Made by a program: the position numbers and the translations under genes
Source of the DNA: a virus
Taxonomy: Duplodnaviria > Heunggongvirae > Uroviricota > Caudoviricetes
IMG/VR virus record: IMGVR_UViG_3300031555_010707
DNA length: 64,000 nt
Reading direction: 5' to 3' (one strand)
Notes under the pieces: generated by a model
Database searches by the model: none
Told to the model about the DNA's origin: nothing
Seen by the model: only the letters and a program-made list of their open reading frames with translations
Part shown: piece after piece, positions 1 through 64,000 of the stretch
Position numbering within the stretch: position 1 is the first letter of the stretch
Layout of the letters: every line of letters starts with the position of its first letter

Positions 1-1685
1 ACGGATACTTTCAGAAGGTCGTTCTTCAGGAAGTGCCCTTCCTCTGCCCAGTGACCATCCATCATACAACAGATGTTGTCGTTAATTCGAATGAGGCCGA
101 TCTGACGGCGAATACTGCCGTCATAAAGAAGATAGCCGCATGGAGCAATGCTCCAAGAGTCTGTGATCCCTCGGTAGTCAGCGGACTTCGTAAAGATTTC
201 CTTGTATTCATCGGAAATATAATCCATGATGTCAATATCATCTTTGAAGTCTTCATCAGCCTGTTTAACGGCTTCCTCATATCGCCTGATCTGTTCAGAA
301 ACCGCATTTGCCTCATCGAATGAAACGCCTTGAGCTTTTGCATAGAGCTTCCATGCTTTAGAAGTCTTCATAGGATGATAAGAAATCATTGGATACGCAT
401 GGTCTTCTCCAAGAATTTCCTGCTGAGCTTTTGCAAAGGTAGGAGGATCGGCCATATTGAGGTCAATATCAGGAAGTGTACCAGCCTGCAGAATTCTTGT
501 GGCAGTCATAAAGCGGTCAGGATACATCTTGACCTTTGCAGCAATTCTGTCTACTTCGGTAAAACCAAGAAGCATATTGGTAATGAAACTTACAGCGCTG
601 CCTCTGCCTGTTTTCGTAAGCAGACCGCCCATTTCTTTTCCTCTTTTGACAATCTCATGGTCAATAAGGAAGTAATCTGCCATATGACATTCTTTAACAG
701 AATCAATCTCACTCTGAATTTCTGATTCATAGTGAGCATGAAGCTCTTCAGGCACACTTGGCTTGTATTTTTCCCAGCCTTGCCATACGGTTCGCTCATA
801 TGCTTCGTCTCTTTGTTCCTGTGTCCAACCCTTCATTCTCGGAAGGGTTGGCAGCTTTAGACTCGTATCGAAAATCTCTGAATCATATGTCTCAACGTCC
901 ATGAATACGTTTGTATTGGACATTGCTTCATCGATTTGCGCAGCCGTAAGAACACCCTGTTGTAGGAAACGGTTATACGCCTCATCTCCATCTGGATAAT
1001 CAAGGAACCACCCTTCTTCATCCTCGTAGCTAATGCCCTTCGAGAGGAGGAAATCGTCTCTATCTTGACTTTGCTGCGGAAGAATGTAGTGAGAGTCACA
1101 TCCCATGATAATAGGAATCTTCAGTCTTTCACGAACTTGAAGAATTCGTTGGTTGAGTTGCTTCTGGGCGTCTGTCAAATGGTACTGCACTTCCAGAAAA
1201 AAGTTCTTTCCGAAGTGCTGCGACAGTTCTGCAATGATGTTTTCAATGTCAGCATATTTCCAGAAGGCAACGCAAGCACTGGTAACAATGACATCGTTCT
1301 TCGGCAGCGATAGGAGCAATGGAATATCGATTCTTGGGCGCTTGTAGAAGCCCGTCAGATTTGCCTCAGACAGGATGTCATTGATGCACTGGCGGCCATT
1401 TTCATTTCGAGCTCCGATATAAATATGGCCGTTTGTTGGATCGGGCAGAGTCCTGTCTTTGACCCAATAGGCTTCAGCACCAAAGACAAACTTCAGATTG
1501 TGTTGCTGAGCCAGATTGTAACCTTCAATGTAACATCCCTGATTTCCATGTTCCATGGTAGAGATAATTCCATGGCCGAGCTCCAATGCTCGTTTGGCAT
1601 AGTCTTCATTTGAAACCGTGGAATCAGGAACTACTACATTCGTTTTGTATGTATGACGATGGTAGTTCTGAAAAATGCGAGCTAT
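1..1685 (-). CDS. dnaE: DNA polymerase III alpha (DnaE-like), N-terminal PHP domain and start of the polymerase core. Partial: the ORF runs off the window start. The start codon is unresolved; there is no ATG/GTG/TTG between the upstream in-frame TGA at 1724 and the PHP motif. An ATA sits 8 nt after AAGGAGG at 1685-1683, and the first in-frame ATG is at 1556
   Basis: My translation of the minus strand gives an uninterrupted frame from ~1724 to position 1. The PHP motifs NYHRHTY and ...TMEHGN...GAEAYW are present. GRGSAVSFITNMLLGFTEVD matches the Pol III alpha GRGSAAGSLV motif, and PDIDLNM matches PDIDIDF. It is absent from the ORF track only because it has no stop within the window. Confidence 0.7.
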   Translation of the reverse strand, partial: MARIFQNYHRHTYKTNVVVPDSTVSNEDYAKRALELGHGIISTMEHGNQGCYIEGYNLAQQHNLKFVFGAEAYWVKDRTLPDPTNGHIYIGARNENGRQCINDILSEANLTGFYKRPRIDIPLLLSLPKNDVIVTSACVAFWKYADIENIIAELSQHFGKNFFLEVQYHLTDAQKQLNQRILQVRERLKIPIIMGCDSHYILPQQSQDRDDFLLSKGISYEDEEGWFLDYPDGDEAYNRFLQQGVLTAAQIDEAMSNTNVFMDVETYDSEIFDTSLKLPTLPRMKGWTQEQRDEAYERTVWQGWEKYKPSVPEELHAHYESEIQSEIDSVKECHMADYFLIDHEIVKRGKEMGGLLTKTGRGSAVSFITNMLLGFTEVDRIAAKVKMYPDRFMTATRILQAGTLPDIDLNMADPPTFAKAQQEILGEDHAYPMISYHPMKTSKAWKLYAKAQGVSFDEANAVSEQIRRYEEAVKQADEDFKDDIDIMDYISDEYKEIFTKSADYRGITDSWSIAPCGYLLYDGSIRRQIGLIRINDNICCMMDGHWAEEGHFLKNDLLKVS

Positions 1686-2683
1686 GACAAGCGCCTCCTT
1701 TCGCTGTAGAGCTTTTTGAATACTTCAAGTCCTTGGTCAGTAGGAGAGTCTTTATCTGGCAGCAAATTTCCGATGTTTTTCACCCATTCAACGCGGGCAT
1801 ATTGAGCCAGCTTCATAATGTTCTTATCCTTGGTGATGTCTACGTCGGAATCCAAGGCAAAGACGATCCGAATCCCATGCCACGAACTCAGCTTCAACAA
1901 AAATTGATATTGATTTGGGCTAAGATGTGAGGTGAGGATCGCAGATGTATTCAAATATCCCCACCCGGCCATCTTCAGACAGCTCTTTGCGCCTTCAAAC
2001 AAGATGATTTCCTTGGATTGCATGATGGCATCTTTGTTATCTGAAAACCCGTAAAGAGTATCAACAGTACCAATTTCTTGAAAGTATGTATACTTCCGAA
2101 TTTTCTTCGCTTTGAAATCCGGATCGCAGGTTCGACCGCAAACGCTGATGATATTGCCGTCATAATCTCTGATAGGATATACAATACGGTTATCAAAAGC
2201 ATCGTATCGGATACTGTATTTACGCATGATGTCCCAGCTGATACCTTCATCTGCCCATATCTTGAGCTTGTCTTTACGAAACTCGTACCGATCCATATAG
2301 TTCGGAGGCAAAGGCTTGGCCGTCGCAATTGCCCGTGGCTTTACTCGATTGCGGTATTGCCTGGCGATTCTTGTTGCTTCCAGCCGGTGAGCAATTGTTC
2401 CATCCTGCTCGGATATGTTTGCGTACTTTCTCAAAATATTGACTGCGCCTTTTACCGAGACATTTTCATGTCTCATGACGAAATCAATAAGGTTTCCCCC
2501 AACCCCTGCGCTGAAGTCATACCAGAATCCTTTCTCGGGATTCAATGAAAATGAAGGAGTGTTTTCATCCTTAAATGGACTCAATCCCCACAGTTCGCCG
2601 CCTTTCTCTTCGAGATCGACGAACTGGGATATATATTCTGCAATGTCGATAGCCTCGATAATATCGGCGACTTCCATAGGCAT
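1682..2683 (-). CDS. dnaG: DnaG-like DNA primase with a Toprim domain; the zinc-binding motif is degenerate
   Basis: LSPFKDENTPSFSLNPEKGFWYDFSAGVGGNLIDFVM aligns to the E. coli DnaG [36 protein letters not shown], with all four zinc ligands substituted. The Toprim segment is EIILFEGAKSCLK...IVFALDSDVD. Confidence 0.8.
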   Translation of the reverse strand: MPMEVADIIEAIDIAEYISQFVDLEEKGGELWGLSPFKDENTPSFSLNPEKGFWYDFSAGVGGNLIDFVMRHENVSVKGAVNILRKYANISEQDGTIAHRLEATRIARQYRNRVKPRAIATAKPLPPNYMDRYEFRKDKLKIWADEGISWDIMRKYSIRYDAFDNRIVYPIRDYDGNIISVCGRTCDPDFKAKKIRKYTYFQEIGTVDTLYGFSDNKDAIMQSKEIILFEGAKSCLKMAGWGYLNTSAILTSHLSPNQYQFLLKLSSWHGIRIVFALDSDVDITKDKNIMKLAQYARVEWVKNIGNLLPDKDSPTDQGLEVFKKLYSERRRLS

Positions 2684-2690
2684 AACCTCC

Positions 2691-4040
2691 TTAGAACGGA
2701 CTTACGGGACTGTGTTGCTGTGCTTCTTCATAGAGAACGATGTCGCCTCTGAACATCATATCGATATATTCTCCGTCGCTCATCTGAGCGCCGTTTCGAT
2801 TAAACTTCACAACCAACTTCTTGTTTCCACATGCTTCTCCGTCAGACGCTAATTCCTCTGGAGCTTTATCCTGAAGCATGATGATAGTGGAAGCATTTCT
2901 GGCAATTTTAGCACTGTCTGCCAATTTGCCAGTTGAAGTTGCCTGCGCTGCGCCGATGCCGGCAATGTTCATATCGCCACAAACTTTGTTCTTTATCATA
3001 TCTACTAATCCACCAAGAGACTGATAGGTGGCAAAAGCCTCTTTATCGTCTCCGCCTTTGAAATAGTCGATGATGAGAACGTCAATTCCCTGTGTGTGAT
3101 AAACCTTTTTGATAGTGGTATAGATGCTTTGCTCATCGAAGATGGGCATATAGATGTGGGTAAAATCCCTCGTCTTAAGCCATGCGATTGCTTCATCAAT
3201 CTTTCTGGATTCTTCTTCGTCGTAGCGTCCAGATCGGACTCTGCGAAATTCAATACCCGTAAGATGGGAAATCATTCGGCAAGTAAACAAACGAGAATTC
3301 AATTCGCTGTCCAGATAAAGGACTTTGTGTCCGTTTTTCATAAGATCAACGGCACAGTTAAGCAACAACATACTCTTGCCTTGCTTTTGTTCTGCACCAA
3401 AGATAACAAGCTCGCCACGTTCAATCATGACATAATCATTCAGATGTTGAAATTTGAAAGGAAAAACTCCCGCTGCTCCGGGAGTTTGACGAGCTTTTAT
3501 TTCATCGTAGTATTTTTCAACTACATCTCCATATCGGGGAATCTCTGATGCAGTTGAAAACTCCATCATTACACCATCGAGCGTGGCATAAATCTGTTGC
3601 TCAATGCACCCCTCTGTTCCTTGAACACAGAGACGTTCACATTCAACGAGTTTTTCATATGTATGTCTGCGGAAAGCCGAATCGAGCACTGCATCAACGA
3701 TAACCTTATACGCTTCTGGACTCGACCGCGCAATCAATTTGGCGTCTTCGATTAGTTCCTGCAGAGATTGTGCGGTAATAATGGCATTTACATCGTCGCC
3801 AACATGCTGAGTACCTTTCTTCATATTGAGGAAATTGATGATACTGTAAGCGTCTACCGTTTCGACATTCCGCTTTGCCAATTCTCGAACCGCATAATAA
3901 ACATATGCGTTCTGAGGATTTGTGAAATGATTGGGCTGGAGCTGTTCTGAATGGAACGTCAGCTCTGGCTTGAGCAAAACTGACGCCACAGCGCCAGCCT
4001 CAGCCTCAATATTCCTGATGTCCTTTGCATTCATTGTCAC
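2691..4040 (-). CDS. dnaB: DnaB-like replicative DNA helicase
   Basis: RecA-like core with the Walker A motif GAEQKQGKSMLLLN. It has the N-terminal DnaB-like helical domain and is 449 aa, positioned immediately upstream of the primase. Confidence 0.8.
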   Translation of the reverse strand: MTMNAKDIRNIEAEAGAVASVLLKPELTFHSEQLQPNHFTNPQNAYVYYAVRELAKRNVETVDAYSIINFLNMKKGTQHVGDDVNAIITAQSLQELIEDAKLIARSSPEAYKVIVDAVLDSAFRRHTYEKLVECERLCVQGTEGCIEQQIYATLDGVMMEFSTASEIPRYGDVVEKYYDEIKARQTPGAAGVFPFKFQHLNDYVMIERGELVIFGAEQKQGKSMLLLNCAVDLMKNGHKVLYLDSELNSRLFTCRMISHLTGIEFRRVRSGRYDEEESRKIDEAIAWLKTRDFTHIYMPIFDEQSIYTTIKKVYHTQGIDVLIIDYFKGGDDKEAFATYQSLGGLVDMIKNKVCGDMNIAGIGAAQATSTGKLADSAKIARNASTIIMLQDKAPEELASDGEACGNKKLVVKFNRNGAQMSDGEYIDMMFRGDIVLYEEAQQHSPVSPF

Positions 4041-4073
4041 AGTGCCTCCGTGAGATGCAAAAGCTCACTGATT

Positions 4074-4847
4074 TTAGCTTTGCATCGCGTAATATTCGCA
4101 ACTGTCATGGACATCACAAATGTGCTTACAGAAGTAATAGTCCATGTTCGGGCTAAAATCATCAGCGTGAATGATTTTTTCAATAGATTGATTTGCCCAG
4201 TCTTTTGCTGCCTGGAAAGCAGCGGAAGAGAAAGGTTCACGAATAACCGTACCCGTGCGATAACAGTTAAACATGAGATATGAGGGCAAAACACCGTAGA
4301 TTTGTTCTACGGGGATTGAATACAGGTAGAGCTGTCTGAGATAGCGATCCAATTCTTCATCCGACTTTGTGTATTTGCCTCGTGTACTGCGTGTTTTCAA
4401 AGATCTGGACTTGTGATCCAGAATGGTTATATCTCCGTTTTCTTCATCCTGAAGAAGCAGATCGATATATCCGATAAAGGGATAGCCTCCCACCTGAAAG
4501 GAAACATGGTTTTCTACGCCAAGAATGTTTTGCTTTGGTTTGACCAAGCCTTTCAGATGGGATAAGCCCTGTTGAAAATAATTGCTGAAAATCTTTTGAT
4601 CGGGTGCCTTTCCTACAACATGACTTCTGAACCCCGTCAGATATTCTCTGATGACTTCCTCCTTCGTTCTCTGGCCACTATAATAAGCAGCAAGCAATTC
4701 ATGAATAAAGCTGCCGTACCCCGAGAAGAACTGAGGAATCTTATCACATGGGTCAATGTACGTCAGGAAAAACTTGTATGGGCAACTATTGAAAGATGAA
4801 ATCCTCGAATAGCTCCATGTCATCCCCGAAGTTATCAGCGAGTACAT
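4074..4847 (-). CDS. PD-(D/E)XK nuclease, Cas4/RecB-like, with a C-terminal Cys cluster
   Basis: DLLLQD...ILDHKS looks like a D-E-K motif. The C-terminal CKHICDVHDSCEYY is typical of Cas4-like Fe-S nucleases. Confidence 0.55.
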   Translation of the reverse strand: MYSLITSGMTWSYSRISSFNSCPYKFFLTYIDPCDKIPQFFSGYGSFIHELLAAYYSGQRTKEEVIREYLTGFRSHVVGKAPDQKIFSNYFQQGLSHLKGLVKPKQNILGVENHVSFQVGGYPFIGYIDLLLQDEENGDITILDHKSRSLKTRSTRGKYTKSDEELDRYLRQLYLYSIPVEQIYGVLPSYLMFNCYRTGTVIREPFSSAAFQAAKDWANQSIEKIIHADDFSPNMDYYFCKHICDVHDSCEYYAMQS

Positions 4848-4850
4848 TGA

Positions 4851-5222
4851 TTAGAAGGGAGGCTCGCCTTCGTCGTTCTCTCCCTCAATCGGATTACTGG
4901 CTACTTGGCCGCCAGCTGGCTTAGCGGAACCAGCAGCATCTGCCATTTCAAAGTCAAACACCTTGAAGTTGACATATTCCTTCTGCTTGTCCTTGTCGTA
5001 GGAATTGCTGACATCAACATCGCCCAGTTTGATACGATCCTTTTCCTTCAGGCGAGCCGCCTTGGCGTGTGCCTGAGAAATGAAGGTACAGTAGCCGGCG
5101 AAATCTTGTTCGTACTGACCATCCTTATTCTTACGGCTGATAGACAGACGAACCTTGGTGAAATTGCCCTTACCGGGCTCAACTGACCAGACTGATGCAA
5201 ATGCACCATTTCGGAAACCCAT
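4851..5222 (-). CDS. Single-stranded DNA-binding protein-like, OB fold with an acidic C-terminal tail
   Basis: OB-like core. The C-terminus ...NDEGEPPF resembles the SSB DDDIPF tail. Confidence 0.5.
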   Translation of the reverse strand: MGFRNGAFASVWSVEPGKGNFTKVRLSISRKNKDGQYEQDFAGYCTFISQAHAKAARLKEKDRIKLGDVDVSNSYDKDKQKEYVNFKVFDFEMADAAGSAKPAGGQVASNPIEGENDEGEPPF

Positions 5223-5349
5223 AGCTGAATTCTCCTTTTATGTATTTATTTTCCACCCATGCCGACCCAAACACCCAATAGGAAGTAGGCCGACATCATG
5301 AGAAGGAACCATAGAAAATCCCAGTCGCTTTTCTTCATGCGCAAGAGGA

Positions 5350-6066
5350 TCACCCTTTACACAAGGCAGTGAGTTCCTCCAGCAACTTGCCAGCCGCGAC
5401 GGGATCGGTGATGAAATTGTAGTTGACGGAAGCCTTACCCTTGGAATCCTTGGCGTACTTCTTGGTGATGTCATAGATCTTCTGACGGTCTTCTTCATGA
5501 CTGGCGATATGTTCGGAAACCATAGCGTGTACTTGCTCAATGATCGACTTGGCAATTTCACGATTCTCGGTTTCCTCTGCTTCCTTCTGCAGAGAACGCC
5601 AGTTATCGGGATCATCATCAGAGGTTGCAACGTTGAAATACTTCAGCATGAAGTAACGCGCAGAATAGGACAGGCCAGAACCAAACGCCTGAGAAGCGTC
5701 ACCCTGCTGCCCGACCAGCGTCCACGGGACGATGATGCGGTCGGTAGGATTGTCGTTATTGACCCAGTGCCATTCCATGTCTGCCTTGATAAGGATTTCG
5801 TTGACCTTTTCTTCGAAAACCTTGCCATCCTTGGTGGTTTTTGTTTTCGTGTAGCCATACGGATGAACCTCAGTGCTTCCATGAACAATGTTCGGAATGA
5901 GGGAAACACCATATTTCTCCATCAGGCCAGTGATTTTTGCCAGGATCAGATCTTCGGTGACATACCGATAGCCGTAGCCAGCTTTATTCTTCTGAAGAAT
6001 CTCAACGGGCTTTCTGATCTTGGCGAGCTTTTGATAGATATTCATCTGTTCAGTATGCTCTGCCAT
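5350..6066 (-). CDS. ERF-family single-strand annealing protein
   Basis: MNIYQKLAKIRKPVEILQKNKAGYGYRYVTEDLILAKI is an ERF signature. AAAGGAG lies 7 nt upstream of the ATG at 6066. Confidence 0.65.
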   Translation of the reverse strand: MAEHTEQMNIYQKLAKIRKPVEILQKNKAGYGYRYVTEDLILAKITGLMEKYGVSLIPNIVHGSTEVHPYGYTKTKTTKDGKVFEEKVNEILIKADMEWHWVNNDNPTDRIIVPWTLVGQQGDASQAFGSGLSYSARYFMLKYFNVATSDDDPDNWRSLQKEAEETENREIAKSIIEQVHAMVSEHIASHEEDRQKIYDITKKYAKDSKGKASVNYNFITDPVAAGKLLEELTALCKG

Positions 6067-6076
6067 ATGTACTCCT

Positions 6077-6352
6077 TTACTCAACAGCAAGCAATGACTT
6101 GAAGTTGTCAATGACTCGCTGATTTTTACCCTGAGCTGCTACCAATCCATCCTTGGTAGCATCAAGCTCTTTCTGATAGTCATCGATTTCGCCGATGGTT
6201 CTCTGGATATTCGCATCGAGCGCACTCAGACTGTCGATGGTCGAAGTAACCAGAGATACGGCTTTGTCAAACTGAGAGGTGTATGAAGCCAATGCCTTGC
6301 GCTTTTGCTCAAGAACATCCTTGGCTTCAAGTTTCTTTGCAGCCAATGCCAT
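6077..6352 (-). CDS. Hypothetical coiled-coil protein
   Basis: 91-aa ORF tightly packed in the operon. Confidence 0.35.
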   Translation of the reverse strand: MALAAKKLEAKDVLEQKRKALASYTSQFDKAVSLVTSTIDSLSALDANIQRTIGEIDDYQKELDATKDGLVAAQGKNQRVIDNFKSLLAVE

Positions 6353-6356
6353 TTAC

Positions 6357-6920
6357 TCACTTCCCTTCAATTAAAAATGACGCTGCCTCGTCGGCAACGT
6401 GAACCAACCATGCAAGCGGATATTGTTCATAGGCATCCCGGACGTAAGTGTTCCCGTCCCAGCTGCCCATATGGCAGTTGATAGCAACCGCCTCTTCCGC
6501 AGTAAGCCTGATGAAGCGTTCAATGAGGAACACAGATTTGCTCCCGTGTCCGCCGTAATGGAATTTTTCTTCGATTGTATAGCAAGGAACACTTGTCCAT
6601 TTGCCATCCACCTTTACATTCCTCGCATCCTGCTTATACATTCCAATTTTGCAGAAATCGTGGAAGAGGGAAACAATCGCAATAGATTCATTGCTGAATT
6701 TGTCTTCCAGCTCATAAGCCTTTACAAGTCTGCAGAGCTCATCGTATACATTGAGGGAATGCTGAAGCAATCCTCCCGATTCTGAGAGGTGGAATCTGGT
6801 GCTCGCAGGTGCAATATAGAAGTCATTCTTTTCAAGAGCTTCCAGAAGAGCATTGATGCCCTCACGATGAATATGCTCGCGGCAAATTGCCAGGAATCTC
6901 TCTTTATTCGTTTCCGACAT
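6357..6920 (-). CDS. HD-domain phosphohydrolase
   Basis: H...HD motif in SLFHDFCK, and further conserved His residues. Confidence 0.55.
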   Translation of the reverse strand: MSETNKERFLAICREHIHREGINALLEALEKNDFYIAPASTRFHLSESGGLLQHSLNVYDELCRLVKAYELEDKFSNESIAIVSLFHDFCKIGMYKQDARNVKVDGKWTSVPCYTIEEKFHYGGHGSKSVFLIERFIRLTAEEAVAINCHMGSWDGNTYVRDAYEQYPLAWLVHVADEAASFLIEGK

Positions 6921-7452
6921 CGGAGCCCTCCTTGTCTTCCTTATTTGGAATCTCTTCTCTGGAACCGTATATATTAAGCGCCTCTCTCAAAAGGAGTTGA
7001 ATGGCGCGTGCAACAGTAGTACGCCTGATTTCGTACCGTTCTCCATTCAAGTGGAGTGGCAAGGCGTAAGCATATTTACGGGTGGCAATGCCGACATAAA
7101 CTGTACCCACGGGAATTTCGTCAGTTCCTCCGCCCGGCCCGGCCAAACCAGTGGCTGATACGCCAATATCTGCACCGGACTTTTTCTGGGCGCTTTGAGC
7201 CATTTCGATAGCTACCTTGGCACTGACAACATCGAAATGTTTAATAATTTTCGGATCTATATCAAGAAGCGCCGTCTTCATTTCCGTCTGGTAGGTTACA
7301 AAGCCGCCGCGAATTACTTCGGATGCACCGGGAATATCAACCAGAGTTGCAGCAATCAAGCCGCCGGTCAAACTTTCCGCAGTGACAACAGTGAGTTCGG
7401 ACATCTTAAGCGCATCCACAGTCGTTTGCGCCAAGCAGTACAGATCAACCAT
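6904..7452 (-). CDS. pncC: CinA C-terminal domain / PncC-like NMN deamidase
   Basis: TAESLTGGLIAATL matches the CinA TAESCTGG motif; 182 aa. Confidence 0.65.
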   Translation of the reverse strand: MVDLYCLAQTTVDALKMSELTVVTAESLTGGLIAATLVDIPGASEVIRGGFVTYQTEMKTALLDIDPKIIKHFDVVSAKVAIEMAQSAQKKSGADIGVSATGLAGPGGGTDEIPVGTVYVGIATRKYAYALPLHLNGERYEIRRTTVARAIQLLLREALNIYGSREEIPNKEDKEGSDVGNE

Positions 7453-7472
7453 ATCAGAAAACCCTTTCTGAG

Positions 7473-8549
7473 TTACTCGTCGTGTTGGATCAAGAAGAGA
7501 GGGTCAACAGCCTTGAAACTCTTTCTGCCATCCTGAGAACGGAAAACAATACCCTCACGAAGAGTATCGTGTAGGCTACTCTTTCCGTGGGCATATTCAA
7601 GAACTTCATCAACCGTCTTAGGAAGCTGCACGGCTGTATCGATAATGGGCACAAATTCAAGGCCATGCAGTCCAACTACAGTCTTGGCATAAAGAGAATC
7701 CAATCTTCCCTTCGGATAGATCAGGTTAAAGACGTAAAGACCAAAGTCTGGAACTTTGTACTTATTGCCTTGGATCTTCGGGCCGATGCACTCTCCCTGA
7801 ATGGCAACCCATTCCCATTCGCCAATCATTCCTTTTAGAGCATCCTCGATATGGTATTTATCAGCTACTTGCCAATAAGAGGAATTATCTCTGACCGGAA
7901 GCTGACGATTGCGAGAGCAAACGATGAAATCAAACTTATCCTTGCAGAAAGGCCATTTTGACTTCTTTCTTACCAAGGCAAAAGTACCAGACTGGCCATC
8001 GATCTTCTCGGTCGCAATCCACTTTTCATCAGATTCCAGTATAAAAGGAATGTTTTGTATGCGTGTCTCATCTGTCTTGCTCAAAAACGACGGGAAGCCT
8101 CCCGCCGTCTTTTTAGGCAAAACCAGATTGCGGAACCATTTCATCCGCATGAGAAATCTCGGATACTTCCGAGCAGGCTTAGCTTCAGGAACAACAGGAT
8201 CAACATCCATTGTTCCCTCATACTGTTTGACCCCAATGAGCTCAGTGACATCTTGGTCGTTTTTGTATTCACCAGGAGGAAGGATGCTCATCGGGAAACA
8301 AATTCCCTGAGAGACGACGTTGCCCATCTTCATCGTCTTGATTCGGAAATTCTTGCTCCGCAGGAATTCGAATTCAGGTTTCTCAGGCAGAACAGAGTCA
8401 ATCTCTATGTATACGCACTGATCGCCGATTTCGTAATCGCCCTTGCGAACAATGACATGCCAGCCATCTACGGTGGCCAGAACGATGCGGTCTTTACCCT
8501 CGATGGGCTGAAGACCAGCAATCGTTTTAACGCTGGCAAGATTACGCAT
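7473..8549 (-). CDS. ATP-dependent RNA ligase, Rnl5/DraRnl-like, with an N-terminal OB domain
   Basis: Nucleotidyltransferase motif I TEKIDGQSGTF (KxDG). The N-terminal module is MRNLASVKTIAGLQPIEGKDRIV... Confidence 0.65.
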   Translation of the reverse strand: MRNLASVKTIAGLQPIEGKDRIVLATVDGWHVIVRKGDYEIGDQCVYIEIDSVLPEKPEFEFLRSKNFRIKTMKMGNVVSQGICFPMSILPPGEYKNDQDVTELIGVKQYEGTMDVDPVVPEAKPARKYPRFLMRMKWFRNLVLPKKTAGGFPSFLSKTDETRIQNIPFILESDEKWIATEKIDGQSGTFALVRKKSKWPFCKDKFDFIVCSRNRQLPVRDNSSYWQVADKYHIEDALKGMIGEWEWVAIQGECIGPKIQGNKYKVPDFGLYVFNLIYPKGRLDSLYAKTVVGLHGLEFVPIIDTAVQLPKTVDEVLEYAHGKSSLHDTLREGIVFRSQDGRKSFKAVDPLFLIQHDE

Positions 8550-8997
8550 CTTGCTCCACCGCCGTTTCGTCAGCCTTCTTGGCCTTCTTGACCGGCTCTG
8601 GCTGGACTACCTTTCGTGCGTCCATGTAGCGAATAGCCGCCTTTGAAGAACCGAAGAGACGCTTGAGTACAGCCGCAGCAAAACCGCCATACTCGTCGAA
8701 TTCCTGACCGTCGATACAACCGACAGTCGTTTTCACGCCATCAGCCCATTCGATTGTGGTATGCTTGTTGTTGAAATAGATTTTCTTGATCTCGGGAATC
8801 GCTCTCACAGGAATACCGTGATAGATTCCAAAGATACCGTTCGCTTCAGGAAGGCGCACCGGACGAGTCGGAAACATGTCTGAGAGAATTGCATTGAACA
8901 GCGCATCTCCCGCCTTCCTTGTGGCACTCGGGTCATAGCCCCTTTCGTTTGCTTGCATTCTGGTCTTTCCTTTCTTCTTGTTGAAGTATTTCATCAA
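8542..8997 (-). CDS. Hypothetical protein
   Basis: 151-aa ORF in the operon. Confidence 0.35.
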   Translation of the reverse strand: MMKYFNKKKGKTRMQANERGYDPSATRKAGDALFNAILSDMFPTRPVRLPEANGIFGIYHGIPVRAIPEIKKIYFNNKHTTIEWADGVKTTVGCIDGQEFDEYGGFAAAVLKRLFGSSKAAIRYMDARKVVQPEPVKKAKKADETAVEQDA

Positions 8998-9508
8998 GTG
9001 TAACAGGCTCGTAGTTGCGAACCATGCAGCCTACATTGAACATGTTGCACTTAATATCAAGTTGCTGGAGCTCGAACTTGTGATTCTCGGTCATGTTCCA
9101 CTCATGAGAATTATGAACGTGACCGTAGAGCATAAAGGCTCCATAATGGTGACGGTTGAAGAATACGATAGGATAATGACAAAGAATCACATGAACATTG
9201 CCGGGAAGATTGATTTCTTTGTAGAAGCAAATTTCCTCAAAGCAATCTTTGATCTTGCCATCAACCTTATCGTGGTTGCCCTGAATGAGAATCTTTCTGC
9301 CTCGAAGCTGAGAGAAGATTTCATAGGTCTTCTGGTCATCATACCAGCTAATATCGCCCAGAATATAGACGGTATCTTCATCCGTCACTTTGTTATTCCA
9401 GCGTTCGATCAGTACCTTATCCATTTCTTCAACGCTCGTAAACGGGCGATTGTCGAAGCGAATAATATTCTTGTGACCGAAGTGGAGATCGGAAGTGAAG
9501 TAAATCAT
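8933..9508 (-). CDS. Calcineurin-like metallophosphoesterase
   Basis: Motifs SDLHFGH, YILGDI and GNHD. Confidence 0.6.
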   Translation of the reverse strand: MIYFTSDLHFGHKNIIRFDNRPFTSVEEMDKVLIERWNNKVTDEDTVYILGDISWYDDQKTYEIFSQLRGRKILIQGNHDKVDGKIKDCFEEICFYKEINLPGNVHVILCHYPIVFFNRHHYGAFMLYGHVHNSHEWNMTENHKFELQQLDIKCNMFNVGCMVRNYEPVTLDEILQQEERKDQNASKRKGL

Positions 9509-9834
9509 GAAACAGACCTTCTTTCGTCAGTAGTCGTCATGCCGACAACACAACCCTGTCCAGCACGAGTGAGGCCGGAAACAAGGGCATCAAGAACGTC
9601 CTGAGACTCATCGACAAGGTATTCTCTGTATGTATGGGTTCCGTAGAGCTTTCCGCCCAGAAGCTCGTTGGCAATGATCGGCGTCGGAATATAGTATCCG
9701 TAATGCCGTGCCATATCAAGGATGTGTCTTCTGTGAGATTCGTTCACGCAGATGATGGGAGCGTTTCTGAACTCACTGATTGCAAGAAGTCTGGTGGTTT
9801 TACCACCGCCGCGCCGAAGAATCAGGTTTCTCAT
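9505..9834 (-). CDS. Hypothetical small protein with a P-loop-like RRGGGKTT motif
   Basis: ORF; motif only. Confidence 0.3.
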   Translation of the reverse strand: MRNLILRRGGGKTTRLLAISEFRNAPIICVNESHRRHILDMARHYGYYIPTPIIANELLGGKLYGTHTYREYLVDESQDVLDALVSGLTRAGQGCVVGMTTTDERRSVS

Positions 9835-10053
9835 GTTGCCCTCCTATATGATGTTAGATCGAATAGCGCCTACACTGTGTTGACACCCAGGGCGTTACCC
9901 TGAGTTTCTGAAAGGTTTTTACCTTCTGCTCAAAATAGACTGTTAAAAGAAGCCCAAGGAGACTATCGCTATGCGTGTCTCTTTGGACTTCTAAGAACAG
10001 CCGTCGAGTTGGCCAGTACCAAAGTTTCATGGTTCTACCTCAAATATGGGTAC

Positions 10054-10080
10054 AAAAAAGCAGCGGTGTGTGCCGCTGCT
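10054..10080 (-). terminator. Rho-independent terminator after the 10093..11130 gene
   Basis: On the minus strand, GCAGCGG CACACA CCGCTGC is followed by TTTTTT. Confidence 0.6.
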
Positions 10081-10092
10081 TCGGTGGTGAGT

Positions 10093-11130
10093 TTAACTGA
10101 AAACGCTCTTCCAGTTATCGTAGTCCTGTTCCATGTCTCGGATCAGGATATTGAGGAGCTTTCGCTCGGTGTAGTTGCGGGAAAAGTTTGATGCCTTAGC
10201 ATTCCGTCTTTCATCAAGGACAATATCGCTGAAATTCGGAGGAATACCCATTCGTTCGCGTTCGTATGTTCGGTAGAAAACACCGGACATGTAGACATGT
10301 TTGAAGGTCAGCTTTAGGCTGAGCTCAACTGGAACTTCGATGCCTTGATCTGCAAACTTGTCGAACGCCGCCTTAAAGGCTCGACTGATCGTGGGACGAA
10401 AAGTAAGGTCAACGGCCTCTGCAAGAGTCCGCTTGCTCTCTTTTCCTCGGAGGATTTCTTTTCCCGCAGCTCGCGGCTTCTTTATCCCTTTCTTGCCACG
10501 AGGCTCTTCAAATTCTGTAAGTCCAACCGCTTTTCGTAAATCTTGCACTGCTTCCGGATAGATGAGGAGATATTTCTTTTTCTCCTTCTTTTCTGAATCC
10601 TGCTCAACCTTCGGGAATAGGTTCGGGTCTTGAAAATATGTCAGGTGCATTTTATCAAAATCCAGATGATCCGCTGTGACCTTAATAGCTTCAGACGATT
10701 GAAGACCCATGAAGCCAAGCCACAAAAATGAACGATAGATATACTCTATCTCGTTCTTATCCGGGTTAGGGAAGGCTTCATTCAGAGACTTCAATAGATG
10801 TTCCGGGGATGCAACGTAACTCTCGCGGAGTTTGTCGTGAACGTCAATCCGCAGTTCCTGGATGGCTTTAGTGGCCGGATAGCCATTGGCCACGCACCAT
10901 CTGACATATGCTTTCAGGATCATCAAGATGGAGCTTGCTCCATTCACCTTGGTTCCAGAGACACAGCTGAACGTCTCCTGAGCCTGTTCGGCATCCATCT
11001 CATAGAAGTCCTTGCCGTACCGCTCCTCAATATCCTTAGTGCCGTCGAAGATGTGCCGGAGCAGCTTTTTTGTCTGTTTGCTGTCCGTGTACTTCTCGAT
11101 GAAGGCTAACTTGACTTGCTCGTTATACAT
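10093..11130 (-). CDS. Hypothetical protein
   Basis: 345-aa ORF; no confident motif. Confidence 0.4.
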   Translation of the reverse strand: MYNEQVKLAFIEKYTDSKQTKKLLRHIFDGTKDIEERYGKDFYEMDAEQAQETFSCVSGTKVNGASSILMILKAYVRWCVANGYPATKAIQELRIDVHDKLRESYVASPEHLLKSLNEAFPNPDKNEIEYIYRSFLWLGFMGLQSSEAIKVTADHLDFDKMHLTYFQDPNLFPKVEQDSEKKEKKKYLLIYPEAVQDLRKAVGLTEFEEPRGKKGIKKPRAAGKEILRGKESKRTLAEAVDLTFRPTISRAFKAAFDKFADQGIEVPVELSLKLTFKHVYMSGVFYRTYERERMGIPPNFSDIVLDERRNAKASNFSRNYTERKLLNILIRDMEQDYDNWKSVFS

Positions 11131-11143
11131 CCGTGACTCCTCC

Positions 11144-11581
11144 TCATGCCGCCATGCTGAGCTTGGCAGATTTTCTCTTAATCTCCTGAAACGATTCTTG
11201 ATCGAGAAGATCCAGAGCGGATGTGGCGAGGAGGCTGGCGATAGCGATCTTGGCCATGTATTCCTTGGGGAGCTTCGTAATGTAGACGCCGAGCTTATCC
11301 TTGGAAACCGATACGGGGTTCTCGCAAATCACCATACTATCCCGACGCAACCCGGTATCCTCCGCCTTTACGACCACATGGGTCGGCATATCCATCCTTT
11401 TAAGATTGGACGTTAGCGGGAGAACGATGACGTTAGGGCTATACGCATTGCCGACGTTGTTCTGGAAAATGACAGCAGGCCGCCAACCGGATTGCTCGCT
11501 GCCAGTTCCTTCGAAGCGACAGTTATAGACCTCGCCCCACTTCGGAGCAGGGGCTACTCTCTTGGCGTTGTTGGCTTCCAT
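11144..11581 (-). CDS. MazF/PemK-family endoribonuclease toxin-like, with a C-terminal extension
   Basis: WGEVYNCRFEGTGSEQSGWRPAVIFQNN...VIVLPLTSN aligns to the E. coli MazF GDLIWVDFDPTKGSEQAGHRPAVVLS...CVPCTTQ. Confidence 0.6.
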   Translation of the reverse strand: MEANNAKRVAPAPKWGEVYNCRFEGTGSEQSGWRPAVIFQNNVGNAYSPNVIVLPLTSNLKRMDMPTHVVVKAEDTGLRRDSMVICENPVSVSKDKLGVYITKLPKEYMAKIAIASLLATSALDLLDQESFQEIKRKSAKLSMAA

Positions 11582-11717
11582 GGCTTCTTGACCTCGTTTC
11601 TGGATATTTATTCTTGATCGACGAGTTCACAATACCATAAAAAGTCGGACTTGTCAAGAGGGTTTTCTGCAAATAGGCGGACTTCGGGTGAGCAAAAGGA
11701 TAAATTTTACGAGATAT

Positions 11718-12005
11718 TTACTGTTGCGGGCAGTCGAAGTGAACGGTGACGCAGGTTCGAAGCTCATCATTGTCACCGCAGATGATGTTGTAATGGTCGC
11801 CTTCGAGCTCAATAGACTGAATCTGAGTGAGCTGCATCCTATTGATGCCATCGGTAAACAAAATGACCGCCGGGAACTCTTCCACAGCGATCACTTCGGA
11901 GATATGTAACGTTGCCTGCACCGGCAACGCTTTGTCTTCTTCGCCAAGAGAGGCGTAGCGACAAGTTCGTGATGCAATATCACGCTTAAAATCATTGATG
12001 GTCAT
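11718..12005 (-). CDS. Hypothetical protein upstream of the MazF-like gene; possible cognate partner
   Basis: Start MTINDF; overlaps the end of the upstream gene. Confidence 0.3.
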   Translation of the reverse strand: MTINDFKRDIASRTCRYASLGEEDKALPVQATLHISEVIAVEEFPAVILFTDGINRMQLTQIQSIELEGDHYNIICGDNDELRTCVTVHFDCPQQ

Positions 12006-13146
12006 GATCGGCCTCCTTGTGAGCCTTGAAGATGTACTTTGGATAATCGAAGAAAGAGCCTTCTTTGCCAATTGCTTTCCCTACACTGTTAAGTCCATTC
12101 CAGAGCGCAACGAAGTTATACTTTTGCGGCTGACAGGCAAAGTCCTTATCAAGTAAACCATTATAGGTTTTTAGCAACGCTGGGAAAATCTCCTCACTTG
12201 ACAGATTGCGTTTTTCTCGAATAGCAGGGAGGCAAGTTACTTGAAATTCCTCGACTTTCAGCCATTCGTCTTGCTCTTTTCTTGCCATGGGAATCTGTGC
12301 CAGAACATGAACTATCTTTGGCAGGAGAGAAACCCTAACTGCAATAACGTCATCCTGCATCCAGTGCAATGTCCAGTCGGATGATTTGTTATATGACTCC
12401 AGCATAATCGGATATAGTGTTTCCTCCGTAAGAGGAATAGATTTGTCGATCATTCCTCTAACTTTTCTGAAAAATTTAGGTTGATTAAGCCATTGAAGTT
12501 TGATCTTTACAGCAAGCTGTTCTACGGCTTTACGGAAAACTTCAGTATAGCTGATTACTTCCGATTCTTCAGAATTGTTGGCGGACAGTTCAAAGAATTT
12601 CATTTCCGATAATTCCCTATCTCCAAATATGCGCTTCCGTTCTTGCGAATGGATGCCATTCTTTGAATAATAAATCCAAGCAGCTTGCATATCTCTGAAA
12701 TGATTTGCATCCAGCGGAGGCGTTGTCGTATTTGCTTCAGCTTTGCGTAGCATTACACGATATTCCAGTTGCTGTTGACTTGGCTCTTCTGTATAGAGAA
12801 TATCGTCAATGAATTCAGTCATCTGAGAAAGAGTTGGCATAGGTAAGTCATTTCGAATGATTCGAATTTCGAACAGTTCTTCTTGCCTTGCTTGTTGCCG
12901 CTTTTTTGCTTGTTTATTGCTTGCAAAAGCCCAAATAGGAATGCTAAAAACTCCTACAAAAGCTAAAATGCCAGCAAGCTCCTCAGAAAAGTTTGCAATG
13001 GTGGCAAATAGAGTAACAAAAAACACAACAAAAAAGACGCAGCCGATGCCTCCCAGTTTTCCTAAGTTGAATTCCTCTTCGCCGATTTTGTAAACAACGT
13101 ACAAGACGCCGAGAACAACCCATCCAATACCAGCTAAGATACCCAC
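11992..13146 (-). CDS. Membrane protein with two N-terminal TM helices, unknown function
   Basis: Hydrophobic N-terminus GILAGIGWVVLGVLYVVY...VFFVVFFVTLFATI, then a 300-aa soluble domain. Confidence 0.45.
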   Translation of the reverse strand: MGILAGIGWVVLGVLYVVYKIGEEEFNLGKLGGIGCVFFVVFFVTLFATIANFSEELAGILAFVGVFSIPIWAFASNKQAKKRQQARQEELFEIRIIRNDLPMPTLSQMTEFIDDILYTEEPSQQQLEYRVMLRKAEANTTTPPLDANHFRDMQAAWIYYSKNGIHSQERKRIFGDRELSEMKFFELSANNSEESEVISYTEVFRKAVEQLAVKIKLQWLNQPKFFRKVRGMIDKSIPLTEETLYPIMLESYNKSSDWTLHWMQDDVIAVRVSLLPKIVHVLAQIPMARKEQDEWLKVEEFQVTCLPAIREKRNLSSEEIFPALLKTYNGLLDKDFACQPQKYNFVALWNGLNSVGKAIGKEGSFFDYPKYIFKAHKEADHDHQ

Positions 13147-13162
13147 CTCTCACGCACCAACC

Positions 13163-13396
13163 TTATCCACTTCGTGCGCAGTCAATGTGTTCCATAGCAT
13201 CGTTGATGGAATCGATGGCCGTCTGGAGTTCATCGATGGCTTCTTCCATTATCTCTCCTCGTTCGCTACTTTGGAGATTTTCAGGAAGATTATCAAAACT
13301 ATCTTGCTCTTCATCCTTGGCACGTTCCACGATAGAAACGGCTCTGCCAAGGAGCGAATGAGCTTCTGATAATCTTGCTCGTCTTTGCTTATTCAC
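13163..13396 (-). CDS. Hypothetical small protein
   Basis: ORF. Confidence 0.3.
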   Translation of the reverse strand: MNKQRRARLSEAHSLLGRAVSIVERAKDEEQDSFDNLPENLQSSERGEIMEEAIDELQTAIDSINDAMEHIDCARSG

Positions 13397-13440
13397 TCAT
13401 TGCCGCACCTACCTAATTATAGAATATATCGGCTGGAAAA

Positions 13441-14103
13441 TCAACCCATCGAAATGACGAGTTTGTGTTCCAGAAGGTAGGAGCTCTTCTCGACTTTGGT
13501 TACGACAACAGGAGACGGGCCGAACTTGGTGTCCGCAATGACGGTAGAACCTGCCCGAACGAACTCATACAGGTCGTAAGGAACACGCCAAGAGAATTCC
13601 TGCCCATCAGCGCTGTGCTTGCCATAGGCATACAGGAAATACGGCTCGTGCATCTCTTGGATTTTGCGAAGCTCATCAATTTGCTTGGTGAGAATCTTGA
13701 CCTGCTCCTCATGGTGTTGCATCTTCCTCTGAACACACTCCAGATTATGCAAAGCGGCTTTGCGAGACAACTGGAGAGCACCAACTTTAGACTCGATGCA
13801 AACCTTGGCCGCCAACATATCTGTCTTAGGCGAAACGCTTAGAACGGACGGCTGGATATTTGCTGGAATAACACAGACAACATAGAAAGGCTTCGTTGGA
13901 TCTTCGTTGCGCTGAGATTCATCGACCATCGAAGGCTCAATGGTCATTTCGCTGACACGATTCTGATCGACAAGATGGAACTTCGTCTTTCCATCACTGC
14001 CCTTGAGCTTGAGGAACCAGCCACCATCCTTGCCGAGGAGTTCAGAAAAAGCGGGATCTCGGTTCTCGTGAACCTGAATCTTACAAAGCTGACCTTGGTA
14101 CAT
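13441..14103 (-). CDS. Hypothetical protein
   Basis: 220-aa ORF with AAGGAGA upstream. Confidence 0.4.
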   Translation of the reverse strand: MYQGQLCKIQVHENRDPAFSELLGKDGGWFLKLKGSDGKTKFHLVDQNRVSEMTIEPSMVDESQRNEDPTKPFYVVCVIPANIQPSVLSVSPKTDMLAAKVCIESKVGALQLSRKAALHNLECVQRKMQHHEEQVKILTKQIDELRKIQEMHEPYFLYAYGKHSADGQEFSWRVPYDLYEFVRAGSTVIADTKFGPSPVVVTKVEKSSYLLEHKLVISMG

Positions 14104-14144
14104 GACTACATCTCCTTATCTTCTTATAGGTATTGGGCTGAAAA

Positions 14145-14166
14145 CGAACCGCCCTTTTCAAGGCTG
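14145..14166. repeat. Left arm of a 22-nt imperfect inverted repeat (partner at 14543..14564)
   Basis: cgaaccgcccttttcaaggctg versus the reverse complement of the right arm, cgaaccgccctcttcagggctg. They bracket about 376 nt of noncoding DNA. Confidence 0.5.
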
Positions 14167-14542
14167 ATAGATGGAACAAGGAACATTACCCGAAACATTA
14201 AATACATACAGAATTTGTTCTTTCAAACAAGTGCTTACGAAGCGATGAGTGAATTGTGAATGACGATTCTGACGAAATCATGTCGATAGAGCGATAGTCC
14301 GATTGATGACACTGGCGAAAGCGACTATAGATGAGCGAAAACTTTAATTAGACGTAATCAGCGTCTCTTCTATTGTTACTTGAAGTCAACTTAGTGGTGT
14401 TGACAGCCAGCGGAAAACCGCAGATGCGATCAGCGCTCTGCCCCGAAACCAACGGCTTCTGGTCACACTGCTGATTGCGAACTCGCAGGCCATACTTCGC
14501 TGCGAAAGAAGTGGTAATATCTGTTGTCCCATTTTGTTTATC

Positions 14543-14564
14543 AGCCCTGAAGAGGGCGGTTCGA
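14543..14564. repeat. Right arm of the inverted repeat
   Basis: See left arm. Confidence 0.5.
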
Positions 14565-14574
14565 AATTCATGGG

Positions 14575-15222
14575 TTAAACGGCGTGGCGTTCAATTTTCT
14601 TTTGTGCCGCAAAAGCCTCCAGGGCATCTTCGACAGAATCAGAAACATTGAAGGACGGGAAGAAATCCACATTGACATCAATCATGCAGCGGTCAAGTGC
14701 AGAGGAAGCCTCGTCTGCTTCTCTGGCAAGATTTTTTGCCAGTCTCTTAACACCGTTGCGATCAAAGTCGATAGTGGTAATTTCCTTGATGTCGTAGAAG
14801 TAACGCACCTGATCGCCTGTTGCATTGAATTTGAAGTCGCTGCCCTGAGTTTTACATTCAGATGGCTTGATGGCGCAAACATGCTCCAGAGTTGCAGCCA
14901 TACCTCGACGCAGTGAGTTATGTGCGGCTTCTGCATCAATATCAATGGCGCAACCTGCCTTGGCCTTGCCAATAGCAATGGCAAGTGCGTGCTTTTCTTC
15001 CATGACAGCCTTCATGAACTCAATGATAGTGCCATTGCTCTGAGCGTATGCTCTTTCCTTAGTGGCATCCACAGTCTCATCCTGAGCTTCTGGATTCGCA
15101 CTCTTTCGAAGATGTTCCTGTTTGACGCAAACCAGGTTACGTCTGTCGTTGAGGTACGCGGAGATCGAGGTGAACAGCATAGCCAAGTAGTTCTGGTATC
15201 GGAAGGATTCCTTGAGATTCAT
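14575..15222 (-). CDS. Hypothetical protein
   Basis: ORF. Confidence 0.4.
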   Translation of the reverse strand: MNLKESFRYQNYLAMLFTSISAYLNDRRNLVCVKQEHLRKSANPEAQDETVDATKERAYAQSNGTIIEFMKAVMEEKHALAIAIGKAKAGCAIDIDAEAAHNSLRRGMAATLEHVCAIKPSECKTQGSDFKFNATGDQVRYFYDIKEITTIDFDRNGVKRLAKNLAREADEASSALDRCMIDVNVDFFPSFNVSDSVEDALEAFAAQKKIERHAV

Positions 15223-15228
15223 GCGTTT

Positions 15229-15699
15229 TCATTCCTTTCTTTCGGTATTCATCAGCATATCCACAGCATATTGTATATGCTTGGTTTCCAAACCCCACCC
15301 ATAGAATGAAGTGTGAACTAAATGTGGAAGATGCACATTCATATCACTATCGTCATCGAGAATGACGTAGGATTCAACGGAAATATCCCTATGGTGATTA
15401 AACCATGCGGAAATATCATCGCCGCGTTCCTTGCCCGTATAGGGTGTATCGGAGTGAATGGACAGCCCGTATTCAGCAAGCTGCTGGACGAGGTGAGCCC
15501 TTGCTTTCGGGATTTTTCTCCATGATGAAGATAGAACAATCGTCGCGCCTGTCGCACTAACGATTTGCTTTAGGCAGGCAATCGCTCGTTTATCCAAGAT
15601 GTCTTCGTAGAAAACGCGGACGCCTTGCTCGCTAAACATCTTTTCGGCAAACGAATTACTGTTCAACACACCGTCAACGTCCAGAAAAATCACGCGCAT
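15229..15699 (-). CDS. HAD-superfamily phosphatase
   Basis: MRVIFLDVDGVLNS is HAD motif I. GGAGGG sits 6 nt upstream of the ATG at 15699. Confidence 0.5.
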   Translation of the reverse strand: MRVIFLDVDGVLNSNSFAEKMFSEQGVRVFYEDILDKRAIACLKQIVSATGATIVLSSSWRKIPKARAHLVQQLAEYGLSIHSDTPYTGKERGDDISAWFNHHRDISVESYVILDDDSDMNVHLPHLVHTSFYGWGLETKHIQYAVDMLMNTERKE

Positions 15700-15890
15700 G
15701 TCTGACCCTCCACACATTCCTGCGGCAATGTGAAAGTCGGTTTCCAGATAGCGACAATCGTTCTGGATTTCTGATCCACAAAACCGATGCCACCATCGTA
15801 GAGTGTCATATTCAAGTCATGCTTAGCACACGCAGCCTGAATATCTGCTACCAAAGCGGAGACTTTTTTCTGGATTTCAGTTGTTTCCAT
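15690..15890 (-). CDS. Hypothetical small protein
   Basis: ORF. Confidence 0.25.
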   Translation of the reverse strand: METTEIQKKVSALVADIQAACAKHDLNMTLYDGGIGFVDQKSRTIVAIWKPTFTLPQECVEGQTCA

Positions 15891-15903
15891 AGCTATAACC
15901 CCC

Positions 15904-16674
15904 TCAATCGATGGTTTTCAGACCCGGATCGTAACTTGGCGGCATCGAGAGCTTGAAAAGGTTGGCTCGATGCAAACGGTCAATTCGGTTCTTTGTAATC
16001 TGGCTTTCGCATTTACCAGTACGGATATAGGTATCCAGCTCGGCATAGGTAAAACCAAGGTTATCCTCGTCCGTCTTTCCACAGAGTCCGTCACTGGGAA
16101 CCTTGTCTACCAGCTCAGGCGGCAAACCGCATTCGTAGCCAACCGCCTTTACCTCTTCAACAGTGAGCTTCGCCAGAGGGCAGAAGTCTCCGGCGCTATC
16201 ACCGTAGCGTGTAGAGTAACCTACCCAATCCTCCGACAGATTGCAAGTGTTGGCTACTCGGCCATTCAAGGACTGAGACACAGCATACAGCGTAGCCATT
16301 CGGATTCGAGGAGGCAGATTCACCATTGTCTGGTCACTCAACGTGATACCAGCGCCTCCAATAGCATTGAGTACGTCACTCACAGCCAAGGTGACAGGCA
16401 CCATAAAGTGCTTAATTCCCAGGTGTTCGCAGAGTTTGAAGCTATCATCGATGTCCAGCTGCGCCAGATTTGGCATCAGGACGCCAATGACCCGCTCTCC
16501 TCCGAGGGCTTCCTTGCACAAAGTAGCAACGATATTGCTATCCTTGCCTCCAGAAATGCCGATGACAGCATTGCAGTCTTTGCCATTGGATTCAAACCAC
16601 TCTCGAATCCACTGTACAATTTCTTCTTTTATTTTCTTGGCATCAAACTTGTTCATGTTTACCCCATACTTCAT
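15904..16674 (-). CDS. nadE: NH3-dependent NAD+ synthetase
   Basis: PP-loop VIGISGGKDS. Collinear with B. subtilis NadE: PRIRMATLY, TRYGDSAGDFCPLAKLT and LGFTYAELDTYIRTGK match. Confidence 0.7.
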   Translation of the reverse strand: MKYGVNMNKFDAKKIKEEIVQWIREWFESNGKDCNAVIGISGGKDSNIVATLCKEALGGERVIGVLMPNLAQLDIDDSFKLCEHLGIKHFMVPVTLAVSDVLNAIGGAGITLSDQTMVNLPPRIRMATLYAVSQSLNGRVANTCNLSEDWVGYSTRYGDSAGDFCPLAKLTVEEVKAVGYECGLPPELVDKVPSDGLCGKTDEDNLGFTYAELDTYIRTGKCESQITKNRIDRLHRANLFKLSMPPSYDPGLKTID

Positions 16675-17467
16675 CGATAATGTAGTCTCTTGCTTCAGAG
16701 AAAATCGGAATATTCAGATCAGGTGTCCACTTGGATCGTTGTGCGCCATTTACTTCATAGCTGCGTTTGACAATGCAAAGACCGGCCTTTTGATTTATGG
16801 GCAGACTGTGCCAATCAAACCCTTTCTCTTTCATCATCTGCAGCATCTGAGCGCAGTTCTTCTTGTGTAGTTCTTTATGCGAATACATCGATCTTGCACA
16901 AGACTCGACACTATTCCGCACGGCATCTTGCTGGCGCCAAATAAAGTAATTGACGACCTCATGCTCCGGCAACAGGAAAGCTCTGCTATCGAACATAGCC
17001 TGATCGATATTGCGGAAGTAGGTGTTATAGTCCTTCTTGAACTTTTCCTGCTTCTCTTCTGACATAAACTCAAGAGACAAAGGCAAATAGTGATGCTGCT
17101 GAACGTAAGACCGGTAGCTGCGATTGAATGCACGAGTTGCAATTGACGCCGTAACACTGGCAATCTTTTGCAAATTGTTGCCGAACCATGCCTGCGTGGT
17201 AAGCTCATCGTCGTTCCTGAGAACGAGCGAAATCTCGTCGGACTGTGTATAAGCGAGCTTACAGCCCTCCACATTACGGCAAAGTTCAATGGCAACTTCC
17301 TTCATGGGCTCAGAAACAGCGCTGTCAAATGGACGCTTGAACCCCCTGGTAAAAGTATGGAATGCCTTTCCGTCCACACGAACGATGACCGGCATTCTTC
17401 TCGGAAGATAGAATCTATAGGCGTTTTCGTATTCTTTCATACGGTCGCCCAAGGAATCACGAGACAT
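16643..17467 (-). CDS. Thg1-like protein (tRNA-His guanylyltransferase family, 3'-5' nucleotidyltransferase)
   Basis: RMKEYENAYRFYLPRRMPVIVRVDGKAFHTF...AYTQSDEISLVL is a Thg1 signature. AAGGAGG lies 5 nt upstream of the ATG at 17467. Confidence 0.65.
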   Translation of the reverse strand: MSRDSLGDRMKEYENAYRFYLPRRMPVIVRVDGKAFHTFTRGFKRPFDSAVSEPMKEVAIELCRNVEGCKLAYTQSDEISLVLRNDDELTTQAWFGNNLQKIASVTASIATRAFNRSYRSYVQQHHYLPLSLEFMSEEKQEKFKKDYNTYFRNIDQAMFDSRAFLLPEHEVVNYFIWRQQDAVRNSVESCARSMYSHKELHKKNCAQMLQMMKEKGFDWHSLPINQKAGLCIVKRSYEVNGAQRSKWTPDLNIPIFSEARDYIIDEVWGKHEQV

Positions 17468-17861
17468 GATGTCCTCCTTTTCCCGGCCCGCCCATTGGCA
17501 TTCCGGGGAATATTGTTTTTCCTTGATATTCCTTACATTTAGAACCATCAAAGTAATAAGCCCATGTACTGTCGTCCGAACCACGGAAAGTGATATATGA
17601 ACCGGCTTCAACGAATGGAGCAATTTGATTGAACATCGCTTCGATCTCATCGCTGTAAAATTTCTGGTACTCATAGCACATTGAAATGATATTGCCGTGC
17701 TCATCTATTTCTACAGTAAGCCCAAACTCCGTCATAACCTCTGGAAGATCATCTTCCTTTTTGTATTCCGGGTACTTACCATGAAGGGCTTCGAGTGCCT
17801 CTGGAAATTTAATTCGCGGGATGTAGAAATCTGACTGTTCAGAGTTCGCGTAATAACCCAT
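17457..17861 (-). CDS. Hypothetical protein
   Basis: ORF. Confidence 0.35.
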   Translation of the reverse strand: MGYYANSEQSDFYIPRIKFPEALEALHGKYPEYKKEDDLPEVMTEFGLTVEIDEHGNIISMCYEYQKFYSDEIEAMFNQIAPFVEAGSYITFRGSDDSTWAYYFDGSKCKEYQGKTIFPGMPMGGPGKGGHHVS

Positions 17862-17873
17862 ATCAATCTCTCC

Positions 17874-18491
17874 TTAATGCTCGTTGAAGCAAACCGCTTC
17901 CCCATTTTTCAAATCCCAACAGGAACACCCAGACATAACACAGTCCCCGCAATAATTCTGGCATTGGAAGGCGTTTGCCGGTATGCCTGTATTGTCGCCT
18001 TTCTTGAATCTGACATAGGCCATTGGGAGGTTGTGAGGATTTTCGGGAATAAAAGAACCCCACGCACTAAATACCATGCGGAGGTTCTCAGGAAAAACTT
18101 TATGTATGTTGAGATACTCATTGACCATCTCAAATTTCTTGGTGAAGCACAGGAACTTCGTATCAGGAAGCCTCTTCGCGGTATCCACCATCATCTCAAG
18201 GTACTTAATATCGGGAATATCGCCCGAGGAGTGCCAGCGAAAGAAGCGGCTATGGAACGCAGAAATGATGATGTCACGCTGGAACATCGCAGGATCTTCA
18301 TTCCAAATATCGATGTTCTTCTGGAGAAGAGACTTGTTGTGGGAAAAGCACCACCGTCCCTTCCTGGCATAACACTTAGCCACGCACGGAGCATCTGGTC
18401 TGCATGAGCAGACAGGAGGAAGGCTGACGGATGGAATATCTGCGCCGAGCTTCGTTACTCCTTTGGAAATATGAACATGTTCTGTTACCAT
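17874..18491 (-). CDS. Cys-rich hypothetical protein
   Basis: Multiple CxxC-like clusters. Confidence 0.35.
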   Translation of the reverse strand: MVTEHVHISKGVTKLGADIPSVSLPPVCSCRPDAPCVAKCYARKGRWCFSHNKSLLQKNIDIWNEDPAMFQRDIIISAFHSRFFRWHSSGDIPDIKYLEMMVDTAKRLPDTKFLCFTKKFEMVNEYLNIHKVFPENLRMVFSAWGSFIPENPHNLPMAYVRFKKGDNTGIPANAFQCQNYCGDCVMSGCSCWDLKNGEAVCFNEH

Positions 18492-18509
18492 AGCTTACCT
18501 CTTTCTTGA

Positions 18510-19004
18510 TTACATCTTGGGCAATTCGTAGAGCGTTACGTCCAAGCCCCCGAGTTCTTCTTCGATGATTGTATAGACGGTATCCCAGTTGCCGCCTCCT
18601 CGGTCGCAGCCAATTCGATAAGGCAATGCGATTTGAGGTTCTTTGCCCGATTTTTGCCGGATGGCATCAGCAAAAATGCTCAGCTGAGCCAAGCAACTTC
18701 TGAATGCCCCATAGTCCGTATATTGCTTGCCATCATATCCGTACTTATTCTGAGCGAACATATTGGCGATATAAATCCGCTTGCCATCCGGAAGATTCTC
18801 GGATGATAGCTGCGTGTTTCCCAGCAAGCTCTCTGTCTTTCCTTTGACACTTCGGCAAGCACTTTGATAGTTGGCGTATGCGCCTGGAAATAACATCCGA
18901 ACCTGCTTGGCAACGCCGGAACCCATCACTCCCTGGCAATTTACCTGATGAGCAATGATGTCGGCATTACTTGCGAATAAATCTCCGATTTTATGTTGTA
19001 TCAT
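18510..19004 (-). CDS. Macro-domain protein (ADP-ribose binding or processing)
   Basis: IGDLFASNADIIAHQVNCQGVMGSGVAKQV is a MacroD/YmdB-like motif. Confidence 0.6.
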   Translation of the reverse strand: MIQHKIGDLFASNADIIAHQVNCQGVMGSGVAKQVRMLFPGAYANYQSACRSVKGKTESLLGNTQLSSENLPDGKRIYIANMFAQNKYGYDGKQYTDYGAFRSCLAQLSIFADAIRQKSGKEPQIALPYRIGCDRGGGNWDTVYTIIEEELGGLDVTLYELPKM

Positions 19005-19158
19005 TGGACTTCCTCACTCTTCAACAGATGGATTTTTCGCGTCTTTCTCATTTCGTTCGGAATCTCCGCTTGCTTTACAACAGCAATACATGAGAATACC
19101 GGCGAAAAGAACGAGAACCATCGAGATTGCAAACAGCAAAAGTCTTCCTGACATCTAA

Positions 19159-19590
19159 TCACTTCTTTCCGTCTGCGATAATAGAGTTTTCTCCGGCATC
19201 GCAAGCTCGCTTGTAGTAGACGCGACCTTCCATTTTGCTTTCCGCCTTCCTCATCGCTCCAAGACACTGCTTTAGCTGATTGACCGCATTGGTTTGAGAC
19301 GCAATCCAGTTCATCAATGGTGTCAGCGTATCAATAATGTCTTTGGCGACTCGGCGGCGTTGGCGAATTTTTCGAAGCTCCACCGCCGCATGAGCACGTT
19401 CATGATACGTCCACTCGCAAAGTTCAATTTCATGAAGCAGATCCTGCGTCTTTTTATCGCAGTAATCCAATTCATTTTGAGCCATTTTGAGGGACTCATT
19501 AGCCAAAGAAAACATATTCAGTGTCTCTTCAATGGACTGGCTCGTTACTTGAGGAGTGAGCTTATCCAGATCGTCAAGCACTGCGTTCAT
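19159..19590 (-). CDS. Hypothetical protein
   Basis: AGGAGG 7 nt upstream of ATG 19590; overlaps the Pnkp stop by 17 nt. Confidence 0.35.
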   Translation of the reverse strand: MNAVLDDLDKLTPQVTSQSIEETLNMFSLANESLKMAQNELDYCDKKTQDLLHEIELCEWTYHERAHAAVELRKIRQRRRVAKDIIDTLTPLMNWIASQTNAVNQLKQCLGAMRKAESKMEGRVYYKRACDAGENSIIADGKK

Positions 19591-21781
19591 TGACTGCCTC
19601 CTGATAATACTTGTTTCGGAGTTCGACAATGTTGGTAGAAGGATTACTCTCGGCATACTTTCTGACGAAAGCATAGAAATAATTCGTCAACGGAGTTTGC
19701 AAAGCGCCGGTGTTACGGAACTGTCCATAGTTGAATACGCTTTGGGCTACTCCGCGAAGAAGTTTCCATGTGGCGTAATAATCCGTCTTGATCTTGAGCA
19801 TGAATCCGACAGCATCTCTGATGACATATCCTTCAAAGGGAATGGCATCGGGACGGGCAAGAAGATTCTGAGAATTCTGATACAGGGAAAGGAATTCTTC
19901 CCAGTTATTGATGACACAGGCTCTCTTTTTCACTTCCAGTCCAAGCTCTTCTGCGGCACTGACGAGTTGAACATAGCTGCAAGCCGAGAATTCCAGTTGG
20001 TTTTCCACCATGTCCAGAAGATAGAGATGCTTCTCTCGGTATTCAATGATGTGTGGATCATTGACGGGATCAACCGCCTCGAACAGGAGCGTTACATCAT
20101 GTTTCTTCAGGTACTCTGTCAGCCTCTGCTTCTGCTCATCAGTGAACATGGAACGGAAAAGTTCTGCCATCGCACCGTCAACAGAAGACTTGGTGGTCAT
20201 GAACAAGGAGCCCGTAGACTGGTCATAAGAAACCAGCCCGAGGAAACCATTCTCTTTTTCGAAGACTTCAACAGGGAACACGAGTTTCTTCTGAAGCACA
20301 GACAGCTTGGTGTTCTGTCTTTCGTTGACTGCGAAGAATTTTTCATATCCACGAGCCACAACCTTCATGTTGGTGGTGTCGATATACAAACCGCGAGCAC
20401 GAACTGTAAGCGAATTCCACTTCTTATCCATAAAGGCTGCCCGAGTGAAGTTGAAGGAAGAAATATGACCGAAGGACTTTTCATGAATGAGGGGACTCTG
20501 CCGCATCCTCGCAACGAGATCGGAAATGATCTCTCTTTCAGTAGATGCAACGGGTTGCGCATCTTTGGGTGGCTGAACAACGGGCTGTTCGGCGGAGGGA
20601 TAATTAACCACCTTCCAGCCTTCTTCAGACAGGACGACGGTTCTCAGCTCTCCTCCACGTTCTACAGCGCCTTCGAGACAGAAACAATGTTCCGAAACAT
20701 GAGTCGGCAAACCGGAAACATTGCGATGACCGAACACCTGATAATACATGGGCGGAGCGGATTTTTCAAAGGACTCAACACATTCCTCCATCTGCTCGTA
20801 AAAGCCAACGCCGGAAATCATCTGGCAGGCAGGAACAAAGTCGAGATGGCCGAGAGAAGACCAGTCTGAAATACCTCCATGAGTGCAGAGTACAGTGCGA
20901 CCACGATATGTATAATAGGAACACTGTCGGATACGGCGGTAGAATTTTCTTATTTCTACCATGGAAATGCCGGCTGCATCAAGCTGGAATCCAGTCTTCG
21001 AATTGAACTCCCTTGAAGCAGATTGGCGACCGTTCGCCCACTCCCACAGATGAACCTCGTGATTTCCTTCAAGGAAACACACATTGGGGCGTTCTGAAAT
21101 ATCCATGAGGAACTGAAGAACCTTCGGAGAATCCGGGCCGCGATCAGCATAATCTCCGCAGAAAATATAGGCGGTCTTATCATCGATGCCATCCACAGGA
21201 TTTTCCCCGAACACCTTCTGGAGAGTGGAGTAGCATCCGTGAATATCACCGATGTGTACGACCTTATCATATTCGCTCAAATCGAAAGGAGTAGTAAATA
21301 TCTGCTCCCAATCATCGACGGTGATTCTCTTGATTCCGGCTGGAATATTCTGTGTCTGGAAACGTGAGTATACCTTTTCAATGTAGTCCTGTGGAACGAT
21401 TTTGAGCGGAGGCCGCTGGGCGTTACGGCGGAGGGTTTCCTCCAGAGGAATATCCGTCATGTCCAGGCAATAGATCCGATAGCGGTATTGATGCGCCAAT
21501 TCTTTGTAGCGCGTCATTTCGCTCGTCTTGGAATTGCAGGCATCGATAATCGTGAAATCACCGCGCTGCATCCTGCGTTCAAGCATGGCAAACAAGGTAT
21601 CCCAGACAATTCTATCGTTCTTCTGGGATATGACGGGCTTACCTTGTGGATCAAGTGCCGGGGAGGCAAAAAGGGAACGAATCTTATCAGACGAAAGTGC
21701 ATGGTCAGACAGGCCGTTCTTCTCAATCCAAGTGGATTTGCCGCAACCTGGAGCACCGCGCATCAAAATGAGAATTCGCAA
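19574..21781 (-). CDS. pnkp: Trifunctional RNA repair enzyme: polynucleotide 5'-kinase, metallophosphoesterase and ATP-dependent ligase-like (Clostridium thermocellum Pnkp-type architecture)
   Basis: N-terminal P-loop GAPGCGKST. Central GDIHGC, GDYADRG and GNHE calcineurin motifs. C-terminal EKENGFLG KxDG-like adenylyltransferase motif; 735 aa. Confidence 0.75.
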   Translation of the reverse strand: MRILILMRGAPGCGKSTWIEKNGLSDHALSSDKIRSLFASPALDPQGKPVISQKNDRIVWDTLFAMLERRMQRGDFTIIDACNSKTSEMTRYKELAHQYRYRIYCLDMTDIPLEETLRRNAQRPPLKIVPQDYIEKVYSRFQTQNIPAGIKRITVDDWEQIFTTPFDLSEYDKVVHIGDIHGCYSTLQKVFGENPVDGIDDKTAYIFCGDYADRGPDSPKVLQFLMDISERPNVCFLEGNHEVHLWEWANGRQSASREFNSKTGFQLDAAGISMVEIRKFYRRIRQCSYYTYRGRTVLCTHGGISDWSSLGHLDFVPACQMISGVGFYEQMEECVESFEKSAPPMYYQVFGHRNVSGLPTHVSEHCFCLEGAVERGGELRTVVLSEEGWKVVNYPSAEQPVVQPPKDAQPVASTEREIISDLVARMRQSPLIHEKSFGHISSFNFTRAAFMDKKWNSLTVRARGLYIDTTNMKVVARGYEKFFAVNERQNTKLSVLQKKLVFPVEVFEKENGFLGLVSYDQSTGSLFMTTKSSVDGAMAELFRSMFTDEQKQRLTEYLKKHDVTLLFEAVDPVNDPHIIEYREKHLYLLDMVENQLEFSACSYVQLVSAAEELGLEVKKRACVINNWEEFLSLYQNSQNLLARPDAIPFEGYVIRDAVGFMLKIKTDYYATWKLLRGVAQSVFNYGQFRNTGALQTPLTNYFYAFVRKYAESNPSTNIVELRNKYYQEAVNERSA

Positions 21782-23133
21782 GAGAACACCTCCTTGTTTT
21801 CATTCAAGTAATTGACAATATGGACACGTTCATTTTTCAAAGAGCCATCAATTACAGCATCAAGAACCTTGTTCAGAACAAAGCCGACTCTTTTCCCTTC
21901 CGCTATATTGAGCAACTCCATTACATCTTTTCCGCTGATTTCCAAATCTTTCAGACTAAAGCATTGGTTTTGCTCGACAATCTCATAGGCAATAGCTGCC
22001 AGAGATACGCAGCGTTCAATTCGAGACTGCTGAGTGCTCTCCTTATGAGCGAGAATATCAGCCATTCTGATTTCAACCAGTCTTGAAAATTGGAGTTCAC
22101 CGATTTTGTTCAACCATCGGCGCACTGTCTTCGGGGTAGGCTCAATAACGGCATCGTGGAACAACACAAGTTCGAGTACGTCATGCTTGGTTTTGTTGTC
22201 AAAACGCAATCTGTCAAGAACCTTTTCGGCAAGATCTCGACTGTATACTCCGTGACCATAGAAGTGCCCTCCGTTTTCATCCGTGGTATAGCAACATGGC
22301 TTGCCAATATCATGAAGGAATAACGAGAGCTTTATAACAATGTCATTTAATCCGCAGTTTTCTACGGCATGACAAATGTGATCGTATACGGTGTACTCGT
22401 GATACCTGTTATTTTGGTCAAATCCAATGCAGGGACTCATTTCTGGAATGATGACAGAGATAACATCGCTATACTCCAGTAAGATTTGAAGAACTCCTCG
22501 ACCACAGAGCATCTTGCATAGCTCGGTCTGAATTCTCTCTGCTGCAATGTTCAGGAGCTTTTCTTTATTCCTATGGATTGCCTGAGATGTTTTCTCTTCA
22601 ATGGCAAAACCATATGTAGAAGCAAAGCGCATTGCTCTCAGGATTCGAAGCGCATCTTCTCCGAATCTGTCATCTGGATTTCCAACGCATGAAATGATTC
22701 TTCTATTCAGGTCGTCCTGACCATGAAAAGGATCGATAATTCTTTCTCCGTCATAGGCCATTGCATTAACAGTGAAATCACGGCGTGCTAAATCCAGCTC
22801 TATGTTTTTCACGAATTCTACACTATCAGGATGTCGGCTATCAGAATAAAGTCCGTCAATTCTGAAAGTCGTAACCTCATACTGCTCAGAATCCCCGAGA
22901 TTAACCGTGATTGTTCCGTGCTGTAAGCCTGTATCAATCGTCTTGATATTGCGTTTTGCGAAGAAAGCCTTCATTTCAAGAGGAGTGGCTGATGTGCAAA
23001 TATCCCAGTCTTTCGGTTCAAGGTCAAGCAAGCTGTCTCGCACGCATCCACCAACGACATAGGCATCAAACCCGGCCTTGCGCAAATCCTGTATGATGAA
23101 ATTGGCGCCGTGCGGGATTTGGATATTACGCAT
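21763..23133 (-). CDS. cca: CCA-adding tRNA nucleotidyltransferase with a C-terminal HD domain
   Basis: GGCVRDSLLDLEPKDWDICTS is the class II head domain; HDIGK is the HD motif. Confidence 0.75.
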   Translation of the reverse strand: MRNIQIPHGANFIIQDLRKAGFDAYVVGGCVRDSLLDLEPKDWDICTSATPLEMKAFFAKRNIKTIDTGLQHGTITVNLGDSEQYEVTTFRIDGLYSDSRHPDSVEFVKNIELDLARRDFTVNAMAYDGERIIDPFHGQDDLNRRIISCVGNPDDRFGEDALRILRAMRFASTYGFAIEEKTSQAIHRNKEKLLNIAAERIQTELCKMLCGRGVLQILLEYSDVISVIIPEMSPCIGFDQNNRYHEYTVYDHICHAVENCGLNDIVIKLSLFLHDIGKPCCYTTDENGGHFYGHGVYSRDLAEKVLDRLRFDNKTKHDVLELVLFHDAVIEPTPKTVRRWLNKIGELQFSRLVEIRMADILAHKESTQQSRIERCVSLAAIAYEIVEQNQCFSLKDLEISGKDVMELLNIAEGKRVGFVLNKVLDAVIDGSLKNERVHIVNYLNENKEVFSCEFSF

Positions 23134-24148
23134 CGATAGCTCTCCTGTTCACTTCGATAACAAATTCCTCGACCTTCTTCATGTCCGGATGCTTTGGGAG
23201 GTTGGTATTTGCCTTCGCATATTCCAGACGCTTCTCGTATTCGCTCACCATCTCAAAGAATTCAGGCGCATATGAACCGTCTTCGCGCTGAAATTTACCG
23301 TTTCGGATACTGAGCAGAAAATCTCTGTCGTTGTATCGATAGGTGTTGATTTCGCCTTTCTCCAAGATGTCCAGACACAGAAGATAGAGACGAATCAGGT
23401 GCATGGCGTGCTTGTTGAGATGATCGTCGTCCTTCTTATGATTGCGATGGTGCAACTTCTCGTAATCTCGAAGTACACTGGACAGGGTGTTAAGCATGAT
23501 GCTGAACTCTCTGGCAGGATACTTTTCAAGGTGAATGTTGCAGAACACTTCCTTATCAAGATCGTCACGAGAACTCTCGTCGGTAAAGAGGCTGATACAA
23601 CCCTGATCGAAATCGGAATACTTGGAAGCGAATTCCCGAAGGGCTCGTTCCAGTGCCCCTCTGATGTGTTCCTCTTTCTTTGCCTGCGGCAACCTGTCTC
23701 TGGCGAGCGCGTTTTCCAAACGGCGAAGCTGCTGAGTAGCATATCCTCCGAACGAACTGACCGCTCTTTGCGAAAGGAACAGGCTTGCGTTGTCGATCAT
23801 CATGCGGCCTGCATCGGAAACATAAAAATAATGCTCCGGTTTGCAGCCGAGCATTTCAATCGTATTGGGATTGCAGTTCAGAAGCAAGCTGACCAGTTTG
23901 TTGAAGCCATAGATGGTAGTGTCGGTCTGCGTGTTTACGACCTGTTCAAAATTTGAGAGGCCGAGAAGATCACTCTTGCTGTTCATTGCACAGCCTCTTA
24001 CATCTACATCCGATGTTTCAATGTTGGTTCCATAGGCATGACTTCCGCCAAGCGTAAGGAACATAAGTCGGCCTGCGAGGTGAGGATTGGTTCGCAAGAA
24101 GTCATATTCCTCTCCGTTTACCATTTCTTTGATTTGCTCAAGAGTCAT
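23126..24148 (-). CDS. Pol-beta-superfamily nucleotidyltransferase, RlaP-like (RNA-ligase-associated NTase)
   Basis: LGGSHAYGTNIETSDVDVRG is a GS-YG-SDxDxRG signature. Confidence 0.5.
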   Translation of the reverse strand: MTLEQIKEMVNGEEYDFLRTNPHLAGRLMFLTLGGSHAYGTNIETSDVDVRGCAMNSKSDLLGLSNFEQVVNTQTDTTIYGFNKLVSLLLNCNPNTIEMLGCKPEHYFYVSDAGRMMIDNASLFLSQRAVSSFGGYATQQLRRLENALARDRLPQAKKEEHIRGALERALREFASKYSDFDQGCISLFTDESSRDDLDKEVFCNIHLEKYPAREFSIMLNTLSSVLRDYEKLHHRNHKKDDDHLNKHAMHLIRLYLLCLDILEKGEINTYRYNDRDFLLSIRNGKFQREDGSYAPEFFEMVSEYEKRLEYAKANTNLPKHPDMKKVEEFVIEVNRRAIDA

Positions 24149-24160
24149 ATACTCGCTCCT

Positions 24161-24595
24161 TTACCACATCTCATTGCCGATTTTGACACGAGGAATATTC
24201 CGTTGAATAGCTGCAAGCTCGTTCATCAGTAATCCGATCTTCTGGAAAGGGACACAGACAGTGCCCTCTCCTACTTTCATAGTCAGAATGTCTTCGGCAC
24301 AATCCAGAGAATACTCGGCCAAATCTCCCATAAGAGAAACATTGCGGCTCAGAACCGCAAGACATGCTTCCGGTTCCTCTTTTTCATGAATGGGCGCTGC
24401 GTTCATCGGCGCAGCAAAATTGCGAACGGCTGGTTTGCGCAGATTGGAAGGCTGTTTGCCAATCACTCGAAGCACCGTCTGATAGGAAACATCAAGGGCT
24501 TTGGCAATTTCCTGGTTGCTCATTCCATCTTCACGCATGTGGAGCAGTTCGCCAGGGGATACTTCACGCATTAAGCTCATATGCGCTACCTCCAT
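24161..24595 (-). CDS. HTH-domain regulator-like small protein
   Basis: GMSNQEIAKALDVSYQTVLRVIG helix-turn-helix. Confidence 0.4.
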   Translation of the reverse strand: MEVAHMSLMREVSPGELLHMREDGMSNQEIAKALDVSYQTVLRVIGKQPSNLRKPAVRNFAAPMNAAPIHEKEEPEACLAVLSRNVSLMGDLAEYSLDCAEDILTMKVGEGTVCVPFQKIGLLMNELAAIQRNIPRVKIGNEMW

Positions 24596-24605
24596 ATGTA
24601 TTGGT

Positions 24606-26099
24606 TCAGAAATTGCCGAACCACAAGATGTTGCGAATATCCGACAGAGAATACTCTTTCAGCATCTTGCCATCGCGGAAAACAGGAATCAGAAGATTCA
24701 TGGGGTCGTCGTTGTGTTCAGCAAAGGTCAGGCCATCAACGCAGGAAAAATCCTTTCCATCGAAATGCACGGCGCAGCATCCTCGCTGAGATTTCTTGAA
24801 GTGCGCGTTATCCGTCTTGGGATTTTTGAAAATCATGATGGGGGTTCCATTCTCGTCTTCTGCATAAGTTGCCTTAATGGCAATGCCAAAGGTATCACGA
24901 GTAAATGGATCGAAGTGACGGACACCGTTCTGGTCATAATGTTCAAGGCACTGCATTGAGAAAGAGCCGACGCCAAGAGAAACATTATTACATGCAAAAC
25001 CATTCTGCGTCAGGATTTCATAGATCTTTTCGCAGCGTTCCGGTGTAATGGAATCACCGTAAATGGCTTTGACGTGAGGATCAAGAACCTTATAGCCCTT
25101 GGAATTGACCGTACCACCAAACGTTTCCCAAAGATGGAAGACAGTCTGGGTAACAATCTCAACAGGATCACCGCTGTCTCCGCGAACCAGAAGGCATCCA
25201 TCATGATTCATGATCTCATCCTTCAGCTGAGGAAGAATGTTATCCACCAGATTCCAGTAATCATAAGAATCGGATACCATCGAGAAAGAATGATGAGGAT
25301 AGATTTCCGTAAGCAGTCGGCGAACGAAAGTAATTTCGTCTCCATCGACAGCGTAATTTGAACACATTACACTGTGTTCGGTAGAAATCGCGCCGAATGC
25401 AACGGGTTCCTTGGTACAATCGCAGTTGTAATACTTCTCAAGCCATGGAAGAGTCGGAACGGTTGCAGTATTCAGGAACGAAAGGCAGAAACCAGCGCTG
25501 GACATTACCGCACTTTCGATACTCTCCTGACCTCTCATGGAGAAATCACCAAGAGCTTTGGCACGAGGAAAAGAATCATCGACGGTCTTATCGTAATACT
25601 TATTGACGATGTTTCGATACATAACACCAACGTTTGCACTTACCATAGCGTGCCAAAGCGTGGCAGAGATCGCTGATTCAATGGTATTGACCAGCCATGC
25701 AAACTTAGGATGAGTATTGGAAATCTCGAACATAGGAACCTTGATGTTCACACGGCAACCTTCGGGCAGTGCCCGAATCTCAAGAGGCAAATAGCCCAGA
25801 TCGTAAAGCTCCTCGATCTTTTTGAGATTGTAGGAATTCTTTCCGAGGCCGTTGTCAACGATGCGAGCATATTCTGCCAACACCTCATCCTTCGGACGAG
25901 AGAAAAAGAAATCATCAAAGCATTCGATGAGATACGTTTTGATGAATGCCTGCAGGCCAAACATAACGAGCTTATTTTGACCTTCCAGGCGGGACATCCT
26001 GGGCGTAAAATACGATACCAGCTTCGTGACATTCTTAGGGTACATGTCGGAATGTACCACCTTGTACCAGTCACACAGCAAAAGCGGATTAAGTTTCAT
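24606..26099 (-). CDS. nadV: Nicotinamide phosphoribosyltransferase family protein (NadV/NAMPT-like; could be the Namat of a NARP1-type pair)
   Basis: The N-terminus LLCDWYKVVH resembles the NAMPT DSYK motif; 497 aa. Confidence 0.7.
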   Translation of the reverse strand: MKLNPLLLCDWYKVVHSDMYPKNVTKLVSYFTPRMSRLEGQNKLVMFGLQAFIKTYLIECFDDFFFSRPKDEVLAEYARIVDNGLGKNSYNLKKIEELYDLGYLPLEIRALPEGCRVNIKVPMFEISNTHPKFAWLVNTIESAISATLWHAMVSANVGVMYRNIVNKYYDKTVDDSFPRAKALGDFSMRGQESIESAVMSSAGFCLSFLNTATVPTLPWLEKYYNCDCTKEPVAFGAISTEHSVMCSNYAVDGDEITFVRRLLTEIYPHHSFSMVSDSYDYWNLVDNILPQLKDEIMNHDGCLLVRGDSGDPVEIVTQTVFHLWETFGGTVNSKGYKVLDPHVKAIYGDSITPERCEKIYEILTQNGFACNNVSLGVGSFSMQCLEHYDQNGVRHFDPFTRDTFGIAIKATYAEDENGTPIMIFKNPKTDNAHFKKSQRGCCAVHFDGKDFSCVDGLTFAEHNDDPMNLLIPVFRDGKMLKEYSLSDIRNILWFGNF

Positions 26100-26112
26100 A
26101 TTTCCCTTCCTT

Positions 26113-26922
26113 TCATTTGTTCAGGGGGAAAACGGTGATCTTCTCGTGTTCTTTGTGGAAGATACTGTCCGTGGTATAGACATGATCCACAAAATCCGTC
26201 GTCAGCAAATCACCCTCAAAGATTGCATGTTCGCAGTGGGAACAGAAAACCGAAACGCTTTTCGCGCCAAGTTCTTTAAGGGCTTTTGCGGAATGAAAAA
26301 ACGTGCCGCCGCGACAACAGATGTCATCCACGATCAGCACGTTCTTGCCCTTGATGTCGGCATTACAAACAACATCGAGGCCGGTAATCTTTCCAGTTTC
26401 CCAGCAGCGACGTTTAATGCCGAATCCGTATGGAGTTTTAATCATATCAGAATAGCGCTTCATAGCGCCTTCATCCGGGTAGAACAGAAGCAAATCGGGA
26501 TCATCCATATTTCCCATCGCCTTGCGAATATAAGGCTCTGGGGACAGGATCTTGCAGTTGTTGATGAGCGCAGTTGCAACATTGGAATGAGGATCGAGGA
26601 TATACACCGCCTTAAAGCCCAGCATGTTGATAAAGTCGGCAAAATACTTCAGCGTAAAGACTTCATAATCATGATGCGTTCTGTCCATTCTGGCATTCGG
26701 ACAATACGGAAGAACGAGCGAGACGCCCTTAAAAGCGGAATGCTGCCAAAGATGACGGACAATGTAGTAAAGCGCTGTCATTTCATCTTCGCTCTCATAA
26801 TGCCAGCGGATTACTGCCTCGCCTCCATTGTAGGCAACATCGGGGCTGGAAACTCCAAACGCGAAAGTTCCGTCTGGAAACCGGCTGTCCAGCTGGATGC
26901 GGTAATTGTTCAGCCAAATCAT
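26113..26922 (-). CDS. PRPP-synthetase-like phosphoribosyl pyrophosphokinase (Prs; or an Adps-type ADP-ribose pyrophosphate synthetase)
   Basis: PRPP-binding loop VLIVDDICCRGGT. Shorter than canonical Prs at 269 aa. Confidence 0.6.
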   Translation of the reverse strand: MIWLNNYRIQLDSRFPDGTFAFGVSSPDVAYNGGEAVIRWHYESEDEMTALYYIVRHLWQHSAFKGVSLVLPYCPNARMDRTHHDYEVFTLKYFADFINMLGFKAVYILDPHSNVATALINNCKILSPEPYIRKAMGNMDDPDLLLFYPDEGAMKRYSDMIKTPYGFGIKRRCWETGKITGLDVVCNADIKGKNVLIVDDICCRGGTFFHSAKALKELGAKSVSVFCSHCEHAIFEGDLLTTDFVDHVYTTDSIFHKEHEKITVFPLNK

Positions 26923-26937
26923 AGCTAACCCCTCCGT

Positions 26938-27567
26938 TTAGCCGTTGATGATCTTGATGTTACAGGGAGCCATAGCGTCGAGCGCCGTTTTGTGAGATTC
27001 GGGAGATACACAAGCGCAGCAAGCTGCGTCCACGATGATCTCTGCCTCGGGAAGCACAGCGCGAAGCAGCATGGCGTTGCTCAGCACGCAAATGCCCGTA
27101 CAGACTCCGCAAAGAACGATACGGTCATACTGTTCATCGCTTGCTACATTAGAGAGAACAACGCTTCCGAAGGTGGGCTTATTGAGCATGGCGAAAAAAT
27201 GACCAGAGCCAGCACAGTTCATCTTCGAATAGGATTTTTGTACGTCCTCGTTGATCTGCCAACCATCACTGTTCTGAATACAGTGAGGAACCGGGAGCAT
27301 TTTGCCTTCAGCCGTGTCCATGTAGTTGTCTTGGTGCGTGTCTCTGGTCATGATGATGTCGCCCTGCCAGCCTTCGATTTTCTCGCAGACCTTGGGCACG
27401 ATTGCCTTGGCCTCGTCTGTGCCAAGGACACCTGTTACGAAGTCGTTTTGCATGTCAACGACTACAAGAAGTTCCTTCAAATTCCTTTCCTCCTTGATAT
27501 GTTTTAGATGATGTTCGTCATCTATGACCTCGGCTTTTCTTGTCGAAACTGCCAGGGTCATGCCCAA
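26938..27567 (-). CDS. pncA: Nicotinamidase / isochorismatase-family hydrolase
   Basis: LVVVDMQNDF has the catalytic Asp. PHC is a metal-binding motif. CGVCTGICV carries the catalytic Cys. Confidence 0.6.
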   Translation of the reverse strand: MGMTLAVSTRKAEVIDDEHHLKHIKEERNLKELLVVVDMQNDFVTGVLGTDEAKAIVPKVCEKIEGWQGDIIMTRDTHQDNYMDTAEGKMLPVPHCIQNSDGWQINEDVQKSYSKMNCAGSGHFFAMLNKPTFGSVVLSNVASDEQYDRIVLCGVCTGICVLSNAMLLRAVLPEAEIIVDAACCACVSPESHKTALDAMAPCNIKIING

Positions 27568-28080
27568 CGAATCGTGAGGCGAAGCGGCAAATAATAATTC
27601 GGTGCCCTGTGTGCGAGGAACTTAGGGGAAGTTCAGCCTTGGCTGAAGTTCATCCGAAGTTTCGAGCGCACAGCCTGCGGAGGATCTTTGATCCGAAGCA
27701 GGATTTGCCGCGAGCCGAACGAAAGGAGCATTGGGTTTCACTTTCGATTACACCAGAAAGTCACAATCTCCAGAAATTATGTATTCATGTTTACTGGTGA
27801 TTGGTATCTTCATGACGAACTGTGATTGTGAATGCTTCGCAATCTGCATTGTATGGATGAGCTTGAGGATGACAGTGCGGGCCCTGGATACCGGTCGGCG
27901 AAGAGTCGTCAGCTCGTGCTATGACGTGTTGAGATGTCTAACGACCATGCCGGATCTGCTCGGGATGGGCGGATGCTGCAGACTCGACGTTATAAATAGC
28001 GCGATGGCCGCGTTCATCGCCTGATCGCTGAGCGCCTGAAGCCGGGCTGCCGGCTCGCAGGTGCCTCTGGGGCGGGGTAC

Positions 28081-28160
28081 GTCATCCTAACCTTTTGATA
28101 CTCCGGATTACACCTCGAAGCACTTAATCCTTAGAAATAAGAACCAAGTTATACATTGCG
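28081..28160. repeat. Conserved leader element, copy A (a near-identical 50 nt plus ttatacattgc); a second copy lies at 39915..39986
   Basis: gtcatcctaaccttttgatactccggattacacctcgaagcacttaatc versus gtcgtcctgaccttttgttacgccggattacacctcgacgcattcaatc. On the minus strand each copy follows a TGTATAAC/TGTATAAT -10-like box. Confidence 0.6.
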
Positions 28161-28173
28161 AAGTTAAAGGGAA

Positions 28174-28264
28174 TGGCGGAGAGAGTGGGATTCGAACCCA
28201 CGGACGGCGCGGAGCCGTCGGCGGTTTTCAAGACCGCTGCCTTAAGCCGCTCGGCCATCTCTCC
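28174..28264 (-). tRNA. tRNA-Ser(TGA), type II, CCA encoded
   Basis: Cloverleaf folded by hand; anticodon loop CTTGAAA. Confidence 0.75.
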
Positions 28265-28272
28265 ATTACGGG

Positions 28273-28479
28273 TCAGTTTTTTGTAAAAGGTATAACCACT
28301 TCTTTAAGAGCTTGAATTCTATCGAAACGGTCATTGCGGCCATCAACCCAGCGTTCTTTACCACAGCGTTTACAGCGATATTTCCGCATTGAGAATCGAA
28401 CATTGCCGTCAGTAGATTCAAACCAACTTACTTTAACGAACTTATGTCTGCAGAATAATGAGATAAGCCATTTTTTCAT
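28273..28479 (-). CDS. Small zinc-ribbon protein
   Basis: CKRCGK pair. Confidence 0.3.
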   Translation of the reverse strand: MKKWLISLFCRHKFVKVSWFESTDGNVRFSMRKYRCKRCGKERWVDGRNDRFDRIQALKEVVIPFTKN

Positions 28480-28490
28480 ACTGCGTCTCC

Positions 28491-28790
28491 TTAGAACTTT
28501 CCAAGTATAACGGCCTTATCGGATATGTATTCGCCGTTAATGGTATTGAAGTATTGACCGATCGGGCGAACAAGATAGACGATTGGATTTCCTCCGTACT
28601 TAATACAGGCTTTCTTGGCAAATTTCTGAGCAGTAGCAAGAGACGTTGTGAAGAAAACCTTATCTTCGTACTTCTTCCTCCAATGTTCACGCTTGCAATT
28701 CGTGATGATGGGAGGCAAGAGAATTTTGTGAATTTGGAGAGAATCCGTAGTTCCATGATAGAAAACTTTAGTATTCGCCGGAAAATTCAT
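28491..28790 (-). CDS. Small protein resembling the C-terminal NAD-binding lobe of Tpt1/KptA RNA 2'-phosphotransferase (an ART-fold)
   Basis: VFYHGTTDSLQIHKIL matches the KptA LYHGTASRFLDEIK. GGNPIVYLVRP matches HGSPVILTV. Confidence 0.3.
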   Translation of the reverse strand: MNFPANTKVFYHGTTDSLQIHKILLPPIITNCKREHWRKKYEDKVFFTTSLATAQKFAKKACIKYGGNPIVYLVRPIGQYFNTINGEYISDKAVILGKF

Positions 28791-29046
28791 GTTCAATGAC
28801 CTCGCATCCGTGGGCGGCGTCTTCGATGAGCCCAATCAAAAGAGCTTCTACGTCATCAAGAAGGTTTGCATAGGTACTCCCGTAAAGCCCAACCATATTG
28901 TCCGAATCTCTTTCTTCGTCCTCCGGACTGGGGATACGGACATTATGCTGCTCAAGAATTTCTTCGAACATATCGATAATTCTTGCCGCTTCGTCATGCG
29001 TATAGATGGTCTTTCTATCCGAATCAGATTTGACTATACCCGTCAT
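28768..29046 (-). CDS. Hypothetical acidic protein
   Basis: ORF. Confidence 0.3.
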   Translation of the reverse strand: MTGIVKSDSDRKTIYTHDEAARIIDMFEEILEQHNVRIPSPEDEERDSDNMVGLYGSTYANLLDDVEALLIGLIEDAAHGCEVIEHEFSGEY

Positions 29047-29273
29047 CGTACTCCTCCTTGATGATTTCTTGTCCTCTGCATCCTCTTTCGAGTCAAGCGG
29101 CTTGGAACGCTTCTTGCTGCATTACAAGCGGCAGACAGCCCAGTCCTACTATCTGCCGGATGTCCAGCTGTACTGGTTGGAGGGAACGCGATACTCCTGG
29201 CAAGCGCGAGCCTGTCTCCATCAAGCTCGTAAATGCGCTTTCATGCCCTGTCAATAACCAAGTGTATCGCAGC

Positions 29274-29352
29274 AGTGGTCTTCCTGGCGGGACTCGAACC
29301 CGCGACTCCTTGATTAAAAGTCAAGTGCTCTACCAACTGAGCTACAGGAAGG
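29274..29352 (-). tRNA. tRNA-Lys(TTT)
   Basis: Anticodon loop CTTTTAA; CCA encoded. Confidence 0.75.
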
Positions 29353-29355
29353 TAA

Positions 29356-29430
29356 TGGCGGCTCGTCAGGGATTCGAACCCCGAACCTATCGGTTAACAG
29401 CCGAGTGCTCTACCTTTGAGCTAACGAGCC
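29356..29430 (-). tRNA. tRNA-Asn(GTT)
   Basis: Anticodon loop CTGTTAA; CCA encoded. Confidence 0.75.
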
Positions 29431-29468
29431 ATGATGCCACCGCCATTGTCGTAGAGGTGGCAAACAGA

Positions 29469-29660
29469 TTAGAATAACCGCTTTCCGCAAGTCGGGCAGC
29501 GGTAGATGGTGAAATTTCCGATCTTATAATCGGTTCCATTGGTTTTGCAGTTGATCGGAAGATATTCGTTATCCCATTTCAGGCGATGGATTTCTCTTCC
29601 GTTCTTATCGACTTCGGCAACATATGGAACATAGCCTTTCGGATTGCATACACTGCACAT
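29469..29660 (-). CDS. Small zinc-ribbon protein
   Basis: CxxC...CxxC. Confidence 0.3.
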   Translation of the reverse strand: MCSVCNPKGYVPYVAEVDKNGREIHRLKWDNEYLPINCKTNGTDYKIGNFTIYRCPTCGKRLF

Positions 29661-29663
29661 AAA

Positions 29664-29951
29664 TCACGCACCTTCTTCCAGAAGATCGTCTTCAGTCATT
29701 TCATCCATGTCGCTTCTCATCGCCTGAAGTTTTCTCTGATCCGAAATCTTGTTGCTGGACATAGAATTCGGGCTACCTCCCCATGACTTGCGGGGATTGC
29801 ACATACAGCAGGAGCAGTGAATCTTGTTCTTGGAATATTGATGAAGATTGTCATACCAGTCTCCACCCATAATGTTCCTGACGATGGAACGCTTGCGTTT
29901 TGCATGTTTCCAATCCATCTTTCTGGAACGACCTCTGTTATTCGGCTTCAT
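29664..29951 (-). CDS. Hypothetical basic Cys-containing small protein
   Basis: AAGGAG 7 nt upstream of ATG 29951. Confidence 0.3.
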   Translation of the reverse strand: MKPNNRGRSRKMDWKHAKRKRSIVRNIMGGDWYDNLHQYSKNKIHCSCCMCNPRKSWGGSPNSMSSNKISDQRKLQAMRSDMDEMTEDDLLEEGA

Positions 29952-29973
29952 GCTATCACTCCTTGCTAAAGAA

Positions 29974-30066
29974 TGGCGGAAGGTGTGAGATTCGAACTCA
30001 CGGTGCCCGAATTTCAGGCACGCCTGATTAGCAATCAGGTGCATTAAGCCACTCTGCCAACCTTCC
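29974..30066 (-). tRNA. tRNA-Ser(GCT), type II
   Basis: Anticodon loop TTGCTAA; long variable arm. Confidence 0.75.
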
Positions 30067-30069
30067 AGA

Positions 30070-30144
30070 TGGAGCTCCCATTCGGATTTGAACCGAAAAC
30101 CAATCGCTTACGATGCGATTGCTCTGCCGTTGAGCTATAGGAGC
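30070..30144 (-). tRNA. tRNA-Thr(CGT)
   Basis: Anticodon loop ATCGTAA. Confidence 0.7.
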
Positions 30145-30411
30145 ACTTGTGTCTACAATTTCAATCGAACTTCCGATTTCTTCTCCAGCGCCTGCACCAA
30201 CAGAAATCGCAATCCAGATACCCGACACGATGCCCGTCGATTTTGCACACCGAAGAACCATGCGCCACATGTTCTCGATTGCCACAACTTCCGCAGCAGC
30301 GCCCTTCTCTTACGTCGTCTGAAGCGTATACTTTCAGGCCGTTGTTGCTATTGCGAGTATCATAAGAAAGACATATGAGCAACGAGAACACCTCCTAAAA
30401 TGATTGATGAA

Positions 30412-30488
30412 ATGGAGCCGGATATGGGACTCGAACCCATGACCCTGCGCTTACAAAACGCACGCTCTGGCCATCTGAGCTAATCCGG
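30412..30488 (-). tRNA. tRNA-Thr(TGT)
   Basis: Anticodon loop TTTGTAA. Confidence 0.7.
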
Positions 30489-30577
30489 CATGTGTGGTGG
30501 CCTCTGCTGGTAACGATCCAGCCTCCGTAGATTTTCAGTCTACTGCTTTCACCATGTAAGCTAAAAGGCCAAGTAAA

Positions 30578-30654
30578 TGGTGCCGAGGGTGGGACTTGAA
30601 CCCACAAATCGCAGATTTTGAGGCTGCTTCCTATGCCATTTCGGATACCCCGGC
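30578..30654 (-). tRNA. tRNA of uncertain identity: type I structure, canonical register gives anticodon CAA, discriminator A73
   Basis: Acceptor, D and T arms are good. The anticodon stem GCAGC/TCTGC has a loop-proximal C-U mismatch; loop CTCAAAA. Confidence 0.55.
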
Positions 30655-30817
30655 TTGTGTGTTTCCCGCTTAGATTGAACATTGTATCCTTTGGGTCACG
30701 GCTACTCAGATCAAGCCGAACATTTGCAACTGTCCAGTTCCAATGCTTTTCAGCGGACATTTTCATTCTCTGTGAGGAATCCACAACGCTCACATCAGCA
30801 GGGAGCGACCCTGCATT

Positions 30818-30900
30818 TGGTATGGATGAAGGGATTCGAACCCTTACGCTTACGCACTGGGACTTAAAACCAGCGTGCCTGCCAATTACACCACATCCAC
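30818..30900 (-). tRNA. tRNA-Leu(TAA), type II
   Basis: Leu-like D arm and long variable arm. Loop TTTAAGT. G1-U72 first pair. Confidence 0.6.
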
Positions 30901-31176
30901 TTAGTCTATTTTGTTGCGCCATTCATCATAGCTGGGAGGAGACATACCCTCATACTCATCGCTGTTATGGTCAATTGCCCATTGTACGAGGAACAAAAGA
31001 TACCGCTCCCAACGCACGTCATAATCGTCCAGCAATGCACAATTGGTCAACCTCATGCCACTTTGTTCGAGCCATCCGAATTCATGCTCAAGCATTTCTA
31101 TCGGAGGAAGCTCGGCTGTTGGCTCCTCTTGATAATTGATAATTGCAACGAAGGTTCTTTCATCCACCGCTATCAA
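30901..31176 (-). CDS. Hypothetical small protein
   Basis: ORF. Confidence 0.3.
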   Translation of the reverse strand: MIAVDERTFVAIINYQEEPTAELPPIEMLEHEFGWLEQSGMRLTNCALLDDYDVRWERYLLFLVQWAIDHNSDEYEGMSPPSYDEWRNKID

Positions 31177-31243
31177 CCTTTCCTATGGAAAGGCACCCCG
31201 CCACAATGAACGGGGTGCCAAGAGAATATGTGTTTATGTACAA

Positions 31244-32737
31244 TTAGTGCTTGTCGGCAATAGCTCCACCAAGCATACCGGACAGCAGAGCCATCAGATC
31301 CAGACCGGTTGCATCCTTGAAGCCGTCTTGCACCTGCTTCATACCGGTCGTAACCGTGCCGGTCAGATTGGAGGTGCCGCCCTCGTAGATGGTCATGTTG
31401 TCGATGCTTTCCATGGGCTTCGCAATTGCCGCTGCAATGTCCGGCATGGTCTTGACGTATTCCAACGCGACGTCCAGAACCATCTGCTGCTTCGCGGCAT
31501 CGTCGTATTCCTTCATGGCTTCCGCCTTCTTCAGAATACCAACAGCTTCAGCCTCCGCTTTAGCCTGGATGGCTTCGGCTTCAGCGCGACCCTTTGCGGC
31601 AACGCCTGCCGCCTCGTTCTCCATAGCAATACGCTCTGCTTCGGAACGCGCCTTTTCGGCGGCGGCTCTTTGTTCAGCTTCGAACAGCTCAGCGTCTGCC
31701 TTCTTCTGTCGCTGGAAAAGCTCAGCCTCTGATGCCTTCTGAAGTTCGTACAGACGAGCGTCGGCTCTCTGCTGAGCAGCATACTTGTCTGCTTCAGCCT
31801 TCTTCTTGATCTCGGCATCCAGAGCGCGTTCACGGATGGCGACTTCACGTTCCTTCAGCTCAATCTCCTTTTCCAGACGAGCCAAGTTAGCCTCGGCAGT
31901 CTTAGTTTCGATAGAAGCACGCTGTTCCTGCTCCTGAATGGAATAAGCAGCATCGGCTTCTGCTCGCTTGGCATCCTCGATCTTTTTCAGTTCGGCTCTC
32001 TGGATTGCCAATTCGTTCTTGCGCTTAGCAATCTCTTGCTCAGACTTGACCTGAGCTTCGTTGGCAGCCATAGCGGCCTGCGCTCTGGCAATGGCAATTT
32101 CCTTTTCGGCCTGAGCCTTGGAAACAGCCGCATCCTTGGAAATCTGAACCGTGTTTTCCAGACCCAGATTATCAATGACGCCGTTGCGATCCTTGAAGTT
32201 CTGGATGTTGAAGGTGGTCAGCTCCAAGCCCATATCACGCAGATTGGGCGTTACGTTCTCAATGATGCGTTCAGCGAAAGTCTTCTTGTCGCCCTGAATG
32301 AGTTCTTTCAGAGTGGTCTGAGAAATAATTTCGCGGATGTTGCCTTCGAGAACGGGAGTGATGATTTCCTTGATTTGCTCGGGCTTATAGCCAAGGAACT
32401 TGGATGCTGCAATCTTCAGCAGTTCGGGTTCTTTGGAAATCGCCACGTTGGCCACCGCATCAACCATAATATTGATTGCGTCCTTGGTGGGAATCTCATC
32501 GCGGGAAGTAAAGTCGGACTGAATGTTTTCGAGCGACATGTAGTCAACTCGCTGGATAATGGGGATGACAAGAGCGCCCTGACCAATGATGGTTCTCGAA
32601 CCACGCGGGCCGGTGATGACCATTGCAATGTTCGGGGGAGCCTTCTTGTACATAACCTTGCCGATGAAGACAACCAAGAGGACTGCGGCGATGAAACAAC
32701 CAACAAAAACAGCGGCAGACATGATAGATTCGAGCAT
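31244..32737 (-). CDS. SPFH/band-7 flotillin-like membrane protein
   Basis: N-terminal TM, an SPFH core (NIAMVITGPRGSR...), and a long EA-rich coiled coil. Confidence 0.6.
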   Translation of the reverse strand: MLESIMSAAVFVGCFIAAVLLVVFIGKVMYKKAPPNIAMVITGPRGSRTIIGQGALVIPIIQRVDYMSLENIQSDFTSRDEIPTKDAINIMVDAVANVAISKEPELLKIAASKFLGYKPEQIKEIITPVLEGNIREIISQTTLKELIQGDKKTFAERIIENVTPNLRDMGLELTTFNIQNFKDRNGVIDNLGLENTVQISKDAAVSKAQAEKEIAIARAQAAMAANEAQVKSEQEIAKRKNELAIQRAELKKIEDAKRAEADAAYSIQEQEQRASIETKTAEANLARLEKEIELKEREVAIRERALDAEIKKKAEADKYAAQQRADARLYELQKASEAELFQRQKKADAELFEAEQRAAAEKARSEAERIAMENEAAGVAAKGRAEAEAIQAKAEAEAVGILKKAEAMKEYDDAAKQQMVLDVALEYVKTMPDIAAAIAKPMESIDNMTIYEGGTSNLTGTVTTGMKQVQDGFKDATGLDLMALLSGMLGGAIADKH

Positions 32738-32940
32738 TCTGATTCTCCTTTGGTTCTATTTAAGTTCCCGCTGATACCAGCTCCGAGGATCACCCATCGC
32801 CCTGATAAGACTAATGCGAAAACCTTGAATCGGAGATTTGATATAGCTTTAACCCTTGACCCTTAACGCTTGAGCTTTATTGCGTATAAACTTTAATGCC
32901 TAAGCCTTACACTTTGAGCTTTATGCTTTGAGCTTTGAGA

Positions 32941-32967
32941 CAAAAAACAAGCGCTCCTGGCTTGTTT
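32941..32967 (-). terminator. Rho-independent terminator downstream of 33111..33758
   Basis: On the minus strand, stem ACAAGC / GCTTGT followed by TTTTTT. Confidence 0.45.
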
Positions 32968-33110
32968 CTCTATGCTTTGCATAGCATCTTCATATTATAT
33001 CGCAACCCAAATGCGTTTCCCTGTTTACATTTATTTGGCATTCGTCCAAACAGGGGAAAGTGTCGAATGAGCCTATCGTTTAGGGTTTTCAGTAACAGCG
33101 GAATCTTATT

Positions 33111-33758
33111 TTACTTGGTATCGTAGCTGACAGTGATGGTAGTCAGCGCATTGCTTACGCTCAGCGCAGCATCAATTTCAGCATCGAAAGCATCGATCTG
33201 CTCACTGAGCTGTTCGACCTTGGCTTTGATGTCAAGGGGATCGACCATATCCAGAGAGTTCATTTCGATGTATGCTTCACGGGTCTTAATGGCTTCGTCA
33301 CTCTTTGCCTTTTCACTGTTGGCAAACAGGCCGGAAACATAGGCGTCTGCCTTAGCCTGAAGCTCATCTCCGTTGGTGCGCTTGAAGTCCAGCGTTGCGG
33401 CAGCGAACTGCACTGTCATCTGCTTGACAAGCAGACGCAGGTTTTCCATGCCGGTCTTCTTCATCTCAATGGCTTCTGCAACCGTATAGGACTTGCCGCC
33501 AATGGTCACTTTGGTCTGGGCATTGGAGATGGACAGCGCATTACGGATCGCCGCTCTGCGATTGATACGAGCAATGATGCTTTCATAATCGCTCTTCATG
33601 CCATCCTTGTAGTCACCGACAGGCTTGCCGGCAATCTTATCATTAGAATGCTTGTTCGTGGTAATAAAAGTCGTGCCACGAATCTGATTCTGGATTCGAT
33701 CATCCAGAATCTTGAGGGTGCTGAGAGCCTGATGGACAGTCATGGTTTCCGTAGTCAT
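33111..33758 (-). CDS. Hypothetical protein
   Basis: ORF. Confidence 0.35.
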   Translation of the reverse strand: MTTETMTVHQALSTLKILDDRIQNQIRGTTFITTNKHSNDKIAGKPVGDYKDGMKSDYESIIARINRRAAIRNALSISNAQTKVTIGGKSYTVAEAIEMKKTGMENLRLLVKQMTVQFAAATLDFKRTNGDELQAKADAYVSGLFANSEKAKSDEAIKTREAYIEMNSLDMVDPLDIKAKVEQLSEQIDAFDAEIDAALSVSNALTTITVSYDTK

Positions 33759-33786
33759 GTAAATACCCCTTCCTTTTCTTCTGAGT

Positions 33787-33861
33787 TGGCTGTGGCGGTT
33801 GGGTTCGAACCAACGAATGCGGGAGTCAAAGTCCCGTGCCTTACCGCTTGGCTACGCCACA
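33787..33861 (-). tRNA. tRNA-Gln(TTG)
   Basis: U1-A72; loop CTTTGAC. Confidence 0.75.
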
Positions 33862-33864
33862 ATG

Positions 33865-33939
33865 TGGTGGAGGATAAGGGGCTCGAACCCTCAACCTTCC
33901 GCTTGCAAAGCGGATGCTCTACCTTTGAGCTAATCCCCC
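33865..33939 (-). tRNA. tRNA-Ala(TGC)
   Basis: G3-U70 present; loop TTTGCAA. Confidence 0.75.
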
Positions 33940-34220
33940 AGGTTGCACAGCGACCAATCTTCATCTCCAATGTCATGCTGAATTAAGGTGGACATGGAAC
34001 AAGCGTCCTTGCGTGAGCTCCCACAGGCCAAGTGCCATATCTCTCAATGTTCTATTAGCCCTTAATCCCTCTGCGTAATTCGTCTTATGAGTGCATTCCA
34101 TCAGTTAGAAAAACCGATCCTGCGCATGGCGGCTTCTATTCAGTTTTGAAAGGACGTATAAAGCCGCAACGGTAGTCCGTTTTCGCAGCTACGGATGTCT
34201 AATTTGTGCTGCGTCAGCGT

Positions 34221-34294
34221 TGCGCCCGAAGGGAATCGAACCCTTGACCACGCAGTTTCCCCTGCGTGACTCTACCAACTGAGTTACGAGGCGC
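34221..34294 (-). pseudogene. Aberrant tRNA-like gene: good T arm, extra 5' nucleotide, a 6-bp anticodon stem with a 6-nt loop GGGAAA, no encoded CCA
   Basis: T arm AAGGGTTCGATTCCCTT; anticodon arm ACGCAG GGGAAA CTGCGT. Confidence 0.4.
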
Positions 34295-34481
34295 ATAGAA
34301 ACCTCTGATACTTTTTCATCGCTTGTTTTCACAACCCTGAATCAATTAACAGGAAACGGTTTAATGTTATCAGAGGCGAGACGACCTAAGCCTTTTTGCC
34401 GTTAGAAAGCATTATCTTGTCGCCTGGAGGGGCGGATTTTCTCATGCTCCGCCATACAAGGAACCCTGAATCTAACTGGGT

Positions 34482-34558
34482 TGGCAGGGGAAGAAGGATT
34501 TGAACCCTCATCTACATCTGATTTGGAATCAGGAGTTTTTCCGTTAAACTATTCCCCT
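34482..34558 (-). tRNA. tRNA-Trp(CCA)
   Basis: Loop TTCCAAA. Confidence 0.7.
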
Positions 34559-34616
34559 TCGTAAGCGACTGCCGAAACAACCGCTACTTTTGATAGACTT
34601 ACGCCTTTATGATGGC

Positions 34617-34693
34617 TGGCGCACCAAGAGGGACTCGAACCCCCGACACATGGCTTAGAAGGCCAATGCTCTATCCATCTGAGCTACTGGTGC
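34617..34693 (-). tRNA. tRNA-Arg(TCT)
   Basis: Loop CTTCTAA. Confidence 0.7.
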
Positions 34694-34698
34694 AGAAG

Positions 34699-34772
34699 TG
34701 GAGCACCGTGCGGGAATCGAACCCGCGACACATACTTGGAAGGAACGTGTTTTGCCACTAAACTAACGGTGC
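34699..34772 (-). tRNA. tRNA-Gly(TCC), weak anticodon stem
   Basis: Loop CTTCCAA; its 5' end overlaps the HEG stop by 10 nt. Confidence 0.55.
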
Positions 34773-35560
34773 GCAGTTATGATGTCAACCACAGGAATTC
34801 TAAGTTTCCTGCACCATTTTTTAACTGAGTTGCCCGTTACGTTATATTTGCGACCAACTGCGCACAGGCTCTTCAGCTGTAAAATATCTTTAATTAGATC
34901 GTCTCTGGTAGGAATACATCCATTTTTCATTTGTGCAATATGAGAACACTTTATGGAACAATACTTCTGACCTTTGGAGCGACTTTGAAATACTGAAGAA
35001 CACACTCCGCATACTCTTTTACCGCACTGGATATTGCTATCGATTGGCCTCAGTTTGTCTTTACTGACCAACTTTCTATATACGGATTGAGTTCTTATCG
35101 GGTATTCAATGTCATCCATCACCCAGCTATCGCCTCGATTGATCGAACGTACCATACTACCTGAAATGCCAACAATATCGCCAATCTCATCCGTAGAATA
35201 CGAAGTAGTTTTCAGCATATCGACTATTTTGCTGTATAGCTCATTCGTCATAATATTACTGTGGCCATCTTGTCCTCCCGGAGTCGAATTGTAACCATTC
35301 GGAACCATGCTGTTGTAATACGAAATCCAGTATCTTTCCTTTTCATTGAGTTCGGACGTTAAACAGCTTTCTACCACCTCAAACGAGAAATTTTCTATCC
35401 CGTATTTTGCAAAGGCCTTATATAGTGGAAGATGCAGCAATCTTTCTTCATGCGCCGACTTATGATTATTCCATCTTTTTGATATACACCTGGATTGTCC
35501 TATGTATATCTTACCGTTAATCCGATTTTGAATCTTATAGATCCCAATTTCTTTCGCCAT
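34763..35560 (-). CDS. GIY-YIG homing endonuclease with C-terminal DNA-binding Cys motifs
   Basis: GIYKIQNRINGKIYIGQS is the GIY-YIG motif. Confidence 0.7.
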   Translation of the reverse strand: MAKEIGIYKIQNRINGKIYIGQSRCISKRWNNHKSAHEERLLHLPLYKAFAKYGIENFSFEVVESCLTSELNEKERYWISYYNSMVPNGYNSTPGGQDGHSNIMTNELYSKIVDMLKTTSYSTDEIGDIVGISGSMVRSINRGDSWVMDDIEYPIRTQSVYRKLVSKDKLRPIDSNIQCGKRVCGVCSSVFQSRSKGQKYCSIKCSHIAQMKNGCIPTRDDLIKDILQLKSLCAVGRKYNVTGNSVKKWCRKLRIPVVDIITAHR

Positions 35561-35591
35561 TTCGTTATCCTACTCATAATGAATTGCTATT

Positions 35592-35668
35592 TGGTCTGGC
35601 TGACAGGATTTGAACCTGCGACCTCGTGATCCCAAATCACGCCATCTACCAAACTGATATACAGCCAG
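35592..35668 (-). tRNA. tRNA-Pro(TGG)
   Basis: Loop TTTGGGA. Confidence 0.7.
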
Positions 35669-35674
35669 ATACTG

Positions 35675-35759
35675 TGGTGGGCGGAGGTGGATTTGAACCA
35701 CCGCATCCAGAGGAGCCTGATTTACAGTCAGGTGCCTTTGACCGCTCGGCCATCCGCCC
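35675..35759 (-). tRNA. tRNA-Tyr(GTA), type II
   Basis: Loop CTGTAAA. Confidence 0.75.
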
Positions 35760-35772
35760 ATGAATTGCGGTG

Positions 35773-36456
35773 TTACCCGCAAATCTTATTTGTTACAAGG
35801 TCGAAATCAAAAGAATCTCGATGGCCATCCGTGCTACACAGAGATTCATCACCAGTAATAACACGGACAACTTTATGGTCATCGTTCCATGTTTCAGATT
35901 TGAGGAACACCGGGAAAGAATCGAGAATCTTCTTTTCACGAAAGCCGCCATTGCGGTCAACGATTTCACAAATACGGCTTGTATGTCGGGATTCAATATA
36001 CGGGTCAATACGAAGAACGGAAGCGTAACGAATGCTTCTTTTCTTGTGATGAGAAATCCATTCCCGAATCGATGCCAAGTCCTCATACTTTTCAAAGTAA
36101 GAACACTGGAGTTTCTTCTCCATGCCGACTCTTTCATAAGCAATGAAGTTGAATCGACCAGGGTAGTTTTCATCCGTAAAAGGATAATGCATCGAACTCT
36201 GGATGCAGAAGATATACCCTCTGTACATGAAGGTGACATAATAAGTTGCATAGCCTATATGTGTTTCACCTGTCCTGTGGCACACACTGCTATGCCCTAT
36301 CATTTCACAGTTCATATGATGGATGACACGCTTTTCAGGGCAGGTGAGGAGCAAAACTTGAGGATTCTTTTCGAGTTCTCGTATAATGCCGCAAAACTCC
36401 AGATCTTTCTGAAGCATTACATCGCTATAAAAGAGCTGTTTCATGATGTGTTTCAC
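35773..36456 (-). CDS. Hypothetical protein with a His/Cys cluster
   Basis: HHMNCEMIGHSSVCH. Confidence 0.35.
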   Translation of the reverse strand: MKHIMKQLFYSDVMLQKDLEFCGIIRELEKNPQVLLLTCPEKRVIHHMNCEMIGHSSVCHRTGETHIGYATYYVTFMYRGYIFCIQSSMHYPFTDENYPGRFNFIAYERVGMEKKLQCSYFEKYEDLASIREWISHHKKRSIRYASVLRIDPYIESRHTSRICEIVDRNGGFREKKILDSFPVFLKSETWNDDHKVVRVITGDESLCSTDGHRDSFDFDLVTNKICG

Positions 36457-36458
36457 TC

Positions 36459-36857
36459 CTATTCAACCTCAGTCCAACCGTTTCGCTGAATGATGCGTCG
36501 CATGTTTCCCGCACCGACTGGGTTCATACTGTGAATCCTGATGGGATAGTTACGACCAGTTTCTTCGAGCCAGTCAAGGAGCTTGATATAATCTCCCCCA
36601 TTTACGGCAAAAGTGCCCGCATCATGATCTATGTCAATAACTTCGATTTTAAGAAGGTTCTTCAATAATGATAGAGCGTTTGCTCTGTGGAGAGGCGCTT
36701 CCGCGAACATTTCTTTGTGTGCATAAATACCACATTTCGCATATTGAGTTTCTAACTCAATTATTGCTGCCTTTGCAACATTCACGCTTCTGATCCACAA
36801 ATACCCATCTGGAGCAGGACGAGTATCGTCAATCCATAGCTTCATCGGCCATCGCAA
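36459..36857 (-). CDS. Hypothetical protein, possibly receiver-like / CPR-like
   Basis: LWIDDTRPAPDG...IDIDHD pattern; start codon uncertain (TTG). Confidence 0.3.
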   Translation of the reverse strand: MRWPMKLWIDDTRPAPDGYLWIRSVNVAKAAIIELETQYAKCGIYAHKEMFAEAPLHRANALSLLKNLLKIEVIDIDHDAGTFAVNGGDYIKLLDWLEETGRNYPIRIHSMNPVGAGNMRRIIQRNGWTEVE

Positions 36858-37083
36858 CCCCTCTCGAACACCTTTGAATTAACCCCATCGGAAATCAAAA
36901 CCCGAGTTCCTTGGGAGAAAAAGCATTTCTGAGAATTCCATACGGCATCAAGGCTCGTCTCCTTGTCTCCATGCACTTCGTAAGTCGGACACTTGTTTAT
37001 CAGCGAAACTGTAAACTTCTTTTCTTCGTTTACCATACGCATTCTCCTATATAGAATTTCCCTGAAGAGGAGGCGCGGCAACA

Positions 37084-37743
37084 TTAAGTCGCCGCTTCCT
37101 CCTCGGAGCTCTGATTTTTAGATTGGATACGGAAGCCGAAACACACGCCATGCGTGCCGCTCGCGCCGCTGCTGCCGCTGCCGCCACCCGAATGGACAAG
37201 GCCGAAGTTCGCCGTGGAGCCGGTACCCGGAGAACGAAGCCAATAATAACAGTAATCGTTATTATCCACGCCGTATCCCTTTACCCGATTCCGGCGGAGC
37301 TTGTAGATGTCCAGCTGAGTATCTTCAGGCTCCATGTCTTTGATGCGCTGGTTCTTACCGAACATCTGCGTGTAGGACAAGCAAAAGAGCTTGTCTTCGC
37401 ATTCAATGCGTTCACCATTGATACACTGGACAATAGTAGTAGGAATAATGACCGCCTGCAGATCGTCGGGAAGGAGCTCGAAAACCTCCTGGGCATACTT
37501 GCGCATCTTGCAATCACGCCAACCGCCGCGATTGGTATCGCGGTCGTTCATATTGTGAGGTTCTTTCAGACAATCACGGAAAACAATGAACTGTTCTCCC
37601 TTTTCATCATGGGCAACTTCGAGATCGACTCGCTCATCATTCTTGAGCGTAATCGAAATGACGTCTCCGCTCGCAAGAGAATCGAACTCTACGATGTCCG
37701 CCCAAGACACCGTTCTTCCAATCTTGGAAATGACAGAAACCAT
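37084..37743 (-). CDS. Hypothetical protein with a Gly/Ser-rich C-terminus
   Basis: ORF. Confidence 0.4.
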   Translation of the reverse strand: MVSVISKIGRTVSWADIVEFDSLASGDVISITLKNDERVDLEVAHDEKGEQFIVFRDCLKEPHNMNDRDTNRGGWRDCKMRKYAQEVFELLPDDLQAVIIPTTIVQCINGERIECEDKLFCLSYTQMFGKNQRIKDMEPEDTQLDIYKLRRNRVKGYGVDNNDYCYYWLRSPGTGSTANFGLVHSGGGSGSSGASGTHGVCFGFRIQSKNQSSEEEAAT

Positions 37744-37767
37744 TATCCATACCTCCCATTATCAGTA

Positions 37768-38016
37768 TCAGGCGGCAACTACGCGATAGACATCGACAGA
37801 ACTGGGAATAGCACCGCCAGCGTCATTGACGAGGAACATCTCATCATTGAAATCCAGCGCGGCATACATGACGCCAATGATGGACTTGGCGTTGACTCGA
37901 TGATCTCCATTGAAGTTTTCAATGGAAAAATCATCACTGTGACTACACAGAGCCTGAACCAGACCCATAGCGTCATTTTGATTATTCAGTCGAATATGAG
38001 CTCGAATATGAGCCAT
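37768..38016 (-). CDS. HPr-like phosphocarrier-fold protein lacking the catalytic His15
   Basis: LVQALCSHSDDFSIENFNGDHRVNAKSIIGVMYAALDFNDEMFLVNDAGGA aligns to the HPr [35 protein letters not shown]...ISASGAD. AAAGGAGA lies 8 nt upstream of ATG 38016. Confidence 0.5.
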   Translation of the reverse strand: MAHIRAHIRLNNQNDAMGLVQALCSHSDDFSIENFNGDHRVNAKSIIGVMYAALDFNDEMFLVNDAGGAIPSSVDVYRVVAA

Positions 38017-38296
38017 TGAATATCTCTCCTTTATCTGTATGATGGAAATGCGCATATTTCCATCTTTCTTGTATATTAGCAAAAGTGACAGGGGTGCCAA
38101 ACAGATGGAAAAATCGCGCTTTTCAGGCATGGTCAGAATCAAACAGTTGGATTTTTCGCATCAGAAGGACGGTCATCAGGTTGTTCGATATACTCAAGGT
38201 AATCTTGTTCAGATGCAAAGAGGATCATGTTATCCTGAACTCTTCCCATATATCCATGCTGCGTGAAGTATCCGTAAGGCATGATTGCACCTCCGA

Positions 38297-38320
38297 TTTA
38301 GAACCAACTCGGTTCTAAAA
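38297..38320. promoter_or_regulatory. Palindromic operator-like site TTTAGAACC-N6-GGTTCTAAA
   Basis: Perfect 9-bp inverted half-sites; a second copy lies at 54389..54413. Confidence 0.5.
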
Positions 38321-38487
38321 TTGAGTTCTGACACCTCGAAAAGCCTTGAAATACGGGACTTTTCAAGATTTGCCCCGTAAGGAAAAATGGTCACATTTCT
38401 TGTTCCTTTAGTAGACCATAGAAAGCCGAAGTTACGAGCTTCTTATAAGATCGTTTATCCAGCTTTCTTATGGCCAGAAGGAGGAAA

Positions 38488-39630
38488 TCACGGGTCGCCA
38501 CGAAGGTCTGCTCGAATCATTCGGACAAGATTCACCTCGTACTTCTTGTTCAGATGATCGATGACGTAGGTGATGTAGTCCTTCTCGACCATCTTGTAAT
38601 ACGACTTGAGTCCATTTAGTGCGCAGACATCGTGCAGATCCCATTTGATTCCGCGTTTTCTGTCCTGAATGTAATTGGTACACATTGCTTTGAAACGTTT
38701 CTTGGCCTGATACCCTACGGTAATCTGGTTATTCCTGTTCAGCATCAATCCAAGATTCCAGTTACGACCGGAGCTGGAACCGTACCTCGTCTTAGCAGAC
38801 TTGATCTTGAACGGAGCATTGAATCGTGCAAGGGTCGCATCGATTTCCTTCACCATTCCCAAAGGGTCAAATTCGTATCTGCTGGAAATCTGAATATCGT
38901 CTGCGAAACGGGTATAAATAAAGCCCTTCTTGCGAAGAGCGTTGAAAAGGGCATGGTCGATGGGGATCATCATCAGGTTTGTCAGCATTGGAGAAATCGG
39001 AGTGCCTTGCGGAAGACCTCCATTCAGGAAACATAAGTCCATCGCTTTGCTGAGCACCTGCTTTCCCTTTTCGTCCTTCATGATTTCGCTGAAAGGAAAG
39101 ATGATGTCCATCATTCCGAGGATAAACTCGATGGTCGTACTTCCGAAGAAATCGGAGAAGTCTGTCTTTTCGAACCACTTGCTTTCATTCGCCTGATGTT
39201 TCTTCATTGCATCAAGTGTATTGCGATGCTTCACATAGGCAAAAGCGGACGTGTGATACAACGCAAACATCTTATCTTCGAAGATGGACTTGAGTTCCCT
39301 CAGTGCTTCCATCAAAGGTTCATGCGGTGCATTGATCCAGCGAAGGCCGCCAGACTTCTTGGGAATTGGAAAGGTTTCGTAAAGAGAAGCACGCTTTGCG
39401 CCATACAGAGCTTCGTGCTTCTTTACAAACTCCTCTAAGACACGAATCATCGAAGGAATATCCGACCGGCGAACGACATCCTCATTGACTGTTTCATAGA
39501 ACCTGGTGACTGTGGCTGAAACATCCTTTGACTCGGGTGAAATGTTATCGACGTTGACTTCACCCTTCAGGATTTCCTCCAGTGTTATCTGATGGGTTCT
39601 GGGAGTTTGCATTATAGTAATGTAAGGCAA
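38488..39630 (-). CDS. Retron-type reverse transcriptase
   Basis: Collinear with Ec86 RT: HRNTLDAMKKHQANESKWFEKTDFSDFF, GLPQGTPISPMLTNL, YTRFADDIQI and AKTRYGSSSGRNWNLGLML match. TTG start with AAGGAGG 8 nt upstream. Confidence 0.75.
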   Translation of the reverse strand: MPYITIMQTPRTHQITLEEILKGEVNVDNISPESKDVSATVTRFYETVNEDVVRRSDIPSMIRVLEEFVKKHEALYGAKRASLYETFPIPKKSGGLRWINAPHEPLMEALRELKSIFEDKMFALYHTSAFAYVKHRNTLDAMKKHQANESKWFEKTDFSDFFGSTTIEFILGMMDIIFPFSEIMKDEKGKQVLSKAMDLCFLNGGLPQGTPISPMLTNLMMIPIDHALFNALRKKGFIYTRFADDIQISSRYEFDPLGMVKEIDATLARFNAPFKIKSAKTRYGSSSGRNWNLGLMLNRNNQITVGYQAKKRFKAMCTNYIQDRKRGIKWDLHDVCALNGLKSYYKMVEKDYITYVIDHLNKKYEVNLVRMIRADLRGDP

Positions 39631-39965
39631 TGCAAATACCTCCTTTACTCTTCATGATCTGCAATCTAACATATGTGGTGTGCCTGCTGCGCCAGCTGCT
39701 GAGGAGGTGTCTTCCAGGGACTGGGGAGCTTGGGAACTCTGATGCAGGGCGTGCAGGTCTGGGGAGGTCAGGGTTTTGACGTGTCGAGGCGTTCGTTTGC
39801 CTGTGAGATCTTGGTTCTGAGATTGTGCGATGAGCCTCGGGACGTTGTGTGGCGTGAGTGTTCGAGCTGGAGTCGAGCCCTGAAGGCGCCATGGCCACTG
39901 GGAGGCAGGCCTCCGTCGTCCTGACCTTTTGTTACGCCGGATTACACCTCGACGCATTCAATCAA
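39631..39965 (-). ncRNA. Candidate retron ncRNA (msr/msd-like) or structured 5' leader of the RT gene
   Basis: About 330 nt, GC-rich and noncoding, directly upstream of the RT. A TGTATAAT -10 box lies at its upstream end. A candidate a1/a2 pair, gaggtgt ... acacctc, flanks it. Confidence 0.3.
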
Positions 39966-39986
39966 GAGATTGAATTATACATTGCA
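39915..39986. repeat. Conserved leader element, copy B
   Basis: See copy A at 28081..28160. Confidence 0.6.
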
Positions 39987-39996
39987 GATTTAGGTT

Positions 39997-40749
39997 TTAC
40001 TTCAAGAGCTGATGAAGTTCATCAGTAATCTCTTTTACCACTTCTTCAGGCGGAAGAACATAATAGTATCCGTCCAGCGGACTGAATTCAACGGAACACT
40101 CGCCATCGAGACGCAGGAAAGGAACGATGTTGCACTCTGAGGCAGGACAGTGATTAGCGAACCTTCCGCGACGATCTACGGCGCAGAGTCCAGTATTCAC
40201 CGCAGTTCTGAACAGAAGGTTTACAGGTGTAACAGCACCGCGAACGAAAAGAGCCAGCTGTTCGCCCTCGGTCAGATCTTCGCCACCATACAGCTGACTT
40301 CTGGACAGCATACTGACTTTGAGCGTTGTCTTGACCTGTTCCCCATACTTCCGCTTAAATCCGACGGGCACAGAAGTAACGATTTCATGGGGCGTAATCA
40401 TCTTGCGCTCCCATGCTTCGAACAAACTCAGGAAACCGGGGCGATTCTTCAGAGTGTTATCAGCCACATCCGTTTCGTGCTGAGGCTTGAACCAGTCATT
40501 TTCACTGGCATTCAGGAACTGGCAGATATTCGTCTGAGGGAAGAAGTTACTTCCGCGTTCACGGCGGTCACGGCTTTCATTCTCAGGCTCCTGGGCATCA
40601 GCGCAGAACTTTCCAATGCCATCATTCACATAGAAATCGTTCTGCTCAGATGCTTTTCTCCAAAGGAGGTTGATGGGTGTCCGCTCGCCGCTTCGGAGAA
40701 ACTGACCAAAGACCAGATATTCTCCAACGGGAATTTCGGAAATCTTCAT
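39997..40749 (-). CDS. Hypothetical protein
   Basis: 250-aa ORF. Confidence 0.4.
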   Translation of the reverse strand: MKISEIPVGEYLVFGQFLRSGERTPINLLWRKASEQNDFYVNDGIGKFCADAQEPENESRDRRERGSNFFPQTNICQFLNASENDWFKPQHETDVADNTLKNRPGFLSLFEAWERKMITPHEIVTSVPVGFKRKYGEQVKTTLKVSMLSRSQLYGGEDLTEGEQLALFVRGAVTPVNLLFRTAVNTGLCAVDRRGRFANHCPASECNIVPFLRLDGECSVEFSPLDGYYYVLPPEEVVKEITDELHQLLK

Positions 40750-40760
40750 GACTTACCTCC

Positions 40761-41432
40761 TTAAAAAGCGTCGATTGCGTAGCTAAACGCATCGGCCAGG
40801 ATCAGCTTGCGAAGCGGGCCGCCCTTTGCAAAGTTGATAAAGTTGGACACACCCGCCGCTACGATCATTCGAACCGTAGGCGCAACAGACAGGGTGATAT
40901 TGCAGGCGGAAACCGGAGTCTCCTTCTTGGCTTCCTCGTGGGAGAATGCCATAGACTTCAGGAAGGCGTCCACCATTTTTTCATCATTCCATGCGGCAGC
41001 GTAGTGCTGAGCATCGGTCAGACGCATACGGAAATCGAACATGCCTTTGATGAAAGGATTGCCAACGCAAGCCTTGGCGATGTCGCGGCGGAGGTCGATA
41101 TTATCCACACAGAGGAATACATAGCCAGAAAGGCGCTGGTTGGTATAGCCCTTATGTACCAGAACGAGGTCATCCTTCATTTCCGGATTGATCTTGAGCA
41201 GATATTCTGCGACTGCATCAACCTTCATCTTACCAATGTCATCCTGCGTGAACATCTGATTGGCGATATTGTGAGCTTCGACCTTATCGAAGTCGTAAAG
41301 AGTGATCTTCGTCAGGCCAAAGCGAGCCAGGTTTTCAGCGACCGTGGAGCCGATAGCTCCACAGCCGATAATATGAATGCGCTCACGGCACATTTCGGGT
41401 TTGAAGAATTCATAAGACTTGGAAAGATCCAT
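40761..41432 (-). CDS. ThiF/MoeB-family E1-like adenylyltransferase
   Basis: RIHIIGCGAIGSTVAENLARFGLTKITLYDFDKVEAHNIANQ Rossmann fold. GGGAGG 7 nt upstream of ATG 41432. Confidence 0.65.
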   Translation of the reverse strand: MDLSKSYEFFKPEMCRERIHIIGCGAIGSTVAENLARFGLTKITLYDFDKVEAHNIANQMFTQDDIGKMKVDAVAEYLLKINPEMKDDLVLVHKGYTNQRLSGYVFLCVDNIDLRRDIAKACVGNPFIKGMFDFRMRLTDAQHYAAAWNDEKMVDAFLKSMAFSHEEAKKETPVSACNITLSVAPTVRMIVAAGVSNFINFAKGGPLRKLILADAFSYAIDAF

Positions 41433-41445
41433 GACTAAACCTCCC

Positions 41446-41727
41446 TTAGTTTTCTTCGTTGATGATGATACCACCTTGGATGATAACGCGCTTGCCGTTG
41501 ATGTCGAAATATACTTCATCGGTGCTATCGCTAACATCAAACTTGCCCGACCATGATTTAATCATGTCTCCGTCGTAGCTATAGACAGAAACGGTACGAT
41601 TGAGGCCGCCGCCCCAGTTGCTTTCATACGACTTGACAGTGCGCTTCCATCCTTCCGTGCAACCGGTAAGGCAAAAGAGCATCACGATCAGGACGGCAAC
41701 GAGAATGATCTTTTTCATGTGACTCAT
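41446..41727 (-). CDS. Small lipoprotein
   Basis: Signal peptide MKKIILVAVLIVMLFCLTGC with a lipobox. Confidence 0.45.
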   Translation of the reverse strand: MSHMKKIILVAVLIVMLFCLTGCTEGWKRTVKSYESNWGGGLNRTVSVYSYDGDMIKSWSGKFDVSDSTDEVYFDINGKRVIIQGGIIINEEN

Positions 41728-41737
41728 TCCCCTTTTC

Positions 41738-42724
41738 TTAAGTGTCAAATCGATGGTCGCCGAAAATTTCCTTATCCCAGTCTACGGAAGCATTGTTGCC
41801 GCCAAAGTATCCGGGATAGCCCGCCATGCTCATCTGGCTGGGTTCGGCACTGGCCTTTTCGGGATTCTTCGGAGGACGCCCCTTCTTACCCTTGGGCTTC
41901 TCTTCCCCTTTTTCCTTACCCTTGGGCGTGACATTGCCTTTCACGGGCTCGATCTTGGCAGGCTGCTTCACAGGCTCGTCATCATCCATATAGGCCAAAC
42001 GGCTTCCGCCGTAGTTGCCGCCGTAATTACCACCGTAGCTTCCGCCATAGTTTCCTCCATATGCACTGCCCGGAGTATAGGTCTTGCGAGTGACCACATG
42101 GTCGGATTCGGCAATGAAAGATTCGACATCGAATTCATCATTGGCAATGCTGACAACGATGTCCTTATCCTCGTACATGACATTGTTGGCGTAATCGTAA
42201 ATCTTGATGGTGTGATCCAGACGCTTGTTCCAGATCATGAAAATGTAGTAGTCATCATCCTTGAGCTGGGCAAGAATCTGCTGCTGGTGGTTGGTGTCAA
42301 CACCGGAAGGAGAAGTTCCCATGTTGACGTGGGAATGACCCTGCATACGCATGGCGTTATAGTAATCGTCATCCAGAGTCATCATCCACTTCTGATACTC
42401 TTCCTGGTCAGTGTTGACCGTAGAACCGGTGACGGTCTGAGGATAGACCACCACATCGGTAATGATGAAGGTATCTTCGTCTTCGCGCTTAACGGTGCCA
42501 TGCCATGCGACCTCGGAATCGAAATGCTTCAGGAGAGTCAGCATCTTGACATAGGCCATCGGCGTGAAAACCACATATGCCTTCGTATCATCCTCACCGG
42601 TGTAATCAAAGCTCTTGGTAAAGGTAATCTTGCCATCGGACATCTTCGCATCCGTGACATTCTTGCGGAACTCCTCGACCATATTGTCGATATATTCCTT
42701 GGTCAGAAAAATCGGCTTAGACAT
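41738..42724 (-). CDS. JAB/MPN (JAMM) metalloprotease-domain protein with a low-complexity GGNYGG-repeat and Lys-rich C-terminus
   Basis: HSHVNMGTSPSGVD is HxHx7Sx2D. AGGAGG 6 nt upstream of ATG 42724. Confidence 0.6.
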   Translation of the reverse strand: MSKPIFLTKEYIDNMVEEFRKNVTDAKMSDGKITFTKSFDYTGEDDTKAYVVFTPMAYVKMLTLLKHFDSEVAWHGTVKREDEDTFIITDVVVYPQTVTGSTVNTDQEEYQKWMMTLDDDYYNAMRMQGHSHVNMGTSPSGVDTNHQQQILAQLKDDDYYIFMIWNKRLDHTIKIYDYANNVMYEDKDIVVSIANDEFDVESFIAESDHVVTRKTYTPGSAYGGNYGGSYGGNYGGNYGGSRLAYMDDDEPVKQPAKIEPVKGNVTPKGKEKGEEKPKGKKGRPPKNPEKASAEPSQMSMAGYPGYFGGNNASVDWDKEIFGDHRFDT

Positions 42725-44180
42725 TTTCTTCCTCCTTCTTGGCATCCAAGCTGTTGAGATATTCGAGAGCTTCGACAGGAGTCACGTCTCGACCATCGGG
42801 CAGTCGGATGATGCGGTGGGTACTGGTAAATACATCGTTCAGGAAATAGCGGACAGTGTGAGCTTCGGCAAAATTCAAGCTCTTTGCGGAAGCCATGCAC
42901 TGCTCGATGGCACCTATGAGATTTCCGTCCCGGATCATCCTGTTGATGTACGATCTGTAATTACCCAAGCAGGCAAAATGCTGGATATGCGGATTCGGGA
43001 TATAATCGATGAACTCGTCTCCATACTCGTAGAAACGATGGGCCGATGCTTCTCCGCGCAGATCGATAATGTAGTTCGCGCACATCTTAACCTTCAGGAT
43101 GGGTTCGTCCGAGAAAATGGCATCCAGCATCTTGCGTCGAACCGCAATATCCTCAAACTGAGGAAGGTAATCGTACCCGGTGTACAAGCAAGAACCGGTT
43201 TTGCGAATGTAGGTATTGTATTGTTCGGGGTCGAATATTTCGAAGAAGGTTTTGACAGTAAACTCCATCTGACGCCCCCGCACACGAACGGGCATCAGGT
43301 TTCGGTTGCAGACAAAATAGTCGATCAGTTCAGATTCATCAGATGCAGCTTCGATTGCCATTTCCTGGCCGGCCAGACGGATGTTCAAGTCATCGAGCAT
43401 GGTCAGATATTCATGATACCTTCTATTCAGATTATCAATCTGATTCTGGTAATCAGTGATCTGATCTTTAGTGCGCTGCATTTCTTCACGGCGACCGATC
43501 TTATCAAAATCGCCGATAACGTTCTTAATCATGTGCTCACGGAAATCGATTCGATCCGCCAGCAGGGAGAGAATACGCTCATACTCAGTAGCATTACGGA
43601 ATGTAAGCGCATCAAGCAGGGAACCTTCCACTTCATCAAGCGGAATATCGGAGAAAAACCAGGGAAAAAGACGAGGAGTCAGGGACTGGAGGAGATGGAA
43701 GTTACAGAGCGTCAGGCCTTCGCACACAATGAAAGTTTCCTTGTCCTGCTCATTGATGTAAAAGCGGGCATTGAGCTTTCCACGATTCTGTACAAAAACC
43801 TGAAGGTCTTTTGCTTCATGGTAATTAGGGAATACCTTGGTAAAGCCGGATTCAGTGTTATCGTACAGGCTCAGGATGGCGGCATTGTCATTGGACGGGC
43901 CTACAAGATAACGAATCGAGAGGGTGTTGGCACCAAAGGGCACCGGAGAGATGCGCGTAAAAACGCCTGCGAGATTGGTAAAGGTATGCGAACCATATCC
44001 ATAGGAATCGAAACTGCGAATAGACAGGTTTATGTCCGCACCGTTGGAGCGTCTATGAAGCAGGGCTCTCAGCGTTGCCAGAAAAGACCTGTCGTCATTA
44101 AAGTAATCGCCGTGAATCTTAAAGAATTCATTGGCGATACCCCGTACCAACGGAGTCTCTCTGATCTTCTTATTAAACAT
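42717..44180 (-). CDS. Hypothetical protein
   Basis: 487-aa ORF. Confidence 0.45.
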   Translation of the reverse strand: MFNKKIRETPLVRGIANEFFKIHGDYFNDDRSFLATLRALLHRRSNGADINLSIRSFDSYGYGSHTFTNLAGVFTRISPVPFGANTLSIRYLVGPSNDNAAILSLYDNTESGFTKVFPNYHEAKDLQVFVQNRGKLNARFYINEQDKETFIVCEGLTLCNFHLLQSLTPRLFPWFFSDIPLDEVEGSLLDALTFRNATEYERILSLLADRIDFREHMIKNVIGDFDKIGRREEMQRTKDQITDYQNQIDNLNRRYHEYLTMLDDLNIRLAGQEMAIEAASDESELIDYFVCNRNLMPVRVRGRQMEFTVKTFFEIFDPEQYNTYIRKTGSCLYTGYDYLPQFEDIAVRRKMLDAIFSDEPILKVKMCANYIIDLRGEASAHRFYEYGDEFIDYIPNPHIQHFACLGNYRSYINRMIRDGNLIGAIEQCMASAKSLNFAEAHTVRYFLNDVFTSTHRIIRLPDGRDVTPVEALEYLNSLDAKKEEENV

Positions 44181-44278
44181 ATTGCACCCACCTTAATGTA
44201 GCGACTCCCTCCCGACACATCGCCGAGAGGGAGTCTAAATCTATTTGGGGATATGAAGGAAACCCGGAGAGGGAAGGA

Positions 44279-44899
44279 TTACATCACAGTGATGGTGTCG
44301 CTGATGGCCTTCTTCTCTTCCTTGACTTCGGTCAGAGCAGCTTCGAACTGCTTCTCAACCTTGTTCAGGTTCAGAACGGCGACGCCGATATGCTCTTCCG
44401 CCCACTTCTTCGCATCCTCGGTGCCATCGGGGATCATCATGGTGATGGTCGCCTTGCCGTCCTTGGAAGACTGCGGGCCGAAAGCAGCGCCGTAGGCGTT
44501 GATGGAACCGGTGCCCTTCGCGGTAGTACCGATGCGGAAAACCTCCTCCTTCTTGCCGGCTTCACCTTCGAACAGGCTCAGGGTCTTGGGACGATACTTT
44601 TCCAGAGTCTTGATGTCGGCCAGGGAATGAGCAGACTCGATGACACAGGCAGAACCCGCAATCTTGATGTAGGCGGCGTTGTCAGCCTTGACGACGTTCA
44701 ACAGGTAGCACTTCTCGGTGATACCGAAATCAGCGAAGGTCTTGTCCAGATCGCCGGCGCCCAGAGTGGAGCCATCCAGAGAGGTCATGCCGACGGTGTA
44801 GTCGATATTGTTGTTCTCCAGGGCGGTACGCAGGGTGGTGTTTTCGTCGATGATAACAGACTGGCGGGACAGATTGTTGCCGATAGTAACCTTAATCAT
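44279..44899 (-). CDS. Hypothetical protein; the N-terminal 75 aa look beta-grasp-like
   Basis: AAGGAGA upstream; MIKVTIGNN... Confidence 0.4.
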   Translation of the reverse strand: MIKVTIGNNLSRQSVIIDENTTLRTALENNNIDYTVGMTSLDGSTLGAGDLDKTFADFGITEKCYLLNVVKADNAAYIKIAGSACVIESAHSLADIKTLEKYRPKTLSLFEGEAGKKEEVFRIGTTAKGTGSINAYGAAFGPQSSKDGKATITMMIPDGTEDAKKWAEEHIGVAVLNLNKVEKQFEAALTEVKEEKKAISDTITVM

Positions 44900-45275
44900 G
44901 GTGAAATCTCCTTTACTTCATGCAGATTATGTAGTGATGCCCTTCATGGGCTTTAGAGGCAGGGGCAGAACCTTGGGCTGAAAACCGGGCTGGCTGGTGG
45001 GAGAACGAGAACGCTGCTTCATGTCAGTTCCTTTCTGGACATCTTGTCCGTAGATGGAGAAAACAGTGTCGTGATTACAGACGGTGTGGATACCTCTGTA
45101 ACCTTGGCTCTGCGTTTTTCACGGGCTTGCCACCGTCTGCTCATGCAGGCCGCATTAAGGCTGAAAAATCAGAGGGATTCAGCCTGATTGGCGAACCCCT
45201 CTGAACCACAAACGTCATTTATTCATATATACCAGCGGAATAGAGCCGCCAGTTCGCAACAGCAATCTTAGGCAT

Positions 45276-45470
45276 CTACTTGCCAGTAGCCGATACAAAC
45301 CAGCGCATTTTGAAAACCCTACAGGGAGAAAAGCTCTCCACCTGGCGGAAAGGTCGCAGGCTTTCCATGTCCTTGCAGGCATCGAGTCTGTTGATGGCGT
45401 CCGCCCGCCAGCTACAGCCGAAACCATAAGGATCATAAGAATCCCAGCAGAAGCACCAGTTATTTAACAT
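45276..45470 (-). CDS. Small Cys/Trp-rich peptide (64 aa)
   Basis: GGAGG 8 nt upstream of the ATG; CFCWDSYDPYGFGCSW. Confidence 0.25.
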   Translation of the reverse strand: MLNNWCFCWDSYDPYGFGCSWRADAINRLDACKDMESLRPFRQVESFSPCRVFKMRWFVSATGK

Positions 45471-45813
45471 CACGTTCACCTCCCTTCGAATTCTTTTCTC
45501 TCTGCGTTTCACCTGAACTACACCGGCTCGTCCAGGATTTGTTCGGCTTGAGACGAACCTTGGCCGCATTACGAAGGGGTAAGCGAGACGGGAAAACCGC
45601 TTACCCGCTCCCGGTCAATGGAAGAAAGCAACAAAAACCGGGAGGAAGAAAATGACAGCAAGAAACCAGACGGTTCCCAAGAGGGCTTCGCCCGCACATG
45701 CCATCACATGCTTGAAATTCTTACGGAAGAAATACCTCAGATCCATGCGAAAACGCTCCAAAGGCGATGCGCAATAGCGGCGACGATACATGCAATTCAC
45801 AGGAACCTTCCTT

Positions 45814-46188
45814 TCATTCACTGACCTCGTAGAGACTATTGACGATGACTTCATTGCCGTTCGAGTCTTCCACGATTGTGGGACGATGAATGGTAATGCC
45901 ATGATTTGCCAGAACCTCTTCAAACTCGTCTTTCAGAGATTCAAGCTCGTCCTGCAGAGCATAGCCTACCAGATCCTTCTCTTCAGGGGTATCTGCACCG
46001 ACTAAAGCGCAGATGAATTCCGTCATAAGCTCATCGATTTCACCTTCGCGCTGTTCGATGATCTCATAATCAACTTCCTCTTCATGCTTCGGAGGAAGAT
46101 ATGTCGGACGAGGATGAATTTCCTCGGGGATTTCGGGCTGTTGAACTACGGGCTGTGCATCCATAACGATGCTAATTTTTCGTGCCAT
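45814..46188 (-). CDS. Hypothetical acidic protein
   Basis: ORF. Confidence 0.35.
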   Translation of the reverse strand: MARKISIVMDAQPVVQQPEIPEEIHPRPTYLPPKHEEEVDYEIIEQREGEIDELMTEFICALVGADTPEEKDLVGYALQDELESLKDEFEEVLANHGITIHRPTIVEDSNGNEVIVNSLYEVSE

Positions 46189-46281
46189 TGCGTCACCTCC
46201 GTGAAAATTGGCAGAAAAAAGACGCTGTACGAAAATCGTCAGCGTCTTTCCATGAAACTATTCTTTTATTGCGGATTCGGC

Positions 46282-46638
46282 TTACTTGTGAACAAAAACA
46301 TTGGGAACCGTACAGGAGATACAGACATCGCCTTCGGAGGTGGTGTCAATAGTGATGGCGGAGCAAGCCTTCATAACCTCGCAGAACCTCAGAACCTTCT
46401 GATCGTATAGGTCGAAAACCAGGAAAGTTGCGGTAACTCCCCCATGCTCTTCCTTGGGTTTGAGCTTGACCGGCTCAACCTGACCGTCAAGGTCTTTTGC
46501 GGCATCCAGGAAAAACTCCAGGACTGCGATCAGCTTATCCATCTGGGGTTGATTGACAATATAGTCGGTATCCTTTCGGAAGCTGAGAACCTTGTTGTAC
46601 AGGATGTTCAGCCGCTGAATGTATTCTTCGTTGGTCAA
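46282..46638 (-). CDS. Hypothetical protein
   Basis: ORF. Confidence 0.35.
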   Translation of the reverse strand: MTNEEYIQRLNILYNKVLSFRKDTDYIVNQPQMDKLIAVLEFFLDAAKDLDGQVEPVKLKPKEEHGGVTATFLVFDLYDQKVLRFCEVMKACSAITIDTTSEGDVCISCTVPNVFVHK

Positions 46639-46650
46639 AACTTCACCTCC

Positions 46651-47820
46651 TCATGTCGTTGCCGCTGCCATGTTGGCGCGGATCTGCCGTGCAAATCTAT
46701 AGATTGTGCCGTCCGATACACCAAATTCCTTTGCAAGTGTTACGGCTTTGTCGTTTCCGCCGAAGCCGCGCAGACGAGTCTTGATTGCCTCGAAAATCTT
46801 CTCCCTCTTTTCTACATCAATGGGGACAGAAACATTGCCGGAATTATGATGAACCTCGGCATACTTATTGGCGCCGGATTCCTGATCTTTCCTTACCTTG
46901 ATTCTGTGAACCCTTTGACATATTGCATGTCTGGTTAATCCAGTATCATCAGCAATTTTCTGGGCAGTATCACTACCGCCAAAGCGAGAATAGTGAGCTT
47001 CGATATAGGAATCGATTTCTCTGCTCAGTTCAGGAGTTAACTGAGATCGACCTTCTGCGGCAAACCTCGGAACGGCAGCAACAACCGGATTGCGACGCTG
47101 CTTCGGAACCTCAACTACCTTGGGAACCTCGGCAACCTTCGGAATCTCGGGTTCTGCGGACTTAGGAACATCAATCGAAACGCAAGCGCTTTCAGGAACC
47201 TGCAGAACGACTTTCTTCTGAGGAGTCTTGCGTTGCCTGGGCTTGATGGTAAGCGGCTTAGGAACCTTAACCGTCGGCTTGAGACAGTCCTCAAGGTCAG
47301 CGGCCTTAATGAAGAACGCTTCAGCAATGTACTCAGCAAGCTCGCTCGAATGGTGGAAAATGATAGCCAGACGAAGAACCTGTGAAGGACTATAGTAGTT
47401 GGCAGTTCCACCGAGCGGTAACAAACACCAATACCGTTTGTCCACACATTTCTTCACATAGTCGGTTCGGTAAGGAATGGGCTCGATTCTGGTGCTCTTC
47501 TGGACGTATTCTCCAAAGGTTGCGCACCTGTCCATGGAATACCTCATATTGCTCGGCAGATCACCAAACATGAGGTAATTGGCAACTTCTTCCGTCCACA
47601 TCAAACCCATATCAGGAATGAACGGAGCTTCTCTTACGGAGTCGAGAAACTCTTTGCATTCATCTTCGGACATGAGGTCAATGTAGGCAAAAAGTTCTTC
47701 TCGGCAATCTACACCGCTTTTTGCTTGATCTTTCCAAATGGAATTCTGTACCGTGCGCTTACGAAGCGCGGTACGAATCTCTTCCGGGGTGGTCAGGGGA
47801 TAAACTTTCTTAATGCTCAT
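46651..47820 (-). CDS. Hypothetical protein with two C-terminal HTH repeats
   Basis: The RFGGSDTAQKIADDTGLTRHAICQRV and GFGGNDKAVTLAKEFGVSDGTIYRFARQI segments. Confidence 0.4.
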   Translation of the reverse strand: MSIKKVYPLTTPEEIRTALRKRTVQNSIWKDQAKSGVDCREELFAYIDLMSEDECKEFLDSVREAPFIPDMGLMWTEEVANYLMFGDLPSNMRYSMDRCATFGEYVQKSTRIEPIPYRTDYVKKCVDKRYWCLLPLGGTANYYSPSQVLRLAIIFHHSSELAEYIAEAFFIKAADLEDCLKPTVKVPKPLTIKPRQRKTPQKKVVLQVPESACVSIDVPKSAEPEIPKVAEVPKVVEVPKQRRNPVVAAVPRFAAEGRSQLTPELSREIDSYIEAHYSRFGGSDTAQKIADDTGLTRHAICQRVHRIKVRKDQESGANKYAEVHHNSGNVSVPIDVEKREKIFEAIKTRLRGFGGNDKAVTLAKEFGVSDGTIYRFARQIRANMAAATT

Positions 47821-47875
47821 AGAAACCTCAGTGTTGCCAAGCAACATGCGTGTTTAATAACCGCAAACTTTCTCT

Positions 47876-48196
47876 CTATTCCTCTTCCGCCATCGCTTTC
47901 TCAATTTGATGGATTCCTCGGCGAGCAAGAGAATAATTGAAATCAGGTTTTTCGTTGGAATTATCGCGCAAGTGTTCCCACTTCGCATAGATGCGCTTCA
48001 TAGACTCGCACACAACCCGATTATCTATCGCTTCTTTGTTGTCCAACCTGGCAAGCATTTCCGCTTCAAACTCAGGAAGCATCAGCCAATATACCAAGGA
48101 CATCTTAGAAACCGAAATCTTTTTGAACATGAAGTTCAATCTATAATTGACGACTGGCTTGTTTACATCTGTGTTGAAAACCTTTTCGCCTTCCAT
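47876..48196 (-). CDS. Hypothetical protein
   Basis: GGAGG 8 nt upstream of ATG 48196. Confidence 0.3.
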   Translation of the reverse strand: MEGEKVFNTDVNKPVVNYRLNFMFKKISVSKMSLVYWLMLPEFEAEMLARLDNKEAIDNRVVCESMKRIYAKWEHLRDNSNEKPDFNYSLARRGIHQIEKAMAEEE

Positions 48197-48272
48197 GTGG
48201 TACACCTCCAAACTTTTAGCGGTAGGAGTATTATACCACATGGGGAAGAAAAAGTACAGACGAGAACTGACC

Positions 48273-48533
48273 TTAAATGGTCGTGGGAACAGTAAGCGCC
48301 ATGCGCTTCTGAGCTTTGACACTTTCAACCTCCCGCTTCCGGTATTCTTCTTCGGCATCGCGGATAGCGGCAACGACATTTTCATGAGTGACCGCAATTG
48401 CGCATCGGTCGCAGGAAATCCTAACTCCTTTGTTGCAGCAAACCTTGCAGGAATACGCAAAGTTTTTAACGGCTTCAGAAACCGTTCTGGAATCCATCTG
48501 GAATTCACAGCCCCTGCGTTCAAAACCTGTCAT
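48273..48533 (-). CDS. Small Cys-rich (zinc-finger-like) protein
   Basis: AAGGAGA upstream; CKVCC...CDRC. Confidence 0.3.
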   Translation of the reverse strand: MTGFERRGCEFQMDSRTVSEAVKNFAYSCKVCCNKGVRISCDRCAIAVTHENVVAAIRDAEEEYRKREVESVKAQKRMALTVPTTI

Positions 48534-48742
48534 ATGCTCATCTCCTTCTAATGGGATAACCTGCATTAACGTAGCGGTATCCGCGCTTAGGTTGCGGATG
48601 CCGCTTACGTTTGAGCGAATCTTTGGCGAGGCGAGTAATGTTCCGATCAGCCTGCCATTCGGGATCTTCAATGCGCATCAAAACCGCCAACGCGCAGAAC
48701 GTAAGAATAGCCAGGAAGATGAAGGCTTCCATAATCAATTCC

Positions 48743-49081
48743 TCAGATGGTCGGGAAAGCGCCGCTTCTCTGCTTCATGGAAAACCAGCGCTTGAACAGG
48801 CAGGCGATCACGTCTTCGAGCTTCGTGCCATCATCCGGCAACCCGATTTCTTCACACATCTCGGAATCAGCGTAGACAGCCTTCAGGAAAACCGCACCGG
48901 GCTTCACACCAGTGAGATTCGCATGAGAAATAACCACAGCCTTCAGATTGTTGGAATCCTCAAGCCACTCCTTGACGGCGCTCTTGTCATCGAACTCAAT
49001 GCCGAAAACCTTGGGTTCAAAACCCTTCGCATTGTTGCCGCAATCGGCATAGACGACGTGCAGGTAAAAAGCCTTATTCAT
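48743..49081 (-). CDS. Hypothetical protein
   Basis: ORF. Confidence 0.35.
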   Translation of the reverse strand: MNKAFYLHVVYADCGNNAKGFEPKVFGIEFDDKSAVKEWLEDSNNLKAVVISHANLTGVKPGAVFLKAVYADSEMCEEIGLPDDGTKLEDVIACLFKRWFSMKQRSGAFPTI

Positions 49082-49097
49082 TCAGAAGCTCCTTTTC

Positions 49098-49427
49098 TTA
49101 CCGCCAAACCGCCACATCAAAGCGTTCGGCAATATCGTCACAGTAGTTGTTCAAGGGGTCATAAACCATCAGGGAAAGAACCTTATCCCCGATTTCTACA
49201 TCAGAACGAAAACCGATGTACTCACCGTGCTGGTCATATCCAAACTTGTGATCGGGCGAATCAATGCCTTCGACTTCTGAAAAAGCTACATCGACCAGGA
49301 CAAACGGTGCTCTATGCACAATGAGTTCCCATCTGAAAACCCCTATGGAAACCAGAAGGGAAAGCGCCATTGAAATCAGGATATACCCGATCACAATGGC
49401 GCGGAAAGTGCGGCTCACGACCTTCAT
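49098..49427 (-). CDS. Hypothetical membrane-anchored protein
   Basis: N-terminal TM segment. Confidence 0.35.
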   Translation of the reverse strand: MKVVSRTFRAIVIGYILISMALSLLVSIGVFRWELIVHRAPFVLVDVAFSEVEGIDSPDHKFGYDQHGEYIGFRSDVEIGDKVLSLMVYDPLNNYCDDIAERFDVAVWR

Positions 49428-49436
49428 CGAAAAACC

Positions 49437-50390
49437 TTAAGCAACCTCATCGGCAGGAATCTCGTCGATGGCGGGAAGCTCCTCATTGACTTCGGGAGCA
49501 GAAACCTCAACGGGTTCAGCTTCAGCCTTCTTCCGGGCAGGGCGCGGAATGGAAACCGTTTCACCTTCGGAAGCCACGAGCTTCTTGCCCTTCTTGGGCG
49601 CAGTGGCTTCTGCATTCTTGGCTTCGGTGGGCTCTTCCTTGCGCATCTGATACTTCAGATCGTAGGTGGCGCCGGTCACGATGCGGTGCATCACGTCCAT
49701 CACCAGGCGGTGAACGAAGGAGTTCTTGGCGACCTCGATAGTCAGCTTCTTCTTGCCATTCCTCTTGGTGTAAGCCATCAGGAGGTAAGCCACATCATGA
49801 GAGTTACAGCGGTACTTGGACTTGCCGGTTTCGGCATCCAGGGGCAGAACCGCGTCGATCACCTGCTGGAGCAGCTTCACGATCTGGTTGTTGGAAGTGG
49901 GAACCGTGCCCATATCTTCCTTGCGGGACAGAGCATTGCAGTAGTACAGGCGTTCGATCTGCTTGATCTGGGCATCAGACCATCCCAGCTCTTTAGCAGC
50001 CCTCATGCAGAGCAGGTTGCCGAACTTCTCAACCTTGTACTCCCACAGGTGGGCGATACCGAGAGCCTTGCACAGCTTCACCAGGTCGATCTGCTTGGTG
50101 CGATCTTCAACCAGCACCATTTCGGTAACGACGCCCTCTTCGCGGTTCAGGCGATGGGCAAGAACCGGGTAATCATACCGCTCAACGGCATAGAGAATGG
50201 GATGAGGCCACTTCTTGCACTCGTCAAAGACTTCGCGCATCTGCTGTTCGGCATAAGCCGCTTCAGCATCCCGGATTTCACCTTCAAGCCGGTTCATTTC
50301 GGCAAAGTCGCCCTTCTTGGCGATCAGACCGTTGTACGCATTGATGCGCACTTCAATGTCTTTACGCAGACTTTCAAGCACCTTAGACAT
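49437..50390 (-). CDS. Hypothetical protein with a Lys/Glu-rich C-terminus
   Basis: GGAGGG 7 nt upstream of ATG 50390. Confidence 0.4.
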   Translation of the reverse strand: MSKVLESLRKDIEVRINAYNGLIAKKGDFAEMNRLEGEIRDAEAAYAEQQMREVFDECKKWPHPILYAVERYDYPVLAHRLNREEGVVTEMVLVEDRTKQIDLVKLCKALGIAHLWEYKVEKFGNLLCMRAAKELGWSDAQIKQIERLYYCNALSRKEDMGTVPTSNNQIVKLLQQVIDAVLPLDAETGKSKYRCNSHDVAYLLMAYTKRNGKKKLTIEVAKNSFVHRLVMDVMHRIVTGATYDLKYQMRKEEPTEAKNAEATAPKKGKKLVASEGETVSIPRPARKKAEAEPVEVSAPEVNEELPAIDEIPADEVA

Positions 50391-51263
50391 TGACATTCCC
50401 TCCATGTTTCTTGATTTATGGACTTGAGCCCATACTACACGGCACCTGCCCTTCAGCCGATGCCGTGGGTGTATGGGTTCAAAAAGGACGCACACACCTT
50501 GCGGCATATGCGTCCTGGAACTTCTATTCTTTTCACGTCTACAAACCTTCAAGATAAGCCCATCAAAGTGCATTTCCTCTCCATTGGAGCACCCATGCCA
50601 TTACCCTTCAGCCCATTACATACCTTCATTGAAGGCTACGCAATGTTTGTGGCTTAAGGCAATGTTTTGCGGCACCTTTTGGGCACCTTCTAAGCCGCAC
50701 CATTCAGCTTGCTTTCGCATATCTCCTGCCTAAGAGCATTCGACCGTCACTCCCGGTAAAGAGTGCATCTGTTGCCGTCCTATACGCCCGGCACGCCGTC
50801 CGTCTACACCAGACGACACCACCCATACTTGTCTTGCTTCGCTCAAGGGTTCCTCATGGAGTCTGCAAGAGTCCTTTGGGTAACTGGCGTCCACATTTAG
50901 AGTGTGGCACTCCCATCTGCGTTTGCACAGGCTTTGGACTGTTTCGTGCGATCACTCACACGAAGCCGCATTAGAGTAATGGGCGGAAATTTTGCTCGCT
51001 TCGCCTTCGCTCAGTCGTGCCGATGCCGCCCTTCACCGGCTAACCGAATGAAGGTTGTAGCACATCCGATATGGTGCCTTACGCACACTCAAGCAGTACG
51101 CGCATCAGGTGTACCCAGGTTGCCCCTCAAGGGGTTGAGGCTCACCCTTCAGGACGATCACGAAAAGTTACACCGGAGGAGATGGACAGCCCATCGCAAC
51201 TGCGGGTTACTGCATCCATCAATGCTTGGGGGTGGTCGTTCGTGCCGTTCCTGTGTTGGGCGG

Positions 51264-51470
51264 CGTTGCCGTCCTACCGCCTTATGAGCGGCGGCGTTGT
51301 GTCGTGACGGCTTGCCGTGGGGCGCGTGTGCGCCGTGGGGCGTTGCCGTCCTACCGCCTTATGAGCGGCGGCGTTGTGTCGTGACGGCTTGCCGTGGGGC
51401 GCGTGTGCGCCGTGGGGCGTTGCCGTCCTACCGCCTTATGAGCGGCGGCGTTGTGTCGTGACGGCTTGCC
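51264..51470. repeat. About 2.6 copies of a 78-nt GC-rich tandem repeat
   Basis: gttgccgtcctaccgccttatgagcggcggcgttgtgtcgtgacggcttgccgtggggcgcgtgtgcgccgtggggc repeats with period 78; the third copy is truncated. Confidence 0.8.
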
Positions 51471-51503
51471 GCCCACGTTCGCCGCGCCCTGTGTCCAGAC
51501 ACA

Positions 51504-51537
51504 CAAAAAAAGGACGGCGGCGCGGTTGCGCCGTCCG
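51504..51537 (-). terminator. Strong Rho-independent terminator downstream of the sigma-like gene
   Basis: On the minus strand, GGACGGCG caaccgcg CGCCGTCC followed by TTTTTTT. Confidence 0.6.
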
Positions 51538-51567
51538 TCCGTGGTTTATGCCGTTGTCGTGGTCTGT

Positions 51568-52593
51568 TTATCCGTTCTGTTGTGCCGCCTTGCGTTCACG
51601 GTAACGCCGTGCGCGTTCTGCCTGCGTTGCCTTATCCTGTGCCGCCTTGCGTTCTGCGCCTGCCGCCGTTCTGCCGCCGTTCGCCGCGCCCTGTGCCGCC
51701 GCCGCCGTTTCTGCCGTGCGGATAAGCTGCACAAATTCGGGGGAATGTTCGCGGATGTATTCGGCAATCTTGCCGCGCATGATCGCAATATTGCGGTTGA
51801 CGGTTGCCAATTCGCGCCCCATGTTTTCCGCGATTTGCCGCTGTGAATAGCCGCGCCCCAACAATTCCGCGATTCTGCGCTGTGTAGGCGTTACAATGCG
51901 CATAGCGTCCGCGATTGCCGCGCCCAAACGCGCCGCCGTTGCGGCGTCCATTTCGCCGCCGTCCGTGGGCGTCCATTTTTCGCCGCCGCGAATGATGGCA
52001 GAAATAGCGGTATTGATTGCAACCAGGTCGCCGCCGCCGTCCGTCAAAAATTCGGTACTGATTTCATATTCCGTTGCCGCCCGCTGTGAATGAATGTAGG
52101 CATTCAGCGCAATAAATGCCGTGTGATATTGTTCGCCAATGGTCGCGCCGTCAACCAGTCCGTTATAATGAACTGTTTCGTGTGTGCGCTTGTCCGTGTG
52201 GTCATAGCCTGTTATGAGCGCGGTTTTGGCAATGCTGTAAAAATCCTGCGTGTCGGCGGAATAGTCTGCGATAACGGCGTTAATCCGTTCGGGCGTTTCC
52301 GCGCCCACCAAACGCGCATTGATAGCTGCAAATTCGCGTTCGATTCTGTGCTGTGTGGGCGTTCCCTGTCGCTTGATTGCGTTAATTGCGGTACGCCGTC
52401 CCACCATAACCGCGCCGCGCATGATTCCGGCGGCGGTTGCCGTGGACGGATATACACGAACGGTTGCGCCGTGGGGCTTGTTGATTTCGGCGGCGTTGTG
52501 CGCCGTCCGTGCGTCCGTTGCGTTGATGGTGTATTCCGTGGTGGTCTGGTTGCCGTCTGCGTCCGTGGTGGTAATGGTATAGATGTATTCCAT
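51568..52593 (-). CDS. Protein with a C-terminal sigma-70 region-4-like HTH; Thr-rich N-terminus; GC-rich codon usage foreign to the rest of the window
   Basis: TPTQRRIAELLGRGYSQRQIAENMGRELATVNRNI. GGAAGGA 6 nt upstream of ATG 52593. Confidence 0.4.
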   Translation of the reverse strand: MEYIYTITTTDADGNQTTTEYTINATDARTAHNAAEINKPHGATVRVYPSTATAAGIMRGAVMVGRRTAINAIKRQGTPTQHRIEREFAAINARLVGAETPERINAVIADYSADTQDFYSIAKTALITGYDHTDKRTHETVHYNGLVDGATIGEQYHTAFIALNAYIHSQRAATEYEISTEFLTDGGGDLVAINTAISAIIRGGEKWTPTDGGEMDAATAARLGAAIADAMRIVTPTQRRIAELLGRGYSQRQIAENMGRELATVNRNIAIMRGKIAEYIREHSPEFVQLIRTAETAAAAQGAANGGRTAAGAERKAAQDKATQAERARRYRERKAAQQNG

Positions 52594-53167
52594 GGTGTTT
52601 CCTTCCTGCCGCCGTGGGCGGCTATACGTTGTTTGTGTGGGACAACGTAAGCCCATGATGTTTGATGGATAATTCCACCATGAACATTGTATCACAGGGA
52701 ACGGCAAAATGCAATAGTTGAATCAAGAATTGTTTTCCTGTGTGGTGAAAAATGGTGTTAAATGTGTTTTACGTCAATTCACAATTTTGCAATATTTCCA
52801 CCGACACAACGCCGCGCCCCACATGCCGCCGTTGTACAGGTTGCCGCCGTGGGCGTTGATCGCAACGCCGCCGCCGTGGTGCAATTCCTATGTTACAATT
52901 CGGCACTATGTCACATGGGGGCGTATTTCCATCTTTTCAAGCCCCCACGCCGCACCATTTTCTTGAAGTTGATTCATCTCCCAGACCCATTCTTTTTCTC
53001 ACCGAGCCTTCTCTCAACCAACCTGGAGCAACAGCTTTTCCTTTCGAGAGAGTCTGCTGAAATGCTGACGATCTCAATCAAGATTTTTAGTGGATCATCA
53101 ACGTGTCCAGAAGACGAAGAATAAATGCAGATTTCAAAAGAAATTTAATAATTCACACAATTTCCTA

Positions 53168-53196
53168 TTGACTTTTACTGACTTATATGCTATTCT
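53168..53196 (+). promoter_or_regulatory. Candidate sigma70 promoter for the recombinase gene
   Basis: TTGACT, a 17-nt spacer, then TATTCT (weak -10). Confidence 0.25.
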
Positions 53197-53240
53197 ATAT
53201 GAGGATGAATCAAGAATAAATAGCTACGGAGGCGAGGTTC

Positions 53241-54056
53241 ATGGCAGAGATCATCCGAGTAGACTTCACGAAGGGAAAGCAGGACGCAGTAATCGATGTA
53301 ACGAAGATCAGTTCTTCCCGACGCAAGCTGGAGTGTGGATTGATCCAGCCGGCAACCGAGGACGTTGTTCCCGAGCTTGCAGAAGAGCATTCCTCTGAAC
53401 CGATTAAGAGCACCGAGGACATCGCTCGCATCTCAGCCTACTTGATTGAGCAGAAGCGCTACCGCGACAACATGCTCTTCATCGTAGGCATCAACTTCGG
53501 ACTCCGCGTCAGTGATCTGATTCAACTGAGGTTCAGCAACCTGATCGACGAGAGCTTCTCCTTCAAGACTACCTTCCCGGTACTGGAGAAGAAGACCAAG
53601 AAGACCCGCAAGGTTCAGAAGAACCGCTACATCACGATTAACGAAGCCGTGATGGACGCCGTGGAACTGTACCTGCAGCACACCCCCCGGAAGCTCGACG
53701 ACTACATGTTCAGGAGCGAAAGCAACCGAGGTAGTAACGAGAACAAGCCTATGAGTCGGATGTCCGTAGATCGGATGCTGAAGGAGGTTGCTCAGACTCT
53801 GGGCATCGAAGCAAGGGTCGCAACCCATACGCTGAGAAAGACCTTCGGTTATCACCAGATGGTGATGAGCGGCAATGATCCCCGCAAGCTCCTGCTCCTC
53901 CAGAAGATATTCGGACACTCCTCCTCCGTACAGACCCTGGACTACATCGGTATCACCCAGGAGGAGATTGAAGACGCTTACCTCGGCCTGAACCTCGGCA
54001 GCAAGAATTGCTATAAGCGGTTCGGTCAGATCGGCGAAGTGAAGGCCGAGGCGTAA
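53241..54056 (+). CDS. Small tyrosine recombinase (phage-integrase family)
   Basis: ATHTLRKTF (HxxR) and LGHSSSVQTLDYIGIT (the catalytic Tyr region). Confidence 0.65.
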   Translation: MAEIIRVDFTKGKQDAVIDVTKISSSRRKLECGLIQPATEDVVPELAEEHSSEPIKSTEDIARISAYLIEQKRYRDNMLFIVGINFGLRVSDLIQLRFSNLIDESFSFKTTFPVLEKKTKKTRKVQKNRYITINEAVMDAVELYLQHTPRKLDDYMFRSESNRGSNENKPMSRMSVDRMLKEVAQTLGIEARVATHTLRKTFGYHQMVMSGNDPRKLLLLQKIFGHSSSVQTLDYIGITQEEIEDAYLGLNLGSKNCYKRFGQIGEVKAEA

Positions 54057-54388
54057 CCAGTCCATACGAACCTTGACAACTGCACATTACGGAACACCGA
54101 GGTATGAAACCAGAGCGCCGGGCGGCAACTGTGCGACGATATGAGCGCAGGCAAGGCCAGTGTGGTCGGTCTACACGGTTACTTGAGACGCGAAGCACGT
54201 TATGAACACGAACGAAATTCCTATTCTGGACATTCAGGGAAGATGAACTACACGCTTGTTAGTCCTATATGTGAGTAAGACCCAACAGGTTTCTTTATAC
54301 GTCCTAACAAGAAATGTGTCTATTTTTCCTTACGGGCGCATTTTTAAGAACCTCCATTTTTCGCTCTTTTCGGGCATCGATTTTTCGA

Positions 54389-54413
54389 TTTTAGAACCGG
54401 TTTGGTTCTAAAT
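54389..54413. promoter_or_regulatory. Second copy of the TTTAGAACC-N5-GGTTCTAAA palindrome, embedded in a longer ~41-bp palindrome (54382..54422)
   Basis: tttagaaccggtttggttctaaa. The arms extend to ttttcga ... tcgaaaa. Confidence 0.5.
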
Positions 54414-54449
54414 TTTCGAAAAGGGGGGGTTTGCCCGGGGTATTCCCCT

Positions 54450-55766
54450 ATGTCCTTACCTACAAAAAGAAAGAAGGTGAAGCAGATAGCTATCATGGTA
54501 TGTGATGCTATCATGGGCTCTGGCAAAAGTAGTGCGGTTATCAACTACATGAATGCCAACCCAGATAAGCTCTATATATACATAACTCCATTTCTGGAAG
54601 AAGCCAAACGAATTCGCCAAGCATGTGAAGCGCTTCGGTTTGTTGAGCCCAGTGATAAGCTGCCGGAGTTTGGTTTCAATAAATATAATCATCTGGTGCA
54701 GCTGCTGAAGGATGGTCGCAATATTGCCAGCACCCATCAGATGTTCCGCCATTTCAAAAATGACATCCTTGATCTCATTCGTTCTGGCCACTATACCCTG
54801 ATTATTGATGAGGCCGTTGATGTGTTTCAGGAGCTGGTTCTGAAAAAGAGCGACCTCGACATCGTGACAATGATGGGCTGGGTTGATCGAAATGGAGAGA
54901 ATAATGTTACCAAGGAAACGCCAGTGTATCAAGGCGACCGCTTCAGAGACGTTTTTGATCTGGCTCAGAATGGCAACTTTGCTATTGTAAGCGAAAGCGG
55001 AGATACATATTATTGGGTTATGTCGCGGGGGTTCTTTGATGTCTTTGAAGACGTATACATCCTGACATACCTCTTTCCCGCACAGACCTTGAAATACTAT
55101 TTCGATATGAACGGTATTGAATTCCGGTATATCGGCATTGAGCATCCTGAACCGGGTGTTTATCGTTTTTCAGACGATTGCTTCTATATTCCCGATTATG
55201 TAGGGACGCTATCAGATAAGATACATATTTTCAACAACGCTAAGCTGAATGCCATTGGCAATAGAGAGACGGCGTTGTCCTGCAATTGGTTTGCTCGGAG
55301 AAAGAGTTCCGGCAATGCAGACATGGAAACTCTTCGTTGTAATGTGAAGAACTTCTTTATCAACTACATGGGCGACCATGATTCAGAACTCCGCTTGTGG
55401 AGCACTTACAAAGAATACATCGGCAATATTCGCGGCAAAGGCTTTTATAAGAGTTGCCTTGCCTATAATTCGAAAGCCACCAATGCCTATAAGGATAGGC
55501 GCGTATTGGCTTATTGTGTGAATATCTTCATGAAGCCTGATGAGAAGAGATACTTCCTCGCACATAATGTCGAAGTACGAGAAGATGAAGCCGCTTTGTC
55601 CACAATGATTCAGTGGATCTGGAGATCGGCTATTCGAGACGGCGAAGAAATATGGATATACATTCCCAGCAAGAGAATGCGGGAGTTGCTTATAAATTGG
55701 ATCAAGTGCGTCGAACATCAATACGACGAATATCAACAGAAAAGAACGGTGGTGAATCCACAATGA
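54450..55766 (+). CDS. Walker A/B P-loop ATPase, function unresolved (terminase-like ATPase or replication initiator are candidates); start uncertain
   Basis: GSGKSS (Walker A), LIIDEA (Walker B); the ORF is open from the TTG at 54402. Confidence 0.45.
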   Translation: MSLPTKRKKVKQIAIMVCDAIMGSGKSSAVINYMNANPDKLYIYITPFLEEAKRIRQACEALRFVEPSDKLPEFGFNKYNHLVQLLKDGRNIASTHQMFRHFKNDILDLIRSGHYTLIIDEAVDVFQELVLKKSDLDIVTMMGWVDRNGENNVTKETPVYQGDRFRDVFDLAQNGNFAIVSESGDTYYWVMSRGFFDVFEDVYILTYLFPAQTLKYYFDMNGIEFRYIGIEHPEPGVYRFSDDCFYIPDYVGTLSDKIHIFNNAKLNAIGNRETALSCNWFARRKSSGNADMETLRCNVKNFFINYMGDHDSELRLWSTYKEYIGNIRGKGFYKSCLAYNSKATNAYKDRRVLAYCVNIFMKPDEKRYFLAHNVEVREDEAALSTMIQWIWRSAIRDGEEIWIYIPSKRMRELLINWIKCVEHQYDEYQQKRTVVNPQ

Positions 55767-55948
55767 ATGAACAAAGTTCCACCTGCGAAGGGTGCTATTG
55801 GAAAGATACCTGTGGCCATACAAGCCCATGTGAATATTATTATTCGCCCGGAATGGAATACGATGATGCGGTAATTCAGGCGTATATCGAAGAAGAACGC
55901 GATAAATATCGTAGGGAATGGTACAGATACATACGAGATTTTGAATGA
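55763..55948 (+). CDS. Small Cys-rich protein, apparently translationally coupled via an ATGA overlap
   Basis: The stop TGA of the upstream gene overlaps the ATG; CEGCYWKDTCGHTSPCEYY. Confidence 0.35.
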   Translation: MNEQSSTCEGCYWKDTCGHTSPCEYYYSPGMEYDDAVIQAYIEEERDKYRREWYRYIRDFE

Positions 55949-56013
55949 ATCTCTCAAAGGTTCTATTTTTTTACCCACATGAATCAATATTAAATAGCGA
56001 CAAGGAGACGAAT

Positions 56014-58827
56014 ATGGCAAAGCAATTAGCGGCGCAGAAATATATCCTGAAGATAAGCACCGCACGACTCCGTAGGGCAAAGTGGGATTTGACACTGCCC
56101 ATTTCGGAAGCGAGAAAAAATGATGAGCTTATCTCGTTGAATGACAGCCAGATGCTCCGCTGGATAGATGAGCTGAATGGAGTAGGAGACGTGGAAGATC
56201 GGGTTCGCTATATCAAGTCGCAAATCAGAGCGACCAAGAAACTCGAAAACTCTACTCAGAACAGGCGGCGTATTCGTAGCCTGTACGATGAGCTGGATGC
56301 TCTCCAGTTCAAGCCTGACTACCTGCATCTGGTCATTGATAAAGACAAAGACCTCCACCGAGCCTGCAAGGGCTTTAAGGTGAATGGCATTCGGTATGCC
56401 CGACTCCTTGGCACAAACGGCGGCGTTAAGGAGTCTACTATCGTCTTCGTTAGTGAGCGGTTAGTCACTGAACTGAGAGAGCGAATTGATAATGGACGAA
56501 ACACTTTGGTACATCAGATCCCCGCGAAGCTGGAAGCATATCGCGCATTGACATGTAGCGGATCAATTCCGGTTTCGATGCCCAAGGGGATTCTTGTAGT
56601 CCCGGACTGCGAGACAACCTTCAAGGAAGACATTATTATGTTGAATGATGAAGGTTGCATTGAGCCGAAGATGGAGTACGTCAAGGATGCTGAAATAACG
56701 CTTGATGAATCCGACGGCTATGGCTTGATGATGCCATCCCTTGCGGAACGCTGGTCACAGGAGCTCCATCTGGACTATGTTGCCAGCGGTATGAATACTC
56801 GCTTCTCTTGGGAAAAGGGAATGGTTTTTACGTTCGATTTCCAGGATTTCGCAGAGAAAGTTGCTGGCAAGTATATTGTAAAAGACGCTTGGGGCAACGA
56901 CGTAGACATTAGAAATGTTGAACTTATTCTGACAACTTCTATGGTCAAGTTGTGGGCTTGCTACGAAAGCCTTGAGCATTATCTTAGCTGTTGTGAAGCC
57001 AATCATTATACATTTGGTATCGCTAAGACTTGTCCGGAGGAGCTTGAGCGGGTTCGCAGTCTGAATTATCAGTTCATCCAAAGCTATAACCTGACCGATG
57101 AACAGATTGACGAGTTGGTTCAGCCAACGATTGATGAGATTAAAGATGTTCTCGGTGGTGATTACAGGAAGGCTATTCTGTTTTTACGCGGTACGCACAT
57201 TACTGAAGAAAACGTAGAGGCAAATATTGACCATGTTGTGTCATCGCTGATGGTTGAACCGAAAATGATGGATGACCCCCATGTGAAGCGTCGCATTTAT
57301 CACATGATCGAGCGACGTATTCGTGACGCCAAGATTGGCGTTGTTGATGTACACGGCAATTATTCTATTATTTGCGGCGATCCCTATGCCCTATGTCAAA
57401 ACATCTTCGAACTGCCGGTTACTGGATTGCTTCGTGCCGGCCAGCTTTACAACAGATATTGGTCTGATGTTGGAGCTACTCATGTTGCGTGTTTCCGTGC
57501 TCCCATGACTTGTCACAACAATATTAGAAAAATGGAAGTGGCGAACACGGAAGAAATGGCTTATTGGTATCAGTATATGACGACATGTACAATGCTGAAT
57601 GCCTGGGACACGACAACACAGGCGCTGAATGGAGCCGATAAGGACGGAGATTTGATCTTTCTGACTGACAACAGAGTTCTTGTAGAAAACATCCGCCCCA
57701 CCCCCACCATTTTCTGCGTCCAGAGAAAAGGCGCAAAGATTGATGTGCTGGAAGATGATTTGATTCGCTCTAATATTGCCAGCTTTGGTGATGACATTGG
57801 TCGAACGACAAACTGGATCACATCCATGTTTGATGTTCAGGCACAATATCCGGCTGGAAGCGTTGAATATGAGATGCTCGATTATCGTATTAAGTGCGGA
57901 CAGCTATATCAGCAGAATGCTATCGATAAGGCAAAAGGCATTGTTTGTAAGCCGATGCCAAGAGCTTGGTACGACTTTCACGCAAATAAGTTGCCGGATA
58001 ATCCTTCGGAAGAAGATTGCAACCGCAGGGAACTTGGATTGAAGATCCTTGCCGACAAGAAGCCCTACTTTATGAGGTATATCTACCCTGCGTTGATGAA
58101 GGATTACAATACATACATAAAAAACACAAATGTCAAGTGCCTGCGTGAATTCCGAATGGACTTGAAGGATTTACTTGAAGCAGACGAGGATTCGCTTTCA
58201 GATCGCCAGAAGGAATTCATTCGGTACTATCATAGCCGTATGCCTGTTGGTATGAATGACTGTGTTATGAATAGGATTTGCCGACGCTTCGAGGCAGAGT
58301 TCGATGGATACCTTAAGCTGCACGCATCAAAGGAAGATTTCGATTATTCGATTCTGAAGAACGAAGACGCTGAGTACACCAAGACTCAGTATTATACTGT
58401 AGCAAAACTTTACGCACAGCACAATGAGTGGCTGCAGGCATATCGTCAGATGCAGAAAAAGCTGCGCCTTGATAATTCTGAAAGCCGCGATGCCGATGCG
58501 CAAAATATGAATCGGGTATTTGAACAGGAATATTTCCGCGTTTGCAGCAATGCGTCTGTTCTGTGCAACATTGTTGTCGATATGTGCTACAGAAAGATTG
58601 GCTCGCAACAGTTTGCTTGGGATGTTTGCGGATCTGAGATTTTCCACAATTTGCTCAAGCGCAACGACTATATGCTCTATTTCCCCGTTCGTGACCCCGA
58701 GGGAGATATTACATACTGTGGTCACAGGTTCAGTATGAAAGGAATGAAAAGTCAATATGGCAGAGATTGTTCTGAACGAGAAGCAATGGATCGAGGATGC
58801 GATTCAGAATGCCTCGCTGGGGAATAA
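56014..58827 (+). CDS. Large protein (937 aa) with an NGADKDGD motif reminiscent of the RNAP beta-prime NADFDGD metal site (YonO-like or crAss gp66-like candidate)
   Basis: AAGGAGA 5 nt upstream of ATG 56014. ALNGADKDGDLIFLTDN. Confidence 0.5.
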   Translation: MAKQLAAQKYILKISTARLRRAKWDLTLPISEARKNDELISLNDSQMLRWIDELNGVGDVEDRVRYIKSQIRATKKLENSTQNRRRIRSLYDELDALQFKPDYLHLVIDKDKDLHRACKGFKVNGIRYARLLGTNGGVKESTIVFVSERLVTELRERIDNGRNTLVHQIPAKLEAYRALTCSGSIPVSMPKGILVVPDCETTFKEDIIMLNDEGCIEPKMEYVKDAEITLDESDGYGLMMPSLAERWSQELHLDYVASGMNTRFSWEKGMVFTFDFQDFAEKVAGKYIVKDAWGNDVDIRNVELILTTSMVKLWACYESLEHYLSCCEANHYTFGIAKTCPEELERVRSLNYQFIQSYNLTDEQIDELVQPTIDEIKDVLGGDYRKAILFLRGTHITEENVEANIDHVVSSLMVEPKMMDDPHVKRRIYHMIERRIRDAKIGVVDVHGNYSIICGDPYALCQNIFELPVTGLLRAGQLYNRYWSDVGATHVACFRAPMTCHNNIRKMEVANTEEMAYWYQYMTTCTMLNAWDTTTQALNGADKDGDLIFLTDNRVLVENIRPTPTIFCVQRKGAKIDVLEDDLIRSNIASFGDDIGRTTNWITSMFDVQAQYPAGSVEYEMLDYRIKCGQLYQQNAIDKAKGIVCKPMPRAWYDFHANKLPDNPSEEDCNRRELGLKILADKKPYFMRYIYPALMKDYNTYIKNTNVKCLREFRMDLKDLLEADEDSLSDRQKEFIRYYHSRMPVGMNDCVMNRICRRFEAEFDGYLKLHASKEDFDYSILKNEDAEYTKTQYYTVAKLYAQHNEWLQAYRQMQKKLRLDNSESRDADAQNMNRVFEQEYFRVCSNASVLCNIVVDMCYRKIGSQQFAWDVCGSEIFHNLLKRNDYMLYFPVRDPEGDITYCGHRFSMKGMKSQYGRDCSEREAMDRGCDSECLAGE

Positions 58828-59509
58828 GCCGTCCGAAACTCTCGGGCGGCTTGCTCGTTATTATCGTGAACTGGGCTATAAAAAGAATGAAATCATGAAA
58901 ATGCTTGAAGAATTCATGATTCGATGCGATCCAACTATTAACGTGATTCGTTGGCAGCTCGTCATTGAAAACAGTATCAAGTATGCCCAGAAAGGAAATC
59001 TGATTAACATTCAGCCAATTTCCATAACGAAGAAAGAGTTGGATATGATTGGCGAGCTACCCGGTCTTCTGCTACAGCGCCTGATGTTTACGCTGCTGTG
59101 CTTATCCAAATATGGAAACGCGGTTAACCCTAAAAACAATTCTTGGGTTAATCGAGATGTGAGAGAGATTCTTTCTCTGGCCAACGTGAAGGTTACGGTC
59201 AAACGTCAGTCTTTGCTGTTTAATGACCTGTGGAATGCTGGATACATTGGCTTTAGCAATATTATTGATAATATCAACGTAAATGTGAAGATCATCGATG
59301 ATTCTAACGAAGAAGTTACAATGCAGATTGATGACTTTCGCAATCTTGGCAATCAGTACATGATGCACATTGGAGACGGATATATGGTATGCAAGCACTG
59401 CGGGGCAGTTGTTAAACGCAATGCGCCCAATCAAAAGTATTGCAAGGAATGTGCAGTGGACATCAATATTCAGAAGACCATTGAGAACAGAGCGCCAAAT
59501 GCGGCTTAA
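58757..59509 (+). CDS. Hypothetical protein with a C-terminal zinc ribbon
   Basis: CKHCG...CKEC. Confidence 0.4.
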   Translation: MAEIVLNEKQWIEDAIQNASLGNKPSETLGRLARYYRELGYKKNEIMKMLEEFMIRCDPTINVIRWQLVIENSIKYAQKGNLINIQPISITKKELDMIGELPGLLLQRLMFTLLCLSKYGNAVNPKNNSWVNRDVREILSLANVKVTVKRQSLLFNDLWNAGYIGFSNIIDNINVNVKIIDDSNEEVTMQIDDFRNLGNQYMMHIGDGYMVCKHCGAVVKRNAPNQKYCKECAVDINIQKTIENRAPNAA

Positions 59510-59637
59510 TTCTTAAAATGTTTGATTCTGGACATGCCCGAACAGATGGATTTTTCGCTACGCTCAGACCCCCTGTCACTTTCACTAATATGTAAGAAAA
59601 CAGATCGCACGTCGTGCGATAAAAGGGGGTCAATTCT

Positions 59638-60042
59638 ATGAATGCGTTTTACGGCGAAATTGCAAGTGGCATTCTCCAGATCGTGTGCGCCCTGATTGGT
59701 ATCCTTCTGACTGCGGTTGTTGTGCCATGGCTCAAGACCAGTGCGATTCCGTGGATGAAGGAAAAGCAGCTCTATGGCCTTGTGAAGAAATTTGTCCAGG
59801 CCGCTGAGAAGCTGGCCGAGACTGGTGCTCTGGAACGTGGCGAAAAGAAGGATTATGTGGTAAATCTGCTTGAACAAAAGGGCTACCACATGAATGCCGA
59901 GACTGAAGCCTTCATTGAAAGTGCCGTTAAGGAACTGGATATGGCTGTAGAGGCTGGTTGGGGCGAGATTCTCGAAACGTTCGAGGAAGAGGTTGATGCT
60001 GATCCTGAAGACACGGAGGCCACCGAGGAGGTGGTCGGCTAA
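59638..60042 (+). CDS. Putative holin
   Basis: N-terminal TM helix, a charged C-terminus, directly upstream of the endolysin; AAGGGGG RBS. Confidence 0.55.
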   Translation: MNAFYGEIASGILQIVCALIGILLTAVVVPWLKTSAIPWMKEKQLYGLVKKFVQAAEKLAETGALERGEKKDYVVNLLEQKGYHMNAETEAFIESAVKELDMAVEAGWGEILETFEEEVDADPEDTEATEEVVG

Positions 60043-61124
60043 TGTTCAAAGCATCTGAACTGGTAGCTTTCTGTCTATCAATGATTGGAATGCCGTATTG
60101 GTACGGCACATGTGTGTATAACTGTACGGCTTCTCTGCGAAGCCGCAAGGCAAAACAATATCCCTCTCATTACGCCAGTTCCAGAACTTCTCGCTATAAC
60201 TCTGATATTTCCAAGAAATTAGTCTGTATGGACTGTGTTGGAATGATTAAAGGGTTTTTCTGGACAAATGGTGGCGTTGGCGTAAAAGAGGCAATTGGCA
60301 CCGGCAAAACCATTTCAAGCAAATACGGCGGAAATGGATGTCCAGACAAGAGTGCAAACGGTATGCTGACATGGTGTAAGTCCAAGGGCGCTAAGAATGG
60401 TAAGATTGCAGATCTTCCTGATGTACCAGGAGTCCTGCTCTTTTCTTCGGGACACGTTGGAGTGTACATTGGTGACGGCTATGCTGTTGAAGCGCGTGGG
60501 TTCAATTATGGCGTAGTCAAGACGAAAGTATCTGCTCGCAGTTGGACTTCATGGGCGTATATGCCTGATTCTGTTTTGGAATACGATACGGCCAATGGAT
60601 ACATTCCTCCAGCTGAAGACATCTCTAAGAACGAAGAGGCTACTCAAATCACGCCTTCTGTTACCAATCCTGAAAAGAAGTACAAACTCGGCGACCGTAT
60701 TATTAAGCGTGGCGCCAAGGGCGATGATGTAGCAGAACTTCAGGAGGCTTTGGTGAAGCTGGGATATGATCTTGGTACATATGGAACCAAAGAAAATGGC
60801 GTTGATGGCGATTGTGGTTCCAAGACTGTACAGGCCATCAAGGATTTCCAAACGGCACATGGTCTTGAGATTGATGGCGAGTACGGCAAAAAGAGCCATG
60901 CTGCTATGCAGGAAGCACTTAAGAACATTGTTACCGAATTCACTATCAAGGTGAAGAGCTGGTCTGTCAATGTTCGTAATGCACCCAATACATATACCGG
61001 TAAGGTGATGCGCGTTGTTCGTATGAATACACTGCTGACTGCTGTTGGCGTTGATCCTGCAACCGGATGGTATAAGTTGTCTGACGGCAACTATATCAGT
61101 AACAAATACACCGTAAAGGTGTAA
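60042..61124 (+). CDS. Endolysin: NlpC/P60 (CHAP-like) peptidase, a PG_binding_1 domain and an SH3b domain
   Basis: The catalytic Cys region CMDCVGMIKGFFW; GHVGVYIGDGYAVEARG; the PG-binding repeat LKRGAKGDDVAELQEALVKLGY...; and a C-terminal SH3-like WYKLSDGNYIS. Confidence 0.75.
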   Translation: MFKASELVAFCLSMIGMPYWYGTCVYNCTASLRSRKAKQYPSHYASSRTSRYNSDISKKLVCMDCVGMIKGFFWTNGGVGVKEAIGTGKTISSKYGGNGCPDKSANGMLTWCKSKGAKNGKIADLPDVPGVLLFSSGHVGVYIGDGYAVEARGFNYGVVKTKVSARSWTSWAYMPDSVLEYDTANGYIPPAEDISKNEEATQITPSVTNPEKKYKLGDRIIKRGAKGDDVAELQEALVKLGYDLGTYGTKENGVDGDCGSKTVQAIKDFQTAHGLEIDGEYGKKSHAAMQEALKNIVTEFTIKVKSWSVNVRNAPNTYTGKVMRVVRMNTLLTAVGVDPATGWYKLSDGNYISNKYTVKV

Positions 61125-61197
61125 TCAACTCTACAAATGGCGGGGAGAGAAGCGATCCTCTCTCCCCGTACTCTATGAAGAACGAAGGGGTATAACA

Positions 61198-61359
61198 ATG
61201 ATTCAAATTTCTAAGGATGAAGCCAAACTGATTCGCAACAAGATGCCTGGTGTGCCGATCAAGAGAACGGTTCACAAGTATTACGCAGAAGAGCGACCTG
61301 CCGTAATGAAGCTGCTTGGACGCACTCCGCAACGCAAGGAAGTGAGACGATATTGCTGA
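61198..61359 (+). CDS. Small 53-aa ORF not in the ORF track (below its length cut-off)
   Basis: AGGGGT 6 nt upstream of the ATG; its stop overlaps the TTG start of the next gene. Confidence 0.25.
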   Translation: MIQISKDEAKLIRNKMPGVPIKRTVHKYYAEERPAVMKLLGRTPQRKEVRRYC

Positions 61360-62546
61360 ACAGAAAGCCGAACGAGAGTGATGTGAATTACCATCGCAGA
61401 CTCGTTTACGGAAAGCTGGTGGATAAAACGCTTTCCGATGTTGACTATTCGGAGTTGGCGCAATACGTCTACGGGCAGGAATACAGTTCAGATGTGGCTC
61501 GCAGAATGATGTACGGTAGTTGCAAAACGCTTCAGATGATTGATAAGGAGCGTCAGGATACCGTTACAGATAACCAGCTTTTGAGCGAAATCGATGCAAA
61601 AATTCTGGAGTTCAAGAAAGAGCAACAGAGATTCTTCGACCAGCGCACTGCTTTTAACAAGATTGTTAGAGAGCGTGCCAGACAGGAAGAGCTCAACGAC
61701 ATTATTACCAGACAGGTCAACAGCGGTGCGTTACCGACACTTGATTATGTGAGGCATGAAGTTATTCCATCTGATAACGACCTGTTGGTAAGCCTCAATG
61801 ATATTCACTTTGGTGCAGTAGTGTCGAATTACTGGTGCGAGTATAATTCTGAAATTTGCGCTGCTATGATGCGCAATTATTTGGATCGAATTCTGGAGAT
61901 TGCAAAGACGCATAACTCCGAAAACTGCATTGTGTTTGCCAATGGTGATTTGATTAGTGGCTCAATCCACCATCAGATTGCTGTTTCGAATAAAGAGAAT
62001 CTTATTGAACAGATCATGGGCGTATCAGAGCTGATTGCTGAATTCTTATCTGCTCTCAGCTATCACTTCAATGAAGTGCGCTTCGTGAGTGTTGCTGGAA
62101 ATCATTCACGGCTTGACCAGAAGGATCGAGCCATTCAGCAAGAGCGCCTTGATGATCTGACTGAGTGGTATCTGCTCGCTCGAATGAGTGGGCATAAGAA
62201 TGTCATTATCGGTTATGGAGATAAGATTGATGCCACGATGTACGTTATGGATATTCGAGGAAAGAATTATGTAGGCGTCCATGGAGACTATGACCCTACC
62301 CCATCTCATATTCAAGCGCTTCAAACAATGGTTGGAAAGCCCGTTTACGCAGTTTTGCTTGGGCATAAACATCATTGCTGCACAGACAATATTCAAGGAA
62401 TCAGGACAGTTATGGCCGGAAGTTTCCTTGGAATAGATGATTACTGTGTATCGAAGCGTCTTTACGGACAGCCAGAACAGTTGGTTTGCGTATGCGACGA
62501 GTCTGGCATCCGGTGTACATACGGAATTGAGCTAACAAAAGACTAA
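61353..62546 (+). CDS. Calcineurin-like metallophosphoesterase with a 130-aa N-terminal extension
   Basis: SLNDIHFG, GDLISGS, GNHSR, GHKHH motifs. Confidence 0.5.
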   Translation: MLNRKPNESDVNYHRRLVYGKLVDKTLSDVDYSELAQYVYGQEYSSDVARRMMYGSCKTLQMIDKERQDTVTDNQLLSEIDAKILEFKKEQQRFFDQRTAFNKIVRERARQEELNDIITRQVNSGALPTLDYVRHEVIPSDNDLLVSLNDIHFGAVVSNYWCEYNSEICAAMMRNYLDRILEIAKTHNSENCIVFANGDLISGSIHHQIAVSNKENLIEQIMGVSELIAEFLSALSYHFNEVRFVSVAGNHSRLDQKDRAIQQERLDDLTEWYLLARMSGHKNVIIGYGDKIDATMYVMDIRGKNYVGVHGDYDPTPSHIQALQTMVGKPVYAVLLGHKHHCCTDNIQGIRTVMAGSFLGIDDYCVSKRLYGQPEQLVCVCDESGIRCTYGIELTKD

Positions 62547-62636
62547 TTTCATATCATATGACAGATCCCGCCACGCCTCTGGAGTTTATCTATGCGCAAT
62601 CAGGCGGGACTTTCTATAATCACGGAGGTGAGTACG

Positions 62637-63659
62637 ATGGCACGCAAGACGAAGCGCAACAGCATCACCGATAGTGAGTCGCTGGCTGCGATCAATCCTG
62701 AGAATGCTCGGCTCATCTCGGATTTTATGGAGTATTTGCACTCCACGCAGAAGAGCGAAACGACGATTGCCGTATACCTGAATGATCTTCAGATTGCTAT
62801 GGTATGGTGCCTGAAGTATAACAACAACAAGTTCTTTGTCAAGTGGACAAAGCGCGATATTATTTCATTTCAGAATTGGCTGGTCAATGAAAATGAAAAT
62901 AGCCCGGCCAGAGTGAGACGAATCAAGGCTACCCTCTCTTCTATGAGCAATTATATTGAGGCAGTCTGCGATGACGACTATCCGGATTTCCGCAATATCA
63001 TTCATAAAGTAGAGAGCCCCGTGGCGCAGCCGGTAAGAGAAAAGACGGTGCTGAATGACGAACAGCTGAACGAGCTTTTGAAGACGCTGAGCAACGATGG
63101 TGAGCATGAGAAAGCATGTATGCTGGCGCTTGCAATGTGTTCAGGGCGACGTAAGTCCGAACTTGTTCGATTCAAAGCAAATTACTTCGACGACAAGAAC
63201 ATCATTTATGGCTCTTTGTACAAGACGCCGGAAACGGTTAAGACCAAAGGGCGCGGCAAGGGTAAGTTCTTGCATTGCTATACTCTTGCGAAAAAGTTCA
63301 AGCCATATTTTGAGGCTTGGATGAATCAGCGCAAAGAGAATGGCATTGAGAGCGAATGGCTCTTCCCATTAAAGAGTGATTCAACGCAACATATGAACGC
63401 TCAGACTTTGAACAGCTGGGCACAGACATTTACGCGGCTGTTGGGCGTGGATTTCTATTGGCACTCTTTGAGACATTTCTTCACAACCGATCTCGTGCGA
63501 AGCGGATTGCCAGATGGGGTTATCCAAGACATTATCGGTTGGAGTTCTGCAGATATGCTGAGACTCTATACTGACATTCCAGTTGATGAGCAGCTCGGCA
63601 AATACTTTGATGAAAATGGCATCAAAGCAAATCAACAAACGAACATTTCAAATCTTTAA
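62637..63659 (+). CDS. int: Tyrosine integrase (phage-integrase family)
   Basis: HSLRHFFTT, GWSSADMLRLYTD. GGAGGTGA 5 nt upstream of ATG 62637. Confidence 0.75.
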   Translation: MARKTKRNSITDSESLAAINPENARLISDFMEYLHSTQKSETTIAVYLNDLQIAMVWCLKYNNNKFFVKWTKRDIISFQNWLVNENENSPARVRRIKATLSSMSNYIEAVCDDDYPDFRNIIHKVESPVAQPVREKTVLNDEQLNELLKTLSNDGEHEKACMLALAMCSGRRKSELVRFKANYFDDKNIIYGSLYKTPETVKTKGRGKGKFLHCYTLAKKFKPYFEAWMNQRKENGIESEWLFPLKSDSTQHMNAQTLNSWAQTFTRLLGVDFYWHSLRHFFTTDLVRSGLPDGVIQDIIGWSSADMLRLYTDIPVDEQLGKYFDENGIKANQQTNISNL

Positions 63660-63678
63660 GTAGAAAGGGATAAATACA

Positions 63679-63966
63679 ATGAATAAAAGTGAATTTATTG
63701 ACCGTTTGGCTCAAAAAGGATATACGAAAAAGTCAGCCAGTGAGATCGTGGATGATGTGATCCAGACTATCAGTGAGGTGCTGGTGGAGGGTGAATCCAT
63801 CCAGTTCTATGGCTTTGGCACGTTCTCTGTGCGTGAGTCCGCAGAGCGTGAGGCGGTCGATTTCCAGACGAAGGAGCGAATCACCATCCCTGGTCACAAG
63901 ACTCCTAAGTTTGTTCCTGGCAAGTTGCTGAAACGTGCTGTCAAGGAGGGCATCCTCCGGGAGTAA
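63679..63966 (+). CDS. hup: HU/IHF-family DNA-binding protein
   Basis: MNKSEFIDRLAQ...GFGTFSVRESAEREA...PKFVPGKLLK is the HU signature. Confidence 0.75.
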   Translation: MNKSEFIDRLAQKGYTKKSASEIVDDVIQTISEVLVEGESIQFYGFGTFSVRESAEREAVDFQTKERITIPGHKTPKFVPGKLLKRAVKEGILRE

Positions 63967-64000
63967 TTCTCTCGGAGGCATCCAATGCCTAAAGTCAGTA

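Follow-up and report, generated by a model that had tools for sequence, protein, structure and literature searches.

An intact Thg1-like 3'-5' RNA polymerase gene in a phage RNA-repair block and its predicted role at tRNA 5' ends

Why would a bacteriophage encode a Thg1-like protein (TLP), a polymerase that adds nucleotides in the 3'-5' direction? The question is raised by a 64,000-nucleotide stretch of caudoviricete DNA (IMG/VR record IMGVR_UViG_3300031555_010707), referred to here as the window, from a phage of the SPbeta-like type that looks temperate (YonO-type RNA polymerase, integrase). An earlier note, made from the letters of the window, had read one of its open reading frames as a Thg1-like nucleotidyltransferase serving tRNA 5'-end repair or G-1 addition. 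We find that the gene is a real, intact gene of the Thg1-like 3'-5' ("reverse") RNA polymerase family, with activity predicted. Its product is probably a catalytically competent TLP of the bacterial type, a palm-domain 3'-5' RNA polymerase that would repair tRNA 5' ends and that is encoded beside other RNA-repair genes.

Both motifs on which the note had relied, VIVRVDGKAFHTF (residues 27-39) and AYTQSDEISLVL (residues 72-83), are present in the translation of the minus-strand frame 16643-17467 (Table 1). The mechanical ORF extends upstream to 17704. The ATG at 17467 is the better start, because a strong Shine-Dalgarno sequence, AAGGAGG, lies five nucleotides before it and identical 274-residue gene calls are found on public contigs. 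This Shine-Dalgarno sequence sits within the 3' end of the upstream ORF 17457-17861. At the opposite end of the gene, the stop codon of the TLP is overlapped by the start of NadE by 14-32 nt.

Table 1. Positions of the TLP gene, its active-site codons and structural elements, and the neighbouring genes in the window
Feature	Coordinates	Strand	Evidence
Second RNA ligase, DRB0094-type nucleotidyltransferase with N-terminal OB domain	7473..8549	-	PF21189 6.7e-28, PF09414 1.6e-18
HAD_SAK_2 phosphatase-like domain ("Swiss Army Knife" RNA repair proteins)	15229..15717	-	PF18143 9.5e-26
NadE (NAD synthetase)	15904..16674	-	PF02540 6.7e-48; gene calls on related contigs
TLP coding sequence, 274 aa plus stop	16643..17467	-	Pfam, phrog, PDB, AF2
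C-terminal beta-hairpin, residues 230-250	16718..16780	-	AF2 strands 230-239, 242-250
Variable insertion relative to BtTLP, residues 121-155	17003..17107	-	modelled extra helix 137-151 (AF2)
D77 and E78 codons, SDE motif (BtTLP D75/E76; human D76/E77)	17234..17239	-	alignment to 4kgk
D32 codon, first metal-binding carboxylate (BtTLP D30; human D29)	17372..17374	-	HMMER alignment to 4kgk
Shine-Dalgarno sequence of TLP	17473..17479	-	read from sequence
Macrodomain protein, DarG/TARG1-like, 164 aa	18510..19004	-	phrog_335 2.2e-45; PDB 5m31/5m3i/2afc
Kinase-metallophosphoesterase-Rnl1 ligase fusion (Pnkp), 735 aa	19574..21781	-	PF13671 6.5e-18, PF00149 2.5e-16, PF09511 2.1e-39
CCA-adding tRNA nucleotidyltransferase with HD domain	21763..23133	-	PF01743 3.2e-37; NF009814 2.8e-89, above cut-off
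RlaP, Pol-beta-fold nucleotidyltransferase, RNA-repair-associated	23126..24148	-	PF10127 5.9e-18; phrog_388 1.1e-54
tRNA array, 16 canonical tRNAs and one aberrant tRNA-like gene	28174..35759	-	ARAGORN; Rfam RF00005, 17 hits

To which branch of the family does the protein belong? Its score against the Pfam Thg1 profile PF04446 is 108.5 bits (cut-off 29.2; E 2.9e-31), with positions 2-130 of the 130 in the profile aligned, and it matches phrog_4717, "tRNA-His guanylyltransferase", with an E-value of 2.6e-91. The strongest structural template is BtTLP of Bacillus thuringiensis (PDB 4kgk; E 1.3e-73, ~45-50% identity), to which the TLP aligns in two parts, residues 4-120 and 156-265; weaker alignments were obtained with archaeal MaTLP (1.8e-10) and with Candida, human and yeast Thg1 (3.8e-10 to 9e-5). 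An AF2 model (pLDDT 88.6, pTM 0.86) retrieved 4kgm/4kgk, again BtTLP, as the top Foldseek match (E 3e-26, target-normalised TM 0.86), followed by archaeal MaTLP and then eukaryotic Thg1, in agreement with the sequence ranking. Thg1/TLP structures account for all of the best 32 PDB matches (E 3e-26 to 2e-10), and the next match has an E-value of 0.016. The Pfam Thg1C profile (PF14413) and NCBIfam gave no match to the TLP; we judge these misses to be a matter of profile sensitivity because the C-terminal half aligns to BtTLP with an E-value of 1.3e-29. The eukaryote-specific anticodon-recognition motif HINNLYN (PMC6471195) is missing from the TLP, where the aligned segment reads VRNSVES; R184 and N185, within this region, are invariant among TLP relatives. 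Assignment to the bacterial type follows from the BtTLP-like match and fold, the presence of the key BtTLP residues and the absence of HINNLYN.

Those key residues are conserved in the family. In an alignment of 43 homologues, E14, R30, D32, H37, T40, S76, D77, E78, K101, R162 and R178 are invariant (43/43), and R18 is kept in 41. Their BtTLP equivalents, with roles described in PMC3701042, are E12 (E14), R16 (R18), R28 (R30), D30 (D32), H35 (H37), T38 (T40), S74 (S76), D75 (D77), E76 (E78), K99 (K101), R131 (R162) and R147 (R178). Loss of the metal-binding Asp/Glu residues, which the earlier note had named as the finding that would speak against a Thg1 enzyme, was not seen: D32, D77 and E78 are all intact. 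Together with PF04446, phrog_4717 and 4kgk, the intact carboxylates uphold the Thg1-family identity that the note had proposed. Two positions differ from BtTLP. K43, which positions ATP, is conservatively replaced by R45 in the phage protein (24 of the 43 relatives have R here and 19 have K), and M158 is S189, a substitution common in the family; the nucleotide preference for activation could therefore differ from that of BtTLP.

Two structural elements lie outside this core. The TLP has a 35-residue segment, 121-155, where BtTLP has ~6 residues. It was rejected as a special feature, the segment being 18-41 residues long in the 43 relatives. The C-terminal hairpin aligns to BtTLP, and its residues are poorly conserved across the family. 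In MaTLP, a beta-hairpin reads the tRNA elbow and measures stem length, and binding is independent of the anticodon (PMC4820378); the phage hairpin may, by homology only, have the same elbow-reading role.

What surrounds the gene? The kinase-phosphatase-Rnl1 ligase, macrodomain, CCA, RlaP and HAD_SAK_2 genes are co-directional with the TLP gene and lie within 7 kb. The 735-residue enzyme also matches TIGR04075, the bacterial Pnkp N-terminal model (7.3e-23), and the second RNA ligase matches TIGR02306 (7.4e-43). The macrodomain protein scores 9.2e-18 against NF048014 DarG, below the cut-off, and just 0.0016 against Pfam Macro. The note had listed a Pnkp, two RNA ligases and a CCA enzyme, and had taken the PP-loop neighbour to be a NadE; each is found at the position given in Table 1. 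The same repair block recurs on contigs whose TLP is identical or 98% identical. More widely, a homologue of at least one repair gene of the block lies within 10 kb of the TLP at 29 of 80 IMG/VR loci, a raw count with no background control, and at two cellular loci (Paenibacillus and Seinonella) an AAA_33 P-loop kinase gene directly follows the TLP gene.

Some further observations concern the region at large. Between 13000 and 28500, promoter-like sites occur at the level of shuffled sequence (22 versus 19.6) and terminator-like sites above it (22 versus 13.6, sd 3.5). Megablast of window positions 10000-24000 against GenBank phages returned no DNA-level relative. The exact protein of a DnaG-like ORF at 1682-2683 was not on record when looked up; its called start probably differs.

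If the TLP acts on tRNA, which tRNAs does this phage supply? The earlier note had counted 15, and both ARAGORN and Rfam find 17 genes, 16 canonical and one aberrant. Every one of the 16 canonical tRNAs has an acceptor stem paired 7/7 and an encoded CCA. A mitochondrial-type 5'-editing role, in which mismatches within the first three acceptor pairs need the TLP, was rejected because none of the 16 carries a mismatched acceptor pair. This result is one for the tRNAs of the window.

Does the TLP then mature tRNA-His, as its database name implies, by supplying G-1 to a tRNA-His, of phage or host, that has no extra 5' guanosine? Relatives have such abilities: in vitro, TLPs can extend tRNA-His by a templated N-1, and a yeast thg1 deletion is weakly complemented by BtTLP (PMC3061083), MaTLP possesses a second binding mode that depends on the His anticodon (PMC4820378), and DdiTLP2 performs tRNA-His maturation in Dictyostelium mitochondria (PMC6471195). 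However, none of the 17 tRNA genes that ARAGORN and Rfam identified in the window is a tRNA-His, and no such gene was present in the 10 kb past either window end, in five related arrays (16-18 tRNAs each), or among 64 tRNAs within 10 kb of the TLP at 80 viral loci. The phage tRNA-His without an encoded G-1, for which the note had advised looking, did not turn up in the window, its 10-kb flanks or the five related arrays. Moreover, VRNSVES stands in place of HINNLYN, G-1 is genomically encoded in most Bacteria, and the kcat/KM of BtTLP for -1 addition is 5-160-fold below that for repair (PMC3061083). We regard tRNA-His maturation as very unlikely. Of the two functions that the note had offered, 5'-end repair is the one favoured by homology, and G-1 addition is disfavoured by membership of the TLP clade, the lack of HINNLYN and the absence of a tRNA-His gene from the window, its 10-kb flanks and the related arrays.

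Could the substrate be some other RNA? The aberrant tRNA-like gene at 34219-34295 is conserved; its 5' acceptor strand is bulged and it encodes no CCA. The TLP might act on its transcript or on other small RNAs, or might only activate 5' ends as App- or Gpp-RNA for the neighbouring ligases or as a cap-like mark. Precedents exist: DdiTLP4 accepts substrates other than tRNA for polymerisation (PMC6471195), Anantharaman et al. considered ligation through a 5'-App made by Thg1 (PMC2904730), and Gpp- and App-tRNA intermediates accumulate with BtTLP (PMC3061083). Translational coupling of the TLP to NadE, inside an NAD-metabolism cluster, fits as well. Nevertheless, nothing specific ties the TLP to the tRNA-like RNA, whose irregularity lies at acceptor positions 5/6, away from the 5' terminus. 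Invariance extends beyond the activation site to the residues of the nucleotidyl-transfer site, an argument for retention of the complete polymerase reaction. On balance, action on other RNAs or activation alone seems unlikely.

Might the gene instead be a passenger, acquired from a Firmicute host and playing no role in infection? TLPs are sporadic in phages: by tblastn, homologues occur in 162 of 50,697 GenBank phage records (0.3%), spread over ~29 host genera. The nearest named cellular homologues are those of Firmicutes such as Tissierella and Paenibacillus (~47-52% identity), and matches in GTDB genomes reach only ~45-51% (Paenibacillus, Seinonella, Vulcanibacillus and a probably mis-binned "Prevotella" contig). 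The gene directly upstream is not the same among close relatives, indicating local gene flux. Against a passenger stand the 32 synonymous versus 6 non-synonymous codon differences from a 98%-identical relative, a mark of strong purifying selection, as well as the invariance of all catalytic residues, the strong Shine-Dalgarno sequence, the presence of the exact protein in 36 blocks of a public assembly collection, and homologues in at least 582 viral (IMG/VR) contigs besides the 162 phage genomes. We consider a passenger gene highly improbable. The same counts do not support rarity in phages, which the earlier note had asserted for Thg1-like proteins, as a reason for interest. PHROGs holds a dedicated family for them (phrog_4717), most GenBank homologues (31-50% identity) already bear the annotation "tRNA-His guanylyltransferase", and single cases were pointed out in phage 201phi2-1 in 2010 (PMC2904730) and as gp143 of Bacillus phage Bc431v3 in 2013 (PMC3601020). 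Genes of this kind are on record from hundreds of large phages, and the TLP is an ordinary member of a known family. A search of the accessible literature found no biochemical characterisation (activity, substrate or phenotype) of any phage TLP.

Most likely, then, the phage TLP would restore lost tRNA 5' nucleotides, templated by the 3' acceptor strand. The reaction steps are carried over from BtTLP and MaTLP onto the family, fold, key-residue conservation, purifying selection and gene placement observed here; it is for BtTLP and MaTLP alone that a kinetic preference for 5'-truncated tRNA and Watson-Crick templating are known (PMC3061083). The TLP would bind a tRNA whose 5' acceptor strand is short by one or a few nucleotides, recognising the acceptor stem and elbow and leaving the anticodon unread. 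A 5'-OH end would be converted to a 5'-monophosphate by the kinase domain of the neighbouring 735-residue enzyme, and the TLP would activate the monophosphate with ATP or GTP to App- or Gpp-RNA. An incoming NTP would pair with the 3' acceptor strand by Watson-Crick rules and its 3'-OH would attack the activated end, nucleotidyl transfer proceeding by two-metal catalysis on D32/D77; the cycle would be repeated until the stem is full-length. The TLP may in this way complement the kinase-phosphatase-ligase, which would mend broken loops, the CCA/HD enzyme, which would serve 3' ends, and the phage tRNAs themselves. We may reasonably infer a full kit for 5'-end, 3'-end and anticodon repair, as was proposed in 2010 for Thg1-PNK-Macro-ligase neighbourhoods. 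Combined, these enzymes would maintain a working supply of tRNA while infection proceeds, possibly in the face of host nucleases that target tRNA.

Is the TLP a counter-defence component? If so, its repeated presence in large, tRNA-rich phages beside kinase, ligase and CCA enzymes would signify that, in some hosts, a nuclease or 5'-3' exonucleolytic attack, not yet described, strikes the 5' acceptor strand of tRNA, and the phage would re-polymerise the lost nucleotides in the 3'-5' direction. No host defence known to us strips nucleotides from tRNA 5' ends, and we hold this extension to be speculative and on the whole improbable. If true, this would be the first bacterial-type TLP with a known physiological role, and it would indicate tRNA-directed immunity of a new class. 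As an annotation, the gene adds little to a phage family that is already catalogued. It has modest value as a clean test case: a compact block brings together the TLP, every other class of tRNA end-repair enzyme and a tRNA array, and the lineage is found on many public contigs. The in vitro activity of bacterial-type TLPs has been well defined since 2010-2011, while their physiological substrates are still undefined (PMC3061083). A deletable phage gene under purifying selection would offer a tractable route both to the TLP substrate and to the agent that truncates tRNA 5' ends.

How does this system compare with those already described? Eukaryotic Thg1 (yeast, human, Candida; PDB 3OTB, 3WBZ, 5XOX) has the fold and the three carboxylates in common with the phage TLP, but identity is just ~20% and HINNLYN is peculiar to the former; the phage protein is not expected to add G-1 opposite A73 without a template. 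Dictyostelium DdiTLP3 rebuilds 5' acceptor strands of many tRNA species in a template-dependent manner (PMC6471195), whereas 5'-editing of the mitochondrial kind needs genomic 5' mismatches and the canonical phage stems are fully paired. BtTLP (PDB 4KGK/4KGM; Rao et al. 2011, Hyde et al. 2013) is closest, sharing the carboxylate triad and the activation- and transfer-site residues; the gene here is phage-borne, and the kinase to which it is linked is fused to a phosphatase and a ligase, as opposed to a small stand-alone one.

Other carriers of phrog_4717 are likewise large, tRNA-rich phages, for example Bc431v3 (gp143), mycobacteriophage Omegavirus (gp114), the Lak megaphages and Caulobacter and Xanthomonas jumbo phages. 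Mycobacteriophage Pound encodes a polynucleotide kinase three genes from the TLP; the TLP genes of Bacillus phage Bc431v3 and Vibrio phage P018-4 are surrounded by hypothetical genes and have no repair neighbours. By comparison, the TLP described here lies within an unusually complete block of repair and NAD genes. The nearest parallel is with the conserved Thg1-PNK-Macro-RNA ligase neighbourhoods of Anantharaman, Iyer and Aravind (2010), for which RNA repair was proposed, including by phages against host defences (PMC2904730). As in those neighbourhoods, a TLP, a P-loop kinase, a macrodomain and an RNA ligase are encoded on one strand within ~5 kb. Here, in contrast, one 735-residue protein combines kinase and ligase with a metallophosphoesterase, and the block further contains genes for a CCA enzyme, RlaP, HAD_SAK_2 and NAD salvage.

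The open reading frame that ends at 16643 on the minus strand extends, read mechanically, back to 17704. The ATG at 17467, with the Shine-Dalgarno sequence AAGGAGG 5 nt upstream, yields a 274-residue Thg1-like protein (TLP), a product called identically on many public contigs. The earlier note had placed a Thg1-like gene at 16643-17467, which we confirm; both strings that it quoted are present, and residues 27-39 and 72-83 read VIVRVDGKAFHTF and AYTQSDEISLVL, respectively. TLP matches the entire Pfam Thg1 profile (PF04446, E 2.9e-31) and the phage family phrog_4717, "tRNA-His guanylyltransferase" (E 2.6e-91). Its best match by far among solved structures is the Bacillus thuringiensis enzyme, BtTLP (4kgk, E 1.3e-73), with MaTLP from archaea (1.8e-10) and the Thg1 enzymes of eukaryotes (3.8e-10 to 9e-5) matching much more weakly. 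A confident AlphaFold2 model built from 43 homologues (pLDDT 88.6, pTM 0.86) was submitted to Foldseek, which ranked BtTLP (TM 0.86 on target) ahead of MaTLP and eukaryotic Thg1; outside Thg1/TLP structures, no match was better than E 0.016.

Metal-binding residues D32, D77 and E78, aligned with BtTLP D30, D75 and E76, are invariant in 43/43 homologues; loss of these carboxylates, which the earlier note had named as the result that would refute its reading, was sought and not seen. E14, R30, H37, T40, S76, K101, R162 and R178 are likewise invariant and R18 is kept in 41/43, and in BtTLP the counterparts of these conserved residues bind the nucleotide used for activation and the incoming one (PMC3701042). 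BtTLP K43 and M158 are replaced by R45 (homologues divided R 24, K 19) and S189, substitutions that are, judged by alignment, ordinary family variation. A 35-residue insertion (121-155) was discarded as a special feature, since the segment spans 18 to 41 residues among relatives. The eukaryote-specific HINNLYN motif, which reads the His anticodon in eukaryotic Thg1 (PMC6471195), is VRNSVES at the aligned place. Because the key residues are kept, HINNLYN is replaced and codon changes against a 98%-identical relative are 32 synonymous versus 6 non-synonymous, TLP is an intact, selected, bacterial-type Thg1-like protein.

Is such a gene unusual in phages? Supposed rarity, which had been offered as a reason for interest, does not hold: tblastn found homologues in 162 GenBank phage records, mostly annotated already, and at least 582 IMG/VR contigs and, with scoring limited to 8,000 candidates, at least 7,967 homologues in a large protein collection were recovered. 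Carriers include Bacillus Herelleviridae, mycobacteriophage Omegavirus, Lak megaphages and jumbo phages of Caulobacter, Xanthomonas, Erwinia, Vibrio and Aeromonas, among others. A mere passenger gene is hard to reconcile with this recurrence or with the selection signal. A 2013 paper drew attention to the phage homologue Bc431v3 gp143 (PMC3601020), and Anantharaman, Iyer and Aravind in 2010 noted a phage Thg1, described Thg1-PNK-Macro-RNA ligase neighbourhoods and put forward RNA repair as an answer to host defences (PMC2904730). No biochemical characterisation of a phage TLP came up in our literature search. GenBank phage homologues are at most about 50% identical to TLP, and no DNA-level relative was found among GenBank phages. 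The annotation is correct; at the level of sequence TLP adds a new member to a family already known, and the type of neighbourhood in which it lies is known as well.

Most genes in the window lie on the minus strand, and the table lists those from the NAD genes to the 134-aa ORF in the order of transcription toward TLP.

Features of the window, with TLP and its neighbours
Feature	Position	Strand	Remark
960-aa protein	55945-58827	+	
380-aa reverse-transcriptase-like protein	38488-39630	-	phrog_2825/phrog_1423; RVT_1 in relatives' equal-length gene
tRNA array, 17 genes	28174-35759	-	ARAGORN and Rfam agree
GIY-YIG endonuclease	34763-35560	-	inside array, between tRNA-Pro and tRNA-Gly
Aberrant tRNA-like gene	34219-34295	-	Rfam tRNA 34.9 bits; ARAGORN 'tRNA-???'
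497-aa SPFH/Band-7 flotillin-like protein	31244-32737	-	PF01145 1e-21, PF15975 4e-12; mid array
Nicotinamidase-like isochorismatase, PRPP-synthetase-like protein, NAMPT/NAPRT	24606-27567	-	upstream of TLP
RlaP	23126-24148	-	upstream
CCA-adding enzyme with HD domain	21763-23133	-	upstream
735-aa P-loop polynucleotide kinase, metallophosphoesterase, Rnl1-type ligase fusion	19574-21781	-	upstream
Stand-alone DarG/TARG1-like macrodomain	18510-19004	-	upstream
GP88-family protein	17874-18491	-	upstream
134-aa ORF, phrog_38862	17457-17861	-	directly upstream
TLP	16643-17467	-	
NadE	15904-16674	-	downstream, overlaps TLP stop codon
HAD_SAK_2 "Swiss Army Knife RNA repair" domain protein	15229-15717	-	downstream, after NadE
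PemK/MazF-type endoribonuclease toxin homologue	11144-11581	-	PF02452, E 8e-23; farther downstream
Second RNA ligase, DRB0094-type	7473-8549	-	farther downstream
CinA, CinA/PncC-like	6904-7452	-	farther downstream

The macrodomain is closest to TARG1 and to the macrodomain of the antitoxin DarG (NF048014 9e-18; PDB 5m31/5m3i; phrog_335 2e-45) and could undo ADP-ribosylation of the DarT type or process derivatives of ADP-ribose that arise in RNA repair. The gene directly upstream of TLP varies between genomes 97-98% identical, being a 68-aa ORF in the related contig L001 (9772-9978), and the DNA alignment of the two breaks exactly there. NAD+ salvage and synthesis genes (NAMPT/NAPRT-, PRPP-synthetase-, isochorismatase/nicotinamidase- and CinA/PncC-like, and NadE) are intermixed with the RNA-repair genes; the set is similar to the NAD-reconstitution pathways by which phages counter defences that deplete NAD, and no NaMN/NMN adenylyltransferase was identified. 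No antitoxin was identified for the MazF/PemK homologue, whose neighbour at 10093-11130 is a 345-aa protein bearing a core-binding domain of MrpR type; MazF homologues lie within 10 kb of TLP in 8/80 viral loci.

The window carries many PHROG matches, and its 960-aa protein is assigned as a YonO-type RNA polymerase by pairing, solely on length and gene order, with the 960-aa product of the related contig L095, which carries PF05183 (RdRP) like the single-subunit SPbeta YonO. Around its gene lie YonV_C, YonG, YonD and YonB domains, a holin, an endolysin and an integrase, and because of these features the element is taken as an SPbeta-like, probably temperate phage. Occurrence of the exact TLP protein on contigs of 0.2-1 Mb suggests that the element exists as a prophage. 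Shortly upstream of the tRNA array lies the reverse-transcriptase-like gene, with the gene for a cREC_REC domain protein a few genes away.

The GIY-YIG gene is present in the window and three related contigs (L098, L099, L103) and missing from L100-L102, where tRNA-Pro and tRNA-Gly are separated by just 3 nt; because of this patchy presence, a mobile homing endonuclease is suggested. A small ORF at about 28491-28790 (minus strand) sits between tRNA-Ser(tga) and tRNA-Lys, and its counterpart on related contigs has a weak Pfam match to Arr-ms (rifampin ADP-ribosyltransferase-like). As for the flotillin-like gene, Fusobacterium phage Fnu1 likewise encodes a prohibitin-family protein, at a distance of three genes from its TLP. 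The aberrant tRNA-like gene has an extra U bulged in its 5' acceptor strand, no encoded CCA, a 7-bp anticodon stem and a 6-nt loop. It is kept at the same position in 5/5 related arrays, with one pair-preserving double substitution, C:G to A:T, at the base of the long stem and, in one relative, G3:U70 in place of G3:C70.

G-1 addition to tRNA-His, one of the two roles first proposed, is disfavoured: besides the missing anticodon motif, no tRNA-His gene was found in the window or 10 kb past either end, in five related arrays (16-18 tRNAs each) or among 64 tRNAs that lie close to TLPs on viral contigs. Mitochondrial-style 5' editing is rejected, as 16/16 canonical tRNAs encode their CCA and are perfectly paired at all seven acceptor positions. 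Less probably than tRNA 5'-end repair, TLP may act on non-tRNA substrates or solely activate 5' ends.

Being linked to a polynucleotide kinase fits tRNA 5'-end repair, since TLPs use a 5'-phosphate as substrate; in two cellular loci, Paenibacillus and Seinonella, a small AAA_33 kinase lies immediately 3' of the TLP gene. Homologues of the window's ligases, kinase-ligase, CCA enzyme, RlaP or HAD_SAK_2 occur within 10 kb in 29/80 IMG/VR TLP loci, a count made without background control. What value TLP retains lies in asking which agent shortens tRNAs at their 5' ends in bacteria. By analogy with BtTLP and MaTLP, the phage enzyme would rebuild 5'-truncated tRNAs in a templated manner. Both characterised enzymes perform Watson-Crick-templated addition to tRNAs without the first one or two 5' nucleotides, and for BtTLP this repair is 5-160-fold better than -1 addition to full-length tRNA (PMC3061083). 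MaTLP binds tRNA at the acceptor stem and the elbow rather than at the anticodon, and it terminates by gauging the length of the stem with a flexible beta-hairpin (PMC4820378), of which a putative counterpart is modelled at TLP residues 230-250.

What the first reader, a model, noticed from the sequence alone, without database searches (positions are those of the whole stretch)
19574..24148. Pnkp-type trifunctional RNA repair enzyme without Hen1, flanked by a CCA-adding enzyme and a RlaP-like NTase
The 735-aa protein reproduces the kinase, metallophosphoesterase and ligase architecture of bacterial Pnkp. In bacteria Pnkp pairs with the Hen1 methyltransferase so that the repaired junction becomes immune to re-cleavage. 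No Hen1 is encoded in this window. The repair cluster has a CCA-adding enzyme with an HD domain and a RlaP-family nucleotidyltransferase (GS-YG-SDxDxRG) instead. This looks like a phage counter-measure to anticodon nucleases such as PrrC, RloC or colicin-like tRNases. It has a composition not described for phages: heal and seal, plus 3'-end rebuilding, without methyl marking.
Basis: partly seen in the sequence, partly recalled or inferred. Interest (0 to 1): 0.7.

Follow-up and report, generated by a model that had tools for sequence, protein, structure and literature searches.

The report
Phage tRNA heal-and-seal repair operon
An SPbeta-like phage of gut Firmicutes carries a tight operon whose 735-residue protein fuses an RNA kinase, a 2',3'-phosphatase and an RNA ligase beside two enzymes that rebuild lost tRNA nucleotides; the protein belongs to a large phage family already catalogued, not to a Hen1-less bacterial Pnkp, so this is a rich but largely ordinary case of tRNA repair.

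Summary
ORF 19574-21781 (-) encodes a 735-aa P-loop kinase, binuclear metallophosphoesterase and lysine-adenylyltransferase ligase. All catalytic residues are invariant in 32 homologues. It is translationally coupled to a RlaP nucleotidyltransferase and a CCA-adding enzyme. No methyltransferase is found in the 64 kb.

The protein matches PHROG 8238 ("RNA ligase") end to end. It has full-length homologues in 113 deposited phage genomes (Staphylococcus Sep1-like, SPbeta-like) and in several hundred 50%-identity clusters. RlaP, CCA-adding and Thg1 enzymes beside phage RNA ligases were already described (Iyer et al. 2021), so the composition is not new.

The operon sits in a larger island: Thg1-like enzyme, SAK-type HAD phosphatase, second RNA ligase, cREC, Macro, five NAD+ salvage genes and 16 tRNAs.

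One less ordinary point: the ligase module is Trl1-LIG (Rnl6)-like through its C-domain, including counterparts of the 2'-phosphate-binding triad.

The parts
19574..21781 (-). Trifunctional RNA repair enzyme ('TriF'), 735 aa: 5'-kinase, 2',3'-phosphoesterase and ATP-dependent RNA ligase
   Evidence: Pfam. PHROG 8238 matches end to end, E 4e-200. Invariant catalytic residues. AF2 model with pLDDT 89. Fold matches per domain.
21302..21781 (-). TriF residues 1-160: P-loop polynucleotide 5'-kinase module
   Evidence: The best solved relative is the C. thermocellum Pnkp kinase (4gp7, E 6e-6). T4 Pnk and Pnkp1 also match. Foldseek to 4jt2 gives target-normalised TM 0.76.
20597..21274 (-). TriF residues 170-395: binuclear metallophosphoesterase (lambda-phosphatase / CthPnkp type)
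   Evidence: DxH, GDxxDRG, GNHE, HGG and GH motifs are invariant. Foldseek matches lambda phosphatase 1g5b and CthPnkp phosphatase 4j6o. TIGR04075 aligns here.
19577..20536 (-). TriF residues 416-735: RNA ligase module, Trl1-LIG (Rnl6)-like including the C-terminal helical subdomain
21763..23133 (-). Class II CCA-adding tRNA nucleotidyltransferase with an HD region
   Evidence: Pfam PolyA_pol, PolyA_pol_RNAbd, tRNA_NucTran2_2 and HD. NF009814 300 bits against a cutoff of 290. Bacillus-type CCA enzyme 1miv at E 5e-55. The Shine-Dalgarno sequence lies inside the 3' end of the RlaP gene.
23126..24148 (-). RlaP-family Pol-beta nucleotidyltransferase
   Evidence: PF10127 65.9 bits against a cutoff of 23. 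PHROG 388 at E 1e-54. The RlaP-CCA-TriF order recurs in IMG/VR locus L082.
24161..24595 (-). Small HTH protein, first gene of the tight cluster
   Evidence: Weak HTH_38/HTH_7 matches below the Pfam cutoffs. It lies 12 nt upstream of RlaP.
19159..19590 (-). 143-aa protein of unknown function, translationally coupled to TriF
   Evidence: AGGAGG precedes the ATG inside the 3' end of TriF. PHROG 2717, unknown function. Called as 143 aa in metagenome records.
16643..17467 (-). Thg1-like 3'-5' nucleotidyltransferase (tRNA 5'-end repair)
   Evidence: PF04446 at E 5.5e-31. PHROG 4717 at E 2.6e-91.
15229..15717 (-). HAD phosphatase of the 'Swiss-army-knife' RNA repair type
   Evidence: PF18143 HAD_SAK_2 at E 2.4e-24.
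18510..19004 (-). Macro domain protein (DarG-like)
   Evidence: PF01661 is weak. NF048014 at E 9e-18. PHROG 335 at E 2e-45.
7473..8549 (-). Second RNA ligase: OB domain plus a PF09414 nucleotidyltransferase (DRB0094 / Rnl5-like)
   Evidence: Pfam PHA02142 and RNA_ligase. TIGR02306 146.7 bits against a cutoff of 151.
24606..27567 (-). NAD+ salvage block: NAMPT-like phosphoribosyltransferase, PRPP-synthetase-like protein and isochorismatase/nicotinamidase. NadE (15904-16674) and CinA/PncC (6904-7452) lie elsewhere in the window.
   Evidence: Pfam. NF006629 454 bits against a cutoff of 405.
28174..35759 (-). Array of 16 tRNA genes plus one doubtful call. All 16 encode their 3'-CCA.
   Evidence: ARAGORN. 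3' ends read directly from the sequence.
36459..36857 (-). cREC (cyclic-phosphate-processing receiver) domain protein
   Evidence: PF20274 at E 2e-13.

Best explanation
The 735-aa protein is a self-sufficient 'heal-and-seal' RNA repair enzyme of a large family found in phages and prophages.

1. The central Mn-type phosphoesterase opens and removes the cyclic phosphate, giving a 2',3'-diol. This is inferred from the intact His181 and Arg214, counterparts of CthPnkp His189 and Arg237, which are needed for the monoesterase step.
2. The N-terminal P-loop kinase phosphorylates the 5'-OH. This is inferred from conserved catalytic residues and fold.
3. The C-terminal ligase adenylylates Lys509, transfers AMP to the 5'-phosphate and seals the break. 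This is inferred from motifs I, III, IV and V and from the Trl1/Rnl1-like fold.

The ligase carries its own complete C-terminal domain, so no Hen1-type activator is needed.

In this phage the enzyme is translationally coupled to two further enzymes. RlaP adds one or two nucleotides to damaged 3'-OH ends, an activity shown for Pseudomonas RlaP in PMC12776372 and inferred here. The CCA-adding enzyme would restore trimmed 3'-CCA ends.

Within about 4 kb further along the same strand lie a Thg1-like 5'-end repair enzyme and an SAK-type HAD phosphatase. The wider window also holds a second ligase, a cREC protein, 16 tRNA genes and an NAD+ salvage set. Together these form a counter-defence island that keeps translation running when tRNA-targeting or NAD+-depleting defences fire.

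Shown here: domain identity, conserved active sites, fold relationships, gene coupling and recurrence of the neighbourhood. Inferred: all enzymatic activities, the substrates and the counter-defence role.
For: - Domains and invariant catalytic residues.
- Confident models and per-domain structural matches.
- PHROG 8238 end-to-end match.
- 113 full-length homologues in deposited phage genomes, usually as a stand-alone gene, which argues for autonomy.
- 615 clusters at E<1e-30 for the ligase module; most of the 150 best-scoring proteins listed are 710-770 aa with the ligase C-terminal.
- Homologues lie in prophage or phage contexts without Hen1.
- Overlapping genes with internal Shine-Dalgarno sites.
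- RlaP-CCA-TriF recurs in the same order in IMG/VR L082. A RlaP-CCA pair lies next to TriF in L095. RlaP is next to TriF in the Blautia MAG L016. Thg1 lies near TriF in 12 of 80 viral loci.
- All 16 phage tRNA genes already encode CCA, so the CCA enzyme is not needed for their maturation.
- Other RNA repair and NAD+ genes fill the window.
- Literature on phage RNA repair sets (PMC7824862) and on RlaP activity (PMC12776372).
Against: - No biochemical data exist for any member of this family in the literature I could search.
- The CCA and RlaP neighbours are rare among homologues: CCA in 2 of 80 and RlaP in 5 of 80 viral loci. The trio is therefore an accessory combination, not an obligate system.
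- The ligase keeps counterparts of the Trl1 2'-phosphate-binding triad, which leaves open a pathway other than the T4-like one.
- The target nuclease and the host are unknown.
- The phage itself encodes a PemK/MazF-like RNase, so the damage being repaired need not be host-inflicted.
Confidence: 0.7

Rival explanations
1. One reading: a member of the bacterial Pnkp family that has lost its Hen1 partner, making a new phage-specific repair composition that lacks the methyl mark.
For: The domain order is the same, kinase then metallophosphoesterase then ligase. The kinase's best solved relative is the CthPnkp kinase. TIGR04075 is the top NCBIfam hit by E-value. The window has no Hen1.
Confidence: 0.04
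2. Trl1-like pathway. The phosphoesterase stops at a 3'-OH,2'-phosphate end and the Rnl6-like ligase requires or prefers that 2'-phosphate. The sealed junction then carries a 2'-phosphate. This would block re-cleavage by transesterifying RNases, acting as a functional analogue of Hen1 methylation, until a host Tpt1/KptA removes it using NAD+.
For: The ligase aligns with Trl1-LIG through the C-domain. Invariant H577, K673 and R676 map onto CthLIG His227, Arg334 and Arg337, the triad that enforces 2'-phosphate use (PMC11404444; PMC12440814). NAD+ salvage genes and a Macro domain gene lie nearby.
Against: The phosphoesterase keeps His181 and Arg214, whose CthPnkp counterparts are needed for the monoesterase step; H189D or R237 changes are what limit CthPnkp to a single step (PMC1920235, PMC3675462). 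No Tpt1/KptA homologue was found in the window or in 109 loci around homologues, using phmmer at E<=1 with E. coli KptA as the only query. By ungapped continuation of the alignment past its end point, T4 Rnl1, which needs no 2'-phosphate, has His250 and Lys253 at the two post-motif-V positions, so basic residues there are not diagnostic. One Arg is Lys here.
Confidence: 0.12
3. The enzyme serves the phage's own RNA or DNA housekeeping rather than counter-defence. Examples are reversing cuts made by the phage's own PemK/MazF-type RNase, processing phage tRNA transcripts, or healing DNA ends.
For: A PemK-like toxin gene lies within 8-10 kb of TriF homologues in 19 of 80 viral loci and in L001, L011, L012 and L016. 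CthPnkp-type kinase and phosphatase modules also act on DNA ends in vitro (established knowledge; DNA-bound kinase structures such as 4mde appear). The gene lies among replication and recombination genes.
Against: The neighbours are specific to tRNA ends: CCA-adding enzyme, Thg1 and RlaP. The ligase fold is that of the tRNA-directed ligases T4 Rnl1 and Trl1. Phage tRNAs already encode CCA, and ARAGORN reported no introns. The PemK linkage may reflect shared synteny of related phages.
Confidence: 0.12

Closest known systems
Bacterial Pnkp of the Pnkp-Hen1 system (C. thermocellum Pnkp; TIGR04075; Rnl4 ligase clade)
   Same: The N-to-C order of P-loop 5'-kinase, binuclear metallophosphoesterase and ligase is the same. 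The kinase and phosphatase modules are the closest solved relatives or among them. The active-site residue set matches that defined for CthPnkp phosphatase (PMC3675462).
Phage T4 Pnkp + Rnl1 (with the RlaP homologue NrdC.11)
   Different: Here there is one polypeptide instead of two. The 3'-phosphatase is a metallophosphoesterase, not a DxDxT acylphosphatase. The ligase C-domain is not the T4 Rnl1 type; alignments stop after motif V.
Fungal tRNA ligase Trl1, LIG domain (Rnl6 clade)
   Different: The healing modules differ: a Pnkp-type kinase and a metallophosphoesterase instead of a GTP-dependent kinase and a 2H cyclic phosphodiesterase. The domain order is reversed. Arg334 is Lys here. Dependence on a 2'-phosphate is untested and, from the phosphatase type, not expected.
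RNA repair gene sets of jumbo phages (Iyer, Anantharaman, Krishnan, Burroughs, Aravind 2021, PMC7824862; Burroughs and Aravind 2016)
   Same: The toolkit is the same: ATP-dependent RNA ligases with a kinase and phosphatases, RlaP, CCA-adding enzyme, Thg1, SAK-type HAD, cREC, Macro, many tRNAs and NAD+ salvage.
   Different: This phage is SPbeta-like and below the jumbo range (contigs of 147-173 kb), and probably infects gut Clostridia. The phosphatase is of the calcineurin-like type, which that survey called uncommon. The RlaP, CCA and ligase genes form one overlapping operon.

Membership tests
Bacterial Pnkp (Pnkp-Hen1 system, TIGR04075) | N-terminal P-loop polynucleotide 5'-kinase | tested here: met
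   AAA_33 at E 6.5e-18. CthPnk 4gp7 is the best PDB sequence hit. Target-normalised TM 0.76 to 4jt2. The P-loop, D32, R35 and R123 are invariant.
Bacterial Pnkp (Pnkp-Hen1 system, TIGR04075) | Central binuclear metallophosphoesterase with the lambda-phosphatase residue set | tested here: met
   Metallophos at E 2.5e-16. D179, H181, D210, R214, N240, H241, H301 and H352 are invariant. Foldseek matches 4j6o and 1g5b.
Bacterial Pnkp (Pnkp-Hen1 system, TIGR04075) | C-terminal Rnl4-type ligase domain and a whole-protein score above the equivalog cutoff | tested here: not met
Bacterial Pnkp (Pnkp-Hen1 system, TIGR04075) | Adjacent Hen1 methyltransferase gene that completes the ligase | tested here: not met
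   No methyltransferase domain was found in any larger ORF of the 64-kb window, nor among the genes called in the 10 kb to its right. The motif-I regex found none in the window. The rest of the roughly 147-173 kb genome could not be read.
Rnl6 clade (fungal Trl1-LIG type RNA ligase) | Lysine adenylyltransferase core with an Rnl1-like N-terminal subdomain | tested here: met
   Motifs I, III, IV and V and R463, K481 and F482 are invariant and align with CthLIG Arg99, Lys120 and Phe121 (PMC6379707).
Rnl6 clade (fungal Trl1-LIG type RNA ligase) | Distinctive C-terminal helical domain appended to the core; this feature defines the clade | tested here: met
Rnl6 clade (fungal Trl1-LIG type RNA ligase) | His-Arg-Arg triad that binds the terminal 2'-phosphate | tested here: inconclusive
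   H577, K673 and R676 are invariant and align with His227, Arg334 and Arg337, with one Arg replaced by Lys. By ungapped continuation past the end of the alignment, T4 Rnl1 has His250 and Lys253 at the latter two positions, so the pattern is not diagnostic.
Rnl6 clade (fungal Trl1-LIG type RNA ligase) | Requirement or preference for a 3'-OH,2'-phosphate end | not testable with these tools
   This needs ligation assays with defined RNA ends.
T4 Rnl1 clade | T4 Rnl1-type C-terminal domain, which confers tRNA specificity | tested here: not met
   The profile and hhalign alignments to T4 Rnl1 end just after motif V. TIGR02308 scores 42.6 bits against a cutoff of 242.
RlaP (PF10127) nucleotidyltransferases | Pfam model above the gathering score, with the Pol-beta GS...DxD signature | tested here: met
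   65.9 bits against 23. GGSHAYG...SDVDVRG is read in the translation. PHROG 388 at E 1e-54. No solved relative was found by sequence.
Class II CCA-adding enzyme | Head, neck and body domains scoring above the equivalog cutoff | tested here: met
   NF009814 300 bits against 290. 1miv at E 5e-55, with GGxVRD, DxD, RRD and EDxxR visible in the alignment. The HD domain is marginal, 25.9 bits against 22.
Thg1-like proteins | Thg1 catalytic domain | tested here: met
   PF04446 107.6 bits against 29.2. PHROG 4717 at E 2.6e-91.

The most novel reading that the evidence does not exclude
The ligase module shows that the 'fungal' Rnl6 (Trl1-LIG) clade has a large bacterial and phage branch fused to Pnkp-type healing domains. 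If the conserved His-Lys-Arg counterpart of the Trl1 triad really binds a 2'-phosphate, these enzymes would seal breaks through a 2'-phosphate junction. That would mark the repaired site against re-cleavage without Hen1. It would also give bacterial Tpt1/KptA enzymes, whose natural substrates are unknown, a source of 2'-phosphate RNA.
Probability: 0.12. Interest if true: 0.75.

Novelty: new member of a known kind. Interest (0 to 1): 0.35.

Why it matters
The window is a compact, well-resolved example of how a temperate-type phage of gut Firmicutes guards translation. Genes for repair of broken anticodon loops, lost nucleotides, 3'-CCA ends and 5' ends sit beside replacement tRNAs and NAD+ regeneration.

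Its practical value is twofold.

First, it corrects an annotation trap. A kinase-metallophosphoesterase-ligase protein is not automatically a Pnkp that needs Hen1.

Second, it points to an abundant family that is uncharacterised in the literature I could search: PHROG 8238, present in Staphylococcus Sep1-like and Bacillus SPbeta-like phages that can be manipulated. Its ligase is the nearest prokaryotic or viral relative of the fungal tRNA ligase domain. Biochemistry on one member would settle whether Trl1-type end specificity predates fungi.

Tried and rejected
- A megablast of the 4.6-kb region against 50,697 phage records found nothing. The phage has no close cultured relative.
- Walking the left flank with the window's DnaG and DnaB products failed because those exact proteins are not on record. 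Only 10 kb to the right of the window could be added, so absence of Hen1 from the whole genome is not shown.
- The key comparative paper, Burroughs and Aravind 2016, is not held. I could not check whether this exact architecture is described there.
- The promoter and terminator consensus scan gave no more promoter sites than shuffles, and the terminator hits fell inside ORFs. It was not used.
- RlaP has no solved relative by sequence.
- A search for Tpt1/KptA with the E. coli protein found nothing in the window or in 109 related loci.
- A methyltransferase motif-I regex over 5,631 ORFs hit only one. It is a 223-aa generic class-I methyltransferase directly after the TriF homologue in L024, with no Hen1 family among the 25 NCBIfam hits shown of 39.
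- I considered that the CCA enzyme matures phage tRNAs. I rejected this because all 16 tRNA genes encode CCA.
- I considered the small Arr-like protein (28491-28835) as a Tpt1 substitute. I rejected this on size and because the match is weak and below cutoff.


Full report
**What is there.** The minus strand between 24595 and 19159 carries five tightly packed genes:
- a small HTH protein (24161-24595);
- a RlaP nucleotidyltransferase (23126-24148);
- a CCA-adding enzyme (21763-23133);
- the 735-aa protein of the finding (19574-21781);
- a 143-aa protein of unknown function (19159-19590).

Each of the last three genes starts inside the 3' end of the gene before it. Each has a Shine-Dalgarno sequence there: AGGAGA before the CCA start, AAGGAGG 7 nt before the TTG start of the 735-aa ORF, and AGGAGG before the 143-aa ORF. 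The genes therefore read as one translationally coupled operon.

**The 735-aa protein.** Pfam finds AAA_33 (residues 4-137), Metallophos (173-315) and RNA_lig_T4_1 (462-669), with E-values from 1e-16 to 1e-39. An alignment with 31 homologues of 46-80% identity leaves every expected catalytic residue invariant:
- Kinase: the P-loop with D32, R35 and R123.
- Phosphoesterase: D179, H181, D210, D213, R214, N240, H241, H301 and H352. This is the residue set defined by mutagenesis of C. thermocellum Pnkp (PMC3675462).
- Ligase: motif I K509, motif III E568, motif IV E650-G651 and motif V K663/K665.

**Is it a Pnkp?** Only in its healing half.
- The kinase's best solved relative by sequence is the CthPnkp kinase (4gp7, E 6e-6), followed by T4 Pnk and Pnkp1.
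- The AlphaFold model (pLDDT 89) matches the CthPnk kinase (target-normalised TM 0.76). Its central domain matches lambda phosphatase and the CthPnkp phosphatase.
- The NCBIfam equivalog for bacterial Pnkp, TIGR04075, scores 80.7 bits against a cutoff of 750. It aligns only protein residues 4-305 to model positions 10-324 of 851, so the ligase part of the model finds nothing.
- The ligase region alone gives no sequence match to the Pnkp ligase even at E<10. Its hits are fungal Trl1 ligase domains.
- A profile of the ligase module aligns with C. glabrata and C. thermophilum Trl1-LIG at E 4e-30 and 1.6e-23, right to the C-terminus. T4 Rnl1 aligns only through motif V.

RNA ligase clades are defined by the domain appended to the nucleotidyltransferase core. 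Rnl4 is listed as 'CthPnkpC-Hen1N', meaning that Hen1 completes that ligase (PMC6379707). The ligase here has its own Trl1-like C-domain. Absence of Hen1 is therefore what one expects, not an oddity.

**Hen1.** No methyltransferase domain appears in any larger ORF of the window or among the genes called in the 10 kb to its right. None was seen next to homologues in a Flintibacter prophage or in two related metagenomic phages.

A motif-I regex over 5,631 ORFs from the window and 109 loci around homologues hit one ORF only. It is a generic 223-aa methyltransferase after the homologue in L024, with no Hen1 family among the 25 NCBIfam hits shown of 39. The remaining roughly 85-110 kb of the genome could not be read, so whole-genome absence is not proven.

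**How common is the enzyme?**
- The protein search returned 3,037 relatives, and 119 of the 120 best share all three domains.
- The ligase module alone finds 615 clusters (50% identity) at E<1e-30. Most of the 150 best-scoring proteins listed are 710-770 aa with the ligase at the C-terminus.
- PHROG 8238, annotated 'RNA ligase', matches residues 1-731 to profile positions 1-735 of 737 at E 4e-200.
- tblastn finds 305 deposited phage genomes, 113 of them with full-length matches at 35-42% identity. They include Staphylococcus Sep1/Twort-like myophages (annotated 'RNA ligase' or 'polynucleotide kinase'), Bacillus SPbeta-like phages and an Alicyclobacillus phage. In those examined the gene stands alone.
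- Species-representative genomes with relatives are Lachnospiraceae-type MAGs and isolates.

The family is therefore already catalogued and is clearly phage-associated. I found no biochemical study of it.

**The neighbours.**
- RlaP passes its Pfam threshold. Pseudomonas RlaPs add one or two nucleotides to 3'-OH ends of damaged RNA. They are proposed to restore nucleotides removed by nucleases such as RloC before ligation by 5'-phosphate ligases. T4 NrdC.11 is a RlaP (PMC12776372).
- The CCA enzyme passes the NF009814 cutoff and aligns with Bacillus-type CCA-adding enzymes, with the head motifs intact.
- All 16 confident phage tRNA genes encode their own CCA. The enzyme is therefore more likely a repair function than a maturation function.
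- Among 80 IMG/VR loci with homologues, RlaP lies within 8 kb in 5, CCA in 2, Thg1 in 12 and a PemK-like RNase in 19.
- L082 repeats the exact order RlaP-CCA-TriF, with 46-55% identical proteins. L095 has the RlaP-CCA pair just downstream. A Blautia MAG has RlaP directly upstream.

The trio is thus a recurrent but minority arrangement built on an autonomous core enzyme.

**Wider context.** The operon is embedded in a repair and counter-defence island. Its parts are:
- a Thg1-like enzyme (16643-17467);
- an SAK-type HAD phosphatase (15229-15717);
- a DarG-like Macro domain protein (18510-19004);
- a second, Rnl5/DRB0094-like ligase (7473-8549);
- a cREC protein (36459-36857);
- NAD+ salvage genes: NAMPT, PRPP-synthetase-like, nicotinamidase, NadE and CinA;
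- the tRNA array (28174-35759).

This is the toolkit described for jumbo phages by Iyer et al. 2021 (PMC7824862), which explicitly lists RlaP, CCA-adding and Thg1 enzymes alongside ligases, kinases and phosphatases. The claim that the composition is undescribed for phages is therefore not supported.

The YonO-type RNA polymerase in the window, and the YonV, YonG, YonD and YonB homologues just beyond it, mark the phage as SPbeta-like. The contigs are 147-173 kb.

**Mechanism.** The best-supported model is a T4-like route.
1. The phosphoesterase removes the 2',3'-cyclic phosphate completely. His181 and Arg214 are intact. In CthPnkp the H189D or R237 changes are what stop the reaction at a phosphomonoester (PMC1920235, PMC3675462).
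2. The kinase phosphorylates the 5'-OH.
3. The ligase seals through Lys509-AMP.
4. RlaP, CCA and Thg1 restore lost nucleotides.

All activities are inferred.

**A less ordinary possibility.** Invariant H577, K673 and R676 align with CthLIG His227, Arg334 and Arg337. That triad enforces use of a 2'-phosphate end (PMC11404444, PMC12440814). If it has the same role here, the junction would carry a 2'-phosphate.

Three things argue against this. The phosphatase is of the fully dephosphorylating type. No Tpt1/KptA was found in the window or in 109 related loci. By ungapped continuation past the end of the alignment, T4 Rnl1 also has His and Lys at the two post-motif-V positions. I give this possibility about 12%.

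**Verdict.** It is wrong on family membership and on novelty. The system is a new member of a known kind. The one point worth a specialist's attention is that an abundant phage and bacterial family, uncharacterised in the literature I could search, carries a Trl1-LIG-like ligase fused to Pnkp-like healing domains.

Noticed in passing
window 11144-11581 (-); L001, L011, L012, L016; 19 of 80 IMG/VR loci: A PemK/MazF-like endoribonuclease gene recurs within 8-10 kb of the trifunctional repair gene in many phage and prophage loci. This could be shared synteny, or a damage-and-repair pairing encoded by the phage itself.
   Followed up: partly
window 38488-39630 (-): A reverse transcriptase (RVT_1, E 8.6e-16) lies inside the phage early region. 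A 58% identical copy is in the related locus L012. Its type (retron-like, group II, DGR or other) was not determined.
   Followed up: no
window 55945-58827 (+) and the 10 kb to the right (L013): A YonO-type single-subunit RNA polymerase (PF05183) occurs with YonV, YonG, YonD and YonB homologues, a holin, a lysin and two integrase-family genes. These mark an SPbeta-like phage from a gut or environmental metagenome, on contigs of 147-173 kb.
   Followed up: partly
window 7473-8549 (-) and 6904-7452 (-): A second RNA ligase (PHA02142 OB domain plus PF09414; TIGR02306 146.7 bits against a cutoff of 151) sits next to a CinA/PncC-type NMN deamidase. The phage therefore carries two RNA ligases of different clades.
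   Followed up: partly
window 28491-28835 (-): A small Arr-like ADP-ribosyltransferase candidate contains a 'FYHGT' motif. The match is weak and below cutoff (E 3.5e-4 in Pfam, 1.4e-3 in NCBIfam). It lies at the edge of the tRNA array and is conserved in identical contigs.
   Followed up: no
window 31244-32737 (-) and 36459-36857 (-): A Band-7/flotillin protein lies inside the tRNA array and a cREC (cyclic-phosphate-processing receiver) protein lies just beyond it. The cREC family has been linked to RNA ligases and NAD+/ADP-ribose-processing enzymes in comparative genomic work (PMC7824862).
   Followed up: no
window 34219-34295 (-): ARAGORN calls a 'tRNA-???' with a two-base anticodon. Unlike the 16 other tRNA genes, it does not end in CCA. 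It is probably a degenerate tRNA or a false call.
   Followed up: no
L024 12218-12886 (+): In one MAG contig, labelled uncultured Bacteroides, a 223-aa generic class-I SAM methyltransferase (Methyltransf_25/11) follows the trifunctional gene directly. It is the only methyltransferase motif-I hit among 5,631 ORFs in the window and 109 loci. No Hen1 family appears among the 25 NCBIfam hits shown of 39.
   Followed up: partly
window 40761-41540 (-): A ThiF/E1-like adenylyltransferase (E 2e-26) is preceded by a 250-aa protein with no family match. Its function in the phage is unknown.
   Followed up: no
L011 9531-10004: In a related phage contig whose TriF is 61% identical, a NADAR domain gene overlaps the start of the trifunctional gene, in the place taken by the CCA-adding gene in the window. 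A Thg1 gene lies 2 kb upstream. The slot before the repair gene appears to be exchangeable.
   Followed up: no

Follow-up and report, generated by a model that had tools for sequence, protein, structure and literature searches.

The DNA analyzed here (hereafter the window, a stretch of 64,000 nucleotides from a gut phage of the Caudoviricetes, IMG/VR record IMGVR_UViG_3300031555_010707) carries on its minus strand, between positions 24606 and 27567, genes for a NAMPT-family transferase (24606..26099, 497 aa), a Prs-like protein of 269 aa (26113..26922), and a PncA-like protein of the isochorismatase/nicotinamidase family (26938..27567). All three had been recognized in an earlier sequence-only reading and were confirmed by Pfam and PHROG matches. 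The transferase and Prs-like genes are adjacent and co-directional, with a gap of 13 nt. Also on the minus strand are genes for a single-domain NH3-dependent NAD+ synthetase, NadE (15904..16674; PF02540, E 7e-48), a macro-domain protein (18510..19004; phrog_335, E 2e-45), and a CinA/PncC-domain protein (6904..7452; PF02464, E 2e-50), the existence of which had likewise been noted, as well as a small Arr-ms-like protein (28491..28835). Between the macro and transferase genes lies an inserted cassette (19574..24595, minus strand) that encodes, according to Pfam, an HTH protein, an RlaP nucleotidyltransferase, a CCA-adding enzyme, and a Pnkp/RNA-ligase fusion, and its function is RNA repair, not NAD chemistry. 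No NMNAT/NadD or cytidylyltransferase domain was found in the approximately 50 ORFs of the window that were scanned, in line with the earlier reading.

Few mechanisms of antiviral immunity in bacteria are as common as NAD+ depletion, against which NARP1 is the principal phage response known. This system consists of the enzymes Adps and Namat (Osterman et al., 2024; 10.1101/2024.02.11.579819), and the window, likewise from a phage genome, has an Adps-clade and a Namat-clade gene side by side in the same direction. The Prs-like protein gave weak matches to Pribosyltran, Pribosyltran_N, and Pribosyl_synth and a match to phrog_619 (E 2e-70), and remained under every NCBIfam Prs cut-off (110.5 vs. 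113 for TIGR01251 and 93.6 vs. 296 for another model; 38-94 vs. 296-536 for the Prs equivalog models). With an HMM built from canonical Adps proteins adjoining Namat, the own members of which score 184-331 bits, it reached 243 bits, while the Prs controls from Escherichia coli, Sulfolobus, and Bacillus subtilis reached 128, 128, and 103 bits, respectively. Since the Prs cut-offs were not reached and the Adps profile clearly separated it from these controls, a housekeeping Prs identity was rejected. The conserved Adps-specific positions are also kept, and we assign this protein, on the basis of these profiles, to the Adps clade of NARP1 as a putative ADP-ribose pyrophosphokinase.

Regarding the transferase, matches were obtained to Pfam NAPRTase (PF04095) and NAMPT_N and to phrog_448 (E 1e-161), and its scores against solved relatives were 398 bits for SpbetaL1 Namat, 331 for HdNadV, and 166 for human NAMPT. 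The best Foldseek matches were the Namat structures 9w5x and 9w5w (TM 0.88-0.91), and the AF2 model had a pLDDT of 87.5. All bootstrap replicates of a tree (100%) separated the transferase from mammalian NAMPT and from a KVP40-type NARP2 Nampt; the large group in which it falls also contains HdNadV, a true Nampt. The catalytic His, R306, D308, F189, R192, D13, and Y15 (SpbetaL1 numbering) are all conserved, as are the stacking residue of the SCL loop (Arg, Lys, or Tyr at loop position 3; window R37, corresponding to SpbetaL1 R40) and the first aromatic residue of the adenine clamp (F392 in SpbetaL1). A housekeeping NadV identity was rejected along with that of Prs, considering the score of 398 bits for Namat vs. 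166 for human NAMPT. The profile classification thus bears out the suggestion, made from the sequence alone, that the pair is of the NARP1 type, and these similarities identify it as Adps and Namat rather than as housekeeping Prs and NadV. Other phage systems restore NAD+ by different enzymes: NARP2, of the KVP40 type, consists of Nampt and Nmnat, and NARP3 of PnuC and NadR (PMC13464706). The putative phage-encoded restoration of NAD+ would be shared with both, but no Nmnat, NadR, or PnuC domains were found in the window; the PRPP-preferring Nampt and phage Nmnat that define NARP2 are not seen here, as the transferase lies outside the branch of the Nampt of ValKK3, a KVP40-type phage, to which it is 28.7% identical (tblastn) and which belongs to another clade.

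The PncA-like protein matched Pfam Isochorismatase (PF00857, E 1.6e-20), and its closest solved structure was Pyrococcus horikoshii PncA (1im5, E 1e-13). The open reading frame spans 209 aa; in a 98%-identical relative (L256), the gene was called at 180 aa, which suggests that the start is probably at 27480. A catalytic triad of Asp, Lys, and Cys, together with an Asp/His/His metal site, sets nicotinamidases apart from other isochorismatase-like hydrolases. The metal site and catalytic Cys were conserved in 87 of 87 module homologues and the catalytic Asp in 86 of 87, with one gap, and a Lys (K130) was invariant in 84 of 84, its exact equivalence to K94 of PhPncA being dependent on the alignment; these residues all occur in the window protein, which scored 24 against the cut-off of 174 of the NCBIfam PncA equivalog. 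NadE, a PP-loop ATPase of approximately 250 aa, has NH3-dependent NAD synthetases as its closest solved relatives throughout, lacks a glutaminase domain, and shows the SGGxDS motif that is present in 90 of 90 homologues. Other phages, including cyanophages and a pelagiphage, carry NadE by itself.

The PncA-like, Adps, Namat-like, macro, and NadE genes constitute a conserved five-gene module, contiguous in relatives, that is widespread in viral contigs and also occurs in Clostridia genomes and the phage Phass-1. NadE was located within 5 kb of Namat in all 89 related viral loci, among which three gene orders dominate, and the PncA-like gene was present in 86, with the three exceptions being contig ends. 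Profile searches around canonical Namat genes, covering 80 viral and 66 bacterial loci, found NadE and PncA-like genes in 0 of 146, and this gene set is more than a chance co-occurrence. In the window, Namat is separated from NadE by approximately 8 kb and from the macro gene by 5.6 kb, which counts against the proposal made below; both genes had been described as dispersed. The RNA-repair cassette, which has the same arrangement in the 98%-identical relative and is not at this position in most related loci, splits the module here, so these two genes are not independent of the trio, and that description no longer holds. Relatives that are at least 66% identical to the window protein form at least 120 protein clusters at the 90% identity level.

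A macro-domain phosphatase, Adpp, is added to NARP1 in the system NARP1-AP (10.64898/2026.01.28.702374). The window macro protein, a match to a PHROG annotated as phosphatase with a weak additional match to Pfam Macro, was 31% identical (E 3e-14) to gp173 of the Vibrio phage Cilsick, a Thalassavirus protein whose gene separates Adps from Namat in a NARP1-AP operon of the Gary type, and it matched the yeast protein Poa1p weakly and in its N-terminal part only (E 6e-4). Unlike in NARP1-AP, its gene stands away from the pair, behind the cassette. A macro homologue was present in approximately 55 of the 89 related loci (~60%), mostly ~1 kb downstream of Namat and usually as the gene directly following it, and a HAD-like protein takes its place in some relatives. 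The macro domain may correspond to Adpp in its position, with an ADPR-1''-phosphate phosphatase as its candidate role. The CinA/PncC-domain protein, a candidate NMN deamidase with solved CinA/PncC relatives up to E 3e-24, had been counted in the same gene set; none of the 89 related loci showed a homologue within 10 kb of Namat, and the gene is accessory, lying outside the conserved module. Regarding the product of 28491..28835, a fragment at 28491-28790 had been regarded as Tpt1-like, but only a borderline match to Arr-ms, the rifampin ADP-ribosyltransferase family (PF12120, 25.4 bits against a cut-off of 25), and one to phrog_2110 (E 3e-18) were obtained, and no sequence of a solved structure matched with E below 0.5. 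It may have an ADP-ribosyltransferase fold, and its linkage to the module is uncertain, with homologues close to the module in two relatives only (L002 and the 98%-identical L256).

The pyridine pocket of the transferase differs from that of canonical Namat. Its residues are K181, G184, N210, A212, G236, A237, and S239, and relative to SpbetaL1 Namat it carries the replacements of D215 by A212 and A242 by S239, together with H187G, F184K, and G213N. Within the set that forms the nicotinamide pocket (F189, R192, D215, A242, R306, D13', and Y15'), only D215 and A242 are altered. D215, which corresponds to human D219, was replaced by Ala or Ser in all module-linked Namat proteins, and A242S was common to all 29 variant-clade sequences analyzed, whereas every canonical Namat or Nampt sequence had Asp or Glu at 215 and Ala at 242. 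Other changes shared by the module-linked proteins were H187 to Gly, Ser, or Ala, F184 mostly to Lys or Arg, S239G, and I240A, with G213 to Asn, Lys, or Arg as an extra change in the phage clades. In the crystal structure of SpbetaL1 Namat, nicotinamide is contacted by D215 and A242 (PMC12774641). Asp219 of human NAMPT is the residue that defines specificity for the substrate, and the D219S mutant has a switched substrate affinity (PMC7096376; PMC4919578, Table 2); D219, H191, G217, and Y188 form one hydrogen-bond network in this enzyme (PMC4186856). The phage clades have replacements at all four positions of this network. The HGAS lineage, which is chromosomal in Clostridium and takes its name from its residues at four signature positions, has three of the network residues replaced but retains G213. 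These substitutions suggest that the variant-clade enzymes are nicotinate-specific, a step of the proposal described below.

Several points weaken the link between these residues and specificity. Wild-type human NAMPT binds nicotinate, as the title of PDB 6ta0 states, and, thus, the Asp is not an absolute gate. The D215A mutant of SpbetaL1 Namat formed 8-fold less NAD+, its nicotinamide-dependent activity being lowered and not abolished (PMC12774641), and, thus, an enzyme with Ala might still use nicotinamide. Most of the changes make the site larger, so the enzyme may accept some base other than nicotinate. Furthermore, the variant clade is monophyletic (92.5% bootstrap, in a tree that leaves the position of Phass-1 unsettled), and the perfect correlation between pocket and module may reflect essentially one evolutionary event and its retention.

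Preiss-Handler salvage comprises PncA, PncB, NadD, and NadE. The transferase may perform the canonical NARP1 or NARP1-AP reaction directly from ADPR and nicotinamide, while the PncA-like protein, NadE, and PncC form a parallel branch in which spare nicotinamide and NMN pass to the host PncB and NadD with the phage NadE enhancing the final step. The sequence-only reading offered in essence this explanation. The family assignments of Adps and Namat, the conserved catalytic and pocket residues, the residual activity of D215A, and the solitary NadE genes of cyanophages and a pelagiphage are consistent with it; however, Namat would lose its own substrate to a nicotinamidase encoded in the same operon, and neither the restriction of NadE and PncA-like genes to Namat proteins that have lost D215 and A242, with 0 of 146 canonical cases, nor the replacement of the entire D219-H191-G217-Y188 network is explained. 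We therefore regard a parallel branch as improbable.

The adenine "selectivity clamp" bears on the donor substrate. The SCH clamp motif of Namat is GS-X-phi-X-phi-X-phi-TRD, with aromatics at positions 3 and 7 (PMC12774641). The window sequence, GSFSMQC[LEHYDQNGVRHFDPF]TRD, keeps the Phe at position 3 and the TRD, but has Cys at position 7 and, unlike NARP1, combines the loss of the second aromatic with a 14-residue insert in the clamp helix (approximately residues 384-397), predicted by AF2 to be a beta-hairpin of two strands. Fully canonical clamps (GSYTYQYNTRD and GAYTYQYVTRD) were found in the HGAS lineage and Phass-1, both of which have D215A and A242S with PncA-like, Adps, and NadE genes alongside. 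The pocket change and clamp insert are accordingly separable at the sequence level, and the coexistence of the altered pocket with a canonical clamp argues that ADPR-PP is still the donor, although the broken motif makes its use less certain in the subclade of the window than in HGAS and Phass-1. The disrupted clamp, together with pocket changes that fit nicotinate, is also what would be expected if the phage merely entered the Preiss-Handler pathway, with the Prs-like protein making PRPP, the transferase making NaMN, host NadD converting it to nicotinate adenine dinucleotide (NaAD), phage NadE completing the route, and ADPR being unused. The transferase matches NF006629 (454 bits), which bears the product name "nicotinate phosphoribosyltransferase"; this is naming only and not evidence of specificity. 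We consider such an entry to be quite unlikely because the Prs-like protein scores as Adps with its specific residues, an Adpp-like macro domain handling ADPR derivatives is frequent in the module, the window protein retains R40 and F392, HGAS and Phass-1 preserve the full stacking motif, and host NadD would be required by a module that is otherwise self-sufficient, itself encoding no NadD or NMNAT.

The interpretation that we favor, with moderate confidence, is that the cluster is the core of a NARP1-derived five-gene module that rebuilds NAD+ via deamidated intermediates. Family assignments, gene linkage, and residue substitutions are observations, from which we infer all substrates and products and the anti-defense role. 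A host NADase of the SIR2, TIR, or SEFIR type would cleave NAD+ to ADP-ribose and nicotinamide; the PncA-like nicotinamidase would convert nicotinamide to nicotinate and NH3, Adps would convert ADP-ribose and ATP to ADPR-PP, and the Namat-family enzyme, in which the amide-recognizing Asp network is replaced, would join nicotinate, and not nicotinamide, to ADPR-PP. The remodeled pocket (D215A, A242S, H187G, and F184K) makes this direct synthesis of NaAD the likely route, without NaMN or a NadD or NMNAT step, and NH3-dependent NadE would then convert NaAD to NAD+. The logic of the pathway supports the proposal because the product of PncA is the proposed substrate of Namat, the product of which is the substrate of NadE. 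The lack of NadD and NMNAT genes in the module and among the scanned ORFs of the window and the location of the bacterial versions beside NrtR-type Nudix regulators also support it. The macro-domain protein may feed ADPR-1''-phosphate, a product of aRES-type defense, into the Adps step as in NARP1-AP, and PncC, encoded elsewhere in the phage, may serve as an accessory route that brings stray NMN into the deamidated pool.

This scheme would differ from NARP1 in that a nicotinamidase and NadE always occur with the pair and the predicted transferase product is NaAD and not NAD+. It would share with the Preiss-Handler pathway the first and last enzymes and deamidated intermediates, but without PncB and NadD, as the steps from nicotinate through NaMN to NaAD are replaced, as proposed, by Adps and a nicotinate-specific Namat acting on ADP-ribose. 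The earlier suggestion of flux through the deamidated Preiss-Handler branch therefore stands in part: nicotinamidase and NadE do point to deamidated intermediates, which are absent from the papers on NARP1 and NARP2, whereas the remodeled pocket indicates that the host PncB and NadD steps are probably bypassed. We found no description of a nicotinate-type NARP1 route in the searchable literature.

Close homologues of the module also reside on bacterial chromosomes, in non-prophage contexts beside NrtR-type Nudix regulators. Together with the Arr-like gene and large RNA-repair set of this phage, this is consistent with the proposed chemistry serving general NAD+ upkeep rather than counter-defense, as a metabolic cassette captured from Clostridia that recycles ADPR and nicotinamide released in ordinary NAD+ consumption, for example by ADP-ribosyltransferases, sirtuins, and RNA-repair reactions. 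Such a role appears unlikely in the phage, considering that the module is widespread in viral contigs, that canonical NARP1 protects phages and acts only when NADase defenses produce ADPR (10.1101/2024.02.11.579819), and that the macro protein of the module resembles Adpp, which counters aRES (10.64898/2026.01.28.702374). We give about even chances to the broader view that a hitherto undescribed Namat-family "nicotinate ADP-ribosyltransferase" reaction, completed by the flanking nicotinamidase and NadE into a full recycling route from ADPR and nicotinamide to NAD+, is native to Clostridia, linked to NrtR, and repeatedly carried by gut phages as a counter-defense against NADases.

If this proposal is correct, ADPR-PP + nicotinate -> NaAD would be a new reaction in NAD biochemistry, and the base specificity of Namat would be reprogrammable through a handful of identifiable residues, with Ala or Ser at D215 plus Ser at A242 providing a sequence rule for spotting the variant. 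It would also mean that the nicotinate-type form is employed by a large, hitherto overlooked set of Clostridia and human-gut phages. The linkage to NrtR in bacteria suggests an origin of NARP1-type chemistry in the regulated housekeeping recycling of ADPR, which bears on the sources of phage counter-defenses.

The NAD-related genes of the window lie in a phage genome segment that also carries 17 tRNA genes, a holin, an endolysin-like gene, an integrase, and replication genes, and near-identical DNA was not found among GenBank phages. Three core minus-strand ORFs were assigned by Pfam, PHROG, and NCBIfam scans to an isochorismatase-family (PncA-like) protein (26938-27567), a Prs-like protein of 269 aa (26113-26922), and a NAMPT-family protein of 497 aa (24606-26099). 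Judging by the 180-aa call in a 98%-identical relative, the PncA-like gene is likely to start at 27480. With gaps of 15 and 13 nt and no terminator-like site found between them, the three genes are tightly packed and probably co-transcribed. Promoter and terminator scans of the window gave counts not above shuffled expectation, and no riboswitch, for NAD+ or otherwise, was found window-wide, including the stretch of 600 bp that separates the PncA-like gene from its upstream neighbour; only tRNAs were recovered. Family scans also placed NadE at 15904-16674, a CinA/PncC domain at 6904-7452, and a macro domain at 18510-19004, which confirms the NAD-gene cluster and the additional genes named in the sequence-only reading. 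Its statement that NMNAT/NadD is lacking also holds, no such domain being present among the approximately 50 window ORFs scanned, while its "Tpt1-like" fragment gave only a borderline Arr-ms match and no solved relative; its interpretation as a whole is supported in part.

NARP1 is a two-gene phage operon composed of Adps, a Prs homologue that turns ADP-ribose (ADPR) into ADPR-pyrophosphate (ADPR-PP), and Namat, a NAMPT homologue that forms NAD+ from nicotinamide and ADPR-PP (10.1101/2024.02.11.579819). Against solved relatives, the NAMPT-family protein of the window scored best with SpbetaL1 Namat (398 bits), followed by Haemophilus NadV (331) and human NAMPT (166), and the best matches of its AlphaFold2 model (pLDDT 87.5) were Namat structures (TM 0.88-0.91). 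In a bootstrapped neighbour-joining tree, it grouped among Adps-linked Namats and was split from a KVP40-type NARP2 Nampt and from mammalian NAMPT in 100% of the replicates; it belongs with Namat. The Prs-like protein fell under every curated NCBIfam cut-off for Prs, reached 243 bits against a profile of Namat-adjacent Adps (members, 184-331; Prs of E. coli, Sulfolobus, and B. subtilis, 128, 128, and 103, respectively), and retained the positions by which Adps can be told from Prs; it belongs with Adps. The bit scores, the tree, and the Adps-specific positions therefore answer the question raised by the sequence-only reading, namely, whether both proteins are housekeeping enzymes, in the negative. 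That the genes constitute a NAD+ reconstitution module derived from NARP1 is, in this broad form, very probable. A PRPP-based nicotinate phosphoribosyltransferase route, which would require host NadD, appears improbable. NARP3 was rejected as an explanation because it consists of PnuC and NadR, and the window encodes neither domain.

Regarding the nicotinamide site, sequences were aligned to the crystallised Namat, in which nicotinamide is contacted by D215 and A242 (SpbetaL1 numbering) and the D215A substitution lowers NAD+ synthesis 8-fold (PMC12774641). Position 215 is Ala in every module-linked Namat, or Ser in one subclade, and position 242 is Ser in all of them, while all canonical Namat and Nampt proteins have Asp or Glu at 215 and Ala at 242. 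A column scan yielded twelve positions that fully separate the module-linked from the canonical group, and six of the twelve border the nicotinamide site at its carboxamide end (F184 to K/R, H187 to G/S/A, D215 to A/S, S239 to G, I240 to A, and A242 to S); the phage clades additionally replace G213 with N, K, or R. In human NAMPT, a single hydrogen-bond network joins D219 (equivalent to Namat D215), H191, G217, and Y188 (PMC4186856); substrate specificity is set by D219 (PMC7096376), and D219S has been entered as switching substrate affinity (PMC4919578). All four positions of this network are replaced in the phage clades, the pocket of which has lost its acidic acceptor and gained Lys, Arg, Asn, and Ser donors. 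Such replacements would be expected of an enzyme that had switched from binding a carboxamide to binding a carboxylate (nicotinate). As separate observations, an in-frame insertion of approximately 83 residues directly follows the GDSGDPVEI motif in the Namat-like gene of two related phages (L008:10001-11722 and L009:4297-6018), and Glu replaces Asp at 215 in a subgroup of otherwise canonical viral Namats (L111, L112, L115, L124-L129, L132, L135, L139, L151-L153, L159, L160, and L169) that has Adps downstream, not upstream, of Namat and no NadE or PncA-like gene nearby.

The published Namat signature comprises a GS-X-phi-X-phi-X-phi-TRD clamp with aromatics at positions 3 and 7, and a stacking residue in the beta1-beta2 loop. 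The window protein retains the loop Arg (R37), the first clamp aromatic (F380), and TRD; its clamp contains a 14-residue insert, for which the AlphaFold2 model predicts a beta-hairpin, and Cys in place of the second aromatic, for which the aromatic immediately before TRD, conserved in the window's clade, might be a stand-in. The same pocket changes occur together with a fully canonical clamp in two other lineages, a chromosomal Clostridium group that we named HGAS from the four residues at its signature positions (members include C. sartagoforme, C. aciditolerans, and Desnuesiella; clamp GSYTYQYNTRD) and the recoded gut phage Phass-1 (GAYTYQYVTRD). Since PncA-like, Adps, and NadE genes lie beside Namat in both lineages, the pocket change follows PncA and NadE irrespective of whether the clamp carries the insert, and the adenine-binding apparatus is retained. 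The Phass-1 pocket signature may be of independent origin because its Namat is only 33% identical to that of the window and the tree gives it no firm placement.

The nearest GenBank phage, the unannotated human-faecal contig MT835544 (Namat 66% identical to the window's), carries Adps, Namat, macro, NadE, and PncA-like genes in a single uninterrupted run. Among the 89 closest IMG/VR and GenBank loci (Namats 51-78% identical to the window's), NadE was located within 5 kb of Namat in all 89; Adps was present in 86, the PncA-like gene in 86 (the other three being contig ends), and the macro gene in approximately 55. The dominant gene orders were PncA-Adps-Namat-macro-NadE, Adps-Namat-macro-NadE-PncA, and PncA-Adps-Namat-NadE. 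Adps was present in nearly all of the 80 canonical IMG/VR control loci; neither NadE nor a PncA-like gene was found by tblastn and profile searches within 10 kb of Namat in any of them, or near canonical bacterial Namat (0/66 loci). The PncA profile for this control search was built without an ORF from one locus (L048), with which many control loci gave weak matches; this ORF was mis-extracted, running past a stop codon into Adps, and does not represent a gene fusion. The CinA/PncC gene was absent within 10 kb of Namat in all relatives and is, therefore, an accessory of the window phage only, outside the module. A canonical nicotinamide-using NARP1 accompanied by independent helper enzymes would leave the described Adps and Namat reactions as they are; considering the pocket changes and the linkage of NadE and PncA-like genes to the variant, we regard it as unlikely.

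The partner enzymes look functional. All 87 PncA-like sequences preserve the Asp/His/His metal site specific to nicotinamidases together with the catalytic residues Asp and Cys, apart from one alignment gap at Asp, and an invariant Lys occurs in 84/84. The NadE proteins are single-domain and similar to NH3-dependent NAD synthetases, with the SGGxDS motif in 90/90. We consider it probable, although far from certain, that the module follows a deamidated route via nicotinate and NaAD, all substrates of which are predicted from sequence. The PncA-like enzyme would deamidate nicotinamide to nicotinate and NH3, Adps would convert ADPR and ATP to ADPR-PP, the Namat variant would join ADPR-PP and nicotinate to yield NaAD and PPi, and NadE would use NaAD, ATP, and NH3 to produce NAD+. 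In this scheme, each product is the substrate of the next enzyme, such that NadD/NMNAT would be unnecessary, and the occurrence of a nicotinamidase inside a "nicotinamide-using" operon would be explained.

The macro domain would additionally allow ADPR-1''-phosphate to enter at the Adps step. In NARP1-AP, the phosphatase Adpp, which converts ADPR-1''-phosphate to ADPR, is encoded between Adps and Namat (10.64898/2026.01.28.702374), and the gene at this position in a Gary-type Vibrio phage operon is a homologue (E 3e-14) of the window macro protein. Both the window and its 98%-identical relative (on a 124-kb contig) have a split module: an RNA-repair cassette (an HTH protein, RlaP, a CCA-adding enzyme, and a Pnkp/ligase fusion) is inserted between Namat and macro, and macro is separated from NadE by GP88 and Thg1. 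A role for the macro domain in RNA repair, as for Poa1p in tRNA splicing, was rejected as the main reading because relatives that lack RNA-repair genes have the macro gene immediately between Namat and NadE. In Phass-1 (L258, OQ749652.1, 2861-7299), the usual macro place between Namat and NadE is taken by a HAD-like protein of 139 aa that contains a DFDDT motif, and a longer HAD-like protein, in which a similar motif (DxDxT) is present, was observed in eight variant loci (e.g., L054:1662-2417); these may be alternative phosphatases feeding the pathway. NADAR-like ORFs (six loci) and RtcB-like ORFs (seven loci) were also present inside modules.

Besides the module, the window encodes a large RNA-repair and tRNA set (7473-8549, 15229-15717, 16643-17704, 19574-24148, and 36459-36857; tRNAs at 28174-35759), with an Rnl2-like ligase, HAD_SAK_2, a Thg1-like guanylyltransferase, a Pnkp/Rnl1 fusion, a CCA-adding enzyme, an RlaP nucleotidyltransferase, and a cREC_REC domain, which is probably a counter-defence against tRNA-cleaving nucleases. 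A GIY-YIG endonuclease (34763-35560) lies among the 17 tRNA genes, one call (34219-34295) is odd in having a 2-base anticodon (ARAGORN) and an Rfam score of only 34.9 bits, and an SPFH/flotillin-family membrane protein (Band_7 and Flot; 31244-32737, minus strand), conserved in the 98%-identical relative, is encoded between two tRNA clusters. The 960-aa protein at 55945-58827 (plus strand) matches PF05183, a family of RNA-dependent RNA polymerases of eukaryotic type (E 2e-14), and may represent a YonO-like single-subunit RNA polymerase. A reverse transcriptase (RVT_1, E 2e-16) is encoded near a ThiF-family protein (38488-39630 and 40761-41540, both minus strand), and a MazF/PemK-type toxin gene (11144-11581, minus strand; E 8e-23) adjoins an MrpR-like recombinase gene (10093-11130). 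G+C peaks at 0.575 in 50001-52000, compared with approximately 0.46 elsewhere, coinciding with ORFs without a family match.

The variant Namat is common in metagenomes, with at least 120 clusters (90% level) at 66% or higher identity to the window protein, and the PncA-like gene was found in only seven GenBank phage records, all from the human gut. The closest genome matches are Clostridia (Clostridium sp. HCP1S3_C6, 71%, followed by Herbinix and Ruminococcus), from which it follows that the phage probably infects a clostridial bacterium of the gut. The operons of C. sartagoforme and C. aciditolerans, the two bacterial loci inspected, lie on the chromosome and not in a prophage. Of the 80 bacterial Adps/Namat loci (L176-L255; e.g., L182:10212-11120 and L186:5672-6562), approximately 58 carry an NrtR-type Nudix regulator homologue (NUDIX and an NrtR winged helix), canonical Bacteroidota and variant Clostridia loci alike. 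NrtR is ADPR-responsive, and this linkage suggests that the bacterial NARP1-like operons perform regulated housekeeping ADPR recycling and that the pathway has a housekeeping origin. That the same chemistry serves general NAD+ upkeep rather than counter-defence, a reading with which the chromosomal operons agree, appears improbable.

Nothing relevant was found in open-access papers and bioRxiv on Namat or ADPR-PP in combination with nicotinate, NaAD, NadE, or nicotinamidase, and the papers on NARP1, NARP1-AP, NARP2, NARP3, RyDEP, and gut jumbo-phage NAD neither describe the variant nor mention NadE, nicotinamidase, or nicotinate alongside Adps and Namat. The module represents a variant of the known NARP1 system that carries a specific and testable biochemical prediction.
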